Of a DNA stretch of 64,000 bases, positions 1-64,000 are shown piece after piece. The notes beneath the pieces were generated by a model, which saw nothing but the letters and a program-made list of their open reading frames with translations, was not told the DNA's origin and searched no databases. This DNA comes from Armatimonadota bacterium (GTDB lineage Bacteria; Armatimonadota; Zipacnadia; Zipacnadales; UBA5352). Positions within the stretch are counted from its first letter, which is position 1, and every line of letters starts with the position of its first letter. The stretch is taken from assembly GCA_034722055.1 (NCBI GenBank), contig JAYENL010000242.1, positions 72,609-136,608 of the forward strand, given 5' to 3'. Made by a program: the position numbers and the translations under genes.

Positions 1-2189
1 GGGTGCACCGTCCAGCCCTTCAGATCCTCGGTGAAGTCCGGATTCTCGATGTGCTCGAGCATGTACGGGTCGGCGGTCACACGGCTGGTGTTGCCCTCGA
101 TGCAGTAGTGCTCGAAGAACCGCCCGATCCAGCGCAGCCGCTCCTCGTCGGTGTATCCCGACCGCCAGATGTGCACTCCGCCCAGGCCGAAGAAGGCCGG
201 ATGCGTGGCCAGCATCTGGAACTGCATATCCAGGTAGGCGTTGTAGTTGCAGTGCGGGAAGCCGTCGGCGAAGGGCCACGGGAACGAAAAGGTCCCCGGC
301 ACCCACACGGTCTCGAAGGTCACATCCGGCAGGCTGTCCTCGAACTGGAAGAGCATCCGCTCCGGCGCCCGCCGCATGTAGTCCAGGGCCTCTCTCAGCG
401 TGGGCCACTCCGCCAGATAGGCCTCCCGGCAGATCATCCCGTCGGCGGCGATGCAGGCCTGTGCGAACTCGACGCTCCCCTCATCCAGCCCGAACTTGCC
501 GGCCACGTAAGGGAAGAAGCCCTTCTCCGGGTACTGTCTGCGCAGCAGCTTCGCCATCTCAATGTAGGAGGGGTAGGCGGGGTCGTTCGGGGTGTAGAAC
601 TCGTCCACCAGCACACCGTCCATGAGCGGGTGGGCGAAGCCGGGCTTGGTCGAGTAGTGCTCGAAGAGCCGCTGTCCGGTCTCCTCGATCTCCCCGTGGC
701 CGTGCAGGCCCGGCCGCGACGTGTAGACGATCCACCGCCCGCCCCGGTCGATCCACTGGCGGACGCGGTCCTCGATGCCGCTCGGATCGCCGGAGGTTAT
801 GATGGTCGTGGCACTGGGCAGGATGTGCCTGGAGATGAACTCCCAGTCATACTCGGGGTTGGCCTCGATGTGGTAGACGGTCGTCGGGAAGCGGCTGTGC
901 TGAATGTCGGGGATGGCCCGCACCTCAAGCTGCACCAGCCGGGCGTCGCCCCCGGCGGCGACCTGGATGGTGTGCTCCCCGGCCTCCACCCGACGCTTTG
1001 CGAACATCACGCGCTGGGAGCCGTCGTGCAGCGTGATGGCGTCCGCCGGGTCATCCGAGTCCAGCATGACGGCGACCGAGCCGTCGCCGACATCCGCGGT
1101 GGTGCGGACATACAGCCAGCGCTGGATCGGGACGCTGAACTCGTGCTCTCCGGCCAGGCCACCCTCATCGGCAGTGACATTGAGCAGCTCCCAGACGAAG
1201 TTGTTGAGGGCCTTCACATCCCTGAAGCGCCGATCGCGGCCGGGCCACCGCACGATGACAGTGGCGCCCTCACCCAGAAGCTCCCCCTCAGTGTCCCGCA
1301 ACCCCACCAGGGCAATGTAGCTGCCCACCGGCAGGTCGGCGGCGTCGAAGATCAACTCCTCGCGCATGTTCGGGGCAGTCAGCCGCTCCGCCCGTCCCAC
1401 CACGACGTCCGTCGCGGCGCTGTGCAGGACGGCCTGCAGGCGCACCTGCGCAACTCCCTCCAGCGGTGGCACATCAACCGAGAGGCCGATCTTGCCCGGC
1501 GCCGGATAGACGCGGGAGCTGACCTGCAGCTCGTCTGAGGGAAGCGACTGCGCCACGGCCGCCACCACGTTGACCTCCTCGGGCCGCGTGAAGACACGCA
1601 CGTTGTCGAAGTGCCCCTTGTGCCACACGTAGAAGCCGATCTTCCGGTTCATCGGCCCCGGCAGCGGGTCCTCGTGCGTGTAATCCAGCACCGTCTCTCC
1701 GTCGATGATGTGCCGGAAGCGGTGGCCGAAGCGCTCGCAGACCACATGATGCCACGTGTTCGGCGCGATCTTCGCGACGTATTCCTTCCCGGGCTGGCCC
1801 TTTAGCAGGAACCGGCCGACGGTGTTGTTCTGCGACCCGAAGCCGAAGAAGTAGCCGCTGGAGTAGCCGTCCTCGTTCCCGTTGACGATCGCGCTGAGGT
1901 CGCAGGGATCGTCAACCGGTGCCATGGCGTCGTACTCCAGCCGGATGGCGCCGTCGAGCTTCTTCTGGCAGAAGATCACGTTGCGGCCCATGTCCTCCTC
2001 ACGTCCGACGACCAGCTCCCCGTCCTCGATGCGCGCCAGGCCCGACGCCCACCAGTCCTCGCCGAGCTCCTCGCGCTCGAAGACGTCCTCGAACTGCAGC
2101 GTCCAGTCCTCGGCCGCCGCCAGTCCGGCGGCCAGCGTCATGATGGCGACCGCACCTGCAAGCGTCAGTCCGCGCGTGTACATTGACAT
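1..2189 (-). CDS. Secreted multidomain hypothetical protein: ConA/lectin-like N-terminus, putative glycoside-hydrolase-like barrel, start of a CBM-like domain; runs off the left edge
   Basis: Not in the ORF track because it has no stop in the window. Translated by hand from ATG 2189 (AAGGAG SD): MSMYTRGLTLAGAVAIMTLAAGLAAA signal peptide; W-H-H-V / IGFY / FDNVRV beta-sandwich pattern; GVLVDEF; NPDF..LKGW at the edge. The + ORF 3..1538 is its antisense shadow. Confidence 0.8.
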   Translation of the reverse strand, partial: MSMYTRGLTLAGAVAIMTLAAGLAAAEDWTLQFEDVFEREELGEDWWASGLARIEDGELVVGREEDMGRNVIFCQKKLDGAIRLEYDAMAPVDDPCDLSAIVNGNEDGYSSGYFFGFGSQNNTVGRFLLKGQPGKEYVAKIAPNTWHHVVCERFGHRFRHIIDGETVLDYTHEDPLPGPMNRKIGFYVWHKGHFDNVRVFTRPEEVNVVAAVAQSLPSDELQVSSRVYPAPGKIGLSVDVPPLEGVAQVRLQAVLHSAATDVVVGRAERLTAPNMREELIFDAADLPVGSYIALVGLRDTEGELLGEGATVIVRWPGRDRRFRDVKALNNFVWELLNVTADEGGLAGEHEFSVPIQRWLYVRTTADVGDGSVAVMLDSDDPADAITLHDGSQRVMFAKRRVEAGEHTIQVAAGGDARLVQLEVRAIPDIQHSRFPTTVYHIEANPEYDWEFISRHILPSATTIITSGDPSGIEDRVRQWIDRGGRWIVYTSRPGLHGHGEIEETGQRLFEHYSTKPGFAHPLMDGVLVDEFYTPNDPAYPSYIEMAKLLRRQYPEKGFFPYVAGKFGLDEGSVEFAQACIAADGMICREAYLAEWPTLREALDYMRRAPERMLFQFEDSLPDVTFETVWVPGTFSFPWPFADGFPHCNYNAYLDMQFQMLATHPAFFGLGGVHIWRSGYTDEERLRWIGRFFEHYCIEGNTSRVTADPYMLEHIENPDFTEDLKGWTVH

Positions 2190-2352
2190 GGTTCGGCTCC
2201 TTGCGCCGAAGGTATGCGCGTTCGTCGAGCCACGTCGAAGCGTTCACCGCGGTCCGGCGTGAATCCTCTCGGCGCCAGCGGGAAGGGAGTTGGCGGCTCA
2301 GTTGGGAAGAAGCCCCGTGAGCAGAATCCGGGAGCCACGGGAGGTCCATACC

Positions 2353-4299
2353 ATGTCAGCTTGGGACGCCTTCGCCGTTGCGGCCATCGCCACGCTGCTG
2401 CTGTGCACATCCGCCGGTGCCGAGCAGGCGCTGTGGCCGGTCAACTGCCTCACCAAGGTCATGCCCGACACGCCGCCGGGAGGGGGCGGCGCCATCGAGA
2501 TTGAGGGCGCGCGGGGCGAGACGGTCAGCGCTCAGGCGGCCATCCGCTCGGATGAGCCACTGGCCGGCGCGCAGCCCTCCATCACGGCCCTCAGCGGCGC
2601 CGAGGGCGAGATTCCAGCCAATGCTATGGGGCTGCTCTGGGAGCGCTTCATCGACATCACGCGCAACAGCCCGCTGCCCGAGGACGTCATGGTCGCCAAG
2701 GCCCCCGCCAGCATCCCCGACCCGTTCTGGGAGCAGCCCGCCCGCGACATCCCCGCCGACGCTACTCAGCCCCTGTGGCTGGAGATCGCCATCCCTCGCG
2801 AGGCCGCCCCCGGCCGCTACGAGGGAGAGCTGACGGTACGCTGGGAGGGCGGGGAGGCCGCGCTGCCGCTGCGGCTGCGCGTGCGCGACTTCGAGATGCC
2901 CCAGGAGCGGCACCTGATGGTCACCAACTGGTTCACCTTCCCGGGCGTGCCCTGGCGCGACACCGTGGAGACCGGCTCCGACCAGTACTGGGAGCTGGCC
3001 CGCAAGTTCGCCGAGATCATGGGCCGGCACCGCCAGAACGTCTTCCGGGCGTGGCTGAGCTGGGCAAGCTTCAGCTACGACCCCGATCACGGCTTCTCAG
3101 CGGATTGGTCGCGCTTCGACCGCTGGGCGGAGACGTTCTTCGATACCGGCTACTTCGACCGCATGGAGATCTGGGGCACGGGTCGCCGCACCGGAAGCCA
3201 CACCGGACTGGACACCCGCATCATCATGGTGGACTTCTCCGTGGAGACTCCCGAGGGCGTGGAGCTGACCACCGAGGAGAAGTTCCGCGGCGTGCTGGGC
3301 CTGCTCGAGGAGCACCTGCAGGAGCGGGGCTGGCAGGACCGGGCCATGATCCACGTCTGCGACGAGCCCTTCCAGCCGTCGGTGCCAACCTACCGCCAGA
3401 TCGCCGATCTGGTCCACGAGGTGGCGCCCAGCCTCAAGATCATCGAGGCCATCGAGGCCGAGGGCTTCGGGGACTCCCTGGACGTGTGGGTGCCCAAGCT
3501 CAGCCACCTGAACCTGTGGTGGGAGAACTTCCGCGAGGAGAAGCGGGGCCGCGACATCGAGCTGTGGTTCTACACCTGCTGCCACCCGGTCGGGCGCTAC
3601 CCCAACCGCTTCCTGGACCAGCCCCTCACCGCCGTCCGCGCTCTGCACTGGATCGACTACCTTTACGACCTCGACGGCTACCTGCACTGGGGCCTGAACC
3701 ACTACCACGGCGATCAGCCCTTCACCGAGGAGGGCATCTCCGGGCCGCACCCGCTGGGCGACCACGCCATCATGTACCCCACCGAGGATGGACCCATGGG
3801 CTCGCTCCGCTGGTCGGCGATGCGCGACGGCATCCAGGACTTCGAGTACCTGTGGCTGCTCACCCGGCGCCTGACCGAGCTCAAGCAGCGCCTCGGGGAT
3901 GACGGCTGGTGGCTCGACCCCCGCCAGCGCCCGGAGGAGTTGTGCCGGCGCGTGGTGCAGTCGTTCTATCGCTACAACCCGGACGCGGGGCGGCTTCTGG
4001 AGGCTCGCTCACTGATCGCGGACGAGATCGAGGCCCTGCAGAACGATCCGCTGCTGTTCGTGCAGACCTCGCCGCCGGAGCATACCGAGATTCCGGCCGG
4101 CCCGCGGCTGATCAACATCTACGGGGCGGCCGACCCGGGTGCGGTCATCTCCGTCAACGGCGAAGAGAAGCTGACCGTCGGCGAGTCCGGCACATTCGAG
4201 ATGCCGCACTTCATCGGCGGGGATGGCGTCGTCCGCATCACCGCCGCGCTCGACGGGAGGCAGGCACATGCCGACCGCGCTTTCGTGCTCACCGAGTAG
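2353..4299 (+). CDS. Secreted DUF4091 / GH123-like glycoside hydrolase domain protein
   Basis: ATG after GGGAGGT; signal peptide; ARGETVSAQ, IPDP, QPLWLEI, DEP, WFYTCC, GYLHWG and SLRWSAMRDGIQDFEYL motifs typical of DUF4091 proteins. Confidence 0.8.
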   Translation: MSAWDAFAVAAIATLLLCTSAGAEQALWPVNCLTKVMPDTPPGGGGAIEIEGARGETVSAQAAIRSDEPLAGAQPSITALSGAEGEIPANAMGLLWERFIDITRNSPLPEDVMVAKAPASIPDPFWEQPARDIPADATQPLWLEIAIPREAAPGRYEGELTVRWEGGEAALPLRLRVRDFEMPQERHLMVTNWFTFPGVPWRDTVETGSDQYWELARKFAEIMGRHRQNVFRAWLSWASFSYDPDHGFSADWSRFDRWAETFFDTGYFDRMEIWGTGRRTGSHTGLDTRIIMVDFSVETPEGVELTTEEKFRGVLGLLEEHLQERGWQDRAMIHVCDEPFQPSVPTYRQIADLVHEVAPSLKIIEAIEAEGFGDSLDVWVPKLSHLNLWWENFREEKRGRDIELWFYTCCHPVGRYPNRFLDQPLTAVRALHWIDYLYDLDGYLHWGLNHYHGDQPFTEEGISGPHPLGDHAIMYPTEDGPMGSLRWSAMRDGIQDFEYLWLLTRRLTELKQRLGDDGWWLDPRQRPEELCRRVVQSFYRYNPDAGRLLEARSLIADEIEALQNDPLLFVQTSPPEHTEIPAGPRLINIYGAADPGAVISVNGEEKLTVGESGTFEMPHFIGGDGVVRITAALDGRQAHADRAFVLTE

Positions 4300-4388
4300 C
4301 TCCGCGCGGCTGACGAGGCTGATGGCCATTGACCGCGCCCGAAGGCACCTGCTGGTGGCGGTGGCGGCAGGCGGCCGATAGCGGGCGC

Positions 4389-6605
4389 TCACTCCAGGTC
4401 CTCGGCTGGCAGGATGCTGAAATCGTCGAACCAGAACTGGTCGCCCTTGGACCCGTTTCCGTTGGTCCAGAAGCGCAGCATCTTCAGCAGCCTCACGTTC
4501 CGGTGCACCTCGCGGATGGCGCGGGCGTCGATGGTGACCTCGTGCCACTGCCCGTCGTCAATCAGCTCCCACCTCGGCACGTGCGGATAGCCGCCCGGAT
4601 CGCGAGCCGCGCTGCCGCCCACGCAGACGGCGCCTATCCCCCACTCGTCGCTGGCAAACGGATAGAGCATGATCCCCACCGGCACGCCCTCGGGGATGCG
4701 GTAGGCGAAGCGCGCGTAGGGGAAGCGATCGATGTCCCACCATCGGGGCCGGATGTCGCAGGCCATGATGGCCCCGTCATCCTCAGCATACACGCGCATC
4801 GACCGCTCGCCCGAGTTGGCCGTCGTCTCGTCCAGCCGGGAGTCAGTGTTCTTCTGCCGCGAGAAGTTCCAGTAGTAGTGCCAGTCCTCCCGGTCCTCCT
4901 CCTCGAAGCCTACGACCACCACCGGCTCGCTGGCTGTCTCCATGGTGGGCAGCCGCAGACCCTCGGGCACCCCGGGTGCCAGGTACCACTCCTCGCCCTC
5001 AGCCCCCATCTCGAAGGCGCCCAGATCGGGCGCCGAGCCTGCGTACGGGAGGGTCACCGGGGCGCCCTCCCGCCAGGTCAGGTCCCGGTCCAGCGCCAGC
5101 ATGTTCGCCTCCAGGTCCCGCCCGATCACGCGTGCCTGCGCGCGCTCCTCCCCCACCACGATCAGGTCGCCCTGCTCCCCGGGGATGCCGAAGCCGTCGT
5201 AGAAGTAGCGCGCGTCCTCGACCTGCAGGAGTCTGCCGGAGCCGCCGACGGCCGCGCGCGTCAGCGGGCGGCCGGCGTCGATGGCCGGGCTGCCCTCCCG
5301 CAGGCGGTAGTCGTCGGCCTCCGCGTCCACGAACCGCGGGTCGGCGTCGATGCTGTCCGCGAACTGCTCCCGCCGCTGCCTGTGCGCCTCATCTACCGTC
5401 CACGGCTCGCCCGGCCACTCCGCCGCTCGCGCGTAGCTCTCATAGACGCGTATCGCCGCCCGGCCCGGGCGGTCGCCGCAGATGAGGTTGCTCAGCCAGC
5501 GGTTGTCGTCGCCGATGTTGTCGCGGATCAGCAGCGCCGTACGCCCGCCGCCGGGATCGTTGTCGAAGAAGATGTTGTTGGCGAAGACATTCTGGTAGAC
5601 CCAGTGGTCGCGGCGGGACTCGCCTCCGTAGTCGGAGAGCTGGAAGCCCCCGTCGTGGTTCCGGTACCAGGTGTTGTGGTACAGCCGCGAGCGGGCCATC
5701 GAGAATGGGTCGGCCTCGGGGTGCCCCGGCCACTGGTAGGCGTTGATGACCAGCGGCATGTACCAGTTGCGGTAGATCAGGTTTCGGCGGAAGATGCTGT
5801 CGATGATGAACAGCTTCGCTCGGCCATCGGCTGAGCCGGAGCCGTCGAAGCCATTGGTGATGACGTTGCCCTCGACCAGCATCAGCGGGGCGGAGAAGAA
5901 CTCGAAGTTCCGGCCCCAGCGGCAGTCGAAGACGTTGCCCCGCAGCACCATGTACTCGCAGTCGAACCACACGTGCAGCGGGCAGTGGCCCGCGCGGCTG
6001 AAGTAGTTGCCCTCAAAGAGGCAGTGCGAGCAGCCCCGGTTGTTCCACATGTTCCCGCCGATGTGCCCCCACTCGTTGATGGAGTGCAGGCGCAGCACCC
6101 GATTGCGCAGATAGCGGTTGTAGTGGCAGTCAGTGCAGGTCGTGGCCCCCCAGCCCTCGCCCTCCTCCATGGTGCAGTCCGCCACCGTGCAGTGCTCCGC
6201 GCCCTCCAGCAGCATCCAGCGACCGCGTGCCGGCAGCATGTGAAAGCCCTCGATGACGATGTGGCTGCGCCCGGGCAGGTAGACGCACGCGGCCTGCCCG
6301 TTGGACGCCTCTCCGCCGCGCAGCACCGCCCCAAGCGGGTTCTCCGAGCGATAGGTGATCGGCGCGCCCTCCTCGCCCGAGGTGGCAGGCTCGATGACGC
6401 CCTCGTACTCCCCGTCCGGCAGCACCACCGTGTCGCCCGGCTGCAGCGACTCATTCGCCTTCGCCAGCGTCCGCCAGGGGCTCCCGCGCGTGCCCTCGGC
6501 GGCGTCATCCCCTTCCGGCGAGAGGTAGTAGCTCTCGGCGTGCACCGCGCTCATCGCGAGGATCACCGCCAGCGCGACCATGATCGGAACGGGCATCCTC
6601 ATCAT
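4389..6605 (-). CDS. Secreted right-handed parallel beta-helix protein (DUF1565/pectin-lyase-like) with C-terminal CBM-like domain
   Basis: ATG 6605 after AAGGAG; signal peptide; YYLSPEGDD..G....PWRTLAKA...PGDTV..G.Y; Asn-rich coils; DPRFVD..DYRL..GSPAIDAG and APDLGAFE. The ORF-track N-terminal extension is antisense to the amidohydrolase. Confidence 0.8.
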   Translation of the reverse strand: MMRMPVPIMVALAVILAMSAVHAESYYLSPEGDDAAEGTRGSPWRTLAKANESLQPGDTVVLPDGEYEGVIEPATSGEEGAPITYRSENPLGAVLRGGEASNGQAACVYLPGRSHIVIEGFHMLPARGRWMLLEGAEHCTVADCTMEEGEGWGATTCTDCHYNRYLRNRVLRLHSINEWGHIGGNMWNNRGCSHCLFEGNYFSRAGHCPLHVWFDCEYMVLRGNVFDCRWGRNFEFFSAPLMLVEGNVITNGFDGSGSADGRAKLFIIDSIFRRNLIYRNWYMPLVINAYQWPGHPEADPFSMARSRLYHNTWYRNHDGGFQLSDYGGESRRDHWVYQNVFANNIFFDNDPGGGRTALLIRDNIGDDNRWLSNLICGDRPGRAAIRVYESYARAAEWPGEPWTVDEAHRQRREQFADSIDADPRFVDAEADDYRLREGSPAIDAGRPLTRAAVGGSGRLLQVEDARYFYDGFGIPGEQGDLIVVGEERAQARVIGRDLEANMLALDRDLTWREGAPVTLPYAGSAPDLGAFEMGAEGEEWYLAPGVPEGLRLPTMETASEPVVVVGFEEEDREDWHYYWNFSRQKNTDSRLDETTANSGERSMRVYAEDDGAIMACDIRPRWWDIDRFPYARFAYRIPEGVPVGIMLYPFASDEWGIGAVCVGGSAARDPGGYPHVPRWELIDDGQWHEVTIDARAIREVHRNVRLLKMLRFWTNGNGSKGDQFWFDDFSILPAEDLE

Positions 6606-6725
6606 GCTCTCTCCTTGCGCTCCCGGAGCCTGCGGGCACCCTTTCCGGCCATCGCGAAGGGACTCCTCCGCCGGCGAGGAAACTGCGGAAGCGCACAACG
6701 CGATGACAGGTGAGGAGCCAATGTC

Positions 6726-7607
6726 ATGCTCATCGACTGCCACACACACGTCTGCCGCACCCACTCCGTGCCGCGCAGCAATGGCAGCGACTACGCCGAC
6801 GGCGATCAGCTCGTCGGCAGGCTCGATGACCTCGGGATCGACATGGCGGTGGTGCTCGCGGGCGTCAGCCCTGAGTGCCGGAATCGCTACGTGCCGCCGG
6901 AGGATGTCGTGGAGGTCTGTAAGGCGCACTCGGACCGGCTGATCCCCTTCTGCAACGTCGATCCCCGCGCCGGTTCCAACAGCCCGGAGACGGACTTCAC
7001 CCGCTTCTTCGACACTTACGTGGAGATGGGTTGCAGGGGCGTGGGCGAGATGACTGCCAACCTCGACTTCGACGATCCGATGTGCTGGAACCTCTTCGGG
7101 CACATCTCCGACTACGGCCTGCCGATGACCATCCACATCGCGCCCAGCCGCGGCGGCGCCTACGGGCTCTATGACGACCTCGGCCTGCCGCGGCTGGAGA
7201 GGACGCTGCAGGAGTTCCCGGACCTCACCATCCTCGGCCACTCGCAGCCGTTCTGGGCGGAGATCAGCGCCGACGTCACTGAGGAGACGCGCAACGGCTA
7301 CCCCGACGGCGAGGTCACGCCCGGGCGCCTCGTGGAGCTGTTCGAGAGCTACGAGAACCTGTGGGGCGATCTCTCCGCCGGCAGCGGCCACAACGCCATC
7401 AGCCGCGACCCTGAGTTCGGGAATCAGTTCATCGAGCAGTTTCAGGACCGGTTGATGTTCGGCACCGACATCTCATTCCCGGAGTACGAGCCGCCGCTGC
7501 CGGACTACTTCCGCTCGCTGAGGGGCCAGATCTCCGACGAGGCCTGGGAGAAGGTGGCCTGGCGCAACATCGACCGGCTGCTGGATCTGGGAGTGGCCCA
7601 AGGCTGA
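6726..7607 (+). CDS. Amidohydrolase family 2 metallohydrolase
   Basis: IDCHTH (HxH), GVGE, TIH, ILGH, DLS and LMFGTD motifs; GAGGAG SD. Confidence 0.88.
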   Translation: MLIDCHTHVCRTHSVPRSNGSDYADGDQLVGRLDDLGIDMAVVLAGVSPECRNRYVPPEDVVEVCKAHSDRLIPFCNVDPRAGSNSPETDFTRFFDTYVEMGCRGVGEMTANLDFDDPMCWNLFGHISDYGLPMTIHIAPSRGGAYGLYDDLGLPRLERTLQEFPDLTILGHSQPFWAEISADVTEETRNGYPDGEVTPGRLVELFESYENLWGDLSAGSGHNAISRDPEFGNQFIEQFQDRLMFGTDISFPEYEPPLPDYFRSLRGQISDEAWEKVAWRNIDRLLDLGVAQG

Positions 7608-7630
7608 GTGCTGAAGCCGCGCACAAGCCC

Positions 7631-8785
7631 CTAGGCCCAAGCGCCATCGAGCAGCTCATCAGGAACTGGCAACCCAACGCTGGCACGCACGTGGAGGTGC
7701 CCGAGCGCCGCCATCTCACGGATCATAGCGGCGACCTCGCTCTCGGCGAATGGTGGGCTCCGGCGCTGCTTCCAGTCCATAACGTACTCGAAGACCTCGG
7801 CTTCAGTCGGCGGCTCCCGTCCGCTCCGCAACTGATCGGCCGCGAAATGCACGGTCCCTGCAAGTTCCGCGGTGCGAGTGTCCATTCGCGCGAAGAGGTC
7901 GTGTAGCTGGTCAATCACGTCTTCACAGCGTCGAAGCTCATCGCGGTACTCATCGCGAGCGTCAGCGTAGGTAGGGCCTGGATGCGCGCGGAACATCCGC
8001 CCACTGCGCTCTTCGCGAAGCAGGCCGTTATTGATGAGCAGGCTCAGGACGCCCTTGAGCTCATCCGAGTACGGGCCGTAGCTTGATCTGCGGAATCGAA
8101 GCCCGGTGGGCAGCCCCAGCGCCGTGGCAAAGTAGGCGAGCTTCTGCAGTTTCGTGCGGCCTGTGGGAGGCGTGTAGGGCTCCGCCTCCAGCCGACGCAA
8201 GACCTCGATCACGGCAATCAGACCAGGTTCGAGTGAGGCCCCAGCGCCGTCACCATGGTCGGTCTTGATAGGTTCTTCGAAGAAGTCTAGGGTGAGTTGC
8301 TCCGGCGGTGCATCCCAAGGAGCGTAGAGCTCGACAGGGATGTGCAACTCCCCGAGAAGGCGGTATAGTGTCGGCCCGACGATGCGCCAATCCAGTTGGC
8401 CGTTTCCACACCCCAATGGTGGCACAGCTATCGACTCAATTCCCCATTCGTCAGCATGGGCAATCAGGTAACGCATCCCCTCGATAATGTCGCTGATCCG
8501 GGAGAAGGCTCGCCAGTGCCCCTTGGTGGGGAAAAGCACTATGTGCGGTGGCTTCTCTCGTTCGAATAGGTAGGGCTTGCCGAGCTGAACCTCCCCGGCC
8601 TTACAGCGCCGAACATAGTCCTCGTACATGTCCGGGAACCGCTCACGGAAGCCTAGGGCAATGCCCTTGCCCATCACGCCAACGCAGTTTACGGAGTTCA
8701 CCAGCGTCTGAGCATTGGATTTGAACAGATCGCCTTGGACGACACGAACCCCCGTTCCCCGATCGTTAGCGGAGAAAGAACACAT
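7631..8785 (-). CDS. darG: DarG macrodomain antitoxin (DNA ADP-ribosylglycohydrolase)
   Basis: GDLF..QTLVNSVNCVGVMGKGIA, FPTKGHWR, SIAVPPLGCGNGQLDW macrodomain; C-terminal KLQKLAYF / YGPYS region. ATG 8785 lies 9 nt downstream of a GGAGG embedded in the darT 3' end. Confidence 0.9.
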   Translation of the reverse strand: MCSFSANDRGTGVRVVQGDLFKSNAQTLVNSVNCVGVMGKGIALGFRERFPDMYEDYVRRCKAGEVQLGKPYLFEREKPPHIVLFPTKGHWRAFSRISDIIEGMRYLIAHADEWGIESIAVPPLGCGNGQLDWRIVGPTLYRLLGELHIPVELYAPWDAPPEQLTLDFFEEPIKTDHGDGAGASLEPGLIAVIEVLRRLEAEPYTPPTGRTKLQKLAYFATALGLPTGLRFRRSSYGPYSDELKGVLSLLINNGLLREERSGRMFRAHPGPTYADARDEYRDELRRCEDVIDQLHDLFARMDTRTAELAGTVHFAADQLRSGREPPTEAEVFEYVMDWKQRRSPPFAESEVAAMIREMAALGHLHVRASVGLPVPDELLDGAWA

Positions 8786-9389
8786 CGGCATCTACCTCCA
8801 CTGGCAGGGCAGGATACGCCTGCGCGACTAGCGCGGCAAGACGTGCGCGCGCTTTCGCACTCGACACGGTTACACGAACGATGTGCTCCGGATCCACTCT
8901 CTCGGGAACGAGAACCTCAGCGCACTTGATCCTTTTGCGCCTGGCCTTCTCGATCGGATCTTCGTGATCCCATGAACGTGCAAAGACAAGTTCCGCATCG
9001 AGGTGCGCAAGACCTGCTGGCGACGGATAGAAGCGGGTCAACTTCGCTGCTGCATTGCCGTCGGCAATAACCACGCCCTCAAGTCGCAGCACGCCAGGTG
9101 CCACACCGATGACGCAGAGGCGTTCGTGATCGTGATGCAAGCAGTACATCATCGGGTTGCGCGGGCAGAAATACAGGTTCGCATAGGAATGGAGTGGCAG
9201 CGAGGTCCCGTCGTGCATTTGCAGCTTGCGGCGGGCGCGTCGTCGTTGGACACTCTCGTTCGCCACGGAAACATGTTCATGCCCTCGGGCGGCAACATGC
9301 GACAGGATCCCCAGTTCGAGTATCGAACGCAGATTCGACTGCGACGCAATATAGTGTAATTGTCCGACTTCGTCAAGTCGCAATCGCAT
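8766..9389 (-). CDS. darT: DarT DNA ADP-ribosyltransferase toxin (DUF4433)
   Basis: LHYI...NL.SIL..GILS, YANLYFCPRNPMMY, DGNAA, KCAEVLVP with the catalytic Glu retained; lies directly upstream of the macrodomain gene. Start ATG 9389 or GTG 9407. Confidence 0.88.
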   Translation of the reverse strand: MRLRLDEVGQLHYIASQSNLRSILELGILSHVAARGHEHVSVANESVQRRRARRKLQMHDGTSLPLHSYANLYFCPRNPMMYCLHHDHERLCVIGVAPGVLRLEGVVIADGNAAAKLTRFYPSPAGLAHLDAELVFARSWDHEDPIEKARRKRIKCAEVLVPERVDPEHIVRVTVSSAKARARLAALVAQAYPALPVEVDADVFFLR

Positions 9390-9471
9390 TTCCCCCGTTT
9401 CTCGCACTGGGTCGGCCTACATGCGCCTCCGCAGATCGAATCCGCCACGATGGCATCCAGTCCATTGAGCG

Positions 9472-11163
9472 TTAGAGCCCCGGCGCGGGGGTCTCGGGCT
9501 GGCCGGTCTCGATGACGATGGAGCGCAGCGTCACCGGCGGGCAGTCCTCCGGGGCCTCCAGCCTGAGGGTGTGCCAGTCCTGCTCTCGCTGGCCGAGGCT
9601 GACCGGCTCACCGCCCTCGACCGGGAGCGGCCCGATGCCGTCCACGTAGAGCTTCAGACGCAAGTCCCGCAGGCCCGGCTCCACGCGCACGGAGGCCGGG
9701 CCGTCAAGCAGGTAGACGGGGTAGTCCGCACGGTCGCCGGGGCCAAGCTGCACGTCCTCTCGCCGCAGCGCGCCCTCCACGGGCGTCTCTGTGAGCTGGC
9801 TGGAGGACACGTTCAGCGCCCCGGCATCGATGGTGATCGGCCCGCGGCCGGCCGCCTCCCTCAGCGCCTGCCGATAGCCGTTGTAGAAGTCCGCGGGGGA
9901 CTCGCCGGGCGCCGCCAGCAGCGTCGAGCGCAGCAGGGCGTGGCCGTGCGCGGCCTCCACCCACAGCATGGCGCCGACGAGGTAGTGGAAGGCCTCCTCG
10001 CCCAGGCCCGCCGCCAACTCCGACTTCGGGCCCTCTTCCAGCCACAGGTCCAATGTGCGCTCGCGCATGTCCGTGAGGTATGACGCCAGCTCCACCTCGC
10101 CACTGCCCCACAGCCCGTTGATGGCCGCCTGCGCCTTCTCGGACGGCCAGCGCTCGCCGACGACCAGTCCGGCCTCCTCGGCCAGCAGCCCCAGCAGCAG
10201 CGCCTCGCCCAGCACGCCGTTGGCGTAGGGCTCCGGCTCGGTGAAGCGCCCCATGCGCGGGAGCGAGAAGTGCCCCCACTCATGGGCGATCTCCCGCAGC
10301 CATTCCACCGGCGCCCGATCCCGGCCCACGTCGTAGAGGAAGATATCGTCCTCGTACTGCTCGGCACCGGTCGGCCCGCTCTCGCACATCCAGAGCCGCA
10401 CCACGTCATCCTCCACCGCCTGCGGGAGGCCCCAGCAGCTCCGGCTGTAGCAGTGCACCCGCAGCAGGATGTGCGTGAGGCGCCCGGCCAGGGCGGAGTA
10501 GTCGGCCCCCCGTTCGCTCAGTAGCGCGGAGGGGTAGTGCGTCATGGCCGTCATGTGCAGCTCCTCACCCTCGGGCGTGGCGGTGAAGCCGTAGCACACG
10601 CGGTTGAAGCGGGCCGTCCCCACCACCCCCTGTCCGCTGGCGGAGGGGATCTCCTTCTCCACCGGCCCGGAGCAGCCGTCCATGCCCTCGGGGAAGATGA
10701 CGGCGTTTGTGTTGGCGATTCGGCGGTTGAGCTCATCCACGCCCTCGCCCACCCGCACGCGACACTGATCGGTGACGAAGGACACGGGGCTGAACTGCAG
10801 CAGCGACAGCCGCAGTCGGCGGGGGAACTGCTCGCCGAAGAACAGGTGCGTGATGCGGGAGCGGCCGTACTCGTCGTCGGGGCGAAGCTCCAGCAGGCGG
10901 CCGTAGCTGGCGAGGGCCTTGAGGGTGTTGCCCTCCAGCTCGTGGAGATAGCCCATGTGGGCGTGGACGGTGGGCGCCTCCGGGTCTATCTCCAGCGCCT
11001 GCAGCAGCTTGCCCATGGCGGCGTCAACGTCGCCCTCATCGGCGAGATGCTGGCTCTCCCGCACCAGCTCCGACGCCGTCGGCCCCTGCGCCTCCTCCTG
11101 GGCCGCGGCGGTCGTGACCAGCGCTACCGTCAGCACCGCCGCGACTGTCCCACGCAGCCTCAT
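9472..11163 (-). CDS. Secreted TPR protein with a HEXXH zincin-like domain
   Basis: Signal peptide ending AAA; TPR-like ALEIDPE and LLELRPDD; IAHEWGH; ATGA overlap with the upstream gene. Confidence 0.72.
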   Translation of the reverse strand: MRLRGTVAAVLTVALVTTAAAQEEAQGPTASELVRESQHLADEGDVDAAMGKLLQALEIDPEAPTVHAHMGYLHELEGNTLKALASYGRLLELRPDDEYGRSRITHLFFGEQFPRRLRLSLLQFSPVSFVTDQCRVRVGEGVDELNRRIANTNAVIFPEGMDGCSGPVEKEIPSASGQGVVGTARFNRVCYGFTATPEGEELHMTAMTHYPSALLSERGADYSALAGRLTHILLRVHCYSRSCWGLPQAVEDDVVRLWMCESGPTGAEQYEDDIFLYDVGRDRAPVEWLREIAHEWGHFSLPRMGRFTEPEPYANGVLGEALLLGLLAEEAGLVVGERWPSEKAQAAINGLWGSGEVELASYLTDMRERTLDLWLEEGPKSELAAGLGEEAFHYLVGAMLWVEAAHGHALLRSTLLAAPGESPADFYNGYRQALREAAGRGPITIDAGALNVSSSQLTETPVEGALRREDVQLGPGDRADYPVYLLDGPASVRVEPGLRDLRLKLYVDGIGPLPVEGGEPVSLGQREQDWHTLRLEAPEDCPPVTLRSIVIETGQPETPAPGL

Positions 11164-12143
11164 CGGATCGGCTCCTTCTCGCTCTCACCGCTGCCCTCAG
11201 GCTCAGGGCAGGCAATCCGGCGAGCCACCTGCTCGGCCACCTCGATGTTGTCCTCGTCCAGCAGCGCGCCGGCGTAGTAGATGCGGTTCTCGTCCTCGCA
11301 GTGCCATACCCAGCCCCGCACCGCCTCCGGGTAGGGCTTGCCAATCACGTGCATCACGAAGGACTGCAGGTGCCGAAGCGGGTTGGAGAAGTAGCCGGTA
11401 ACCTCCACCGCCGGGTGCCCCCGGAAGCGGGTCTCCTCATAGGAGAGCTTGATGCCCTTGTGATACTGGCGGATCTCCGACCGGGCCCAGCTCTCCAGCG
11501 AGCGCTCGCGCAGCGACACATTCGCCATTCCCCACCGGGCCCCCACGAGCTCCTCGCCCCGGTCGGCGAAGTGCAGCTCGATGAGGCCCGCCATCAGCTT
11601 CTGGTTGGTCAGCTCAAAGCGCTCCGGCGTCTCCATCGTCAGGCCGTACGTTGACCAGGTGATCCAGTCCTCCTCGGGGTGGTCCTGCATGGTGCCGATG
11701 ATCTCGCCGGCCAGCTCCTGCCCATCCTCATCGGCAGTGGCCATCACCTGCATGACCACGACGCGCTCGCAGTCCTCGCAGTACCAGGCCGCCCCGTAGC
11801 CCTCCACCTCTCCGCGCCAGGCGAAGCAGTTGAGGTCGCGCTTGCCCATCCGCCGCTTGCTGACCACGCGGGCGTCGCGCTCCACGTCAATCTCCGGCTC
11901 GTCCCGCTTGCGCTTCTTGGTGAGGTCCCTAAGGTACTGGTCAACCACGCCCTCGACATCCACAAAGCCCGAGGCCGCCTGCCACTTGATCTCAACCCGC
12001 GGCATCTTGTCACGGTCGTCGATGCGCAGGTAGCCCTGCTTGCGGTCCCCGCTGATGGCCGCGATGTCCCAGTCCTGGGGCACATGCACGAGCACGCCTT
12101 GCCAGGCCCGTATCTGCCACTGATCCGTGTCGAGCTTCGCCAT
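11160..12143 (-). CDS. Conserved hypothetical protein with an internal two-fold repeat
   Basis: Halves begin WQGVLVHVPQDW and YGLTMETPERF and end WYCEDCER and WHCEDENR; GC-typical codon usage; overlaps the next gene by 4 nt. Confidence 0.7.
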   Translation of the reverse strand: MAKLDTDQWQIRAWQGVLVHVPQDWDIAAISGDRKQGYLRIDDRDKMPRVEIKWQAASGFVDVEGVVDQYLRDLTKKRKRDEPEIDVERDARVVSKRRMGKRDLNCFAWRGEVEGYGAAWYCEDCERVVVMQVMATADEDGQELAGEIIGTMQDHPEEDWITWSTYGLTMETPERFELTNQKLMAGLIELHFADRGEELVGARWGMANVSLRERSLESWARSEIRQYHKGIKLSYEETRFRGHPAVEVTGYFSNPLRHLQSFVMHVIGKPYPEAVRGWVWHCEDENRIYYAGALLDEDNIEVAEQVARRIACPEPEGSGESEKEPIR

Positions 12144-12164
12144 CTCACACAGCGCTCCGTGGGG

Positions 12165-13274
12165 TCAGAACACCATCTGCTCCCGGCGTATGTAGATGCT
12201 TTGGAGAATACCGATCGCCATCAGGTTCGCGACCAGACTGCTGCCACCGTAGCTTAGAAACGGGAGCGGCATGCCCTTGATGGGCGCCAGGCCGATGGTC
12301 ATGCCGATGTTGGCGTAGACCTGAATCAGGAACATCGCCACGATCCCCGCGGCCACCACCCGGTCAAAGGCGGTCAGCGCCCCCGCCGCCACGCTGATGC
12401 CCCGATACAGCAGCAGCCCGTAGAGCACCAGCACACTCGCGGCACCCACGAAGCCAAGCTCCTCCCCGACCACCGTAAAGACGAAGTCGGTCTCCTGGTC
12501 GGGGATGAAGGCGCTCTGGCTCTGCTTGCCCTGGAAGAGCCCCTGCCCCCACAGGTGCCCCGAGCCGACGGCGATCAGAGACTGGTGCAGGTGGTATGCG
12601 GCGCCGTAGGGGTCCTCTTCCGGGTGGATGAAGGAGGTCAGCCGCGCCTTCTGGTGGGGCTTGATGAGAGCGAAACCCCAGGCCCCGGCGAACAGCATGA
12701 TGCCCGCCAGGGCGAAGGCCGCAAGATGGCCGGGATTGGCCCCGTAGATGAACATCATGATCAGCCAGATGAAGAAGAGGACGATAGGGGTGCCCAGGTC
12801 GGGCTGCAGCAGGATCAGGAGGGCCGGCACCGCCACATAGCCGAGGGTTTTCGTGAGGAACAGGAAGTCCCACTTCTCCTCGTCCATGCGGGCCACCACG
12901 GCCCCAAGCATGACGATGACCGCCAGCTTGGCCAGCTCCGAGGGCTGCAGGTTGATGGGCCCCAGAGCGAGCCAGCGGGTGGTGCCCCGCACCGCACCGG
13001 CAGCCAGCACGATGACCAGCAAGCCCATCACAAACAGGTAGATGGGCCAGGCCAGCCCCTGCAGCTTGTTGGGGTCCACCAACATGGTGGCGACCAGCAC
13101 GCCCAGGCCGATGACCAGCCACACAAGCTGCATCTGCAGCTTGGCGGCCCCCGGCCTGCCCGCCGCCGCCAGATCGCTCTTGGTGCAGCTATAGATGGCC
13201 GCCGCGCCGATGATGCACAGCAGGACCACGACCGTCAGCATCTGGAAATCGGCGTGGCGCAGGTCCCTAAGCAC
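12165..13274 (-). CDS. rodA: Rod shape-determining protein RodA (SEDS family)
   Basis: GTTRWL.LGPINLQPSELAK, LQPDLGT, QSLIAVGSG, PDQETDFVF..VGEELGF, GMPLPFLSYGGSS; GTG start after GAGGG. Confidence 0.9.
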   Translation of the reverse strand: MLRDLRHADFQMLTVVVLLCIIGAAAIYSCTKSDLAAAGRPGAAKLQMQLVWLVIGLGVLVATMLVDPNKLQGLAWPIYLFVMGLLVIVLAAGAVRGTTRWLALGPINLQPSELAKLAVIVMLGAVVARMDEEKWDFLFLTKTLGYVAVPALLILLQPDLGTPIVLFFIWLIMMFIYGANPGHLAAFALAGIMLFAGAWGFALIKPHQKARLTSFIHPEEDPYGAAYHLHQSLIAVGSGHLWGQGLFQGKQSQSAFIPDQETDFVFTVVGEELGFVGAASVLVLYGLLLYRGISVAAGALTAFDRVVAAGIVAMFLIQVYANIGMTIGLAPIKGMPLPFLSYGGSSLVANLMAIGILQSIYIRREQMVF

Positions 13275-13312
13275 GCAGAGTCCCTCGCGGTGAATGTGGT
13301 GACTACGGCCGG

Positions 13313-13321
13313 AGTATAGCA
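13313..13321 (-). promoter_or_regulatory. Extended -10 promoter element upstream of rodA
   Basis: TGcTATACT on the minus strand about 40 nt upstream of the rodA start, in an AT-richer patch. Confidence 0.55.
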
Positions 13322-13448
13322 CAAATCAGGGGTCCGAGAAAGCTGCCGCCGCCCGACCGCATTGATCGGACGAGGCCGGACGGCATCGCATTGAAGGCGT
13401 CATGACCGCTGGCCGCCGCCGCACCCGCAGGCGCCTGCTTCCCGGCGC

Positions 13449-14240
13449 TCAGGGCATCGGCCAGTCTCCCTGGAACCCGGCGGCGTTGGGCTTGGTGGGC
13501 GGGCCCCAGTCACAGCACACGCCCGGCTCGCTCCCCCACGCCTCGGAGTGGTCGGGCGTGCCCTCATGGGCGAAGGGGCCGGCCGTCTTCTTGAACCACT
13601 CTGCATGGTAGTCGCAGAAGAGGAAGTTCTTGCCGCCATTATGCCACATCTCGTCGGGCTTGAGTGGATCGTCATGGGACTGGTAGACGTTCTGGCCCAG
13701 GGCGTCACCCCACGCGCCGGGCGGGTTGTTGCCCTTCTCGAAACACATGACCGTGGCGTGAGGCGCCGGAATGTCGTCCTTGTACCCGCCGATCGCGATG
13801 GTGGTGCCCCCCACGACCATCGGCCTCTGGGTGTACTGCGCGATGGCGTAAGACCTCGCTTCTCGCGCCTTCTCGTTGGGATTGTCGGGACAGATCAGGA
13901 GGCTCTCGTTCCGCAGATAGCTCATGATCGAGACGTCCCAGGTGGCGACTGAGGGGTCCGGAACATTGCGTATCGCCTCCGGCGGCGGTGTCCACGTGGG
14001 TGCCACGCCCGGGTGGGTTATGGACCAGGGGGGGATGAAGCCGCCGTTGTCCTGGATGTAGCCCTCGATGGCCTGCCCGATCTGCTGCATGTTCGAGAGG
14101 CACCGGGCCTGACGCGCCTTCGCCCGCGCCGACGCCAGGACCGGGAAGAGAATGGCCACCAGCACGGCGATGATGCCAATGACGGTCAGAAGTTCAATCA
14201 GGGTAAAGCCTGTGCGACGCGTTTGCGTTGCCAACGACAT
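13449..14240 (-). CDS. Prepilin-type N-terminal cleavage/methylation protein, DUF1559/H-X9-DG family (variant H-X9-DY)
   Basis: RRTG|FTLIELLTVIGIIAVLVAILFPV, CLSNMQQIG, CPDN, HNGGKNFLFCDYH; AGGAG SD. Confidence 0.88.
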   Translation of the reverse strand: MSLATQTRRTGFTLIELLTVIGIIAVLVAILFPVLASARAKARQARCLSNMQQIGQAIEGYIQDNGGFIPPWSITHPGVAPTWTPPPEAIRNVPDPSVATWDVSIMSYLRNESLLICPDNPNEKAREARSYAIAQYTQRPMVVGGTTIAIGGYKDDIPAPHATVMCFEKGNNPPGAWGDALGQNVYQSHDDPLKPDEMWHNGGKNFLFCDYHAEWFKKTAGPFAHEGTPDHSEAWGSEPGVCCDWGPPTKPNAAGFQGDWPMP

Positions 14241-14272
14241 CACACTCCTGTACACGCTCACGTTGGCCGGGC

Positions 14273-14947
<675 letters not shown>

Positions 14948-15179
14948 GCTCCATCCATCTCCACGCGAAAGGCCGCCCTCATGCCATCTGGTCGCCGACA
15001 GGTGGCGGCGTTCTTCGCTACGCCACCGGGCTCGTGCACGTGTGTCTACTAAACAGCCGACGGTGCCGTTTGTTCCTTGCGCCGGACACTCCGCCTTCCA
15101 GTGGAAGAACTGGACGCGGACCGGCGCAACCGGCGCCGGCCCGCGCTGTGTTCCTCGCGCTCTAACGGCTAGTGCTAAG

Positions 15180-15490
15180 TCGCAGAAGTTCGCGTAGCTT
15201 CCTACGTCCCGACAAGACGCGTGCCCGCCATGGAGGGGCCGCCGCGAGCGAAGCGAGCGGGGCGCGATCAGGAGCGGTAGCGACTGACCGCGCAGGTTCC
15301 ACCCCGGCCCACTGGAGACCTTCGGTCTCACGGGCTTCCAGCCCGACCATCAGCGCAGGCGCCCCCGCCTGCGCGCCGTTTGGGCCCTGGGTAGAGCCAT
15401 CTCCCGGGCCGGGGTGGAACCTGAGGCCTATTCGCTGGGAGACTTCTACGAAGTCTCAGTCACAGGCCTCACCGGGCGCTGCGCGCCCGG
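15180..15490. repeat. Nested inverted-repeat / REP-like structured element
   Basis: Perfect 18-bp IR CAGGTTCCACCCCGGCCC (15293-15310 / 15406-15423) enclosing three hairpins; further hairpins at 15441-15455 and 15472-15490. Confidence 0.65.
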
Positions 15491-15575
15491 CGGCCCCTCC
15501 ACCGGACGGGTTTTTGAGGCAACCAACCCCCGACAGTGCCCGTCGTCAAGGTACGCAGAATTGCGCAAGTGAGCA

Positions 15576-17561
15576 CTAATAGGGCATCTGTGACACCGCC
15601 TGCCCAATCAGCGCGAAGGCCACCGATCCCATGCCTACCAGCCCCATTCCGCAGGCATAGCCGGCGCTGAGCACGGTGGCGTACTGCTTCCAGGTTCTGG
15701 CCCCGAACCTGGGGATCATGTAGTACTGGCTGACCAGCGCCCCGATCATCTCCGGGAAGACGAAGTGCGGCAGACGACCCAGTCCTCGAACGATGCCGTA
15801 CACCAGCAGCGTCGGCATCTGCAGCAGCGCCAGGACGCTGTAGGTGATAATCCCGAAGCCGAAGCCGCCCACCACGAACTGCCACTTGAAGGCCCGCTGG
15901 AAGAGGCTGTGCTCCGAGTAGGTGGCCGTCAGCCACAGGGTGCGCTGGTAGGCGCTGAGCGGCCACATCTTCTGCGCGTAGGGATAATTCGCAGACGGCA
16001 CGGGCGCCAGGCGCCAGATGAACTCCCAGTACAGCACACTGCATACCACCACGATGGGCAGGATCAGCAGCTCCGCCTTCACCAGCGAGATGACCTTGTT
16101 GCCAGTCAGCTCCAGGACCCGGAACTGCTGGGCCCGCTGGCCGTGATCGAAGTTGGGGATGGGCGCGAACCAGATGTCAATCCCCTCGTAGCCGCTGAGG
16201 ATGATCACGCCCTCCTTGACCATGGGGATGGATACCCACTGGCCGGTGAGGCCCTTCATGCGGGCGTCAACGTACGAGTTCAGCGGGGTGAAGAAGAAGC
16301 CGAAGAAGATCACCCAGGCAATCGGGAAGTCGGGCACCAGATGCCGGCACAGTAACACATACCCGGCAGTTGAGATGACGAACAGGCCGATGGCCAGCTT
16401 CAGCGAGATGTCGCCCCGTCCCGCCACTCCGGCGAGCGTCCCCGGCTCGTGCTCCCGGTCCTGTTGGTCGGCGAGCCTGTCGCGGTAGATGTGTGCCATG
16501 ATCCCGGCAATCCCGATGGCGGCAACGGCGAAGGCGGTGCCGATCTGAGCGCTGAAGTAGAAGTCCACCTGGTTGGCGAACTGGGTTTGAATGGTGTCCA
16601 TCCCCGGGTGCCATTCCTCGAGCGTGCCCACGCGGTAAAGGTAGGGGTTGAGCACGAAGGTGCCCAGCGCGGCGATGAAGCTGCCCACCACGGCCCAGAA
16701 CGGGACCACGAAGCCCGCGATGATGGCGCCCAGATCGACGGTGAAGCCGGTAGCCACCGCCGGCAGCACGTTCTCGGTGTTCCGCGTCAGGTCTACGAAG
16801 GGGATCGGCAGCAGTTGCAGCGGCTCAGTCATAATGACGCCGGTGATAGTGGGAATGCCAACGTAGAAGACTCCGAACACCAGCCCCACCATGGCGCCGA
16901 TGGCGAACACCCGCCACCGCCAGGTCTCTTCTTTGGTGGTCGTCTCCGCCAGGGCCGTGGAGCCCTGCGCGGTGATCGCCGCGTATGGGAAGGGCAGCCG
17001 CTCGTAGTCGGAGGTGATGCGGAAGAGCGCGTATCCCAGCCCGAACCAGTTCAGCCGGCTGAGGACGACACCGAGGAGCAGGATAGCCGCGGGGTAGTAC
17101 CAGTCGGGATGAAAGAAGGTGCGTTTCATCAGGGCCTGCGAGTCCGGCCCCGGGACCACCCAGTTGGGTATCTCGTAGGCGATGCCCATCCCCCGCGCCG
17201 CCGGCGAGCGAACGAAGTACTGCTCCCACATCTTCCCGGCGAAGGCGCCGCCGGCGAGCTGCAGGCCGCCGTGCGTGGATGCCAGCGCCGCGGCGACGTA
17301 GAAGAGGATGTATACCTCCTGGCGCTTGAGCGTGAGGAACGACCGCCGGGCAATCTCGGTGAAGAGGATGATGGTGGTCCACTCCGCCGCCGGTCCCAGG
17401 TTGCGCCCCGCCACCAGCCCCAGGTAGATGGCACCGGGCATCATCACCAGGCCGATGAACAGGCCCCCGATGATGGTCTTGACGTCAAAGCCGTCCTCGT
17501 ACTGCTCGGGCTGATCCATCAGCCCTCGGTAAAGCTCAAGTTCCGGGTCCAGGGGAGCCAC
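15576..17561 (-). CDS. OPT-superfamily-like polytopic membrane transporter
   Basis: 661 aa with many hydrophobic segments; ERLPFP motif and C-terminal SAGYACG resembling OPT/YSL signatures; GTG after GGAGG. Confidence 0.72.
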   Translation of the reverse strand: MAPLDPELELYRGLMDQPEQYEDGFDVKTIIGGLFIGLVMMPGAIYLGLVAGRNLGPAAEWTTIILFTEIARRSFLTLKRQEVYILFYVAAALASTHGGLQLAGGAFAGKMWEQYFVRSPAARGMGIAYEIPNWVVPGPDSQALMKRTFFHPDWYYPAAILLLGVVLSRLNWFGLGYALFRITSDYERLPFPYAAITAQGSTALAETTTKEETWRWRVFAIGAMVGLVFGVFYVGIPTITGVIMTEPLQLLPIPFVDLTRNTENVLPAVATGFTVDLGAIIAGFVVPFWAVVGSFIAALGTFVLNPYLYRVGTLEEWHPGMDTIQTQFANQVDFYFSAQIGTAFAVAAIGIAGIMAHIYRDRLADQQDREHEPGTLAGVAGRGDISLKLAIGLFVISTAGYVLLCRHLVPDFPIAWVIFFGFFFTPLNSYVDARMKGLTGQWVSIPMVKEGVIILSGYEGIDIWFAPIPNFDHGQRAQQFRVLELTGNKVISLVKAELLILPIVVVCSVLYWEFIWRLAPVPSANYPYAQKMWPLSAYQRTLWLTATYSEHSLFQRAFKWQFVVGGFGFGIITYSVLALLQMPTLLVYGIVRGLGRLPHFVFPEMIGALVSQYYMIPRFGARTWKQYATVLSAGYACGMGLVGMGSVAFALIGQAVSQMPY

Positions 17562-17624
17562 GTCACACCTCCGGCGGCAGTGAGATGGCAGTGTGCGACA
17601 GGATCGGCCGGCAATACCAACGCA

Positions 17625-20600
17625 TTACTGCGCCGTCTGCTGCAGGTCCTCCTCCCCCGCCAGGATGGCGCGCCCGCGTGCCCCGAAGTCGCCCTTCACC
17701 GGACTGGGCAACGTGCGCCACAGCAGGTACTGCTTGCGCAGCAGGTTGATGAAGTTGCGCGTCACCCGAATCCACGACGCCTCGTCACCGCTCTCCCGAC
17801 GGATCACAGCCCGAATCTGGAAGATCTCCGCGTCCTCCGTGGGCACCGTCTCGATCGTCAGGTGCTCCGACACCCCCAGGTCATAGGGCGCCAGCCAGAC
17901 CATCACGGAGAGCGCAAATCCCTCCCCAAGCTCGAACTCCTCGGCGTCCAGCCCCAGGTCACCTGTGGAGAAGTTGCCCAGCGAGTAGTCGGCATGCGCC
18001 CCCAGGTAGTCGAGAAGGAAGACGTTTACCCCCAGCGCCTGGTCGCCCGTCACCGTGAAGGGCAGGTTCATGCGCATGACGTCGTCCACAGGCTCGGGCA
18101 GCGTCCAGCGGCGCTCGATGCCCGGCATGGCGATATTGGAGGCCACCCGGGCCGGATAGATGACCGACAGCAGTACCGTGACCATGATCATCAGGGTGCT
18201 GCCCACGGCCGCCAGCGATGAGTAGTTGAGGTAGAGGCCGCCCAGCGCGCCGGTCATCAGCAGCACCTTCGCGGAGGCCTGGCCCACCAGGTAGCCCGCT
18301 ACCGCACCCAGCACCGCATAGACCGACGCCTCGGCCACGAAGAGGGCGGCGATGTGCGTGGGCGCCAGGCCCAGGGAGCTGTAGATGTGGATCTCGTTGG
18401 TGCGCTCGTAGACCGAGCCCAGCATGGTGTTGAGGACGATCAGGGCTGCGATGAGCACAGGGATGAGCACGTCGCTGGCGCCCTGCACCCCGGTCGTGCC
18501 CACGGCGCTGCACAGGTAGGTCTGGTCATCGACCCCGGCGTAGAGGTTCAGCTCGACACGCGACATCAGGTTTTCGAGGTGCGTCAGGACGCTCTCGGCG
18601 TCGGGAATGCCGATGGCCACCGAGCGCAGCGTGCCCCCGGCGTTGACGACGAAGTTGTAGGGCACAATGAGCACAGCGTCCGGGGTGAGGTGGATGTACT
18701 CCCGGAGCTCGTCCTCGCTCATCTGGTCCTCGCCGGCCTGCATGGACTGCCGCTGCGCCTGCTGCTCCTGCATCAGCAGGTAGTCCACAGGGGTGATCTG
18801 CTCCCCATCGAGGTCCTCGATGCGCTTGAAGCGGTCGCTGTCGATGATCCCCAGCACTCGCAGGCGGGTGCCGAAGACCGACACGAAGACGTTCCCCACA
18901 TCCTGGGGCTGGATGTTGAGCTTCTCGGCCATCTCCTGGGGCACGATGCAGGCCAGGGTGTCATCCTCGGTGAACCACCGACCACCCTCATCCAGCGCCC
19001 TCTGGGGCTCGCTGATCATCGCCTCCTCGGGCGTCAGCCCCACCATGGCGGTGGCGGAGTAGCTGTCCCCCGCCCGCGACACGTTCACGAAGGACTGCTC
19101 GCCGACGCGACTGGAGAAGTACCATGCCCGCGGGGCCACAGAGTACTCATCGCCGAACTCATTGCGCATCACCCGCGTGGTCGGCTGCCCGATAGGCGTC
19201 CAGGTCTTCTCCCGGATCATGATGCCGTTATACGCCGCGGTGTGCGGCAGCCGGATGCGGTTGGTGCGAATCGTCTGCTTGATGGAGGTCGTTGACAGCA
19301 CCGTGAAGGTCAGCAGCACCAGTGTGGTGCAGGTCAGCAGCGTTCGGATCTTGCGCCGGCGCATGTTCGAGATACCCAGACCGAAGGCCGCCGCCGAGGC
19401 TGAGAGCCGACCCACGTCCGCCTCGCGCACCCCCGTCTGCTCCCAGCGCATCTCGCGCATCTGCTCCTCGAACTTCTGCACCACGATCCCCACCACGATG
19501 ATTGTCAGCGCCAGGATGATGAAGGCCAGCAGGATGATCATGGGCGTGAAGGTGATGGCGAATGCGGGATGCACCAGGCCGATGAGGATGAAGATGCCCA
19601 CAAAGAACGCCACTGTGCCGAGGATCTGTCCCTTGATCTCGCGCGCAGCCAAGAAGAGCCGTTCGGCAAACACCCCGAAGGGCATCAGCAGCGCCAGGTA
19701 GAACAGCACACCCTTGACCACGTCGTCGGCGGTCTTGCGGACATCCGGGTAGGCTCGGGACTCGTAGCTCCACGCCGACCGCGCGGCTGTGAAGAACTCA
19801 TCGTACTTGCGCTCCCGGAGGTACTGCTGCGACAGCTTCAGGTACTCCAGCGCCTCCGCGTGGGCCCGCTCCACCCGCGCGTTGGTGATCCCGTGCTTCG
19901 AGAGCTTGGCCATGCGGTTGTCGTCGAGCTGCCACATGTCCATGGCCACCCGGTAGGGCGTGGCGTGAAGCGACGGGTGGCGGTCCACCAGGTAGCCCTC
20001 CCCCAGCTCCTCCAGCTCCGTGGGATTGATCAGCAGGAAGCGCAGTCCCAGGAGGCTGGCGCCCATGGTGATCTTGACCTTGGTGCCCGACGGAGCGAAG
20101 ACCACGGCCACCGGCTCGTAGCTGGACGTGAACTGCTGCGGCGGAAGCGGCAGGCAGTAGCCGTACTCGTAGGGAGCCGCATCGGTCTGGGCGTCGTAGA
20201 CGTGCAGCTCCCGCAGGAGCTGGAAGAACCGCTGGTCCACCATATCGAAGATGGCCACCGGCTTGCAGTCGAACATCACCACCGTTACCGGCTTAACCTC
20301 CTGATCCATGGCCACCTTGTTCGGGTAGGCCTCGGCGCCGGTCACCCCCAGGTCGGGGGCCATACGCACCCGCCCGTCCTCCTCGTCGAGCAGGTAGGCC
20401 TCAACGGTGATGGTGCCGCCCCGCGCCCGGGAGTTGGGCAGTCCCGGCAGGTAGAACCTGCCGTCCTCGTCCACGATGTCGAAGATCTCGCTGCGCACGC
20501 CCATGGAGGTCTTGGAGCCGGTGCGCGCCACCGCTACCGCGCCCGGTAGGGGATCATCGGGGAACAGGCTCTCGCGGGGGTTGAACTGCACCGCCCGGCC

Positions 20601-22583
20601 CTTGATCTCCACGAAGTTGTCGGCCAGCTCCAGATCGTAGAGATCGCGCGGATCGTCGATGGACACCAGGTCCAGCAGCAGACAGGACAGAAAGCGCGTC
20701 TGCTCCACGAGGTTGCTTATCTCCACGTGCTCGATGCGGTCCATCGGCGTGTCAACCCACGGACGCGAATCGTCCACGGTCGCGAAGCCCAGCCCGGGAA
20801 TGCCCGCCAGCGTGGCCACCTCATTCGACAGCGCCAGCTTGCCGGCCATGTAGGTCTGCCAGCTCTTGCCCTGAATGGCGTTGATCCCGTCCACCAGACG
20901 CACCGGAACGCCCAGGGCGGTGGCGATGAGGTCGGAGTACTCCCGGGCCTTCTTGCCGATGTCCGAGAACTTCCACTGGATGCTCTCACTGTAGTTGTAG
21001 AAGTAGGCCTTGTAGAAGATGCCGAAGGTGTCGTTGTGGCTGGACAGATCCACCGAGAACCACAGGTATATCTTCTTCTCGGAGAAGTCCAGGGTGTCAA
21101 CGAGGTTCCAGGCCGCCTCCTTCACCCGTGCCAGCATCTGCTTTTTCGTCTCAAGGGGGGCGTCCCGATCCACCTCTCGGGCCTCCCGGAGCACCTCCCG
21201 CGCACGCTCCACGGCCTGGTCGATCTCCGGACCAACCGCCTCGAACTCCCGCACCAGCTCCTGGCGCTCGGCGAGCTCCTCCTCCGTCAGCCGATACTCC
21301 TCCAGCTTGCCGGCGTTGGGGTCATCGTGCTTGGCCGCACGCACCACCTTCCCGAGCTTGTGTGCGCGCTTGGATGCGTAGGTGACGGCCCTGTTGATGC
21401 GCCCCAGCGCGCGCATGCGCTCGTCTGCCAGCTCCTCGGCCGTCTTCTCCTCCTCCAGCCGGTCGGGATCCTCCCAGACGCGGGCAATGGCGTCCTCCAG
21501 CTCAGCACGGGCGTCACCGACGAGGTTGAACATGATCTCCACGCGCCGCTCGCCATGAGCGCCGCGGATGAACTGGCGGAGGAAGTGCTTGGTGCCGGCC
21601 AGGCCTTCGAAGTGCCCGGAGGTGGCCAGGAACACGACCGTGCGCTTGGGGGGCTGATCCACGAAGGCCTCAGCGAGCTGCATCAGCGCCGCAATGGAGC
21701 AGGCATTCTCGGCGCCGGGGGCCTGGTCGGGCGTCACGGCGATGGAGTCGTAGTAGGCCTGGATGACGACGCGCTGGTTGCTCAGCCGCGGGTCCGTACC
21801 CGGGAGGGTGGCCACCACGTTCTCGCCCTCCACCCGCCGCCACTGCATATCACAGGCGATCCTCACCGGCACCTCGTCGCGGGACATCAGCAGGCCCATC
21901 AGGTAGTCGGCGGCCTCGCGGGCGATCCAGTAGCGGGGGATATCCACGGGGATGGAGAGGAACTTCGCCTCCGCCTCCCCACGGATGGTCTCCTCCGGTT
22001 CGATAAAGAGCACCGCCTTGGTCCCCAGCAGTGGCCCGTTGAACCACTCCGTCTGGCAGTTGAAGTCCACCATGGTGATGGAGTCGGTGACCTCCAGCCC
22101 GTTGAAGGCCCGCAGGTTGCCGGGACCGGCGTAGATGAGGTTTCCCTCGATGCCCCCGGTCGGGGTCTGGGGCGGGCGCACCAGGTTGGGCCATATCGGC
22201 AGCATCCCGAAGCTGGTGCCGTCGTCAGCAACGGTGATGGAGGCGTAGCGCCCCTGCTCGTCGGGCTCGGCCATGGGTATGACCAGGGGGAAGCTCTCGA
22301 GGTGCACGTCCTCCAGGCCCAGCGCCCGGAACTGCTCGGCGATCGTCCGGGCGGCCTTCTTGCAGCCGTCGTAGCCGGTCACGCGCGACTGCAGGGCCTC
22401 GAAGTCCGCGATGAGCTGGCGCATGTGCTGCTCATCGACGCCGGAGGCCGCCATCTCGTAGTCGGTATCCGACTCGAGGACGATCTCCTCCTCGTGGCCG
22501 CCCTGCCCCCATACGGGGGCTGCGGCGACGGCAAGCGCCATGATGCATGTCGGCCAGACTATCGCCCTCAGTGGACGAAGCAC
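17625..22583 (-). CDS. 1652-aa fusion: signal peptide, PA/M28-peptidase-like domain, extracytoplasmic region, TM bundle, MacB/FtsX permease
   Basis: SRVTGYDG, ENVVATLPG, VVIQAYYDS...APGAEN, PPKRTVVFLATSGH.EGLAG (M28 fold); SNMRRRKIRTLLT and NTMLGSVYERTNEIHIYSSLGL (FtsX). Confidence 0.85.
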   Translation of the reverse strand: MLRPLRAIVWPTCIMALAVAAAPVWGQGGHEEEIVLESDTDYEMAASGVDEQHMRQLIADFEALQSRVTGYDGCKKAARTIAEQFRALGLEDVHLESFPLVIPMAEPDEQGRYASITVADDGTSFGMLPIWPNLVRPPQTPTGGIEGNLIYAGPGNLRAFNGLEVTDSITMVDFNCQTEWFNGPLLGTKAVLFIEPEETIRGEAEAKFLSIPVDIPRYWIAREAADYLMGLLMSRDEVPVRIACDMQWRRVEGENVVATLPGTDPRLSNQRVVIQAYYDSIAVTPDQAPGAENACSIAALMQLAEAFVDQPPKRTVVFLATSGHFEGLAGTKHFLRQFIRGAHGERRVEIMFNLVGDARAELEDAIARVWEDPDRLEEEKTAEELADERMRALGRINRAVTYASKRAHKLGKVVRAAKHDDPNAGKLEEYRLTEEELAERQELVREFEAVGPEIDQAVERAREVLREAREVDRDAPLETKKQMLARVKEAAWNLVDTLDFSEKKIYLWFSVDLSSHNDTFGIFYKAYFYNYSESIQWKFSDIGKKAREYSDLIATALGVPVRLVDGINAIQGKSWQTYMAGKLALSNEVATLAGIPGLGFATVDDSRPWVDTPMDRIEHVEISNLVEQTRFLSCLLLDLVSIDDPRDLYDLELADNFVEIKGRAVQFNPRESLFPDDPLPGAVAVARTGSKTSMGVRSEIFDIVDEDGRFYLPGLPNSRARGGTITVEAYLLDEEDGRVRMAPDLGVTGAEAYPNKVAMDQEVKPVTVVMFDCKPVAIFDMVDQRFFQLLRELHVYDAQTDAAPYEYGYCLPLPPQQFTSSYEPVAVVFAPSGTKVKITMGASLLGLRFLLINPTELEELGEGYLVDRHPSLHATPYRVAMDMWQLDDNRMAKLSKHGITNARVERAHAEALEYLKLSQQYLRERKYDEFFTAARSAWSYESRAYPDVRKTADDVVKGVLFYLALLMPFGVFAERLFLAAREIKGQILGTVAFFVGIFILIGLVHPAFAITFTPMIILLAFIILALTIIVVGIVVQKFEEQMREMRWEQTGVREADVGRLSASAAAFGLGISNMRRRKIRTLLTCTTLVLLTFTVLSTTSIKQTIRTNRIRLPHTAAYNGIMIREKTWTPIGQPTTRVMRNEFGDEYSVAPRAWYFSSRVGEQSFVNVSRAGDSYSATAMVGLTPEEAMISEPQRALDEGGRWFTEDDTLACIVPQEMAEKLNIQPQDVGNVFVSVFGTRLRVLGIIDSDRFKRIEDLDGEQITPVDYLLMQEQQAQRQSMQAGEDQMSEDELREYIHLTPDAVLIVPYNFVVNAGGTLRSVAIGIPDAESVLTHLENLMSRVELNLYAGVDDQTYLCSAVGTTGVQGASDVLIPVLIAALIVLNTMLGSVYERTNEIHIYSSLGLAPTHIAALFVAEASVYAVLGAVAGYLVGQASAKVLLMTGALGGLYLNYSSLAAVGSTLMIMVTVLLSVIYPARVASNIAMPGIERRWTLPEPVDDVMRMNLPFTVTGDQALGVNVFLLDYLGAHADYSLGNFSTGDLGLDAEEFELGEGFALSVMVWLAPYDLGVSEHLTIETVPTEDAEIFQIRAVIRRESGDEASWIRVTRNFINLLRKQYLLWRTLPSPVKGDFGARGRAILAGEEDLQQTAQ

Positions 22584-22774
22584 GTTTCCCTCACCGCCTC
22601 TGGAGAGATAGGAAGACCCGGCGGCCGAAGCACAGCCCGACAGAGACAGAGCTGGCGCGCGACACTTCGCCGCGCGCCAGCCTTACGCCTGCCCCGCTGC
22701 GCGCAGCGCCGCCGACCGCCCGCTCGGGCGGTAGCATTCCGGCGGCCCGCCGCTGCCGGCCTGCGTCCCAGCGG

Positions 22775-23683
22775 CTACTCGCCGTGCTCCGGCGCCGACT
22801 CGCTACCCAGAGTGCCGACGTCCAGGTCCAGGTCGGCGCGGTTCTCGATGCGCTCCACCTGCCCGTCGCGCACGTGCACGACGCGGTCGGACACGTCAAT
22901 CATCTTCAGGTCGTGCGTCGCCGAGATGAGGGTGACGCCGCTCTCCTGGTTGAGCTCCTTGAGCAGATCGATGATCTCCTTGCCGGTCTGCAGGTCCAGG
23001 TTCCCGGTGGGCTCGTCGGCCAGGATGATGGCCGGGTTGTTGGCCAGCGCCCGCGCCACTGCTACACGCTGCTGCTGTCCCCCGGACAGCTCGTAGGGCT
23101 TGTGGTGCAGGCGCTCGCCCAGACCGACCAGGTCCAGCAGCATAGCGCCGCGATCCATCATGTCGTCGCTGCTCATGCCTGCGAAGATCATGGGCAGCGT
23201 CACGTTCTCCAGCGCCGTCATGACCGGGATGAGGTTGAAGGTCTGGAAGATGTAGCCGATCTTCCGGCAGCGCAGCCACGCCAGCTCAAAGGCGTCGAGC
23301 TGCGCCATGTCAACCTCCTCGATGAAGCACGTGCCCTTGGTGGGCTTGTCCAGCCCGCCCACCATGTTGAACAGGGTGGTCTTTCCCGACCCGGAGGGGC
23401 CCATGATGGAGAGGTACTCCCCCCGGCGCACGTTCAGCTCCACGCCCTTCAGCGCGGGCACCTCCACCTCTCCCATCTGGTAGACCTTGTGGAGGTCCTT
23501 GGTGCGCACGATGAACTCGTGGGTGGTCACCGAGTCGTCGCGCGCCACGTCGCGCAGCCGCTCGCGGCGATGGCCCAGCTCCTCCATGACTTCCCGCAGG
23601 TCAGCGCCGCACTCCGGGCACACAGTGACAAGCCCGGTGGTCTCTATGACATGACCGCATTCGGGGCATTCGATCTCCGCCAT
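22775..23683 (-). CDS. ABC transporter ATP-binding protein (LolD/MacB type) with N-terminal zinc ribbon
   Basis: CPECG...CPECG N-terminus; GPSGSGKTT Walker A, LSGGQQQRVAVARAL, ILADEPTGNLD, ATHD. Confidence 0.92.
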   Translation of the reverse strand: MAEIECPECGHVIETTGLVTVCPECGADLREVMEELGHRRERLRDVARDDSVTTHEFIVRTKDLHKVYQMGEVEVPALKGVELNVRRGEYLSIMGPSGSGKTTLFNMVGGLDKPTKGTCFIEEVDMAQLDAFELAWLRCRKIGYIFQTFNLIPVMTALENVTLPMIFAGMSSDDMMDRGAMLLDLVGLGERLHHKPYELSGGQQQRVAVARALANNPAIILADEPTGNLDLQTGKEIIDLLKELNQESGVTLISATHDLKMIDVSDRVVHVRDGQVERIENRADLDLDVGTLGSESAPEHGE

Positions 23684-23735
23684 TGTCCGCTCTCCTCACT
23701 GCCGGCGGTCGTCGCCGGCCGATGATGAATGGTAT

Positions 23736-24452
23736 TCAGATCTCTGTCTGCAGCGCGGCCGCCGGGCGCATTCGTGCGGCCCGCACCGCCGGCGGCACCG
23801 CCGCCAATAGCGACAGGAAGGTGCCTATGATCACCGCGACGCCGATGTACTCCAGCATCTGGCCCCAATCCATCCACGCCGCCACATCCGACTGCTTGGT
23901 CAGGTAGACCAGCAGCATCACGCCGTGCCCCACAAGGGCACCGGCGATCGAGCCCAACAGCCCCAGCACCGCTGACTCTATCAAAAACAGCCGCACAATG
24001 AACTCGTCCAGCGCCCCCAGGCACTTCATCGTCCCGATCTCACGGAACCGCTCCGTCACCGACATCAGCATGGAGTTGGTGATCCCCACCGCCGAGACCA
24101 GCAGGGACATCACCACCAGCCACGTCTGCCGGGCCGCCCGCGCCTGCTCCTCCAGCTTGGCCTCCTCCGCCCCGGGCGCCAGCTCCGTCTCCTCCTGGGT
24201 GATAGCCCGGGCCCTCTGCGCCTCGGACTGCGCCATCCCGTCCTGGGCCACCTTCGCCGTCCACACCGAGACCAGGAAGGCGATGCCCAACACCACCCCT
24301 GCGCCGGTGATCAGCGCCCGGCCCAGGCGCATGGTGACATTCCGGTAGCTGATGCGCGCAGCCTCGGCCCACGGCAACGATATCTGCCGCTGCACCTCAC
24401 CCCAGTCGCTCTCACCATCGTACATCCTTCTCGCAAGCTCGGGTTTGATCAT
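23736..24452 (-). CDS. Small FtsX-like ABC permease
   Basis: RALITGAGVVLGIAFL TM1, short helical loop, GITNSMLMSVTERFREIGTMKCLGA, PAVRAARMRPAAAL. Start ATG 24452 or 24425. Confidence 0.85.
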   Translation of the reverse strand: MIKPELARRMYDGESDWGEVQRQISLPWAEAARISYRNVTMRLGRALITGAGVVLGIAFLVSVWTAKVAQDGMAQSEAQRARAITQEETELAPGAEEAKLEEQARAARQTWLVVMSLLVSAVGITNSMLMSVTERFREIGTMKCLGALDEFIVRLFLIESAVLGLLGSIAGALVGHGVMLLVYLTKQSDVAAWMDWGQMLEYIGVAVIIGTFLSLLAAVPPAVRAARMRPAAALQTEI

Positions 24453-24730
24453 CGCTGGCCCCGTTCCGTCCTTTCCACGAGGCGGGCCCGGTCTCTCTTG
24501 CGAGGCCCGCGGCGCCATTCGGCGTGAGATGACACGGCTGCTGCCTGCGGCCGAGCGGAACCCGACCGCCGCACGGAGCTGTAGTTTCCCCTGCTCCGCA
24601 GTTATCTCCTCCCCACCATCGAACAATTCCCTCGATGGCCCCGAAGCAGGTGGATGATGCAGAGCCGACCGCTCTCGGTCGTTCGCACCTGCACCCCGCC
24701 CCGTCACTTCGCCGGCTGTTCGCCGAGGCG

Positions 24731-24759
24731 TTGACGTCAGCGGTCCGCGTCGGTACAAT
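24731..24759 (+). promoter_or_regulatory. Sigma70-type promoter for lepB
   Basis: TTGACG-17 nt-TACAAT. Confidence 0.7.
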
Positions 24760-24831
24760 GCCCCCGCTCGTCACGCCCCGGCCCGCTTCACCACTCCGTC
24801 CCGCCACGCGGAGCCGAGCGGAGGATAGACC

Positions 24832-25383
24832 ATGCCCGATGCCGCCAGCTCATCCCCCCGCGGCCGCGCCTGGCGCATCGCCATGCGCGTGATCGTTCCG
24901 GTGGTCTTCGCCGCCGCCCTGTGGTATCTTTTCACCGAGGTGGTGCGCTTCGGCTATGTGGTGAGCTCGTCCATGGAGCCCACACTGCAGGTCGGCGACT
25001 ACTACACCCTCCGCGTGGACGCCTACGACGGCAACAACAGCCCGCAACGCGGCGAAATCGTTGTGTACAGCGGTCCCGATGGGGCGCCCTATGTCAAGCG
25101 CGTCATCGGCCTCGGCGGCGAGATGATCGAGGTCTGGTTCGGACACGTCCTGGTCAATGGTCAGCGCCTGCGAGAACCCTACGTCACTGGCGTCCCTGTG
25201 ATGGAGCCCCCGCGGCGAGCATATGTTCCGCCGGGCACTGTCTTCGTGTTAGGCGACAACCGCGAGATGAGCGAGGACAGCCGCGACTACGGCCCGGTCC
25301 CCGTGGATCGGCTCATGGGACGGGTTACCAAGATCGTCTGGCCGCGCCAGCGCGTCCGCGCCCTCAAACCGACCCAGTACTAA
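24832..25383 (+). CDS. lepB: Signal peptidase I
   Basis: SSSMEPTL (catalytic Ser), YVKRVIG (catalytic Lys), VLGDNREMSEDSRDYG; single N-terminal TM. Confidence 0.93.
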   Translation: MPDAASSSPRGRAWRIAMRVIVPVVFAAALWYLFTEVVRFGYVVSSSMEPTLQVGDYYTLRVDAYDGNNSPQRGEIVVYSGPDGAPYVKRVIGLGGEMIEVWFGHVLVNGQRLREPYVTGVPVMEPPRRAYVPPGTVFVLGDNREMSEDSRDYGPVPVDRLMGRVTKIVWPRQRVRALKPTQY

Positions 25384-25429
25384 TGGCCGCTGTTCCCTAT
25401 GCTTAGCGTAGTGCACCGCTTACCGATTG

Positions 25430-26755
25430 TCAAGCGCCCTCCTCGTCCTCCTGTGTGCCGGCCTCCAGCAGCGCCTCAGCAGCACTCAGACGCCCGCTGA
25501 GCGTCCACCTGAGAGCCTGTCCCAGCCGCTGCCGAACCGGCTTCCACTCCCCCAGCGGCAGGCCCGCAGCGCCTGGAAGCGTCGCCACGTGTCCCGCCCA
25601 CCGCGGGTCGTCCGCGAACTGCCGTCGGTGCCGGCTGATGGCGGGGACACCATAGAGCGCCGCCAGCGTCCGCTGGCACTCCCCTCCGGCTATGAAGCGC
25701 AGAAAGCGACCGGCCACGTGGGGCCGATCGGTGTCCGCGAAGGTCACCAGCCACTCCACCTGCACCTGACCCGAGCCATCCTCCGCCAGCGGCAAGGGCG
25801 CCACCGCCCATGGCAGGGGAGGAGGCGGCTCGGGCTTCTCCTCCGCCTCAGCGGCCGCCGCCAGCCGATCCCGCTCGGCGTCCTTCTCCTCCAGTATCCG
25901 CGCTGCCCACGGGCGTGCAATCAGCAGCCCCAGCCGACCGTCGGCAAACAGCTCCACCAGCTCCGTCTCGCTCCAGGTCAGCACCTCCGGCTGCACAGCG
26001 CCCCGCGACTGCAGGTCCACGAGAAGGTCGATTCCCGGCAGGTAGCGGGCGTCGCCCTCCACATCCTCGGCCGGTCCCTGCGCCCAGGTCAGCGCGTGCA
26101 CCAGCTCCTCACAGCCCCGGCCGGGCGCCGGCACCCCCAAGCCGAAACGCCCCGGAGGGTCCGCCAGCTCGTCGGCACATGTCACCAGCTCGGCGGGCGT
26201 CGCCGGGACCTCCAGCTCCGCCTCCTCCAGCAGGTCCGGACGGTAGTACAGCGCCAGCGTCGAGACCGTCCACGGCACCCCGCGCAGCGCGCCGCCGGCA
26301 CGGTCCACCACTGAGCTCTCGCACTGACGCCGGAGCCTCAGCACCAGGTCCCGGGGCAGCGGCATCAGCTCGTTGCGGTGCTCCCAGGCCCACAGGTCGG
26401 GCAGCACAGTAACGTCCGGAGCGTGGGAGCGGTAGCTGCCCAGCCATCGCCGCACATACTCTCCGGCCAGCTCGGCGTCCTGCCACTCCAGGGCGATGAC
26501 CACATCCGGATTGGCGCGCTGGAAGCTGAAGACAAGCTGCTTGAGGGCCTCCCTCTCGCCGGGCACGTGGGTCCGCCACAGGCACACCTGCAGATTGGTG
26601 CGCGGCTGCTGGCGGCCCTCCCCTTCGGCATCAGCGGGCGGCAACCACGCCACCAGCGCCAGGACACACACAGATGTGGCCGCGACGAGAGCGCCGCGGC
26701 CACGGTGAGACAGCGGAACGCGATCTGCCGTGCGACCTACACCCAATCGGCCCAC
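25430..26755 (-). CDS. Extracellular solute-binding protein (sugar ABC SBP family 1-like); start uncertain
   Basis: F..ANPDV, APDV, GVPW..STLALYYRPDLL, P.T..EL, F.DG.LG, W.VAPLP motifs. Confidence 0.75.
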   Translation of the reverse strand: MGRLGVGRTADRVPLSHRGRGALVAATSVCVLALVAWLPPADAEGEGRQQPRTNLQVCLWRTHVPGEREALKQLVFSFQRANPDVVIALEWQDAELAGEYVRRWLGSYRSHAPDVTVLPDLWAWEHRNELMPLPRDLVLRLRRQCESSVVDRAGGALRGVPWTVSTLALYYRPDLLEEAELEVPATPAELVTCADELADPPGRFGLGVPAPGRGCEELVHALTWAQGPAEDVEGDARYLPGIDLLVDLQSRGAVQPEVLTWSETELVELFADGRLGLLIARPWAARILEEKDAERDRLAAAAEAEEKPEPPPPLPWAVAPLPLAEDGSGQVQVEWLVTFADTDRPHVAGRFLRFIAGGECQRTLAALYGVPAISRHRRQFADDPRWAGHVATLPGAAGLPLGEWKPVRQRLGQALRWTLSGRLSAAEALLEAGTQEDEEGA

Positions 26756-26756
26756 C

Positions 26757-28619
26757 TCACGGCCTGACCTCGCGGATGGTGAGGCCGATGGTGACCTTGA
26801 CCTTCATGGGCTCCTGCTGCTGGGCCTGGCCCATGCCACCCATGCCCGCACCGCCGGGCATGCCAAACATCTCTCCCGGCATGCCGCCCATGCCCATCTC
26901 ACCGGGCATCTGCATCATCCCGGCCTCTCCGGGCATCCCGGGCATCCCGGGCATACCGGGCTGGGCCATTCCGGGCTCCCCCGGCATCATGCCACCCTCC
27001 ATCCCTGGGGGCATCATTGCTCCAGGGCCCATCGGCTCCATGGGCATGCCGCCCAGGCCTGGGCCCATGCCCATCTCACCCATGCCCGCAGCGGCCCGCT
27101 GGACCTCAAAGCTGTGGGTGATGGTGTCCACGACGCGCACCGGACGGTCGAGCTGGTAGGCCCACCAGGTAATGCGCTCGCCAGTGTAGGAGGTGTCCAC
27201 CTCGGCGCTGGCGCCACCGCCCATGCCGCCCATGCCCGGCCCCGCGCCCATGCCGGCGGCCATCTCGTCGCCGAACGCCATACCGCCACCCATCTCAGGC
27301 GGCATGCCGCCCATCATCTCGCCCGGCATGCCACCCATCATCTCACCGGGCATACCGCCGAAGGGCTCGCCGCCGAGAACTCCGCCACCGCCCGCGGCCC
27401 CGCCGCCGGGGATGGTGATGGTGTCATCGTCCACGCTGTAGGTGCTGCGGATGCGCACGGTGGGCTGGTCCGCGACCCACTCGAAGCCCTCAACGGTGTG
27501 CTTGGCGCGGACCGTCCTGGTCTCCAGCTCGTCAAGGGGGCTGCCGGGCCCGGCTGCCGCGCCCATGCCCTCAGCGCCCATGCCCGGCTCTCCGGGCATG
27601 CCCATCATGCCAGCCTCTCCGGGCATGCCGCCGGGGACCATCCCTGGGCCCATGGCTTCGGGCCCCATGCCTCCCGGTTCCATGCCGCCCATAGGTCCCA
27701 TTCCGGGCCCCATTGCTCCCGCCTCGCCCATCCCGCCAGCGGCGCCCGTCACGGTTCCCCTGAGAGGATCGGGGAAGATGGTCATGCTCCCCTCCCAGGA
27801 GTCGCCCACCCGCACCGGGCGGTCGGGAAGCGGCACGAGCATCTCCGCCAGCTCGAAGCGCGGCTCATCATCGTGCTTGAGTTGCATCTCGCCCTCAGCC
27901 AGCGCGAGGTAAGTTGTGTACATCTGGTTGAGACCTCTCGCCTTCAGAGCATCCACGTGCCTCAGGGTCGAAACGTCGCCCGTCCCATACTGGGTGCCCG
28001 CGCGGCCCGCCACCACGTGCAGCACGGCGTGGCCGGCGGCGATGCTGGGGCTCATGACCTTGTTCTTCCAGTTGGCCACCAGGGCCCCATTGTACTCCTT
28101 GGCCAGGGTGTAGACGTCCTCGGCGTCCTCCTCCTCGGGGTCCGGCTTCATGTCCCACCGGCCCTCGGCCCGGTAGTGGACCTCCGCATTGCGGGTGTAC
28201 CACAGCCGCAACGGGACCCGGCTGGGGGCCTCGGAGGCCGCCATGGCGTTCTTGAGGGTCACGGTGATGGAGGCCTCCCCCACCTTCCTGCCGCTGGGGT
28301 TGAGGGCCACCGCGGTGAGGGTGTACTGGCCGTCGGGGTAGAGGTCCTTGCCGTCCTCGTCGCGGTCGCGGGTGTTCCAGACGTAGCTGAACGGGGAGGT
28401 GACAGCGGTCACGAACTCCCCCTCGCCGCCCCGTTCCACCTTGTAGGAGATCCAGCCGTCGTCAGGATTGGGCTTGGTGGCCCGCAGCCTGACCATATCT
28501 CGAACGGTGTCCCCGTCCTCTGGGGTGATAAACCGCACTCCCTGGGCCTGAGCCGTCAGGCACAGGCCCACCAGGATGATGGCAAGCAGGGCAGTCAGGA
28601 CAGGTGTGTGCCGTCGCAT
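26757..28619 (-). CDS. Secreted Ig-like domain protein with three Gly/Met/Pro-rich low-complexity tracts
   Basis: ATG 28619 after purine-rich SD; signal peptide; ITPEDGDTV...PFSYVWNT...DGQYTLTAVA (bacterial Ig-like); GMPGE / GGM repeats. Confidence 0.78.
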   Translation of the reverse strand: MRRHTPVLTALLAIILVGLCLTAQAQGVRFITPEDGDTVRDMVRLRATKPNPDDGWISYKVERGGEGEFVTAVTSPFSYVWNTRDRDEDGKDLYPDGQYTLTAVALNPSGRKVGEASITVTLKNAMAASEAPSRVPLRLWYTRNAEVHYRAEGRWDMKPDPEEEDAEDVYTLAKEYNGALVANWKNKVMSPSIAAGHAVLHVVAGRAGTQYGTGDVSTLRHVDALKARGLNQMYTTYLALAEGEMQLKHDDEPRFELAEMLVPLPDRPVRVGDSWEGSMTIFPDPLRGTVTGAAGGMGEAGAMGPGMGPMGGMEPGGMGPEAMGPGMVPGGMPGEAGMMGMPGEPGMGAEGMGAAAGPGSPLDELETRTVRAKHTVEGFEWVADQPTVRIRSTYSVDDDTITIPGGGAAGGGGVLGGEPFGGMPGEMMGGMPGEMMGGMPPEMGGGMAFGDEMAAGMGAGPGMGGMGGGASAEVDTSYTGERITWWAYQLDRPVRVVDTITHSFEVQRAAAGMGEMGMGPGLGGMPMEPMGPGAMMPPGMEGGMMPGEPGMAQPGMPGMPGMPGEAGMMQMPGEMGMGGMPGEMFGMPGGAGMGGMGQAQQQEPMKVKVTIGLTIREVRP

Positions 28620-28671
28620 CGCCCTTCCCCTTTCAACGACCCGTCGAAGCTCATATGCTCCGCCTCCAGCC

Positions 28672-29184
28672 TCAGGCGGGCGGACCTCCACCCGCCTGGC
28701 CGGCCAGCGCATCGAACACCGGCTTGAGCTGCCGGTAGCTGTCGTCGAGGCTCTGGGGCACCACCCGCGTCTCGGCCACCGCCGTCATGTAGTTCGTGTC
28801 CCCGTTCCACCGCGGCACCACATGCATGTGCAGGTGATCCGAGATTCCGGCCCCGGCCACCTGCCCCAGGTTCATCCCGATATTCAAGCCCTCCCAGTAG
28901 AGGACCTCCTTGAGGGCCCGGGCACATAGCCCGGTGAGCTGCCACAGCTCCGCCGATGTCTCCGGTGACAGCTCCTCGAGCATGGCCACATGCAGGTTGG
29001 GCACGACCATCAGGTGCCCGCTGTTGTACGGGTAACTGTTCAGCAGGACAGCGTTCTGCTCGCCCCGATACAGAACGTGGTTGGCATCGTCGTCGTCCGA
29101 CTCGATCTTATGACAGAAGACGCATCCGGAGGGCCGCTCACCGGTGACATAGCCGATCCGCCACGGTGCCCACATTCTCTCCAA
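28672..29184 (-). CDS. HIT family protein (Ap4A phosphorylase/hydrolase type)
   Basis: WAPWR..Y, CVFC, LNSYPYNSGHLMVVP, GAGISDHLHMHVVPRW.GD; TTG start 8 nt after AAGGAGG. Confidence 0.9.
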   Translation of the reverse strand: MERMWAPWRIGYVTGERPSGCVFCHKIESDDDDANHVLYRGEQNAVLLNSYPYNSGHLMVVPNLHVAMLEELSPETSAELWQLTGLCARALKEVLYWEGLNIGMNLGQVAGAGISDHLHMHVVPRWNGDTNYMTAVAETRVVPQSLDDSYRQLKPVFDALAGQAGGGPPA

Positions 29185-29210
29185 AGGCGATGCCTCCTTT
29201 TCCACCGAGA

Positions 29211-29239
29211 ATTATAGGGCCGCCGACCGCGGATGTCAA
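29211..29239 (-). promoter_or_regulatory. Perfect-consensus sigma70 promoter for HIT and downstream genes
   Basis: TTGACA-17 nt-TATAAT on the minus strand. Confidence 0.85.
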
Positions 29240-29379
29240 CGCATCCGGGAGTCGGGTGCGAATTCCAAGTGTCGGTGGCACGCGCGGGCGAGGGCGCCCC
29301 AGTACCTGTGGGCTGCGAGCGCCCCCGCCCGCAACCGGCAATCTGAGGCTGCATCCGCCGCATCACGCTGCCGGGCTCA

Positions 29380-29408
29380 TTGACTCCGGCTCGGCGGGCT
29401 GATATACT
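29380..29408 (+). promoter_or_regulatory. Sigma70-type promoter for the membrane protein and hisS
   Basis: TTGACT-17 nt-TATACT, divergent from the HIT promoter. Confidence 0.72.
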
Positions 29409-29500
29409 CTGAGTGCACTGCATGCCCCTCCGTGGGCCGGACGCACAGAGCCGGCCCACGGTTATTCTTGCGCACCGATGTCAGCAGGGCTGCCACGTCG

Positions 29501-30115
29501 ATGACCACAATGATCCGCCATACCGAGGAGATCGAGGGCCTCCGCGAGTACCTCATGCGCCGATGGATCACGTGGGGCATCCTCCCGATGTGCATCTGCG
29601 GGATTGTGGCGATTGCGGCCCTCATGTGGGGCCCTCCGGGCATCATCGAGGGCAAGCAGCAGACCCGGCTGGCCTTCGAGATCGTGCTGGGGGCCGGGGC
29701 CGCCGTTTTCCTGGCCGGCTTCTACATAGACGGGCACTGGACCAGTGCGGATCGCCTTGGCAAGCGCATCTTCACGGCCGCCGGGGGCGAGCCCGATGAT
29801 GAGAGCCCCCGCGACTGGGCAAAATACCGCTCCCACCGTTCCGCGTTGCGCAGCAACGCTCACATCGCGCTGGACTCCATTCGCGCCTCCGCCGACGCCA
29901 TCACACTCATGGGCACCGCCATCGGGCCGGTGGCCATCGTGACCGTGCTGGTGGGCCTTCCCGGCGAGCACGTTGCGCAGATGCTGCTGCTGGGGCTCTT
30001 CTACCAGCTCTTCGTCTACTCCCGGCATCCCTACTATATCCGGCTGGCGGAGGCGGCCCTGAGCGGCGAGCTGCTGCCACGGGAGGATGAGAAGGAGACC
30101 GACGAGGAGCAGTAG
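29501..30115 (+). CDS. Hypothetical membrane protein (about 4 TM)
   Basis: Four hydrophobic segments; GC-typical codon usage; downstream of the 29380 promoter. Confidence 0.7.
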   Translation: MTTMIRHTEEIEGLREYLMRRWITWGILPMCICGIVAIAALMWGPPGIIEGKQQTRLAFEIVLGAGAAVFLAGFYIDGHWTSADRLGKRIFTAAGGEPDDESPRDWAKYRSHRSALRSNAHIALDSIRASADAITLMGTAIGPVAIVTVLVGLPGEHVAQMLLLGLFYQLFVYSRHPYYIRLAEAALSGELLPREDEKETDEEQ

Positions 30116-30173
30116 CCGCCGCGTCACCCGCACACAGCCCCGTCCGACCACCCGGGCATTGAGCTGATCGCAG

Positions 30174-31436
30174 ATGCGCTATCAGAGGCCGAAGGGTACC
30201 AACGACATCCTCCCCGACGACGCCCCACGCTGGCGCCTCGTCGAGCGCACCTTCCGCGACATCTGCCGCCGCTACGACTACGCCGAGATCCGCACGCCCA
30301 CCTTCGAGGAGACGGAGCTGTTCGTGCGCTCCGTCGGCGAGGACACCGACATCGTCTCCAAGGAGATGTACAGCTTCGAGGACAAGGGCGGCCGGAGCCT
30401 GACGCTGCGCGCGGAGGGCACCGCCCCCACCGTGCGAGCCTTCCTGGAGGAGCACATCCAGGGCCAGGACCGCGAGCGGCTCGTCAAGCTCTACTACATC
30501 GCCCCCATCTTCCGGCAGGACAGGCCGCAGGCCGGCCGCTACCGCCAGCACCACCAGGCCGGCGTGGAGGCGATGGGCTCGCCCGAGCCGGCGGTGGACG
30601 CGGAGGTCATCGACCTCGCGATGACCTTCTTCCGCCAGGTGGGGATCGAGGGCACGCGGCTGCTGATCAACTCCGTGGGCTGCCCCAAGTGCGCCCCGGC
30701 CTACGTGGAGACGCTGAAGGCCTCGGTGGCGGATGCCGTGTGCGAGATGTGCGAGGACTGCCAGCGCCGCTATGAGACCAACCCCCTGCGGATGCTCGAC
30801 TGCAAGAACGAGACGTGCCGGCGCATCACCGAGGGCGCGCCGAAGATGCTCGACGCACTGTGCGATGAGTGCGAGGAGCACTTTGCGGGGGTGCGCGAGC
30901 ACCTGGAGGCGCTGGGCATCGCCTACGAGATCGACCCCCGGATCGTGCGCGGGCTGGACTACTACACCAAGACCGCCTTCGAGTTCCGCCACGACGCACT
31001 GGGCGCTAGGGATTCGGTCGGCGGCGGCGGGCGCTATGACGAGCTCGTGGAGCAGTGCGGCGGACCGCCGACCCCGGGCGTCGGGCTCGGGATCGGCCTC
31101 GAGCGCGTGCTGCTGGTCCGCCAGGAGCTGGGGCTGAAGGACGAGGAGCAGCCGCGCGACGGCAGCTTCATCGTCACCATCGGCGAGGGGGCGTGGCTGC
31201 CCGGCTACGAGCTGTTGCACGACCTTCGCCAGCAGGGCGTCAAGGCCGAGATCGACTACCGCAGGCGCTCCATCCGCGCCCAGATGCGCTACGCCGACAG
31301 TCAGGGCTACCTCAACGCTGTCATCCTCGGCCCCGATGAGCTCCAGAAGAGCGTTGCCACCGTCCGCGACATGCTCTCCGGCGACCAGGAGGAGGTCCCG
31401 CTGGCGGAGCTGGCGGAATACCTGACGAGCGAGTAG
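30174..31436 (+). CDS. hisS: Histidine--tRNA ligase
   Basis: PKGTND, TDIVSKEMY, LRAEGTAP, RPQAGRYRQH, VRGLDYYTKT, GGGRYD, GIGLER. Confidence 0.97.
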   Translation: MRYQRPKGTNDILPDDAPRWRLVERTFRDICRRYDYAEIRTPTFEETELFVRSVGEDTDIVSKEMYSFEDKGGRSLTLRAEGTAPTVRAFLEEHIQGQDRERLVKLYYIAPIFRQDRPQAGRYRQHHQAGVEAMGSPEPAVDAEVIDLAMTFFRQVGIEGTRLLINSVGCPKCAPAYVETLKASVADAVCEMCEDCQRRYETNPLRMLDCKNETCRRITEGAPKMLDALCDECEEHFAGVREHLEALGIAYEIDPRIVRGLDYYTKTAFEFRHDALGARDSVGGGGRYDELVEQCGGPPTPGVGLGIGLERVLLVRQELGLKDEEQPRDGSFIVTIGEGAWLPGYELLHDLRQQGVKAEIDYRRRSIRAQMRYADSQGYLNAVILGPDELQKSVATVRDMLSGDQEEVPLAELAEYLTSE

Positions 31437-31621
31437 CCCGAAAACGCGACGGGCATGCACCGCGGCCACGGCTCGTGAAGCTGCCTCGTCCGAGCCCTCA
31501 AGGGCCTGCTGTGGTGCGTTCCCTGTCGCCATGGTTGCGACGGCGCTCCCGGGGATGGCCGCCACCGCGATCTGCCGCGCCGGGGCCCGAGCTGCCCTGA
31601 GGCACATGCAACAGGGGGTCG

Positions 31622-33556
31622 ATGGTGATGCGTCAATGGACGACAGCAGCGCTGGTCGCGTGCGTGGGCGCGGCGTCAATCTGTGGTTGCGAGCGATCCG
31701 CCGGGCAGCAGGCGGCCTCCGGCGTGCCGGCCGCGACAGAGGTGGATACCGAGCCGGTGCGTCTCGGCGCGCTTGGGGAGACTCATAAGGCCCTCGTCTC
31801 GCCCGGTGCCCTGGACCGCCCGGACGTCGCCTCCGTGTGGGCGCCCTCGGTAATGGTCACCAAGATGGGATGTCACCTCCTGTACCGGTCGGGTGACCGT
31901 GCATCGCTCGTCGTGGACGGGCAGGAGTGGCCAGCGGAGGAGGTCATGACGCAGATGGGCGGCCTGGCCGTCAGCGGCGACGGCCAGCACATTGCATATG
32001 CCTGCGACGGCGGCGTGGTGCGAGACGGTGAGAAGCTGGAGACGGATGGCTACGTCCAGGTCGTGATTCTCAGCCCGGACGGAGCGCGCCTCGCCTGGAC
32101 TGAGAGCCTGTTTGCCGAGGGAGCAGAGGCCGGGCGCGAGGTCATGGTCGTTGACGGCGAGCGCGAACTCACATTCACCCACCTGATGGACGCCCTCTTG
32201 ACTGCTCGCTTCAGCCCGGATGGCTCGCGCTTCGCCTACGTAGGCCAGCGCGGGGACTGGGGGGAGGACGATGAGGCCTACGTGCTGGTCGCCGACGGCC
32301 GAGAGAGCCCCGAGTATGACCGTATCCTGTTCTCGGGCCCGCTCTTCAGCCCCGACAGCGAGCATCTGGCGTATGCGGCCGTCCAGGGCGATACTGTCAA
32401 GATCCTGCTGGACGAGCAGGTCATCTACGACTACTCCGCCGCCGACGTTGAGTCCGCCTATGCCACGTGCATGACAGCTCCGCAGATGACAATGAGCATG
32501 CCCATGGCGTTCAGCGCGGACAGCGAGCGTCTCGCGTTCTTCGATCAATCACCTCAGCAGCAGGCGGTAGTGCTCGACGGGCAGCGGGGCGAAAGCTGGG
32601 ACACGGTGGGCTGCCACGATCACTGGCCGATCCCCGCGCTGATGCTGCCCCTGGAGCCGCCGGCGTTCCATCCCGACGGCCACAGCGTGGCCTTCATCGG
32701 CACCAGGGACGATGTCAGCTACCTCGTCTCCCAGGGACGCATCGAGCGCGAGTATGAGCTGGGTTCCGAGGACCATCGGCACTTCGTGACGGGAGGGCCC
32801 TGGTGGACGAGCGACGGCGAACACCTGGTGGCGATCGTGGCGGTAGCCGAGCCTGCTCCCGAGCGCACAGAAGCTCCGGATGCGGTCGCGCCTCCCGACG
32901 ACAAACCATCGCTGCCTGTTCTGCCCGAGCGGCTCGTCGTTGACGGCGAGGTCCGCGCCAAGACGGACGGTATCACGGCCGGGCCCTACTTCGGCGCCGG
33001 AGGCTCTATCGTGTTCTCCGCCCGCAGCCGTGACGGCTACATCTGCGTCGTCGATGGGCGCGAGGGCCGGCCGTACGACGCCATTGGCGCTGAATTGGGG
33101 CAGGACCCTCGCTGGGCCGGACCGGTCCTCAGTCCCGATATGCGCCACGTGGCTTACCTCGCTCTCCGCGATGGCGCATGGCGTGTGGTGGTGGACAGCC
33201 GCGAGGGCCCGCAGTTCGAGAACATCATCGGTCCCACACGGCGCTGGGAGCCGTATCCAGTGCCCGTCGCCACCTACGCCCGATTGGAGGCATCCGGCGA
33301 GTGGGTGGAGACGGACGATGTAGCCGGGGAGTGCACACAGCTCGAGGGTGGCGAGCCCATCTGGAGTCCCGACAGCGAGATGGTCGCTTGCGCGGGGCGG
33401 GATGATGTCGGCTGGCACGTTGTCGCCGGCCAGCACATCGGCGAGGCTTGCGACTTCATCTTTCCCGAGAGCATCCGGTGGCTCCAGCCCGGCGTCGTGC
33501 AATACATCTGCGTGCGCGAAGGCGAGTTCTGGCGGCTGACGGAGGACCTGAGGTGA
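31622..33556 (+). CDS. TolB/WD40-like beta-propeller lipoprotein
   Basis: Lipobox-like SICGC; repeated FSPDG/S..(F/L)AY and VVDGREG blades. Confidence 0.75.
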   Translation: MVMRQWTTAALVACVGAASICGCERSAGQQAASGVPAATEVDTEPVRLGALGETHKALVSPGALDRPDVASVWAPSVMVTKMGCHLLYRSGDRASLVVDGQEWPAEEVMTQMGGLAVSGDGQHIAYACDGGVVRDGEKLETDGYVQVVILSPDGARLAWTESLFAEGAEAGREVMVVDGERELTFTHLMDALLTARFSPDGSRFAYVGQRGDWGEDDEAYVLVADGRESPEYDRILFSGPLFSPDSEHLAYAAVQGDTVKILLDEQVIYDYSAADVESAYATCMTAPQMTMSMPMAFSADSERLAFFDQSPQQQAVVLDGQRGESWDTVGCHDHWPIPALMLPLEPPAFHPDGHSVAFIGTRDDVSYLVSQGRIEREYELGSEDHRHFVTGGPWWTSDGEHLVAIVAVAEPAPERTEAPDAVAPPDDKPSLPVLPERLVVDGEVRAKTDGITAGPYFGAGGSIVFSARSRDGYICVVDGREGRPYDAIGAELGQDPRWAGPVLSPDMRHVAYLALRDGAWRVVVDSREGPQFENIIGPTRRWEPYPVPVATYARLEASGEWVETDDVAGECTQLEGGEPIWSPDSEMVACAGRDDVGWHVVAGQHIGEACDFIFPESIRWLQPGVVQYICVREGEFWRLTEDLR

Positions 33557-33628
33557 CGAGGGCCGCCCTTGCATTGCCCACCCCGAGGCTGTAAGCTTTG
33601 CGGGCAACGACCCGACCGGGAGCGAATC

Positions 33629-34141
33629 ATGCTCTGCCCGCAGTGCCACCAGGGAGTGCAGCAGCAGGAGCTCGAGGACGGGAAGTGCCCCTACTGCGGC
33701 TTCCCCTGCCACGAGTTCAGCCGCCGCGTCACGCAGATCCAGATCATCCTGGGCGCCATCTTCGCCTCCACGCTCGTCTACGGCATCCTGGTGGCGGTGC
33801 TGGAGCTGTATACGGGCTACCGGGGCCCGGGGCTGGGCGACAGTGAGCTGGTGCTGGGCATGGCGCTGATCGGCGCCTCCGCGGGCATCTTTGCCGCATC
33901 GGCGATGTTCGAGCGCCGGGCCCTCGAGCTCGAGACTACAGTCTCTTACGTTCGCATCGCCATCGTGCTCGGCGCAATAGCCGAGGTGCCGGCGGTCTTC
34001 GGGCTGGTGATGTATCTGCTGACGGGCAGCCTGCCCTGGCTGGTGCTGTTCCTGGCGGCGAGCTGGGCGCTGTTCATCCGCCTGGGCCTGCGCCTGCCGG
34101 TGATCCTGCGGGGTATCGCGGACTGCCTGCGGACGGAGTGA
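33629..34141 (+). CDS. Zinc-ribbon 4-TM membrane protein, paralog 1
   Basis: MLCPQC...CPYCGFPC followed by four TM segments; GGGAG SD. Confidence 0.75.
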   Translation: MLCPQCHQGVQQQELEDGKCPYCGFPCHEFSRRVTQIQIILGAIFASTLVYGILVAVLELYTGYRGPGLGDSELVLGMALIGASAGIFAASAMFERRALELETTVSYVRIAIVLGAIAEVPAVFGLVMYLLTGSLPWLVLFLAASWALFIRLGLRLPVILRGIADCLRTE

Positions 34142-34149
34142 TCGCGTTC

Positions 34150-34172
34150 GTGGCGCAGGCTTGCAGCCTGCG
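34150..34172. repeat. REP-like palindrome
   Basis: GTGGCGCAGGCTTGCAGCCTGCG, near-identical to 34771-34793. Confidence 0.65.
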
Positions 34173-34255
34173 GTCGTTCGCAGAAGCACTCCTGGTCGCG
34201 TCCCGTTGGTCGGGAACTGGTGGTTCGATAGACGGCGGGGCGGTACGATCCGACT

Positions 34256-34762
34256 ATGCGTTGCCCTCAATGTGGGCAGGACGTGAGAGAACTCGCCGAC
34301 GGGAACTGCCCTTACTGCGGCTTCCCGTGTCAGGAACTCCGGTCCCGGACGCGCGGCGTCTGGATCGTGATGGGCGCCATGTTCCTGGGCACGTTCGTCT
34401 ATGCCGCGTTCGTTGCGTATCTTGAGTACGAAGCTGCCTTCGGCGCAGATGGTGTCGATAGTTCGCTTGTGCTGCTCGTCAGGCTGGTCGGCGCCGCTGC
34501 CGTTATTGCGTTCATAGCTGGTCTATTCATGGAGCGCCGCATTCTGAGCGAGGAGACTATCCACGCCCCCCGGAAGGCAGTGGTGATCCAGGGCGCCCTG
34601 GCCGAAGCGACCGCGGGCTATGGAGTGCTGGCGTACCTCCTATCAGGGTATACCGAGTGGTTTGTGCCCTTCCTGGCGATGAGCTGGCTGCAGTTCCTGA
34701 TCCTGGCGGTCCGCACGCCAGGAATCCTGCGCGGGATGGGGGACTGCCTCCGCACAGACTGA
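34256..34762 (+). CDS. Zinc-ribbon 4-TM membrane protein, paralog 2
   Basis: MRCPQC...CPYCGFPC; ends ILRGMGDCLRTD versus ILRGIADCLRTE in paralog 1. Confidence 0.75.
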   Translation: MRCPQCGQDVRELADGNCPYCGFPCQELRSRTRGVWIVMGAMFLGTFVYAAFVAYLEYEAAFGADGVDSSLVLLVRLVGAAAVIAFIAGLFMERRILSEETIHAPRKAVVIQGALAEATAGYGVLAYLLSGYTEWFVPFLAMSWLQFLILAVRTPGILRGMGDCLRTD

Positions 34763-34770
34763 TTGCGTTC

Positions 34771-34925
34771 GTGGCGCAGGCTTCCAGCCTGCGGTCGTTG
34801 GCATTGGGTGGTCGAGAGCAGCGGCGTCGGCCTGGAAGCCCGACCTACGCGGCGCGGCGGACATCGTCGTCTGCTGGTCCCCCTCTCCCGCCTGCGCAGC
34901 TCGCTGCGCCAGGGAGAGGGGGTGT
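34771..34925. repeat. REP-like palindrome cluster upstream of aspS
   Basis: GTGGCGCAGGCTTCCAGCCTGCG; GTCGGCCTGGAAGCCCGAC; CCCCTCTCCC...GGGAGAGGGG stem. Confidence 0.6.
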
Positions 34926-35027
34926 GGAGTTTGTACCGCAAACTCCAGGGGGTGAGGCCGTCGTTGCCGTTCGCCTATCGCCAACTCCCCAGTGCTGCCA
35001 TTTGCACTACACAACGGAGTCTCCACC

Positions 35028-36848
35028 ATGAGCGAGCTGACCGAGCTTCGACACGAGCTGAGGCGCACCCACACCTGCGGCGAGCTGCGCGCCGGGCACA
35101 TCGGCGACGCAGTAGTGCTCAACGGCTGGGTGAATCGCCGCCGCGATCACGGAGGGCTGATCTTCGTGGACCTGCGCGATCGCTCCGGCGTGGTGCAGGT
35201 GGTCTTCGACCCCCAGGTCGATGAGGACGCGCATCACCTCGCTCACCAGCTCCGCTCGGAGTTCGTCATCGCGGTGCGAGGGCAGGTTTCACGGCGCCCG
35301 GAGGGCACTGCGAACCCGGACCTGCCCACCGGCGAGATCGACGTGCGCGCCGATGAGCTGGCGATCCTCAACACCGCCGAGACGCCGCCCTTCACCTGGC
35401 TGGATGAGACCGAGGTGGATGAGAAGGTCCGGCTGGAGTACCGCTACCTGGACCTGCGCTCCCCGCGCATGCAGCGGAACCTGCGCATCCGCCACGAGGC
35501 TGCCCAGGCCACGCGCCAGTTCCTCTCCCGGGAGGGCTTCCTGGAGGTGGAGACCCCCATGCTCTTCCGGCCCACGCCGGAGGGCGCGCGCGACTACCTC
35601 GTCCCCAGCCGCGTGAGTCCGGGCAACTTCTACGCCCTCCCGCAGTCGCCGCAGATCATGAAGCAGCTTCTGATGATCGCCGGCTGCGACCGCTACTTCC
35701 AGCTCGCCCGCTGCCTGCGCGACGAGGACCTGCGCGCCGACCGCCAGCCCGAGCACACGCAGATCGACATCGAGATGTCCTTCGTCACCCGCGAGGATGT
35801 CTTCGACCTCACCGAGCGGCTCTTCGCACACATCTTCCGCGAGTCCATCGGGGCGGAGGTGCCCGTGCGGTGGCCGCGCATGACCTACGCCGAGGCCCTG
35901 GCCAAGTACGGCACCGACAAGCCCGACCTGCGCTTCGGCCTGGAGCTGGTAGACATCACGGAGGTCGTGCGGGACGTTCAGTTCAGGGTCTTCTCGAGCG
36001 TGGCGCAGTCGGGCGGAGCCGTGAAGGGCCTCTGCGCGCCCGAATGCGCGGACATCGGCAGGGCGCAGATGGACCGGCTCACGGACTTCGTGCAGGAGCA
36101 CAAGGCCAAGGGCCTGGCCTGGTTCCAGGTCACCGATGCCACCCTGGAGGGCCCCATCGCCAAGTTCTTCACCGACGAGGAGCTTGCCGAGATCCGGCAG
36201 GCCTTCGACGCCGAGGCCGGCGACATGCTCATGATCGTCGCCGACGAGCCTCAGATCGCCAACGAGGCCCTCGACTGGCTGCGGCGGGAGATGGGCCGGC
36301 GGCTGGAGCTGATCGACGAGGCGGCCTGGGCGCCGGTGTGGGTGTATGACTTCCCGCTGCTCATGTGGAACGAGGACGAGAAGCGCTGGGATCCCGAGCA
36401 CCACCCGTTCTGCATGCCGCACGAGGACGACTGGGAGCTGCTGGAGAGCGATCCCGGCCAGGTGCGGGCGCTGTCCTACGACGCGGTGCTCAACGGCTTC
36501 GAGGTGGCGTCGGGCTCCATCCGAATCCACCGCCGGGACATCCAGGAGCGGGTCTTCCAGGTCCTGGGCATCACGGAGCAGGCGGCCCAGCAGCGCTTCG
36601 GCTTCTTCCTGAAGGCCTTCGAGTACGGCGCTCCGCCGCATGGCGGCATCGCGCCGGGCTTCGACCGCATCGTAATGCTCATGTGCGGGGAGCCGAACAT
36701 CCGGGAGGTCATCGCCTTCCCGAAGACGCAGAAGGCGCAGGATCTGATGGCCGGCGCACCGGCGCCGGCGGACCCGGATCAACTCCGCGAGCTGCACATC
36801 CGCCTCGACCTGCCGCCGCAGATGGAGCAGACGGAGGAGGAAGCGTAA
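35028..36848 (+). CDS. aspS: Aspartate--tRNA(Asp/Asn) ligase
   Basis: RTHTCGELR, RRRDHGGLIFVDLRDRSG, TPEGARDYLVPSR, YALPQSPQ, RDEDLRADRQPE, GSIRIH, YGAPPHGG, VIAFPKT. Confidence 0.97.
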   Translation: MSELTELRHELRRTHTCGELRAGHIGDAVVLNGWVNRRRDHGGLIFVDLRDRSGVVQVVFDPQVDEDAHHLAHQLRSEFVIAVRGQVSRRPEGTANPDLPTGEIDVRADELAILNTAETPPFTWLDETEVDEKVRLEYRYLDLRSPRMQRNLRIRHEAAQATRQFLSREGFLEVETPMLFRPTPEGARDYLVPSRVSPGNFYALPQSPQIMKQLLMIAGCDRYFQLARCLRDEDLRADRQPEHTQIDIEMSFVTREDVFDLTERLFAHIFRESIGAEVPVRWPRMTYAEALAKYGTDKPDLRFGLELVDITEVVRDVQFRVFSSVAQSGGAVKGLCAPECADIGRAQMDRLTDFVQEHKAKGLAWFQVTDATLEGPIAKFFTDEELAEIRQAFDAEAGDMLMIVADEPQIANEALDWLRREMGRRLELIDEAAWAPVWVYDFPLLMWNEDEKRWDPEHHPFCMPHEDDWELLESDPGQVRALSYDAVLNGFEVASGSIRIHRRDIQERVFQVLGITEQAAQQRFGFFLKAFEYGAPPHGGIAPGFDRIVMLMCGEPNIREVIAFPKTQKAQDLMAGAPAPADPDQLRELHIRLDLPPQMEQTEEEA

Positions 36849-36849
36849 C

Positions 36850-38826
36850 GTGCGCAGGAACGGAAGCCCAGACTCGGCCGCCTTTGGGGGCGTGGATGGC
36901 TCGCTGGTGGAGGCGCGGCAGCTCATGACCGAGGCCGAGCACCTCAGTGAGGACGACCCACCGGCGGCGGCGAAGCTGCTTCGCCGGGCCTGTAAGCAAC
37001 TGAGCAGGAAGGGAAAGAAAGGCCACCCGACCCACGCTCTGATGCTCAGCGAGGCCAAGCTGCTGCTGTCGAACCTCGCCGAGAATCCCACTGCCCAGGC
37101 GAACTACATCCTGGCTGCACTCGACCACAATGCGCAGGCGGTCGAGGAGACGTCGGGCAGTCCGCTGGCGATGGAGAGTTGGATGATGGCCCTGGCGGTG
37201 GCGAGCGTGGGCCTTTCCCCGGCCGACCTGTGGCATAGCTCGCGTCGCATGGCCGCCTTCGCGCAAGAGCGCTTCGAGGCGGGCGACCGGTCCGGCCCCC
37301 CACGCAGGCTGTGGCTGACCAGCGCGCTGACCTTAGCCAGGGCGGCTGTGGACAGCGAGGAGCCGCACCTGAGCACGCGCATCGACACCGTGACCGAGGT
37401 CTGGGACAGCATCGTGGCGCACATGCCAAAGAACGTTGATGCCCTGACAACTGCGGCCATGGTCCGGCGCATGGTCGCTCCGCTTCTCGCGGAGAGCGAC
37501 CGAGCGGCGGCTCGGGAGTGTCTCCTCGACGCAGTGCGCGGCCTGGAGGGAGTGGAGGATGCGCCGCCAGAGCACTTGCCCGCCGTGTACATGGCCCAGG
37601 CCGACGCGCTGAGCGATCTGGCTCTGGACATGGCCAGTGACAGGCCCGAGACGGCCAGTTACCTGGCGCGGACCAGGGAGAAGCTGGAGGCGGCGACCGA
37701 AGCTGCGCCCCACGATGAGACGACCTGGGACTATCTCGCCTGGGCCTGCTTCGAGCACGGCGAGGCGACGGATGACCTCCAGGCTCGGGAGGACGACGCA
37801 GCCACGGCGCTGGAGGCCCTGGAGAATCTCATCGCCCTCGACGCCCATCCCCAGAGGCTGGAGCGGGCAGCGAGCTCAGTGCTTGCAGCCGCGGCAGATT
37901 GGCTTCCCGACACAGCCTCCCGCCTGCCCCTGCTGCGGCGGGCAACGGAAGCGCTGCGCCTCATCGAGGATCAGCTCCAGGACCAGGAGAGGCTGCTCGG
38001 CCTGCGCGCGGTCGCCGAATCTACGCTGGGCCGGGAGTTGCTGCTGGCTGACCAGACGGAGGAGGCCTTCTGCCACGCTGAGATCGCCGATGAGGTCTAC
38101 GAACGCTGGGAGGCGATGGCGGCCCTCGAGGCGTCATCTCTGCTCCACTGGGGCCACGTGTGTCTCGTTGCCGCCGAAACGGCGGCGGACGCAGATGAGA
38201 AGACGCGCTGGTACCGGCGCGCGTGTACACGCCTCGAACAGGCCTCAGAACTCGCACCGGGCAATCCAGGGATGCTCACCCTGTGGTCCATAGCCCTGAC
38301 CGGGGCCGCCCACACGCTTGAGCGAGTCGCCGACAGGTCGGACGCCATGCGCCTGGCAGCGGAGAAGGCCAGTGCAGCCGTTGAGGTCTCCCCCGAGACC
38401 GCCGCGTCTGCCGGAGAGTTGGTCCTATCGGTCAACGTGGCCCGCCTGGCGTCCTCGGATGACTACGATCAGCCCTCCGTGCTCCCGGCCCTTGGGCACC
38501 TGCGCAAGGTCCTCGAGGACGCCGGCTCCGAGATCCCTCTGATAATCCGCTCGCGGCTGGACGCCGCTCTGGGGCTGGAGGACGAGGCCATTCAGTCCCT
38601 GAGGAGCGCCCTGGGCGTCGGCAGCCTCGCGCCCGAGGACCTGGAGGATGATCTGCTGCTGGCGTCCCTCCGCGACCGGCCGGAGTTCGCTGAGCTCCAG
38701 GAGCTGCACACGCCGCGCGGATCAAGCTCCCGGCCAAAGCGCAAGCGCACCACCGCCCGCTCGCCCCTCGACCGCCCGCTCCCCGGCCTGGACTCGGACG
38801 CCAGCGAGGCCAACGAGACCGGGTAA
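36850..38826 (+). CDS. TPR-like helical repeat protein with TPR end-of-group-like C-terminus
   Basis: All-alpha Ala/Leu/Glu-rich; A.E.AP repeats; C-terminal EAIQSLRSAL...DLEDD..LASLRDRPEF; starts 1 nt after aspS. Confidence 0.65.
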   Translation: MRRNGSPDSAAFGGVDGSLVEARQLMTEAEHLSEDDPPAAAKLLRRACKQLSRKGKKGHPTHALMLSEAKLLLSNLAENPTAQANYILAALDHNAQAVEETSGSPLAMESWMMALAVASVGLSPADLWHSSRRMAAFAQERFEAGDRSGPPRRLWLTSALTLARAAVDSEEPHLSTRIDTVTEVWDSIVAHMPKNVDALTTAAMVRRMVAPLLAESDRAAARECLLDAVRGLEGVEDAPPEHLPAVYMAQADALSDLALDMASDRPETASYLARTREKLEAATEAAPHDETTWDYLAWACFEHGEATDDLQAREDDAATALEALENLIALDAHPQRLERAASSVLAAAADWLPDTASRLPLLRRATEALRLIEDQLQDQERLLGLRAVAESTLGRELLLADQTEEAFCHAEIADEVYERWEAMAALEASSLLHWGHVCLVAAETAADADEKTRWYRRACTRLEQASELAPGNPGMLTLWSIALTGAAHTLERVADRSDAMRLAAEKASAAVEVSPETAASAGELVLSVNVARLASSDDYDQPSVLPALGHLRKVLEDAGSEIPLIIRSRLDAALGLEDEAIQSLRSALGVGSLAPEDLEDDLLLASLRDRPEFAELQELHTPRGSSSRPKRKRTTARSPLDRPLPGLDSDASEANETG

Positions 38827-38936
38827 ATCCTCAGGAGGCGGCGCGCGCCGTTGGCTGTTGCCTTCGTTGCCCTGGCGCGCCGGCTCTGCCCCATGGCTGT
38901 GCGAAGGTCCCCGCCTCCCGGCGGGCGAACTGCGCC

Positions 38937-40943
38937 GTGTTCCCCACCATGGGCCGGGAGGACGACACGACACTGGCGACGGAAGCCGCGCCGGAGGAAG
39001 AGAGCCGCGCCGCCAGCCTGCGCGCCCGCAGCTTCCTGCTGGGCGCGGCGCTGATTCCGGTGGTCAGCTTCTGGGTGGCCGGGATGGAGAACGTCTACGG
39101 CGGCCGGCCCACCTACCTGTCCGTGTTCTTCCACGCCGTCATCCTCCTGGCCGTGCTCTACGGCATCAACCGCCTGCTGCATCTGGTGGCGCCCAAGCTG
39201 GCCTTCACCCGCGGCGAGCTGCTGCTGATCTACATCATGATCGGCGTCTCAAGCGGCATCGTCGGCGACCAGTTCATGGCCATCCTGGTCCCCTCCCTGG
39301 CGCACCCTTTCCGCTACGCCAGCGAGGCGAACCAGTGGGCGGAGACGCTCCTGCCCTACATGCCCGCCCACGCCACAGTATCCGACCCGGTGGCGGTGCG
39401 CAACTTCTATGAGGGCGATGCCAGCCTCTACGATCCCCGCAACTACGGGCCGTGGCTGGCGCCGGGGCTGCTGTGGGCGGCCTTCATCGCCACCACGCAG
39501 CTCATGTGCCTGGCGGTGAACGTCATCATCCGCCGCCAGTGGACCGAGTACGAGAAGCTCAGCTTCCCGCTGACGATCCTGCCACTGGAGATGACCCTCC
39601 GAGGGGGCGACAGCATCTGGCGCGACCGGCTGATGTGGATCGGCTTCGGGATCGCAGGCCTCATCGGCGTCATCAACGGTCTGCACGTGCACTTCCCGGC
39701 CGTGCCGCAGATCCCGGTGAAGAATCAGTGGATCCGCGTCTCGCCGCGCTGGCGGGGGCCCATGGCGTCGCTGGGGATCGCCTTCTATCCCTTCATCATC
39801 GGCCTTGGCTACCTGCTGCCGCTGGAGCTGACGTTCTCGATCTGGTTCTTCGTGCTGCTGCTGCGCGGCGAGCGCATCGGGTTCTCGGCGCTGGGCTACC
39901 CCTCCAAGGCCATCTGGACCAGCGCCGGCAACGCCCGGCCGCCGGCCATCCTGGAGCAGAGCATCGGCGCCTACATCGCGGTGGTCTACTGGGGCTTCGC
40001 CACCGCCCGGGAGCACCTCTCTCGCGTCTGGCGGTCGGTGGTGGCGGGTCGGCCGCCAGGGGATGGGCGGCGCGGCATGACGCCGGCAGAGGTCACGGAG
40101 TATCGCGCCGCCTTCATGACGCTCGGCGCCGGTCTCTTCCTGACGTCGTGGTTCGGCTCCACGCTGGGGATGCCGGCCTGGATCGCGGCAGCCTACCTCG
40201 CGCTCTACCTGGTCATCACCACCGCCATCACCAAGATCCGCGCCGAGGCCGGCGCGCCCTCACACGGCTTTCACTTCGCGGGGCCCGACCACATCCTGCT
40301 GGCCGCGCTCGGCACCGAGCGCATCGGGCCGCGCGAGTTCCCCGCCTGGGGGCTGTTCTTCGGCTTCAACCGCGGCTACACCGGCGTCCCCCAGCCCCAT
40401 CAGCTCGAGGGCATGAAGATGGGCGAGATGGTGGGGATGGACGACCAGCGCCTCGACGCGGGGATGGTCGTGGCGACCATCCTCGGCTCGCTCGCGGGCG
40501 TGTGGGCGCTGCTGCACCTGTGCTTCCGCGAGGGCGTGGAGCTGATGGGCGAGCCCGTGCGGCGCCTCTCACCGCAGGGCTGGAACCTGGTGCGCAACTG
40601 GCGCAATCAGCGCACCGGTCCCGACGCCGTGGCGCTGGGCGGGATGGCGGTCGGCTTCGTGCTCTCCTCGGTCCTGATGACGCTGCGCTACCACTTCGTG
40701 TGGTTCCCCTTCCACCCCATCGGCTACGCCATCGCCGCGGACTGGACGACGGGCCTCATCTGGGTGCCGCTGCTGGTCGCGTGGCTGATCAAGACCCTGA
40801 CCATGCGCTACGCCGGCCCGGGCGTCTACCGCCGCGGCGTGCCGCTGGCGCTGGGGCTGATGCTGGGGGAGTTCGCTGCGGGCGCATTCTGGTCGATCCT
40901 GGCGATGATCACCCGCACGCCGCAGTACGCATTCTGGACGTAG
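38937..40943 (+). CDS. DUF6785/DUF6784-like polytopic membrane protein (OPT-superfamily-like transporter)
   Basis: RGELLLIY, IIRRQWTEYEKLSFPL, IRAEAG, WFPFHPIGY, GLMLGEF. Start GTG 38937 or ATG 38949. Confidence 0.8.
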   Translation: MFPTMGREDDTTLATEAAPEEESRAASLRARSFLLGAALIPVVSFWVAGMENVYGGRPTYLSVFFHAVILLAVLYGINRLLHLVAPKLAFTRGELLLIYIMIGVSSGIVGDQFMAILVPSLAHPFRYASEANQWAETLLPYMPAHATVSDPVAVRNFYEGDASLYDPRNYGPWLAPGLLWAAFIATTQLMCLAVNVIIRRQWTEYEKLSFPLTILPLEMTLRGGDSIWRDRLMWIGFGIAGLIGVINGLHVHFPAVPQIPVKNQWIRVSPRWRGPMASLGIAFYPFIIGLGYLLPLELTFSIWFFVLLLRGERIGFSALGYPSKAIWTSAGNARPPAILEQSIGAYIAVVYWGFATAREHLSRVWRSVVAGRPPGDGRRGMTPAEVTEYRAAFMTLGAGLFLTSWFGSTLGMPAWIAAAYLALYLVITTAITKIRAEAGAPSHGFHFAGPDHILLAALGTERIGPREFPAWGLFFGFNRGYTGVPQPHQLEGMKMGEMVGMDDQRLDAGMVVATILGSLAGVWALLHLCFREGVELMGEPVRRLSPQGWNLVRNWRNQRTGPDAVALGGMAVGFVLSSVLMTLRYHFVWFPFHPIGYAIAADWTTGLIWVPLLVAWLIKTLTMRYAGPGVYRRGVPLALGLMLGEFAAGAFWSILAMITRTPQYAFWT

Positions 40944-40946
40944 CGG

Positions 40947-41245
40947 CAGCTACCAGCTACGAGCCGCGAGCTGCAAGCTACGGCAGCGGCTGACTGCCCG
41001 CTCGCTGTCGCCGTCGTGCGGAGCGGCGGCGTCTTCAGACCCGCCGGCCGTTTGTCGTGAGCCGCTGCTGTCTTGTCGTTCCGTGGCGCGGACGTTCCCG
41101 AGTAGACCCGTCGGGGTCTAAGGAACTCCGCAACCAGGCTCGCCTGCGAGCCTCCGGACACTCTTGTCCGTCCGCCGTTGTGCGTGGCCTTCACGCTGGA
41201 CGACAACTGCCGGGCGGGCAGGGAAGCCCGCCCCTCCTGACGGCG
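40947..41245. repeat. Heptamer tandem repeat plus hairpin cluster between convergent genes
   Basis: Five imperfect nAGCTAC heptamers at 40947-40981; interrupted stem at 41088-41131; GGCTCGC/GCGAGCC at 41137-41152; GGGCGGGC/GCCCGCCC stem. Confidence 0.55.
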
Positions 41246-41307
41246 TGGCACGACGGCGGGCTCAGCAAAGCGCGTCCGCCGGTAGCGCATCCCCTATCCC
41301 CCGTCGC

Positions 41308-42150
41308 TCACTCCCAGTGCGCCGCGAGCCGGCGCAGGAAGCATGCGTTCCAGGCGAACTTCTCCTCCAGGGAGTCAAACTGGGCGAAGTCCTCGGCCGT
41401 CAGGTAGCCGTCGTAGCCGATGGCCGCCAGCTCATCCGCGATCTCGTCCCAGTCCAGCACGCCCTCGTTGACCCGCACGTTCCCGCCCGGCAGGCGCTCG
41501 TGCGAGAGCGCCTCGCCCTCCGCGGTCATGCGGTTCTTCACGTGCACGTTGCGGATCCAGCCGCCCAGCATCCGCACCTGCACCCACGGCCGCTCGAAGC
41601 CCTCGCTGACCGCGTTGCCGGGGTCGAAGACGACGCCCAGGTAGGGGTGCTCGAGCCCGCGGAGCATGTCCATGCACTGCCCCGCGGAGGCGATGTAGCG
41701 TCCGCCATGCTGCTCGGGGGTGACCACGATCTCGTGGGCAGCCGCCATCTCGGCCACGCGCATCATCTGATCGCGGAAGGCCGCACGGCAGACCTCGTAG
41801 TCGTACCGCCGATCGTAGTCGCCCGACGACACGCGCATGAACCTCGCGCCCAGGATCCCGGCGGTGTGCAGCGAGCGCTCGATGTTCGCGAGCTGCTCGG
41901 CGGCGGCCTCGCGCTCCACCAATCCGATCTCCCAGTAGGTGGTGAGGCCCGAGACGTGCAGGCCCGCCTCCTCCACCATGTCGCGCGCGTCCTCGGCCTC
42001 GTCGTCGCTGATCTCGGGCAGGATGTGAATGCCGTCATGGCGCTGGCGGATGTCCACGGCGTCGAAGCCGGCGTCCGCCGCCAGCCGCACCGCCTCCTCC
42101 AGCGAGACGTCGCGTGCAAGCAGGGTGTACAGGGAAATCTGCGGGGCCAT
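41308..42150 (-). CDS. Sugar phosphate isomerase/epimerase (xylose-isomerase-like TIM barrel)
   Basis: AGFDAVD, PEQH, FDPGN, NVHVKN, GYDGYLTAE; GGGAG SD. Confidence 0.85.
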   Translation of the reverse strand: MAPQISLYTLLARDVSLEEAVRLAADAGFDAVDIRQRHDGIHILPEISDDEAEDARDMVEEAGLHVSGLTTYWEIGLVEREAAAEQLANIERSLHTAGILGARFMRVSSGDYDRRYDYEVCRAAFRDQMMRVAEMAAAHEIVVTPEQHGGRYIASAGQCMDMLRGLEHPYLGVVFDPGNAVSEGFERPWVQVRMLGGWIRNVHVKNRMTAEGEALSHERLPGGNVRVNEGVLDWDEIADELAAIGYDGYLTAEDFAQFDSLEEKFAWNACFLRRLAAHWE

Positions 42151-42283
42151 CTGTGTCTCCCTCCCATCCTCATCTGTGTGCCCCGGTAGGTTCGCCGGGC
42201 GTGGGCGCGTGGCCTTCGCCGCGGACCGCGGTCCCGTGGCGAGCGGGCCCTCCTCATAGCCGGCCCTCGCCCGCGCGGGTGAA

Positions 42284-42313
42284 TTGCCTTCCCTTACATC
42301 GATGATGTATAAT
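42284..42313 (+). promoter_or_regulatory. Sigma70-type promoter with overlapping palindrome
   Basis: TTGCCT-18 nt-TATAAT; TACATC-gat-GATGTA inverted repeat at 42295-42309. Confidence 0.55.
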
Positions 42314-42517
42314 GAGGCCTCCAATGCTGCCCGCGGAGGCGGGCGCGGGTGAACGTGGACGGGCCGACGTGCGCTGGACCAGCGGGGGGCGCAGGGCGGC
42401 CCGTTTTGTGCCAGGAATGTACGGCAAACCATGCCGGCGCACCAGGCCCGCTCATGCCGGGCGCGGCGCCGCGCGCTACGCGATGCCGAGCTGGACGAGC
42501 GCATACGGAGGATACGG

Positions 42518-45500
42518 GTGCAGATGCCTGAAGGGAGCACGTACGCCGTCGGCGTGGACGTTGGCTCAGTCAGCGTTGACATAGCCGTCCTGGACGAAAA
42601 CGGGGAGATCGTCGAGACGCAGTACATCCGCCACCACGGGCGGCCCATCCAGACCGCGGGCAGGGCTCTGCGGGAGACCGTCGAGGCGCTCGGCCGAGAG
42701 AACGTCGCTATCGTGGCCGCAACGGGGAACGCCGGCCGGCTGGTCGCGGAGCGCCTCAACGCCCTCTTCGTCAACGAGGTCGTGGCCCAATCCACCGCCA
42801 CAGGGAGGCTTCACCCCCACGCCCGGACCATCATCGAGATCGGCGGCGAGGACTCCAAGCTCATCTTCCTGGGGCCCACAGAGAACCCGGGTGAGGACGT
42901 CGAGGTCGCGGACTTCAACATGAACGCCATGTGCGCCGCAGGCACCGGCTCCTTCCTCGATCAGCAGGCGGTGCGCATGAACCTGTCCATCGAGGACTTC
43001 GGCCGGATCGCCCTGGAGAGCGAGCATCCCCCGCGCGTGGCCGGCCGCTGCTCCGTCTTCGCCAAGTCCGATATGATCCACCTGCAGCAGATGGCCACGC
43101 CCGTGAAGGACATCGTGGCAGGCCTGTGCTACGCGCTGGTGCGGAACTTCAAGTCCACGGTCGGCTCCGCGCGCGACCTGGTGCCGCCGGTGGCCTTCCA
43201 GGGCGGCGTGGCAGCCAACCCCGCCATCATCCGGGCGATCCGCGACGTCTACGAGCTCGACGACGACCAGCTCATCATCCCCGAGCACTTCGGCGCCATG
43301 GGGGCCGTCGGCGCTGCCCTTCGGGCCATGCGCGACGGCGCGCCCAAGGCGGACCTGGACGCCATAGCGGACCTGGAGGGCCACGTCCTGGCGGCGGCGG
43401 ACCGGGAGCGGCTGGCGCCGTTGCGGCTGGAGAAGAGCGCTATTCACCCTTCCCAGGTGATCCCGCCCCAGCCGGGGGAGAAGGTCCCAGCTTACCTTGG
43501 CATCGACGTGGGCTCGATATCCACCAACCTGGTAGTGATGGACGCCGGCGGCCGGGTGCTGCACAAGGAGTATCTGATGACCGCCAGCCGGCCCATCGAG
43601 GCGGTGGGCACGGCGCTGAAGTCCGCCGGCGAGGCCATCGGTGACCGGGTGGAGATCCGCAAGGCCTGCACCACCGGCTCCGGGCGCTATCTGGTCGGCG
43701 ACTTCGTGGGCGCCGACGTGGTGAAGAACGAGATCACCGCCCAGGCCACCGGCGCCGTCCATCTGGACCCCACCGTGGACACCATCTTCGAGATCGGCGG
43801 GCAGGACTCCAAGTATATCAGCATCGATAACGGGGTGGTCGTGGACTTCACGATGAACAAGGTCTGCGCCGCCGGCACCGGCTCGTTCCTCGAGGAGCAG
43901 GCCGACAAGCTGGGCATATTCATCGAGGAGCAGTTCGCCGATCAGGCGCTCTCGGCGGAGGCCCCGGCCAACCTCGGGGAGCGGTGCACCGTGTTCATGG
44001 AGTCGGAGCTGCTCAAGCACCAGCAGGCCGGCGTGGACACCCCTGACCTGGTGGCGGGCCTGGCGTACTCCATCGTCTACAACTACCTGAACCGCGTCGT
44101 GGAGGACCGGCGCGTCGGCGACAACATCTTCTTTCAGGGCGGCACGGCCTTCAACAGGGCCGTCGTTGCGGCCTTCGAGTCCGTCACCGGGAAGCGCATC
44201 ACTGTGCCACCGCACAATGAGAACACTGGCGCCATCGGCTGTGCCCTGATCGCCAGGGAGCACGACGACGGCCAGGGCAGCGACTTCAGAGGCTTCGACC
44301 TCTCGGATGTGGAGTACACCATCGAGAGCTTCGAATGCAAGGGCTGCCCCAACCGCTGCGAGATCAACAAGGTCAGTATCGCGGGCGAGCCGCCGCTGTT
44401 CTACGGTGACCGGTGCGGGAGGTACCAGACCCGGGAGGCTGACGACGAGCACCCGGATATGCCCGATCTGTTCGCTGAGCGGGATCAGATGCTCGAGGAC
44501 TCGTATCATCGCGACCACGAGCTCCCGGAGGACGCGCCGCGGGTGGGAATGCCGCGTTCGCTGCTGTTCTTCGAGCTCTACCCGTTCTGGAAGGCGTTCT
44601 TCAACGAACTGGAATGCGAGATCGTGGTGTCGAAGCCAACCAACAAGGCTATCGCTCACACCGGCGCCGAGCGCTCGGTAGCGGAGACCTGCTTCCCCCA
44701 GAAGCTCAACCTCGGGCACGTGCTGACGCTGCTGGACGACGAGCAGCTCGACTACCTGTTCCTGCCCTCCGTCATCAACCTCCCCTGCCCGGACGAGCGA
44801 ATGACCGACAGCTTCGTCTGCTCCTACATCCAGAGCGTGCCCTACCACATCAAGTCCTGCATCGACTTCGATGAGCACGACGTCACGCTGCTGGAGCCGC
44901 ACATGTGGATGGCCCACGGTGAGCGCCACGTTGCCCAGCAGCTCGCCGAGGTGGGGCGAGAGCTGGGGGCCAGCGGGCGACAGGTTCGCCAGGCGGTGCA
45001 GCGGGGCTTCGAGGCCCTGGAACGCTTCGAGCAGATGACCCGGGAGCGGGGACAGGAGGTGCTGCAACAGCTTGGCGAGGACGAGCGGGCCGTAGTGATC
45101 GTCAGCCGCTCCTACAATGGCTGCGACCCCGGCGCCAACCTGGAGATCCCCCAGAAGCTGCGGAAGATGGGGGTGCTGGCCATCCCCATGGACTTCCTGC
45201 CGCTCGACGACGTGAAGCTGCCCACCGACTGGTTCAACATGTACTGGCGTTACGGTCAGAAGATCCTGTCGGCCGGGGAGATTATCGTCGGCGACGACCG
45301 CCTCTTCCCACTGTACTTGACCAACTTCGCCTGCGGGCCGGACTCGTTTATCATGCACTTTTTCCGCGAGCGCATCGGCGAGAAGCCGACGCTGATCATC
45401 GAGGTCGATGAGCACTCCGCCGACGCCGGCATGATCACCCGCTGTGAGGCCTTCCTGGACTCGCTGGAGGCCACCAGGGGGCGCGATTTCGTGAAGGGCC

Positions 45501-46765
45501 GGCACCTCCGGCCACTGGGCATCGACGGGCAGTCCCACCGGACCATGCTTATCCCGAATATGAGCGACCACGCCTACGCCCTGGCGGCGGCCTTCGAACA
45601 CCAGGGCATGCCTGCGGAGGTGCTGCCCGAGCCCGACGAGGAGACGCTCAAGTGGGGCCGGCGCTACACCTCCGGCAAGGAGTGCTTCCCGGCCATCGTC
45701 ACCACCGGTGACATGGTGAAGTTCGTCAAGCAGGACGGCTTCGACCGCGACACGTACGCATTCTTCATGGGCGGGTCGGGCGGGCCCTGCCGCTTCGGGC
45801 AGTACAACACTCTGCAGCGGATGGTGCTGGACGACCTCGGGTACGAGGATGTGCCCATCTACGCCCCGCACCAGGGCCGGCACTTCTTCGACGAGCTGGG
45901 GATCGTGGGGCGCGACTTCCTGCGCGTGGCGTGGCAGGGCCTGGTCGCGGTCGATATGCTCTTCAAGGCGCTGCTGGAGACCCGCCCCTACGAGGTGGAG
46001 CCGGGCGCGGCGCAGCGCGTCTACGATGCATGCCTTCACGACCTGTTGCAGACGGTGCAGGATGGCGGGAACGTCGTCGCGGAAATGCGACGTGCCCGCC
46101 AGCACTTCGAGCAGGTGCAGCTCGACCGCTCCGAGCCGAAGCCGGTCGTGGGGCTGACAGGGGAATTCTACATCCGCGCCAACGCCTTCAGCAACCAGCA
46201 CCTGATCGACAAGATCGAAAAGCTGGGCGGTGAGGTCTGGATGGCGCCCGTCTACGAGTGGTTCCTGTACCGCAACTACCGCCGCGACATGAGGGCCAAG
46301 CTCGACGGCGAGATCCTCTTCCGGCTCAAGAACCGCATCGAGGACGAGATCATGACCCGCGACGAGCACGCCCTGGCGCAGCCGTGGCAGGGGTTCCTGC
46401 GCAACGTCCACGAGCCGCCGACCAGCGACGTGCTGGAGATGGCCTGCGACTACGTGCACCGCTCCTTCGAGGGCGAGGCCGTGATGACGGTGGGCAAGGC
46501 CGTGGACTTCATCCAGAAAGGGCTGCACGGGGTGGTGACCGTCATGCCCTTCACCTGCATGCCGGGGACCATCTCGCACGCCATCCTCAAGCGGGTGCGC
46601 ACCGACTACGGGGACTTCCCCGCCCTGAACATGGTCTACGACGGGGACGAGCAGGCCACCGATCAGACGCGGCTGGAGGCCTTCATGCACCAGGCCACCG
46701 AGTTCATGCGCCGCGCCGGCCCCATCCTCGCCGACCGCCAGGAGATGCTGGCGGCCGGACACTGA
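42518..46765 (+). CDS. Fused acyl-CoA dehydratase activase (two BcrAD/BadFG ATPase domains, DUF2229-like and dehydratase-like domains)
   Basis: Two copies of G.DVGS.S / EIGG.DSK / CAAGTGSFL; RCSVF and RCTVF; C.GC.N.C; ETCFP, NFACGPDS, ECFP, GPCRFGQY, PFTCMP. GTG 42518 after GGAGG (or ATG 42524). Confidence 0.9.
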   Translation: MQMPEGSTYAVGVDVGSVSVDIAVLDENGEIVETQYIRHHGRPIQTAGRALRETVEALGRENVAIVAATGNAGRLVAERLNALFVNEVVAQSTATGRLHPHARTIIEIGGEDSKLIFLGPTENPGEDVEVADFNMNAMCAAGTGSFLDQQAVRMNLSIEDFGRIALESEHPPRVAGRCSVFAKSDMIHLQQMATPVKDIVAGLCYALVRNFKSTVGSARDLVPPVAFQGGVAANPAIIRAIRDVYELDDDQLIIPEHFGAMGAVGAALRAMRDGAPKADLDAIADLEGHVLAAADRERLAPLRLEKSAIHPSQVIPPQPGEKVPAYLGIDVGSISTNLVVMDAGGRVLHKEYLMTASRPIEAVGTALKSAGEAIGDRVEIRKACTTGSGRYLVGDFVGADVVKNEITAQATGAVHLDPTVDTIFEIGGQDSKYISIDNGVVVDFTMNKVCAAGTGSFLEEQADKLGIFIEEQFADQALSAEAPANLGERCTVFMESELLKHQQAGVDTPDLVAGLAYSIVYNYLNRVVEDRRVGDNIFFQGGTAFNRAVVAAFESVTGKRITVPPHNENTGAIGCALIAREHDDGQGSDFRGFDLSDVEYTIESFECKGCPNRCEINKVSIAGEPPLFYGDRCGRYQTREADDEHPDMPDLFAERDQMLEDSYHRDHELPEDAPRVGMPRSLLFFELYPFWKAFFNELECEIVVSKPTNKAIAHTGAERSVAETCFPQKLNLGHVLTLLDDEQLDYLFLPSVINLPCPDERMTDSFVCSYIQSVPYHIKSCIDFDEHDVTLLEPHMWMAHGERHVAQQLAEVGRELGASGRQVRQAVQRGFEALERFEQMTRERGQEVLQQLGEDERAVVIVSRSYNGCDPGANLEIPQKLRKMGVLAIPMDFLPLDDVKLPTDWFNMYWRYGQKILSAGEIIVGDDRLFPLYLTNFACGPDSFIMHFFRERIGEKPTLIIEVDEHSADAGMITRCEAFLDSLEATRGRDFVKGRHLRPLGIDGQSHRTMLIPNMSDHAYALAAAFEHQGMPAEVLPEPDEETLKWGRRYTSGKECFPAIVTTGDMVKFVKQDGFDRDTYAFFMGGSGGPCRFGQYNTLQRMVLDDLGYEDVPIYAPHQGRHFFDELGIVGRDFLRVAWQGLVAVDMLFKALLETRPYEVEPGAAQRVYDACLHDLLQTVQDGGNVVAEMRRARQHFEQVQLDRSEPKPVVGLTGEFYIRANAFSNQHLIDKIEKLGGEVWMAPVYEWFLYRNYRRDMRAKLDGEILFRLKNRIEDEIMTRDEHALAQPWQGFLRNVHEPPTSDVLEMACDYVHRSFEGEAVMTVGKAVDFIQKGLHGVVTVMPFTCMPGTISHAILKRVRTDYGDFPALNMVYDGDEQATDQTRLEAFMHQATEFMRRAGPILADRQEMLAAGH

Positions 46766-46848
46766 GCCCCACGCGCTGACCGGCACGACTCATCAGGGCG
46801 AGGCCACCATGGCCTCGCCCTCGTTGCGCCATGACGGCAATGCGGGGG

Positions 46849-47307
46849 TTAGTCGGCGGATGCCGCGAACTCGCCAAGAGAGTGAACCCACCCCAACTCG
46901 TCACCGACCGTACGAACAAGGCGTTCGTCTGCCGTCCAAAGATCGCAGCCCACGAGTGTGGCAGTGGCAAGGTAGGCAGCGTCGTACGCGCTCACCTGAT
47001 AGCCGAACGCCTCGATCCAGTCGTGCCAGTAGGCGCTGAGGCCCTCGGTCAACAGGTCCGGCGTCCTGAACCGGAACCTGCTGAGCACATCGGCAGCTTC
47101 ATGGGCCTCTTGTCCAGTAAGGTCATCCCGCTGATACGACTTGCGGATAACGTTCATGACCTCCCAGAAGAACAGCTCCGGGACCCAGACATCGGCCCTC
47201 TCCTCGATCCAGGTCCGGTACAGTTGGCTCGCTTGCTTCGAAAGGTCCTCCTCAAGCAGCAACTTGGCTCCAAAGCATGCATCAATGCAGACTGCTCTAA
47301 CGCTCGT
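46849..47307 (-). CDS. PIN-domain (VapC-like) toxin; start codon non-canonical or lost
   Basis: VCIDAC..K..L.E, P.L..WEV.N, SAYDAAYLA, LWTADERL acidic PIN residues; the expected start position reads ACG. Confidence 0.8.
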   Translation of the reverse strand, partial: TSVRAVCIDACFGAKLLLEEDLSKQASQLYRTWIEERADVWVPELFFWEVMNVIRKSYQRDDLTGQEAHEAADVLSRFRFRTPDLLTEGLSAYWHDWIEAFGYQVSAYDAAYLATATLVGCDLWTADERLVRTVGDELGWVHSLGEFAASAD

Positions 47308-47671
47308 CCCTGCCCTCTCTGATGAGTTCGGCGGAGTATCCGGCAGCAAAAGGCTCACCCCCGCGCCGCTCAAGGATCCTCTCCCGCAGTCTGTCCGCTC
47401 TCTCAAGCGCATGGTCGTTCATATGTCTACGCACGTCCGAGAGTGCGTGCTCGGCATCTGAGGACGTTTGCGGTTTGCCGGGTACATTGCAGTATGCCAT
47501 GGTCCGAAGCCACTCATCGAGGGCGCTCTTGGGCACGCGCCATACGTCGTTCAGCAAGCGGACGGCAGGTAGACTACCGCCTTCGATAAGCTCGCGCACA
47601 TCATCCGCGCCTATCTGCAGGTACTCAGCGGCCTGCTCGATAGTCATCACGTCGCGGGCCTCAGGCGCCAT
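47297..47671 (-). CDS. Excisionase-type HTH protein with VapB-like C-terminal tail (putative antitoxin)
   Basis: MTIEQAAEYLQIG..V..LI..GSLPAVR...WRVPKSALDEW (HTH_17-like); tail SAELIREGRDER overlaps the PIN gene. Confidence 0.75.
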   Translation of the reverse strand: MAPEARDVMTIEQAAEYLQIGADDVRELIEGGSLPAVRLLNDVWRVPKSALDEWLRTMAYCNVPGKPQTSSDAEHALSDVRRHMNDHALERADRLRERILERRGGEPFAAGYSAELIREGRDER

Positions 47672-47708
47672 CGGGTCTCACCGCCCCTCACTGCATTCAT
47701 ACGTCACT

Positions 47709-47738
47709 ATTATACCCCCCGGGCCATGCCGCCGTCCA
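47709..47738 (-). promoter_or_regulatory. Putative promoter of the HTH/PIN pair
   Basis: TGGACG-18 nt-TATAAT on the minus strand upstream of ATG 47671. Confidence 0.5.
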
Positions 47739-47743
47739 CGCCG

Positions 47744-49240
47744 CTATTGCTCAGGCTCGGCCAGCAGCCTCCGCGCCAGGGCCAGCGCCTCCTGCTTCGT
47801 GGCGATCTCGCGATCCGCGTAGGCCTCCGCGATAGCGTCGAGCAGCTCGCCGACCAGCGGGCCCTCCTCGACGCCCAGCTTCTCCATCAGCTCGGTGCCG
47901 TCGATGAGGCCGGGGCGCTCCCGCTGCTCGCGGAGCCAGTCGAGGTAACGCGCCAGCATGTCGTCGAAGATCTCGTAGATGCGACCGCGCTGCTCCAGGC
48001 GGCTGGCCGGCCCCCGGCAGGCGGAGCGGTCGGCCACCGCCAGCAGCAGCAGGCCGATGGCCGCCGGCTCAGCGTCGCGCATCAGCCGTCGAACCGCGCG
48101 CAGCGTGACGGCGCTGGTCAGCTTCCGGCCCTCCGCCTCGGCCCTCAGCCCGGCGTTCGACAGCTCCAGCGGGCGCATGTGCAGGCGGATCATGCGCGCC
48201 ACCATGCGCCTGAGGCGCGATGGGAGGCACCAGCGCCTGGCGAGCTGCAGGAAGATCCGCGCACCCTCGTCCTCGTGGCCGATGAACCGCGCCCGGCCGT
48301 CCTCCACCGAGCGGCAGGCCGGCTTGGCGACGTCGTGAAACAGCGCCGCCATGCGCGCCGCCGCGCGGTTCTCGCGCTCTTGCAGCCACAGGCGAACCGC
48401 CTCCGCCGTGCGTGGGAGGAAGAGCTGCGGCTCATTGATTGCCCGCTCCACCTCGTGCAGCGTCAGCAGCGTGTGCCCCAGCACATCGAGGTGATGGTAG
48501 CCGCCCTGCTGGACCCCGCGCATCGCCGTCACGGGCGGGATGAAGCGCTCCAGGGCGCCGAGGTCGTCGGCCGCCTGCACCGCGTCGGCGGCGTGCTCCG
48601 CGGCGAAGAGCTTCACCATCTCCTGGCCCACCCGCTCCCCGGGCACGTCATGCACCCGCGGCGCCAGCTCCGTCGCCCACCGTCCGGTCTGCGCCTCCAC
48701 CGCAAAGCCAAGCTGGGCCGCGAACCGGAAGGCCCGCAGCGTCCGCACAGGGTCGGCCTCCAGCACCTGCCGCGACGGCGAGCGCACCCGCCGGGCGCGC
48801 AGGTCGTCGAGGCCGCCGGCGGGGTCGATGAGGCTCTCCGCGCCGCGAACGTCCCAGCCCAGAGCGTTGATGGTGAAGTCGCGCAGGGACAGGTCCTGCT
48901 CGATGGTCGGGGCGCGCAGCTCGGCGAAGTCCAGGAAGCCGGCGGGCCGGCCGGGCTGAAGGATGACGCGCGCGGTGGGCAGGTCCTCGTGCAGGATCAC
49001 GACCCGCAGGTCGTGCTCTCGGGCGAAGCGGCGCGCCAGCTCCATCGTCCCGCGGCCGGCCAGGTCCCAGTCCCCCACCGGCCGTCCCAGGAGCAGATCG
49101 CGGAGCGCGCCACCCACCAGGAACAGCTCGTAGCCACCCGCGGAGGCCATCGCCGAGAGCTCCCGGCGCAGCGGCTCTCGCAGCCAGGCACGCTCCACGA
49201 CCGCCGCAGGTTCGCCGGACTGCCGAGGCTCAGCCATCAT
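47744..49240 (-). CDS. Class II tRNA nucleotidyltransferase with HD domain, CC-adding type
   Basis: VGGALRDLLLG...DWD, DFAELRAPTIEQDLSLRDFTINAL (short loop), ADPVRTLRAFRF, HHLDV..H, LFHDVAKP. Confidence 0.82.
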   Translation of the reverse strand: MMAEPRQSGEPAAVVERAWLREPLRRELSAMASAGGYELFLVGGALRDLLLGRPVGDWDLAGRGTMELARRFAREHDLRVVILHEDLPTARVILQPGRPAGFLDFAELRAPTIEQDLSLRDFTINALGWDVRGAESLIDPAGGLDDLRARRVRSPSRQVLEADPVRTLRAFRFAAQLGFAVEAQTGRWATELAPRVHDVPGERVGQEMVKLFAAEHAADAVQAADDLGALERFIPPVTAMRGVQQGGYHHLDVLGHTLLTLHEVERAINEPQLFLPRTAEAVRLWLQERENRAAARMAALFHDVAKPACRSVEDGRARFIGHEDEGARIFLQLARRWCLPSRLRRMVARMIRLHMRPLELSNAGLRAEAEGRKLTSAVTLRAVRRLMRDAEPAAIGLLLLAVADRSACRGPASRLEQRGRIYEIFDDMLARYLDWLREQRERPGLIDGTELMEKLGVEEGPLVGELLDAIAEAYADREIATKQEALALARRLLAEPEQ

Positions 49241-49967
49241 CTTCCACCGGGAGCTGCACAGCCTGCCGGAGGGCCTGCACCTGGCCCTCGGTCAGGGGCC
49301 GCACCTCGCCCAGCGACAGCTCACCCAGCCGCAGCGGGCCCATGCGCACGCGCTTGAGTCGGCGCACCGGATGGCCGATGGCGTCGCACATCCGCCGCAC
49401 CTGGCGGTTGCGGCCCTCCGTGATGGTGATCCGGAGGCGGGTCTCACCGCCCTCGGTAGCGACCAGCACTACCCCTGCCGGCTGCGTGGGGCCGTCCTCG
49501 AGCTCGATCCCCGAGCGGAGCCTGCGAAGCTGAGACTCCGGGGGCGTCCCCTCCACGTCCGCCAGGTACTCCTTCTCCACGTGGTGGCGCGGGTGCAGCA
49601 GGCGCTGGGTCAGGTCGCCGTCGTCGGTGAGCAGCAGCAGCCCCGTGGTATCCTGGTCGAGTCTGCCCACAGGGTAGATGCGAGTGCGAAGATGCTCGGG
49701 GACCAGGTCCATGACGGTGGGCCGCCCGTGGGTGTCGTCGCGGGTGGTCACGTAGCCGGGCGGCTTGTTCAGCGCCAGGTAGATATATCCCTCGGGGATC
49801 TCGACCGGCTGGCCGTCCACCCGTATGTCGTCATCGGGACTGGCCTTGGCGCCAAGCTCACGGACCACCTGCCCGTTAACGGTTACGCGGCCCTCCCGGA
49901 TCAGCTCCTCGCAGGACCGGCGGCTACCGAGCCCGGCGCGCGCCAACAGCTTCTGAAGCCGCTCCAT
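49230..49967 (-). CDS. rluB: rRNA pseudouridine synthase (RluB/RsuA family)
   Basis: MERLQKLLA.AG..SRR (S4 domain), NKPPG, YPVGRLD.DTTGLLLLTDDG, EGRNRQVRRM; follows scpAB. Confidence 0.88.
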   Translation of the reverse strand: MERLQKLLARAGLGSRRSCEELIREGRVTVNGQVVRELGAKASPDDDIRVDGQPVEIPEGYIYLALNKPPGYVTTRDDTHGRPTVMDLVPEHLRTRIYPVGRLDQDTTGLLLLTDDGDLTQRLLHPRHHVEKEYLADVEGTPPESQLRRLRSGIELEDGPTQPAGVVLVATEGGETRLRITITEGRNRQVRRMCDAIGHPVRRLKRVRMGPLRLGELSLGEVRPLTEGQVQALRQAVQLPVEDDG

Positions 49968-51153
49968 GCGCCAACACCCCCCCAGCCAGCGCCAACACGG
50001 CCGCCAGCAGCGCCAGCGACCACTGCTCGCTCAGCATCTGCGCCCACGGCGACTGCGGCACATCCGCATCCGCCACCAGCTTCACAGTCTCGCGACTGCC
50101 ATCCGGCATGGTCACCGCCAGCGTCCCGCACGGCTCGCCCGCGGTGACCGGAGCCGGGCGGACCCCCTCCGCGAGCACCGGCTCCTCGGGACGCGCCTGT
50201 CGGGGGATGACGGCGATGACGTCCCTCGCCGCGTGGGCCTGCACGGTCTCCCGAACGCCGCCACGGACCTGGACGGTGGCCCGGGTGAGCTCGCGTGAGA
50301 CCAGCGCCACCTTGTAGAAGGAGGCGAAGCCCCACTCCAGCAGCACGCGGGCGTCGGTCCAGGCGTCCTCGGAGTCCAGCACCACACAGATCAGCCGCCA
50401 GCCGTCGATGTAGGCGCTGGCGGCCAGGCATCGCCCGGCCTGCGCGGTGTACCCGGTCTTGATGCCGTCACAGGCCTCCCAGTGCTGCAGCAGGCGGTTG
50501 CGGTTGCGCAGCTTGCGGTCGTACGGCCTGCCGGGCCAGGGCACCGCGGCCTCCTCCGTGCGCACGATCGGGCGCAGCTCGGCCCTTCCCATCACGTGAA
50601 GCCCCAGGATCGCCAGGTCCCGGGCGCTGGAGTAGTGGTCCTCGGCGTGCAATCCATGGGGATTCGTGAAGTGGGTGTTCTCCAGCCCCAGCTCGGCGGC
50701 GCGCCGGTTCATCAGCGCCACGAAGTCCTCCACCGACCCCGCCACCGCCTCCGCGCAGGCCGCCGCGGCATCGTTGGCGGAGGCCAGCATCGCTCCCGTG
50801 AGCAGGTGGCGGAGCTTCAGCTCCTCTCCGGACTTCAGGTTCATGGAGGTCTCGCCGACTGCGGCAGCCCGCTCGCTGACCACCACCGTGCGGTCCAGGT
50901 CCCCCTTCTCTGCGACCAGCAGGGCCGTCATCATCTTCGTGAGGCTGGCCGGTGGGCGCCGCTCGTCCGGATGTCGGGCGTAGAGCACCTGGCGCGTCTC
51001 GGGGTCGATCAGCACGGCGGCGCTGCACTGCAGCTCGGGCGGGGACACCTCCGCCGCCGGCACCCGTGTGGGCAGCACCACCAGCAGGGCGCACAGCGCG
51101 GCGTGGATTGCTCGATGCACGCTCCGGCGGAGCACGACGGTAAGCCACCTCAC
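49924..51153 (-). CDS. D-alanyl-D-alanine carboxypeptidase (peptidase S11)
   Basis: PASLTKMM (SxxK), SANDAA (SxN), FTNPHGL, GIKTGYT (KTG); C-terminal anchor. Confidence 0.9.
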   Translation of the reverse strand: MRWLTVVLRRSVHRAIHAALCALLVVLPTRVPAAEVSPPELQCSAAVLIDPETRQVLYARHPDERRPPASLTKMMTALLVAEKGDLDRTVVVSERAAAVGETSMNLKSGEELKLRHLLTGAMLASANDAAAACAEAVAGSVEDFVALMNRRAAELGLENTHFTNPHGLHAEDHYSSARDLAILGLHVMGRAELRPIVRTEEAAVPWPGRPYDRKLRNRNRLLQHWEACDGIKTGYTAQAGRCLAASAYIDGWRLICVVLDSEDAWTDARVLLEWGFASFYKVALVSRELTRATVQVRGGVRETVQAHAARDVIAVIPRQARPEEPVLAEGVRPAPVTAGEPCGTLAVTMPDGSRETVKLVADADVPQSPWAQMLSEQWSLALLAAVLALAGGVLAHGAASEAVGARRAR

Positions 51154-51806
51154 GTGAGCTCCTCGGGGGCCTCCGGGTCCTGGTGCGTCTCTTCCTCGGC
51201 GGCCGGGCTGTCGGCGTCGATGCCAGCGTTCGCGGCGGTCCGGTCCTGGTCCGCGTCCTCGCCGACCAGCTCCCCGAGCTGCTCGCGGAAGTCCGTCTCA
51301 CCAACCGTCAGCTCGGGAAGCTGATCGAGATCGTTGAGCCCGAAGGCGGACAGGAAGTGGGGAGTGGTGACCAGCAGGAAGGGCCGGCCCGGCGCGTCCT
51401 TGCGCCCTGCGATCGCCACCAGGCCCTTGTCGATGAGGCTGTTAACCGCGGTGGTGGAGTTCACGCCGCGGATGTCATCGATCTCCGGCCGGGTCATGGG
51501 CTGCAGGTAGGCGATGATCGCCAGCGTCTCCATCGCCTGCGGCGAGAGCTGCTCCGGCTCCGGCTCCCGAAGCCGCTGCACGTAACCGGCGAACCGCGGC
51601 CGGGTGGCGATCTGGAACCCTCCCGCCAGCCGCACCACCTGCAGCGCCGATCCCTCCATCAGCTCTGCCACATCCGCCACCAGACCCTCGATGTCGGTCA
51701 CGGGTACGTCAAGCACCGCCGCCAGCCGCTCCTCGTCACAGGGTGTCTCGGAGGCGAAGATGACCGCCTGCAGGGCCCGGACCTTCTCCTCCCGGTCGTA
51801 GATCAC
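51150..51806 (-). CDS. scpB: SMC-Scp complex subunit ScpB
   Basis: LS..AMETLAIIAY.QP.TR.EI..IRGVNS, GRP...TT..FL..FGL..L..LP. Confidence 0.93.
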   Translation of the reverse strand: MIYDREEKVRALQAVIFASETPCDEERLAAVLDVPVTDIEGLVADVAELMEGSALQVVRLAGGFQIATRPRFAGYVQRLREPEPEQLSPQAMETLAIIAYLQPMTRPEIDDIRGVNSTTAVNSLIDKGLVAIAGRKDAPGRPFLLVTTPHFLSAFGLNDLDQLPELTVGETDFREQLGELVGEDADQDRTAANAGIDADSPAAEEETHQDPEAPEELT

Positions 51807-52594
51807 GTCTCGCTGGGCTCCTCGGTGCGAACGTGGCGAAGCCGGATGCGCCCCCAGGGCTGGTCCTGCGAGACACGCAGCTCGCCACGGCGGATCATCT
51901 CCAGCACCGCCAGGAAGGTCACCACGATGAATACCCGGGTGGAGCCGTCCGGCACCAGCTCATCGAAGTAGAGCTCTCGCCTCGGCCGCAGATGCAGCTC
52001 CTGGATAAGCTGTTCAATCCGCTCCCCGACCGTGACCTCCTCGCGCTCTACCGTGTGCGGTGGCGGCTCCTTCGCGCGCTCCAGCATCTCCTGCACCGCG
52101 GCCACCATGTCGAAGACCGAAACGTCCTCCAGTGGCACCACGCCGCCGCCGACCCCCTGATCGGATGTCGCGGGGCGCAGGTAGATCTGCTTGCGCGCCT
52201 CCTGGGCCTCGGCGAGGATCTCAGCAGCCTCCTTGTAGGTACGGTACTCCGCCAGCCGCCGGGCCAGCTCCACCGCCGGGTCCTCCTCGTCCAGCTCCTC
52301 CTCGACCTCGGACTCCTCGCGCGGCAGCAGCGCCCTGGACTTGAGCAGCAGCAGCGTGGCGGCCATGACGATGAACTGCGTCGCCACCTCGATGTTGATC
52401 CTCCGCATCGTCCGCAGGTAGCGCAGGAACTGGTCGGTGATGCGCACCACGTCCACCTCCACCACCTCCACCTCCTCGCGGCGCACGAGGTGAAGCAGCA
52501 GGTCCAGCGGCCCCTCGAAGATCTCGATCCGAACCGGGTGGCCGTGGAACTGCTCGAACTGTGCGCTCAGGTCGCGTACCGGCAGCTCAATCAC
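51803..52594 (-). CDS. scpA: Segregation and condensation protein A
   Basis: FEGPLDLLLHL, F.VMAATLL.LKSRALLP, VTFLAVLE. Confidence 0.93.
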   Translation of the reverse strand: MIELPVRDLSAQFEQFHGHPVRIEIFEGPLDLLLHLVRREEVEVVEVDVVRITDQFLRYLRTMRRINIEVATQFIVMAATLLLLKSRALLPREESEVEEELDEEDPAVELARRLAEYRTYKEAAEILAEAQEARKQIYLRPATSDQGVGGGVVPLEDVSVFDMVAAVQEMLERAKEPPPHTVEREEVTVGERIEQLIQELHLRPRRELYFDELVPDGSTRVFIVVTFLAVLEMIRRGELRVSQDQPWGRIRLRHVRTEEPSET

Positions 52595-53696
52595 TCGTCG
52601 CTTTCTTAGCCGCTGCGCGCGCTGGGGTCTCCGCCGTGACCGTCGTTTCGTCGGCGGCCACCATCGAGATCGGTGCCCCGGCGGACCGCGTGAGATCGCT
52701 GACCGTCACACCCTGGCCGAGGATGGAGTGCGACAGCCCGGCCGGGACGTTCGCCACCACGCACATGTCATCAAGCACGCTGTCGATGATCGTCGATCCC
52801 CGGACGTGGCAGCCCGCTCCGAGGGACACGTGCGGCCCGACCGTGCTGTCCTCAATGGCGCAGTCGGCCTCGATCCGGCAAGGCCCCAGGAGCCTGGAGG
52901 CGGTGATCCGCGCTCCGGCGGCGATCTCGACCTCACCCTCGATGATCGAGGCGCCATCGACGTCCCCGTCGATGCTGTGCGCCAGCCGCTGGAGGTAGAA
53001 CCGGTTTGCCGTCAGCAGGGCCTCCGGCGATCCCGCGTCGGCCCAGAAGCCCTCGGTCACCTGACAGGTCACGACCTGCCCCTCCGCCACCAGGTGCTCG
53101 ATGGCGTCGGTGATCTCCAGCTCCCCACGATCCGACGGCTCGATGCTGTCAATGGCCTCCCATATCTCCGGCCCGAACCCGTAGACGCCCACGATGGCCA
53201 GGTCGCTGGGCGGATCCTCCGGCTTCTCGACCGCCAAGGTCACCGCGCCGTCCTCGCAGACCACCACCCCGAATGCGCGCGGGTCGGGCACCGGCTTGAC
53301 GATCAGGGACGCCGCGGCGTCGGACGCCACGAACTCGTCAGCGAATGCCGCTATGCCGTCGCCGAGCAGATCGTCGCCCAGGTACATCACGAAGCGCTCG
53401 TCGTCGTCCACCTCTGGGCGAGCACAGCCCAGGGCATGCGCGAGTCCCTTCGCCTCATGCTGTACGCAGAAGCTGGCGCGCATGTTCCACCGCGATCCGT
53501 CGCCCACAAAGGCCCGGATCCTGTCACCGCCGGCGCCGATGACGAAGACTGCCTCATCCACGCCCGCCTCCGCCAGGTCCCCCAGCACCCAGTCGAGGAC
53601 CGCTCGTCCCGCCACGGGCAGGAGGTGCTTTGGGCGCACGAAGGTGAGGGGATACAGCCGCGTGCCCGCCCCTGCGCACAGCAAGACCGCCTTCAT
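52587..53696 (-). CDS. Glucose-1-phosphate thymidylyltransferase (long form, with C-terminal beta-helix)
   Basis: AGAGTRLYPLT..PKHLLPVAG, GLAHA, YLGD, EKP, SDRGELEITDA, hexapeptide tail. Confidence 0.88.
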   Translation of the reverse strand: MKAVLLCAGAGTRLYPLTFVRPKHLLPVAGRAVLDWVLGDLAEAGVDEAVFVIGAGGDRIRAFVGDGSRWNMRASFCVQHEAKGLAHALGCARPEVDDDERFVMYLGDDLLGDGIAAFADEFVASDAAASLIVKPVPDPRAFGVVVCEDGAVTLAVEKPEDPPSDLAIVGVYGFGPEIWEAIDSIEPSDRGELEITDAIEHLVAEGQVVTCQVTEGFWADAGSPEALLTANRFYLQRLAHSIDGDVDGASIIEGEVEIAAGARITASRLLGPCRIEADCAIEDSTVGPHVSLGAGCHVRGSTIIDSVLDDMCVVANVPAGLSHSILGQGVTVSDLTRSAGAPISMVAADETTVTAETPARAAAKKATSD

Positions 53697-53702
53697 CGTC
53701 CG

Positions 53703-54707
53703 TCACCCTTGCCCGGTCCAGTCCAGGCTCATGGCTGCGCGGACCTCGGCCATGGTGTCGGCGGCCACCCCACGGGCCTTCTCTGCGCCCTCCCGCAGCA
53801 CCTGATGCACGTAGTCGAGGTTCGCGGCCAGCTCCCTGCGCCGCTCCATGACCGGTCCCAGCGCCTCCAGCAGCTTCTCCGTGGCCTCCACCTTGCAGTC
53901 CACGCAGCCCAGGTCCCCGGCCTCGCACTCCACCTTGATCTCGTCCACGCGCGGCGGATCGTTGTACATGCGGTGGTAGACGAAGACCGGGCAGCGGTCC
54001 GGATGCCCGGCATCGCCCATGCGGATCTTCTCGGGGTCGGTGAACATGGACTTCATCTTCTGCGCCACCTCGTCGATCGAGTCAGCCAGGTTGATGGCGT
54101 TATCGTAGGACTTGCTCATCTTGCGCCCATCGACCCCCGGCACCATGGCGAACTCCGACAGCATGGCATCCGGCTCGGGAAAGACCTCGCCGAAGAGGTT
54201 GTTGAAGCGCCGCACGATCTCCCGGGTCAGCTCCAGATGCGGAAGCTGGTCCTCGCCCACCGGCACCACGTCGGCCTTGTACATGATGATGTCGGCGGCC
54301 TGCAGCACCGGGTAGCCCAGCAGCCCGAAGCCCGGCCCCGTTCCGTCAGTGAGAGTGGCGATCTGATCCTTGTAGGTGGGACAGCGCTCCAGCCAGGACA
54401 CCGGCGTCACCATCCCCAGCAGCAGGCACAGCTCGGCGTGCTCGGGCACGTCGGACTGCACGAAGAGCGTACTGCGCTCAGGGTCGAGGCCCGAGGCCAG
54501 CCAGTCGATGGCGATCTGCTCGCTGCGCTCGGGCAGGGCCTCGGTCTCCTGGTAGCCCGTGGTCAGGGCATGCCAGTCGGCGATCTCGAAGAAGCAGTCG
54601 TACTCGTCCTGCAGCGCCGCCCAACTGCGCAGGGTACCCTCGTAGTGTCCGATGTGCAGCAGGCCGGTGGGCCTGTGCCCACTCAGAATCCGCCCTTTCC
54701 TCGCCAA
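53703..54707 (-). CDS. trpS: Tryptophan--tRNA ligase
   Basis: SGHRPTG.LHIGH, GYPVLQAADI, VPVGEDQ..HLELTREI, KMSKS; TTG 54707 after GGAG (or GTG 54716). Confidence 0.96.
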   Translation of the reverse strand: MARKGRILSGHRPTGLLHIGHYEGTLRSWAALQDEYDCFFEIADWHALTTGYQETEALPERSEQIAIDWLASGLDPERSTLFVQSDVPEHAELCLLLGMVTPVSWLERCPTYKDQIATLTDGTGPGFGLLGYPVLQAADIIMYKADVVPVGEDQLPHLELTREIVRRFNNLFGEVFPEPDAMLSEFAMVPGVDGRKMSKSYDNAINLADSIDEVAQKMKSMFTDPEKIRMGDAGHPDRCPVFVYHRMYNDPPRVDEIKVECEAGDLGCVDCKVEATEKLLEALGPVMERRRELAANLDYVHQVLREGAEKARGVAADTMAEVRAAMSLDWTGQG

Positions 54708-54725
54708 CGAGATCACTCCAGATCG

Positions 54726-55397
54726 CTAGAACCACAACCAGGCAGCTCCGGTCAGCAATCGACCCAGGTACAAGACGGGCGTCACGATCAGTGTGCTCAG
54801 GATCGGGATTCTTAGAAGCCAGTCCGCGGCGATGAGCAGCATCAGCAGTCGCCCGCCCCACTGTTGCGAGAACTGCCTGAATCGCCACGACTTTCCCCGC
54901 GGCAGCAGGCTCTCAAGGACGTGGGCACCATCGAGCGGCCCCAGCGGCAGCAGGTTGAAGAAGGCCAGCAACAGGTTCAGCAACACGAGGACGCTCAGCG
55001 GCAGCAGATACTCGCCAGCGAGCCCGAAGCGGATGGGGATGGCGGCCAGCACGGCCACCAGCAGATTGGTCGCCACGCCCGCAGCCGACACGATCAGATT
55101 GTCCCGCCGCGGCTTGCGGTAGTTCTGCGGATTGACGGGAACCGGCTTGCCCCACCCGATCCCGAACAGGAGGATCATCGTCGTCCCAATCGGATCATAA
55201 TGGTCGAGCGGGTTCAGCGACACCCGCCCGTTCGCGCGCGGCGTGGGGTCGCCGAGCCGGTCGGCCGCATAGGCGTGAGCGAACTCGTGCACAGTTAGCC
55301 CGATGGTGATCGCGACCAGCCAGCTCAGGATGAAGGGGAGCCGTGGCTCCAGAGGCTGCCCGCCCAACACAACGTCCGTCAGGACTTGCAGGAACAT
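54726..55397 (-). CDS. Site-2 protease family (M50) intramembrane metalloprotease
   Basis: HEFAH, LGDPT...GR.SLNP, FNLLPLGPLDG. Confidence 0.92.
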   Translation of the reverse strand: MFLQVLTDVVLGGQPLEPRLPFILSWLVAITIGLTVHEFAHAYAADRLGDPTPRANGRVSLNPLDHYDPIGTTMILLFGIGWGKPVPVNPQNYRKPRRDNLIVSAAGVATNLLVAVLAAIPIRFGLAGEYLLPLSVLVLLNLLLAFFNLLPLGPLDGAHVLESLLPRGKSWRFRQFSQQWGGRLLMLLIAADWLLRIPILSTLIVTPVLYLGRLLTGAAWLWF

Positions 55398-55409
55398 GTC
55401 CTCTCCCGT

Positions 55410-56642
55410 CTACCCATTCGCGCGGCCCGAGCTTCTTAGCATGGCCAGTGCGACCTGGAGCTGCTCCTCAGCGCTGGCCCTCCGATCGATCTTCGCGGCC
55501 AGCGCCGCCGCCAGGGCGTCCGAGAATGCCGGCCCGGGCTGGTGTCCGGCGGCCTTGAGGTCCTCGCCGCTGATGTCCGCCTCCGTCCCCCGCAGGTCGC
55601 GCCAGAAGTGCTCGAGCCGGCTGCGCTGCTCGTCATCCAGCACGGTCCACAGCGCCGCGGCCGCGCCCTGCGACGTGCCGCGCAGCGCGAAGAACAGCTC
55701 GCTGTCAGGCACCGGCCCGGCAAGCTCCCCGGGCGGTGCCGCGGCCAGCTCCGCCGCCGCCACCAGCGTGTCCCGCTCGTCGGCCGCGAGCATCAGCCGC
55801 TCCGCCAGCCCCTCCGCACGCTCATCCGAGAACGCTGCATACAGCCCCAGGCACGCCGCCGTCGCCTTCCGGTCGCCGAGCCGCAGGCCAAGCGGCGTCT
55901 CGGCCTCCGGGAGGCGCCCGCAGGCCTCCATTGCCTCATCCGTGGCGGCGTTCAGGCCCATGGCGACCAGCAGGTCCAGCCGCTGCAGCGTCGCCAGCGC
56001 CTCACCCGGCGCCCGGCGAAAGATGCGCCGAAGCTCGTTGCGGAGCCGGGCCCCCGACAGCTCCGCCAGCCGCCTCTGCTCCGCCGCGCGGGCCATCAGC
56101 TCGGCGGTTCGCTCCTCGAGCTCGAAGCCCAGGCGGAGCATGAAGCGGGCCGCCCGCAGCATCCGGGTCGGGTCGTCATCGAAGCTGGCATCGTGCAGCA
56201 CCCGCAGCCGCCTCGCGTGCAGGTCCTGCAGGCCGCCGTGTGGGTCCACCAGCTCCCCGAAGCGCTCGGGCGCCAGCGCCATGGCCATGGCGTTCACCGT
56301 GAAGTCCCGCCGCTGCAGGTCCTCGACCAGGCCGGCCGGCGCCACCTCCGGCAGCGCACCCGGGTCCCGGTAGCACTCGCTGCGGGTGCGGGCGATGTCG
56401 ATCTCCTCGCCGCCCGGCAGCTCCACGGTGGCCGTCATGAAATCCGTGGTCTTGCGCACGCGTCCGCCGAGCTCCTCGGCAATGGCGCGCGCCACGGCTT
56501 CGGGCGGCCCCTCCACGGCCAGGTCCAGGTCCGGGGCCGCCCGCCCCAGCAGCAGATCCCGAACCGGCCCCCCCACCAGCCACGCATCCGCACCGCAGCC
56601 CGCCGCCAGCTCCCCCAGCCCTGCCAGGCGCGAGCGCAGCAC
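55410..56642 (-). CDS. Class II tRNA nucleotidyltransferase, A-adding type; start uncertain
   Basis: VGGPVRDLLLG...DLD, DIARTRSECYRDPGALPEV (loop present), DLQRRDFTVNAMA, SFDDDPTRMLRAARF; no HD domain. Confidence 0.82.
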   Translation of the reverse strand: MLRSRLAGLGELAAGCGADAWLVGGPVRDLLLGRAAPDLDLAVEGPPEAVARAIAEELGGRVRKTTDFMTATVELPGGEEIDIARTRSECYRDPGALPEVAPAGLVEDLQRRDFTVNAMAMALAPERFGELVDPHGGLQDLHARRLRVLHDASFDDDPTRMLRAARFMLRLGFELEERTAELMARAAEQRRLAELSGARLRNELRRIFRRAPGEALATLQRLDLLVAMGLNAATDEAMEACGRLPEAETPLGLRLGDRKATAACLGLYAAFSDERAEGLAERLMLAADERDTLVAAAELAAAPPGELAGPVPDSELFFALRGTSQGAAAALWTVLDDEQRSRLEHFWRDLRGTEADISGEDLKAAGHQPGPAFSDALAAALAAKIDRRASAEEQLQVALAMLRSSGRANG

Positions 56643-56675
56643 GTCGTCGAGACGGCCGTCAAGCCGCAGGCGCTC

Positions 56676-58031
56676 TCACTCCCCGGCCGCGCACCTGTCG
56701 GGATCGGTCTCCTCGACCGCCAGGTGCTCCGGGACGCGGTCGTGGGAGACCAGGTCCGCCAGCGTCTCCCGCTCCACCAGCAGCTCGTCATGGCCGTCGC
56801 GGCAGAGCACCACGGCGGGCCGCGTGAAGCGGTTGTAGTTGGACGCCATCGCGTAGGTGTAGGCCCCCGTGGCGAAGACCGCCAGCAGGTCGCCGGGCTC
56901 GGCCTCCCCGATGTGCACGTCGTCGATGAGCGTGTCAGCCTCGCAGTGCTTGCCCGCCACGCGAACCCACTGCGTGGGCTCCTGTCCGGCGCGGTTCGCC
57001 ACCACGGCCTCGTAGACGGCGTCATACAGCGCCGGCCGCGGATTGTCCGAGAGCCCGCCGTCCACCGAGATGTAGGTGCGCAGGTCCGGGATCTCCTTGA
57101 CCACGCCAATGGTGTAGACGGTCACCCCGGCCTCGCCGACGATGGAGCGTCCGGGCTCAACAATCAGACGCGGCTGGGACAGGTTGCGGGCGGCCAGACG
57201 CTCCTGCAGCCGCGGGCAGATGGCCTCGGCCAGCTCCGCCACGGAGGGCGGACGGTCCAGCTCGGTATAGCGGATGCCCAGGCCCCCGCCCAGGTCCAGG
57301 TCCTCGCACTCGAAGCCCAGCTCGTCACGCATGCGGGCCATGACCTCCACCATCTGGTCAACCGTGTGCTCGAACGAGTCAGTCTCCAAGAGCTGGCTGC
57401 CGATGTGGCAGTGCAGCCCCCGCAGCCGCAGATTCTCGAGCTCCATGGCCATCTCGATGCCCTCGCGGGCCTCCCCCGCGTAGATGCCCAGGCCGAACTT
57501 GCTGTCCACCTGACCGGTCTGGATGAGCTCGTGGGTGTGGGTGTGGACGCCCGGGCGGATACGAATAAGCACGTCCACGACCTTGCCCATCTTCTGCGCC
57601 CACGCCCGAAGCTGCCGCAGCTCGATGAGGCTGTCCACCACCACGCGGCCCACGTCGGCCTCCAGGGCCATGCGGTACTCCTGGTTGGACTTGTAGTTGC
57701 CATGCATCTTGATGCGCTCGGCGGGGAAGTCGGCCTGCAGGGCGGTGTAGAGCTCGCCGGCGGAGGCCGCGTCCAGGCCCAGGCCCTCCTGATCCATCAG
57801 CCGCGCCAGTCCTGTCGTCAGACCCGCCTTGGCGGCGTAGGCGATCTCCACATCCGGATATCGCTCGCTGAACTCCCGCGTGTACTCCCGGCACCGGTCG
57901 CGGATGCATTGCTCGTCGTAGAGATACAGGGGCGTCCCGTACTTGTGGGCCAGCTCGACGACGTCACAGCCGCCCACCACGAGGTGCCCCCGCTCGTTGG
58001 CTCTCAGCATCGCGTTCTCAGACATGCCCAC
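56676..58031 (-). CDS. lysA: Diaminopimelate decarboxylase
   Basis: YGTPLYLYD, YAAKA (PLP Lys), SKFG, HCHIGSQ, LGGG, EPGRS, RPALY, GKHCE.D, GAY...MASNYN. Confidence 0.95.
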   Translation of the reverse strand: MGMSENAMLRANERGHLVVGGCDVVELAHKYGTPLYLYDEQCIRDRCREYTREFSERYPDVEIAYAAKAGLTTGLARLMDQEGLGLDAASAGELYTALQADFPAERIKMHGNYKSNQEYRMALEADVGRVVVDSLIELRQLRAWAQKMGKVVDVLIRIRPGVHTHTHELIQTGQVDSKFGLGIYAGEAREGIEMAMELENLRLRGLHCHIGSQLLETDSFEHTVDQMVEVMARMRDELGFECEDLDLGGGLGIRYTELDRPPSVAELAEAICPRLQERLAARNLSQPRLIVEPGRSIVGEAGVTVYTIGVVKEIPDLRTYISVDGGLSDNPRPALYDAVYEAVVANRAGQEPTQWVRVAGKHCEADTLIDDVHIGEAEPGDLLAVFATGAYTYAMASNYNRFTRPAVVLCRDGHDELLVERETLADLVSHDRVPEHLAVEETDPDRCAAGE

Positions 58032-58162
58032 GCTGCCTTCCTGTGCTGCCGCTCACTGCCTCAGAGACGGTCCGCCGCGGCTAATGAATCAGCCCCATGC
58101 GAGCGGCCCTGGGGCTGGGTGACCATCGATCTGATGCCGCCTGCTCCGGCGGCCGGTTTCCC

Positions 58163-60004
58163 CTAGAACTCGTTGCTCGTCAGACAGATCTGACCGGTCT
58201 CGGGATTGTAGGTGACCGTCACGTCCAGGGTGTCGGCGATGAACTGCAGCGGGACCATGGTGCGCCCCTTCTTGATGTAGGGCGCCAACTCCAGCAGCCA
58301 GGGCTGCTCGTTCACCGTCACCGATGGGTCACCGATCTGGATGTGCATCTCGGTCCCCGGTCGAACTGCACGCACCCGCTTCTTGATGGGGTACCAGAAC
58401 AGCACCCCGCCGCTGTGCTCAAAGATCTCCCGCAGCGGTGCGATGGAGATGCCCTCCCGCACCTCGGGCTGCGCCAGCAGCGCGAGCGCCTGCTGGTCGA
58501 AGAGTATCCTGGCCTCCTCGAAGGACATGGCCGCCACCGGCGCGATGGGCGTGCCTTCCGGCAGGGTCAGCCGGCCGTCGGCCGAAATGGTCGCGCGACC
58601 GGCCCGCTCCGGCAGCATCGCGATGCGGGCGGCACCGGCCAGAGCGTCGGCCTCCCGGCTGCGTGCCATCACCGTGCTGTCCGCTGGGGTCACGGACCCA
58701 GCCGGCTCGGCGACGGCACTTGGGGCGAGGCTCCGCTCCGGCGTCGTCGTCCGAGCGGCGGCCAGCTCAGTCTCCGGCTCTGCATCCAGTGAGGCCCGCT
58801 GCGCGGCCTGGCCCGCACGGGACACAGCGCCCGTCGCCTCCCCCAGCGCCGCCGTCTCCTCGATTGCCTCATCAGCGGCGGCACCGATCGCCTCGGCAGC
58901 GGCTGGCCGCGTCTCCCGCGGCACAGTCATCCGCGGCGCGAAGTCGGCGGCCGCCAGGACAGCACCGCCAAGCTCATCATCGGGCGTTGCCACGGCCCCG
59001 GAGCCTGCGGTATCGGTTCCGACCCTATCGACGGTTCGCGCGGGCTCCGCTGCGGTAAGCGTTCGGCGGGGCGGCGATGTGCGGCTCCTCGCCGGCTGAT
59101 CGCTGACAGCGGGAACGTAGCCCACACGCGCCGACAGCGCCTCGCTCGGCGGCAGCGCCGCCACCATCTGCGGCTGGTCAGCTCGGTCGCCGAAGGTCGT
59201 CTCCGTTACGCCGGTCTGGGCGCCCACTGCTGGGGCGGGTGGCGCCGCCTGCGCAGCGCCCTCCGCCGCCTGCGTCTGGAGCGATCCCTCGGGCGCCTGG
59301 GTCATGTCATGGTTCCTGACGAAGACGGTGACCTCCGCGGAGGTTCCAGTGTTCTCGTTCTCGTCCATGGCCTTGGCCTGCAGCACATGTGGGCCGTCGG
59401 AGCCCCGCGTCGTGTCCCAGCGCGCCACATACGGCGGGGTGTTCATGAGGAGGGTGTGGAACTTGCCGTCAACGTAGAAGAAGACCGCCGTCACGCCCAC
59501 ATTGTCGGTGGCCTCGGCCTTGACCTCGACCTCACCCGACACCTCGGCGCCCTGTGCCGGGTAGTAGATGCTGATGACAGGCGGAACCCGATCCTGGCCG
59601 TCGGCGCTGACAGTGGCGGCGTCGGCGACGGTGACGGAGATGGTCGCTGAGCCCACCTCACCGGCTGTGTCTGTAGCCCGCGCCCCGACCGTGTGCCTAC
59701 TGCCCGGCGCGGCCGTGAAGTCCCACGAGAAGGTCTTGGACCCCTCCAGCCTGGGGGTCGCCAGCGCGTACTCCCGCGCCACTTGGTCGTCGATCAGCAG
59801 CTCGAGCTCCGCAATCGGCTGGTTCGAGTCGCTGCGATAGGCGACGGTGATGAGCATCTGGCCCTTCACGACGTCGCCGTGCTCGGGATCCGAGATCTTG
59901 ACGACCGGACCGGCGAGGGCGATGGGAGCGGCGGCGTTGACGAGTAGTCCGAGTAGCGCGAGGAGTAACAGGCTACTCCACAGAAGTGAGCCGAGCCTCT
60001 CCAT
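58163..60004 (-). CDS. Secreted protein with two Ig-like domains, an Ala/Pro-rich linker and a C-terminal copper-amine-oxidase N-terminal (stalk) domain
   Basis: ATG after GGAGG; signal peptide; ATDNVGV..V.FYVDG..PPY..WDT; APLREIFE..G, APYIKKGRTMVPLQFI. Confidence 0.82.
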   Translation of the reverse strand: MERLGSLLWSSLLLLALLGLLVNAAAPIALAGPVVKISDPEHGDVVKGQMLITVAYRSDSNQPIAELELLIDDQVAREYALATPRLEGSKTFSWDFTAAPGSRHTVGARATDTAGEVGSATISVTVADAATVSADGQDRVPPVISIYYPAQGAEVSGEVEVKAEATDNVGVTAVFFYVDGKFHTLLMNTPPYVARWDTTRGSDGPHVLQAKAMDENENTGTSAEVTVFVRNHDMTQAPEGSLQTQAAEGAAQAAPPAPAVGAQTGVTETTFGDRADQPQMVAALPPSEALSARVGYVPAVSDQPARSRTSPPRRTLTAAEPARTVDRVGTDTAGSGAVATPDDELGGAVLAAADFAPRMTVPRETRPAAAEAIGAAADEAIEETAALGEATGAVSRAGQAAQRASLDAEPETELAAARTTTPERSLAPSAVAEPAGSVTPADSTVMARSREADALAGAARIAMLPERAGRATISADGRLTLPEGTPIAPVAAMSFEEARILFDQQALALLAQPEVREGISIAPLREIFEHSGGVLFWYPIKKRVRAVRPGTEMHIQIGDPSVTVNEQPWLLELAPYIKKGRTMVPLQFIADTLDVTVTYNPETGQICLTSNEF

Positions 60005-60162
60005 GCAGTGACCCTCCCTGCACGTGTGTGACACCTGGTGCGACCCCGTTCTGCAGCCTATGGCACAACGAACCCGCGGGCCCCGCCGACGCAGCCTGTG
60101 CAGGTACATCGCTCAGGTTCTGCTGTCCCGTCAGCAGGCCCACAGGCGAACACCTTGCGCAG

Positions 60163-60191
60163 ACGGTAGCACAAACCCACCGTCAAGTCAA
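60163..60191 (-). promoter_or_regulatory. Sigma70-type promoter
   Basis: TTGACT-17 nt-TACCGT with TGn extension on the minus strand. Confidence 0.5.
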
Positions 60192-60324
60192 GCGCGGCCC
60201 ACCCCGCCTGATGTACCGCTCTTGGCCTCCCGCGGCTACGCTGCGCCACGATGTTGAGCACACAGTTCCTCGCCGCTGTACACGGACCTTCACGCAGGAG
60301 GAAAAAGCTTGGGCAATCTTGCGC

Positions 60325-61593
60325 TCAGGTCTTGCGCTCCCGCGTCTTCGCGGCCGGGAAGAGGATGTTGTTGAGAATCAACCGGTAGCCGGGCGAGTGC
60401 CGGTGCAGAGACAGGTCGGTGGGGTCTTCGCCGATGATGTGGGCGTAGTCCTCCGGATCGTGACCGCCCAGGAAGGTGAAGGTGCCCTCCACGTAGCCGC
60501 CGTGGATGTACTTGACGCGATCGGCGCCGGGGAAGTCGCCAAGCACCACCACGCTGTCCTTGAGGCACTCGCGCCGGAAGGCCGTCGTCTGCCCCAGGAA
60601 GTCCGCCACCTGCCCCACGTGGCACTGCGTCAGCATGGTGGGGATGGGGTCCTGGCGGGCGGAGAACTCGAACAGCTCGAAGACCTCGCCCTGTGAAACC
60701 ATGGCGGTGGCGCCCGGAGATACGTCGATGTTCGCCACCTCCGGCGTCAGCGGATCGAAGATCAGCCGGAAGTCCTCGAAGGCCAGGGTGGCGGTGGTGT
60801 CAAGCCGCTCCTGGGCGTCCGGCGCCATGGGCGTCCCGTCCACTGGCGCCACCACGATGTCCACGCCCTGAGTGGCCAGGGCGATGTCCAGGCTGTCGGC
60901 GGCCGAGCACATGGCGAACAGGAAGCCGCCCTCCGACACCCAGGCGGCGATGGTGGCCGCCACGGCCTTCTTGCAGGCCTGCACGCTCGGAAAGCCCAGC
61001 TCCTCCGCGGCCTTGCGGGACTCGATGACCTGCCGCCGGTACCACGCCTGATCGGCGAAGCTGGAGAAGAACTTGCCGTAGTTGCCGGTGAAGTCCTCGT
61101 GATGCAGGTGCAGCCAGTCGTACTGGGCCAGCGCCCCGGCCATCACCTCGCGGTCCCAGATGGTATCGTACTCCACCTGCGCGTAGGTCAGGGCCAGCGT
61201 CACGGCATCGTCCCACGGCTCGGTATAGGAGGGGGTGTAGACCGCTATCTTGGGGGCCTTGGTGAGGTGCAGCCGCTGCATGTTGGAGCGCTCGATGGTG
61301 GCGTCCATCTCGGCCTCGTCCGGGGGCGACACGGGCGCCACCGCCACGCCCATCTCCTCAGCGCGGGCCCTGACGTCCGGCAGGTCGGGCACCACGAAGC
61401 TCCCCGCGCGGTAGTTCAGCAGCCACTGGCACTCGTAGCCGCGCGGCTCCTGCAGACACCACCAGGTCAGCCCGTAGGCGCGCAGATGATCCGTCTGCGC
61501 GTCATCCATGGGCACCAGCAGCATCTGCCCGGCGACGGGAAGCGCCATCAGCCAGACGATCAGCACGGCCCCGATGACCCCTGCCGCGCGCAT
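60325..61593 (-). CDS. Secreted conserved protein of the family often auto-labelled asparagine synthetase B (GATase-I-like fold, function unknown)
   Basis: Signal peptide; QTDHLRAYG, WLLNYR.GSF, PWDDAVTLALTYA, DWLHLHHEDFTG.YGKF, GGFLFAMCSA, GGHDPEDY.H, SPGYRLILNN.LFPAA. Confidence 0.78.
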   Translation of the reverse strand: MRAAGVIGAVLIVWLMALPVAGQMLLVPMDDAQTDHLRAYGLTWWCLQEPRGYECQWLLNYRAGSFVVPDLPDVRARAEEMGVAVAPVSPPDEAEMDATIERSNMQRLHLTKAPKIAVYTPSYTEPWDDAVTLALTYAQVEYDTIWDREVMAGALAQYDWLHLHHEDFTGNYGKFFSSFADQAWYRRQVIESRKAAEELGFPSVQACKKAVAATIAAWVSEGGFLFAMCSAADSLDIALATQGVDIVVAPVDGTPMAPDAQERLDTTATLAFEDFRLIFDPLTPEVANIDVSPGATAMVSQGEVFELFEFSARQDPIPTMLTQCHVGQVADFLGQTTAFRRECLKDSVVVLGDFPGADRVKYIHGGYVEGTFTFLGGHDPEDYAHIIGEDPTDLSLHRHSPGYRLILNNILFPAAKTRERKT

Positions 61594-61625
61594 GCGCCCT
61601 CGCCCAAGTTGAGCGCGTGATCGAT

Positions 61626-62975
61626 TCAGTCGCCACTCACCTCCGGCAGGACCACCAGCGTGGCCTTCTCCTCCGCGATTCGCTGCGGCTCGTCGCCGAT
61701 CTGCCGCTTGAGCACCAGGTGCAGGCTGTACTTCCCCGGCGCGATGTCGGGCAGCTCCAGCTCCGCGCACATCACCGACCCTGACGGAACGATCTCCTCC
61801 CGGGCCACCAGGAGCATCTCGGGAAGCGTGAACAGGGCCAGGATCACCTGCGATTGCGCCAGCATGTTGGGCCGCAGCCGCATCACACCACGGAGCCCCA
61901 TCCGTCGATCTCCGGGGCGCAGGACCCGCCGGCTGGTGGCCATGTCGAGCACGTCCCGCACCGACTGGGTGACCTCCCGGCGGGCCAGGACCCGGTCGTC
62001 CTCGCCCAGCACCGCCAGCTCAAGCTGCACCGGGGTCTGAGCGGCCCGGACCTCGTAGCCGAAGGTGATCTCGCGCGTCGCGCCCGGCTGCAGCGAGAAC
62101 GGCCCCAGCGTGCGCTCCAGCGCGATGCTGTCGCCCTGCCACCAGGTCAGCCGCGGGCGGAGGCTCAGCGGCTGCTCCTCGGGGTTCTCCAGCGTGACGG
62201 TCAGCTCGTTATGCCCCACCATCCCCTCCCCGACGCCGAAGGCCTGCAGGTAGCCGCCGGGAAGGCTGGCCAGCCCGAACTCCGAGGGCTGATGGAAGCC
62301 GCCGCCGGTCGGCGACCAGCACGACAGCTCCGTCTCGCCACCGGCGCGCCGCTCCCGGCAGATGTTCAGGCCGAAGTCGCTGCCCGTGATTCCCAGGCTC
62401 GAGAGGGGCAGCGCCAGCTCCGCGAACCAGGCGTCCTCGCCCACGCTCGCAGCCCGGGCGACCTGTGGATCCCACTCGCCGGCCCCGGGATCGAGCGTGG
62501 CGACCGTCCCGATGGAGTTGATGACGAGCTGTCGCGCGGTCTTCAGGTCCAGGTTCCCGTCCACGAACAGCTCGATGCAGTCATCGCTCCAGACCGGGCC
62601 ATCCTCCTCCCTCACCAAGGCCACCATGCCCTCAGTGTTGGGCTCCTCGGCCCTGACGCCCACGTAGAGGCGCCCGTCGTGGCTGCCCAGCCAGGCGGTG
62701 GTCTGCACGGGAGCTGCGCGCTCGCCGGTGTTGACCATCCACGTGTCGGTCTGCGCCGCCTCCTGCCAGACCGCGTCATCCAGCCGGCCGTCGATCTCAG
62801 GCGCGGACGGCAGCTCCCGGATCACCATCTGCTTGCGCTGCGACAGGTCCACCGGCGGCGGGACCTCCTCCGCCACCTCCGCCCAGCGCACATCCGTCGT
62901 CAGCGTGGGCACCTCGGCGCAGGCGGTCACGGCGGCCACCAGGACTGCGATTGCGGTGATGCTACGCACTCTCAT
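61626..62975 (-). CDS. Secreted CBM9-like sugar-binding domain protein
   Basis: ATG after GGAGG; APEIDGRLDDAVWQ, VWSDDCIELFVD, W.AELALPL..L, WSPT...FHQPSEFG. Confidence 0.8.
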   Translation of the reverse strand: MRVRSITAIAVLVAAVTACAEVPTLTTDVRWAEVAEEVPPPVDLSQRKQMVIRELPSAPEIDGRLDDAVWQEAAQTDTWMVNTGERAAPVQTTAWLGSHDGRLYVGVRAEEPNTEGMVALVREEDGPVWSDDCIELFVDGNLDLKTARQLVINSIGTVATLDPGAGEWDPQVARAASVGEDAWFAELALPLSSLGITGSDFGLNICRERRAGGETELSCWSPTGGGFHQPSEFGLASLPGGYLQAFGVGEGMVGHNELTVTLENPEEQPLSLRPRLTWWQGDSIALERTLGPFSLQPGATREITFGYEVRAAQTPVQLELAVLGEDDRVLARREVTQSVRDVLDMATSRRVLRPGDRRMGLRGVMRLRPNMLAQSQVILALFTLPEMLLVAREEIVPSGSVMCAELELPDIAPGKYSLHLVLKRQIGDEPQRIAEEKATLVVLPEVSGD

Positions 62976-63043
62976 GCCTATCGAGCCTCCGTATCGGGCG
63001 CAGTGCCCGGTATCGATCGCACGGCTGCGGGGCTCATCGATCC

Positions 63044-64000
63044 TCAGCCCTCCAGGTCCTCTTGCAGCGCGACGATGTGAGCGCCGGTCTGGGCGCGGAT
63101 GGCGTCGTAGTCGGCGCCGCTGAAGCTCCGCTCCGCTGCCACCGAGTAGGGGCTCTCCATGTCGATCTCCTGGATGTCCTCGGGGAGCTGCGGCATCATG
63201 GCCTCGATCTGCTGCAGCCAACTCTCGGCCTCCGCCACGTCGATGCCCGCCGCCCGAGCCCGCTCGATGGTCTCCTCCAGCGTGCGGATGTAACGCATGT
63301 CGTCGTAGCCCTCACGGAAGGCCTCATAGTGGAGCGTAGAGATCAGCCGGGTGGGGTCATCGGGATGCGGGAAGGCGTAGCCGAAGTCGAAGCGCTCGGC
63401 GTCGGTATCATCGAAGGGGCTGCCACCGTAGGAGTAGTACATCCACGGCACGTGCACCTCCAGCGGCGAGGCCCACATGAACAGCCCGTTGATGAAGCGG
63501 TTCCACTCGGCGTGGAAGAACGAGCCGCGCATGTTGTGGTACATCCAGCCATCGTCCCCGGCCTCATCCAGCATCTGCGCCAGGTCGTCCCAGTCGTGGC
63601 CGGACTTGAGCCACTCCTCCAGCGAGTGGCCGTTGATGCTGCGCACGTCGATCCAGGGGTCGGACCGCTCCATGTACTCCTCCCACCGGCCCGGACTCAT
63701 GTGCAGCGTGATGTAGATGCGGAAGTCGCTGGTCTTGCGGATGACCTCGGCGTAGTCGAGATAGCGCGGCATCCGCCCGCGGCCGAAGACCTCGTCCATG
63801 TGCGTGAGCAGAAACTCGTACTCGTCGAACTCGCTCTCAAGCTGCTTCAGCTCCGCGAAACAGCGGCGGGCCACATCGAGCAGATCCTCCTGCTCCGACA
63901 CGGGCTCGCCGTGCCCCTCCTCGTCCAGGCCCTGGTAGCCCATCAGCGAGGCCAGCCGCGGCAGGTTATCGTAGACCGTGATCTCGCCGAAGAAGCCGTG
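63044..64000 (-). CDS. C-terminal part of a DUF4091-like glycoside hydrolase domain protein (5' end outside window)
   Basis: Frame is open to the window edge; THMDE, PWMY, STLHYEAFREGYDDMRYIRTL. Confidence 0.75.
   Translation of the reverse strand, partial: HGFFGEITVYDNLPRLASLMGYQGLDEEGHGEPVSEQEDLLDVARRCFAELKQLESEFDEYEFLLTHMDEVFGRGRMPRYLDYAEVIRKTSDFRIYITLHMSPGRWEEYMERSDPWIDVRSINGHSLEEWLKSGHDWDDLAQMLDEAGDDGWMYHNMRGSFFHAEWNRFINGLFMWASPLEVHVPWMYYSYGGSPFDDTDAERFDFGYAFPHPDDPTRLISTLHYEAFREGYDDMRYIRTLEETIERARAAGIDVAEAESWLQQIEAMMPQLPEDIQEIDMESPYSVAAERSFSGADYDAIRAQTGAHIVALQEDLEG

Follow-up and report, generated by a model that had tools for sequence, protein, structure and literature searches.

Genes of the locus and their products

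The window (the whole 64,000-nucleotide stretch of an Armatimonadota genome that was analysed) carries a set of four genes on the minus strand, which the initial annotation had described as tightly spaced and co-oriented. The description is fair for intergenic gaps of 52, 191 and 63 bp, though none of the genes overlap. These four genes, and two further genes of the window that belong to the same system, are:

23736..24452, minus strand: mini-FtsX permease, 238 aa from ATG (intact ORF, PF02687)
22775..23683, minus strand: ABC ATPase of the LolD/MacB/FtsE type, 302 aa (intact ORF, PF00005)
17625..22583, minus strand: giant PA/pseudo-M28/FtsX subunit, 1652 aa from GTG (intact ORF, Pfam)
15576..17561, minus strand: constant OPT/YSL-fold membrane protein, 661 aa (intact ORF, predicted model)
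11160..12143, minus strand: soluble two-repeat protein, 327 aa, fifth core gene
38937..40943, plus strand: DUF6785/DUF6784 gene, candidate exchangeable carrier subunit (PF20581, E-value = 1e-132; PF20580)

All four ORFs are free of internal stops; a database entry for the giant protein has 1638 aa and starts at an ATG 14 codons after the GTG used here. A promoter/terminator scan of the window gave results at chance level. The ATPase and mini-FtsX genes lie upstream of the giant gene in all 30 close loci with at least 2.5 kb of upstream DNA, and the ATPase gene adjoins that of mini-FtsX even in split loci. Of the 66 related loci with at least 2.3 kb of downstream DNA, 59 have the OPT-like gene after the giant gene, a linkage that is more than chance.

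The mini-FtsX protein matches PF02687 (E-value = 3e-17) and has four hydrophobic segments, with about 47 residues between TM1 and TM2 according to the TM scan, in keeping with the short extracytoplasmic loop originally assigned to it. It has no periplasmic core domain and is likely the second half of a type VII membrane dimer. This genome encodes one full-length copy. The idea that Poribacteria lack mini-FtsX or have a fused version was rejected, as a single full-length copy is found elsewhere in five of five Poribacteria/Latescibacterota genomes. In the ATPase, Walker A, Q-loop, LSGGQ, Walker B and H-loop motifs are all intact, and the N-terminus carries a CxxC..CxxC zinc ribbon. Its best NCBIfam model is LolD, at 235 bits against a cut-off of 308, and with ECF ATPase models it reaches 149-151 bits, their cut-offs being 315-330. 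All NCBIfam matches listed for the ATPase and both permeases to curated models of named systems (LolCDE, MacAB, FtsEX) are likewise below cut-off.

The giant subunit begins with a signal peptide, a PA and pseudo-M28 domain (PF04389) with a helical insert and a transthyretin-like β domain, and continues with a helical stalk, three extra TM helices (955-1034) and an FtsX module (PF02687) with the 1+3 TM pattern, ending in a cytoplasmic helix-grip-like domain. Residues 640-1645 were modelled at pLDDT 83. The FtsX module is of the MacB/LolC type, matching MacB, YtrF, HrtB, LolC/E and YbbP, and a fold search with the model aligned its periplasmic core domain with 3ftj (Z = 12.6, rmsd 4.8, 183 aligned). 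Both permeases have the FtsX-type four-TM arrangement with a coupling helix (PF02687, TM scan, model). With FtsX modules, a core domain in the giant subunit and a cognate ATPase all found, the parts of an asymmetric type VII ABC complex, as first proposed, are in place.

The designation pseudopeptidase also holds, since the canonical M28 active site is lost. Of the five zinc ligands (His, Asp, Glu, Asp, His) and catalytic Glu of M28, the giant family retains an incomplete set. At what we take to be the canonical motif positions (the register of the giant subunit against M28 may be off by one), GH and a variable residue stand in place of the EE motif; a Glu-Glu pair at 323-324 occurs in none of the 80 aligned rows, one archaeal row having Glu at 324. 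All 45 bacterial rows have Tyr/Phe where the first His ligand is expected, and the last His is absent from all 80 rows. An altered active site is nevertheless possible, because D279 (80/80 rows), H324 (74/80) and D512 (78/80) are conserved. Searches with the stalk bundle retrieved chain S of GPI transamidase (Z = 10.6, rmsd 2.0, 80 residues); the match was not taken for homology, as generic three-helix bundles score nearly alike in the same search (Z = 9.5-10.0).

The 661-aa protein matched no Pfam family and nothing in a PDB sequence search at E-values up to 10. Its predicted model (pLDDT 91) has the core-plus-scaffold fold of the OPT/Yellow-Stripe family, in agreement with its initial assignment as an OPT-like permease. 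The sole PDB match of the model is barley YS1: Foldseek retrieved 7wst and 7wsr (E-values 5e-10 and 4e-9, TM-scores 0.61-0.68), and VIA gave Z = 21.5 with an rmsd of 4.2 Å over 549 aligned residues, the next match having Z = 5.8. PF03169 (OPT) passes its cut-off in 8 of 14 relatives (3/5 close, 5/9 distant), and some relatives carry β-propeller or PDZ inserts near residue 550. The proton-binding acidic core residues of YS1 are Asp446/490/494; helices 387-455 of the OPT-like family contain no acidic position conserved above 70%, as counted without residue-level mapping to YS1.

Of the interface predictions suggested at the outset, the run of the OPT-like protein with a fragment of the giant subunit (residues 864-1109) lends weak support to a predicted contact between the two. 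It scored 0.35 against 0.00 for the best control, with contacts agreeing at 68% or more and a partner pLDDT of at least 68. In calibration, 116 of the 157 solved pairs and 2 of the 215 mismatched ones reached this mark, but scores of 0.60 or lower account for only 18 of the 157 solved pairs and for both mismatches.

Further components and joint occurrence

The locus had been presented as a four-gene machine. That proposal is borne out in part, and none of the outcomes named at the outset as refuting it was observed. The four genes are real and intact, but the system has at least three further parts, namely the 327-aa protein, a PqqD/RRE protein and DUF6785. In other genomes the operon order is giant FtsX, OPT, 327-aa two-repeat protein, PqqD/RRE, mini-FtsX and ATPase. 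Here the 327-aa gene is displaced, lying 3.4 kb downstream of the OPT-like gene; it directly follows that gene in Poribacteria and Latescibacterota loci and also in loci L256, L257, L260 and L262. The internal repeat of its product was detected by HHalign (probability 90, E-value = 2e-6; at most 0.7 in 15 shuffles). The family has no Pfam or NCBIfam match, its named Atlas neighbours score under 0.9, and a PDB search yielded no relative, with one match at an E-value of 0.27. The sixth core gene, PqqD/RRE (PF05402), is located outside the window on another contig of this genome (C100), and in one genome (L257) it is fused to mini-FtsX. Besides the RRE, no modifying enzyme, adaptor, outer-membrane factor or precursor peptide recurs across lineages among the families listed from clustering of 80 and 70 loci, for which ORFs of at least 70 aa were called.

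DUF6785 is represented in this genome by 37 copies with a median identity of 28.5%. The giant and OPT-like proteins have two copies each, and mini-FtsX, the 327-aa protein and PqqD one each. The DUF6785 and OPT-like families are homologous (HHalign probability 88, E-value = 3e-6; Atlas agrees) and form two well-separated groups in a quick tree, each with archaeal and bacterial members. The OPT-like gene of the locus is the constant, usually single-copy member, and DUF6785 is the variable one. In one lineage the giant subunit and DUF6785 are naturally fused into a protein of 2089 aa. Judging from sequence, the glutamate of an RxxAExG motif, kept in 29 of the 37 DUF6785 proteins, could serve proton coupling. 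No mention of DUF6785 was found in the literature searched.

Among 201 Armatimonadota genomes, the giant subunit is present in 165 and the OPT-like protein in 170; 164 have both and 30 neither. Five of the six OPT-only genomes were retested, and the giant gene is present in all five. The remaining components follow the core: DUF6785 occurs in 45 of 45 core-positive genomes (from 1 to at least 20 copies) versus 0 of 30 core-negative ones, mini-FtsX in 43/45 versus 0/30, the 327-aa protein in 40/45 versus 0/30 and PqqD-type proteins in 44/45 versus 3/30, those three being weak and partial. The presence/absence split also runs within families and genera (f16, 5/17; g22, 1/5; g43, 2/3; g86, 1/2). 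The Fisher p-value of 1e-21 for presence/absence is overstated, because related genomes are not independent. As a control, another expanded family, DUF1559, is found in 30 of 30 core-negative genomes. Two DUF1559 pseudopilin genes lie downstream of the OPT-like gene here and the family appears in 26 of 80 loci; in view of the control, these pseudopilins were rejected as dedicated parts.

The linkage is conserved in other genomes, as had been anticipated, across phyla and into archaea. The triad of DUF6785, giant and OPT-like genes occurs in 32 of 70 distant loci and in 22 of the 26 with a length of 14 kb or more. The families represented include Bathyarchaeia, Brockarchaeota and Thermoproteales (three families by source name); in loci of the archaeal group DUF6785 adjoins the giant gene, and bacteria and archaea share the adjacency at an identity of about 25-30%. 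Homologues of the 327-aa and PqqD proteins were not detected in these 70 loci, which speaks against shared-core import as discussed below. In Poribacteria, some Latescibacterota and some Armatimonadota the parts are scattered over the chromosome.

The core as a putative energizing module

We consider it possible, if slightly short of probable, that one constant ATP-driven core would serve exchangeable DUF6785 carriers for nutrient import, by analogy with ECF transporters. The analysis established which parts there are, how two of them fold, how the genes are linked and fused (two natural fusions), their copy numbers and their joint presence/absence. The giant and mini FtsX proteins would form an asymmetric dimer with two ATPases, and the constant OPT-fold protein would dock onto the three-helix extra membrane module of the giant subunit. 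A DUF6785 paralog might then pair with the OPT-fold protein in the manner of YS1 protomers, via scaffold domains, with DUF6785 conferring specificity. The catalytically remodelled PA/M28 outer domain may bind cargo or a cargo-bearing protein, an ATP-driven stroke of the FtsX stalk could load or move the elevator core of the carrier, and PqqD/RRE together with the 327-aa protein might act as cytoplasmic adaptors. Organic nutrients are likely what such a machine would take up. Sharing of the core is not strict, because some genomes have two to three giants or two whole systems.

Carbohydrate-degrading or -binding families are not enriched near DUF6785 genes (21 of the 96 neighbours used, from 111 picked, against 16 of 94 genes in the control, p = 0.47; classification by eye, with 4 of the 20 random control regions, which overlapped the locus or DUF6785 loci, replaced by hand-picked ones), and this counts against shared-core import. 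So does the direction of the solved type VII systems: MacB, LolCDE, FtsEX and HrtBA export, extract or activate, and are not known to import. YS1 is a homodimeric carrier driven by protons and works without an ATPase (PMC9691689), which, like the candidate proton-coupling glutamate of DUF6785, also argues against it. For the OPT-like orthologue of Fervidibacter sacchari (WP_018195293.1, matched by cluster), one study reports flat proteome levels on five polysaccharides (484-571 thousand, adjusted p = 0.84), in favour of the shared core, and a transcript that varies 3.4-fold with substrate, which counts against it (PMC11535203).

The core could instead be dedicated to the assembly, activation or quality control of OPT-fold carriers, DUF6785 proteins then being ordinary proton-coupled carriers once built. 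This is unlikely, although the strict dependence and the single-copy core follow from it just as well, and it suits both the glutamate kept in most DUF6785 copies and the presence in the core of a soluble two-repeat protein and of an RRE that binds peptides; inactive M28 domains, moreover, serve to bind proteins in nicastrin, nicalin and the transferrin receptor. However, a permanent giant-DUF6785 fusion is easier to reconcile with a stoichiometric partner than with an assembly factor acting catalytically, a chaperone has no need of a constant OPT-fold subunit, and the whole core is kept in genomes with one DUF6785. We likewise regard as improbable an outward-directed exporter or envelope builder, in which the RRE would bind a peptide or protein tail, the OPT-fold pair would move or flip the cargo and the ATP motor would extract it or offer it to the remodelled M28 domain, possibly to be anchored. 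The resemblance of the FtsX module to MacB, YtrF, HrtB, LolC/E and YbbP, the PqqD-mini-FtsX fusion, the conserved D279, H324 and D512, and the GPI transamidase match of the stalk are consistent with such a role. Yet generic bundles match the stalk almost as well, none of the export partners sought recurs across lineages among the families listed for the loci, and characterised OPT/YSL proteins are uptake carriers (PMC3061005, PMC9691689).

A self-contained four-protein importer of the kind first proposed, with the 661-aa protein as its only channel and DUF6785 proteins as separate carriers, would account for the contiguity of the four genes and for the weak predicted contact between the OPT-like and giant proteins. 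It leaves unexplained the strict co-occurrence of DUF6785 with the core, the triad in most long distant loci, the fusion and the linked 327-aa and PqqD genes, and appears very improbable. Hardly credible is mere co-location, that is, an ABC system and OPT-type carriers co-inherited for one lifestyle with no physical coupling: the splitting of parts over the chromosome in several lineages agrees with it, but the two natural fusions, and genes that stay adjacent in bacteria and archaea alike, do not.

Returning to the shared importing core, a bolder form of it is tentative and rather doubtful: a new class of primary active importer, with an ancient type VII ABC motor as the mechanical drive of elevator-type OPT carriers and dozens of swappable DUF6785 specificity subunits per motor. 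If true, this would rank among the main routes by which Armatimonadota, Poribacteria, Latescibacterota and Bathyarchaeia-like archaea take up nutrients, and the boundary between ABC transport and secondary transport would become less sharp; should the motor indeed power the carriers, the transport mechanism is one without description in the literature searched. The system is present in 82% (164/201) of the sampled genomes of one phylum, as well as in other uncultured carbon-cycling bacteria and archaea. DUF6785, with up to dozens of copies per genome, gains a testable role, and F. sacchari is a cultured organism that makes the constant OPT-like protein.

Relationship to known systems

The initial statement that no characterised system combines type VII ABC and OPT components stands, insofar as the searches made matched no characterised transporter. 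No description of the machine was found in the literature covered, with most subscription journals and bioRxiv supplements outside the search. Type VII ABC systems (MacB, LolCDE/LolF, FtsEX, YtrEF, HrtBA, YbbAP) share with it the LolD/MacB-type ATPase, the FtsX 1+3 TM topology, the MacB-like periplasmic core domain of the giant subunit and, likely, a heterodimer as in LolC/LolE. In contrast to them, the mini partner has no periplasmic core domain, the giant subunit adds about 950 residues of PA/pseudo-M28/β domains, three TM helices and a helix-grip-like domain, the genes are linked to OPT-fold carriers, an RRE and a novel soluble protein, and no adaptor or outer-membrane factor is seen in the loci.

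PA-containing M28 peptidases and pseudo-peptidases resemble the giant subunit in the PA and M28 domains detected in it, and differ from its family in the motif residues, with GH for EE, Tyr/Phe for the first His and the last His gone. The OPT family (TC 2.A.67), represented by barley YS1 (7wsr/7wst), corresponds in whole-chain fold, and relatives match PF03169, whereas identity is 11-13% and the two sister families described here occur only with the ABC module in the genomes searched. Group II ECF transporters, in which a shared EcfAA'T module works with exchangeable S components, follow a similar genomic logic: one energising module and many scattered, divergent membrane subunits found only with it. 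No folds are common to the two, type VII FtsX standing against EcfT and a 660-residue OPT-like protein against small S components, so that the likeness to ECF transporters is one of analogy, not membership.

Organization of the operon and its subunits

All four co-oriented genes on which the initial annotation was built were recovered as unbroken ORFs, separated by gaps of 52, 191 and 63 bp:

23736-24452, minus strand: mini-FtsX, loop-only permease of 238 aa, intact ORF
22775-23683, minus strand: ATPase, intact ORF
17625-22583, minus strand: giant pseudo-M28/FtsX subunit of 1652 aa, intact ORF
15576-17561, minus strand: OPT-like protein of 661 aa, intact ORF

Their GC content resembles that of the remainder of the window, relatives with names are from Armatimonadota, and the source genome (G000; 6.1 Mb) is 93% complete. 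Immediately after the OPT-like gene lie two DUF1559 prepilin-type pseudopilins (13449-14956, minus strand), members of a family that is encoded close by in 26 of the 80 loci surveyed, yet without dependence on the system. At 9472-13322 (minus strand) rodA/ftsW, the gene of a 327-aa protein (11160-12143) and that of a secreted TPR protein are contiguous, with a 21-bp gap and a 4-bp overlap; the 327-aa/TPR pair was found again in five close loci. DarT (PF14487) and macrodomain DarG genes (7631-9407, minus strand) form a DarTG toxin-antitoxin pair with GC3 below that of adjoining genes. The region 24832-28712, retained upstream of the operon in close relatives only, holds a divergent signal peptidase I gene, along with genes for a solute-binding protein of the sugar type and for a secreted 651-aa protein that is rich in Gly, Met and Pro over long tracts.

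The short extracytoplasmic loop attributed to mini-FtsX proved to be ~47 residues long, replacing the large domain of MacB, and the protein has four hydrophobic segments. The ATPase carries every catalytic motif and a zinc ribbon; its placement in the LolD/MacB type holds, with LolD as the top-scoring model, though below the cut-off. Elsewhere, one mini-FtsX has a 400-residue insert in the outer loop (locus L262, 12802-14670) and one ATPase is lengthened to 612 aa (locus L256, 4489-6324).

Searches of Pfam and, by sequence, of PDB gave no match for the 661-aa protein. In line with the proposed OPT-like permease, its model (pLDDT 91) matched only barley YS1 (Foldseek E-value 5e-10; VIA Z 21.5, rmsd 4.2, 549 residues; runner-up Z 5.8), which PMC9691689 describes as a proton-coupled, elevator-type homodimer formed via scaffold domains. 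Beta-propeller, PDZ or FGE-sulfatase-like inserts are present in 7 of the 12 OPT-like relatives scanned; those in P0122, P0123, P0126, P0131, P0137, P0140 and P0143 (Reg_prop, WD40, PDZ or FGE-sulfatase-like) sit near residue 550. A second OPT-like paralog of G000 (locus L004, contig C298, 12693-16383) is 52% identical, solitary and convergent with LptC- and LptA-like genes.

A signal peptide and an M28-like domain were identified in the giant subunit, and PA in its relatives. The canonical M28 motif (Glu-Glu pair, His ligands) was compared with an alignment of 80 rows, bacterial and archaeal. None of these rows keeps the Glu-Glu pair or the last His; at the position of the first His all 45 bacterial rows have Tyr/Phe but 20 of the 35 distant ones have His, while D279, H324 and D512 are retained. 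Lacking the Glu-Glu pair and last His, the domain is, as judged from sequence, no standard peptidase; the pseudopeptidase label stands to that extent, but an altered active site is possible. In the model of residues 640-1645 (pLDDT 83), a predicted transthyretin-like beta domain (Z 8.1-9.2) and a three-helix stalk precede three additional TM helices. The module of MacB/LolC type (top match 9o9x, Z 14.8, rmsd 18.3, 336 aligned) has a core domain resembling 3ftj (Z 12.6, rmsd 4.8, 183 aligned), and the predicted C-terminal helix-grip-like domain is a middling match (Z 8.0-8.2, rmsd 3.1-3.7, ~113 aligned). The stalk (~780-955) also matches chain S of GPI transamidase (Z 10.6, 80 residues), barely exceeding generic bundles; it counts as a lead solely because the GPI transamidase complex also includes an M28-like subunit. 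In Poribacteria (loci L064-L086) the giant has grown to ~2440 aa, once with LysM-like matches, and mini-FtsX is encoded elsewhere, beside its own ATPase.

Conservation of the gene set

With the giant alignment as query, a scan of GTDB contigs listed at least 598 matches, at least 580 of them relatives; the best 80, which were retained, came from Armatimonadota, Poribacteria and Latescibacterota. The OPT-like gene is present in 67 of these 80 loci, and in 59 of the 66 with enough downstream DNA; in four of the seven loci missing it, DUF6785 is found upstream instead. The linkage claimed for the four genes is conserved, but the set is larger: a homologue of the 327-aa protein (23/80 loci) and a PqqD/RRE protein (18/80) recur, and DUF6785 is very probably a seventh part. 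Of ten stretches taken from other genomes, four have the complete gene order (giant, OPT-like, 327-aa, PqqD, mini-FtsX, ATPase), with PqqD fused to mini-FtsX in one of them; in others the operon is divided or two systems are present. Two complete systems lie in tandem in L258-L259 (genome G193, contig C51), where mini-FtsX and the PqqD-type domain each occur twice and several ATPases are encoded. G000 has single copies of the 327-aa gene, 3.4 kb downstream, and of PqqD, on contig C100. The 327-aa protein consists of an internal duplication and matches no known family; in the sole PqqD-type protein (L087, ~8370-9248) the linker is acidic and cysteines cluster at the C terminus.

Of 201 Armatimonadota genomes with a completeness of 80% or more, 165 yielded the N-terminal part of the giant and 170 the OPT-like protein (both in 164, neither in 30, giant only in one genome, itself 80% complete, OPT-like only in six); all five retested OPT-only genomes have the giant gene. 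A panel comprised the 30 negatives (giant and OPT-like unfound as searched), the 7 discordant genomes and 38 of the 164 positives, the latter chosen by hand with regard to completeness and range of families. DUF6785 was found in none of the 30 negatives and in 45/45 others, at 1 to at least 20 copies each. The corresponding counts are 0/30 versus 40/45 for the 327-aa protein, 0/30 versus 43/45 for mini-FtsX (E-value 1e-35) and 3/30 (weak, partial matches) versus 44/45 for PqqD-type proteins (E-value 1e-8), whereas DUF1559, a likewise expanded family, occurs in all 30 negatives. Presence and absence divide families and genera and therefore do not reflect a single inheritance event, although kin are not independent.

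In G000, DUF6785 genes number 37, at a median identity of 28.5%. One of them overlaps the beginning of a second giant gene, 39% identical (L003, contig C240, 5548-12406), near which neither ATPase nor mini-FtsX was found; another (L182, contig C319, 5272-9093) has ~600 additional N-terminal residues matching no Pfam family. Sequence comparison indicates that DUF6785 and OPT-like families are homologous. They are separated, with support of 100, in a quick tree built from 52 rows, both groups containing bacterial and distant members and DUF6785 having longer branches. Distant OPT-like proteins were used to fetch 70 further loci, with the giant in 50, DUF6785 in 37 and the giant/OPT-like/DUF6785 triad in 32; of the 26 spanning at least 14 kb, 22 have the triad and four giant plus OPT-like. 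Archaeal names came with 3 of 10 proteins checked (Bathyarchaeia, Brockarchaeota, Thermoproteales), the other seven being uninformative; a few high-GC loci appear bacterial, and mini-FtsX and two ATPases are additionally present in one low-GC locus. Across the 70 loci, homologues of the 327-aa protein and of PqqD were not detected. Two near-identical 2089-aa proteins are a whole giant fused to a whole DUF6785.

Possible function and alternatives

The accessible text of PMC11535203, on the relative Fervidibacter sacchari, interprets an OPT transporter and M28 peptidases as pointing to the use of peptides, without describing the seven-part system. There, WP_018195293.1, sharing a 90% cluster with an OPT-like protein of the studied loci, is flat as protein across five polysaccharides (adjusted p 0.84), with 3.4-fold transcript variation over eight. 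The 'M28 family peptidase' WP_259093227.1, presumably the giant subunit, is about twentieth in transcript abundance, with a flat protein level (adjusted p 0.19). An FtsX permease and a PqqD protein, whose accessions are neighbours, were both detected.

Complex prediction weakly suggests contact between the OPT-like protein and giant residues 864-1109 (0.35 versus 0.00 for the best control; contacts agree to 68% or more, and partner pLDDT is 68 or higher). Of 157 solved pairs 116 reach the mark, as do 2 of 215 mismatched ones; just 18 of the former, and both of the latter, do so at 0.60 or below. Glycoside hydrolase and carbohydrate-binding families are numerous beside DUF6785, though not enriched over control genes (21 of 96 neighbours versus 16 of 94, p 0.47). 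GH130, URO-D-like, B12-binding and Gfo/Idh/MocA proteins recur in distant loci, each in 5-10 of 70. Our best guess at the cargo, from family and the hosts' lifestyle, is small glycans or peptides.

The component families are known. Neither their combination, nor a characterised ABC and OPT system, nor a paper on DUF6785/6784 was found in the literature searched (subscription journals and bioRxiv supplements outside its scope), as the initial annotation had supposed for the ABC/OPT pairing. The accessible parts of PMC3061005, on OPT genome context, and PMC2678158, which mentions archaeal OPT, do not describe an ABC-linked OPT.

Very probably the seven parts constitute one system; that ABC and carrier genes are merely co-located is highly improbable. 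We tentatively prefer, at slightly below even likelihood, an arrangement in which a single ATP-driven core would be common to many DUF6785 carriers, these would be exchangeable on it, and the machine would work in uptake, each step being one that we infer. The core could instead be an assembly factor for proton-coupled carriers, a reading that seems unlikely; an outward machine, for export or anchoring, is unlikely to the same degree. Less probable still is the four-gene importer first proposed, given the further recurrent genes. As regards the preferred shared core with exchangeable carriers, the copy-number asymmetry of the seven-part system resembles that of group II ECF transporters.
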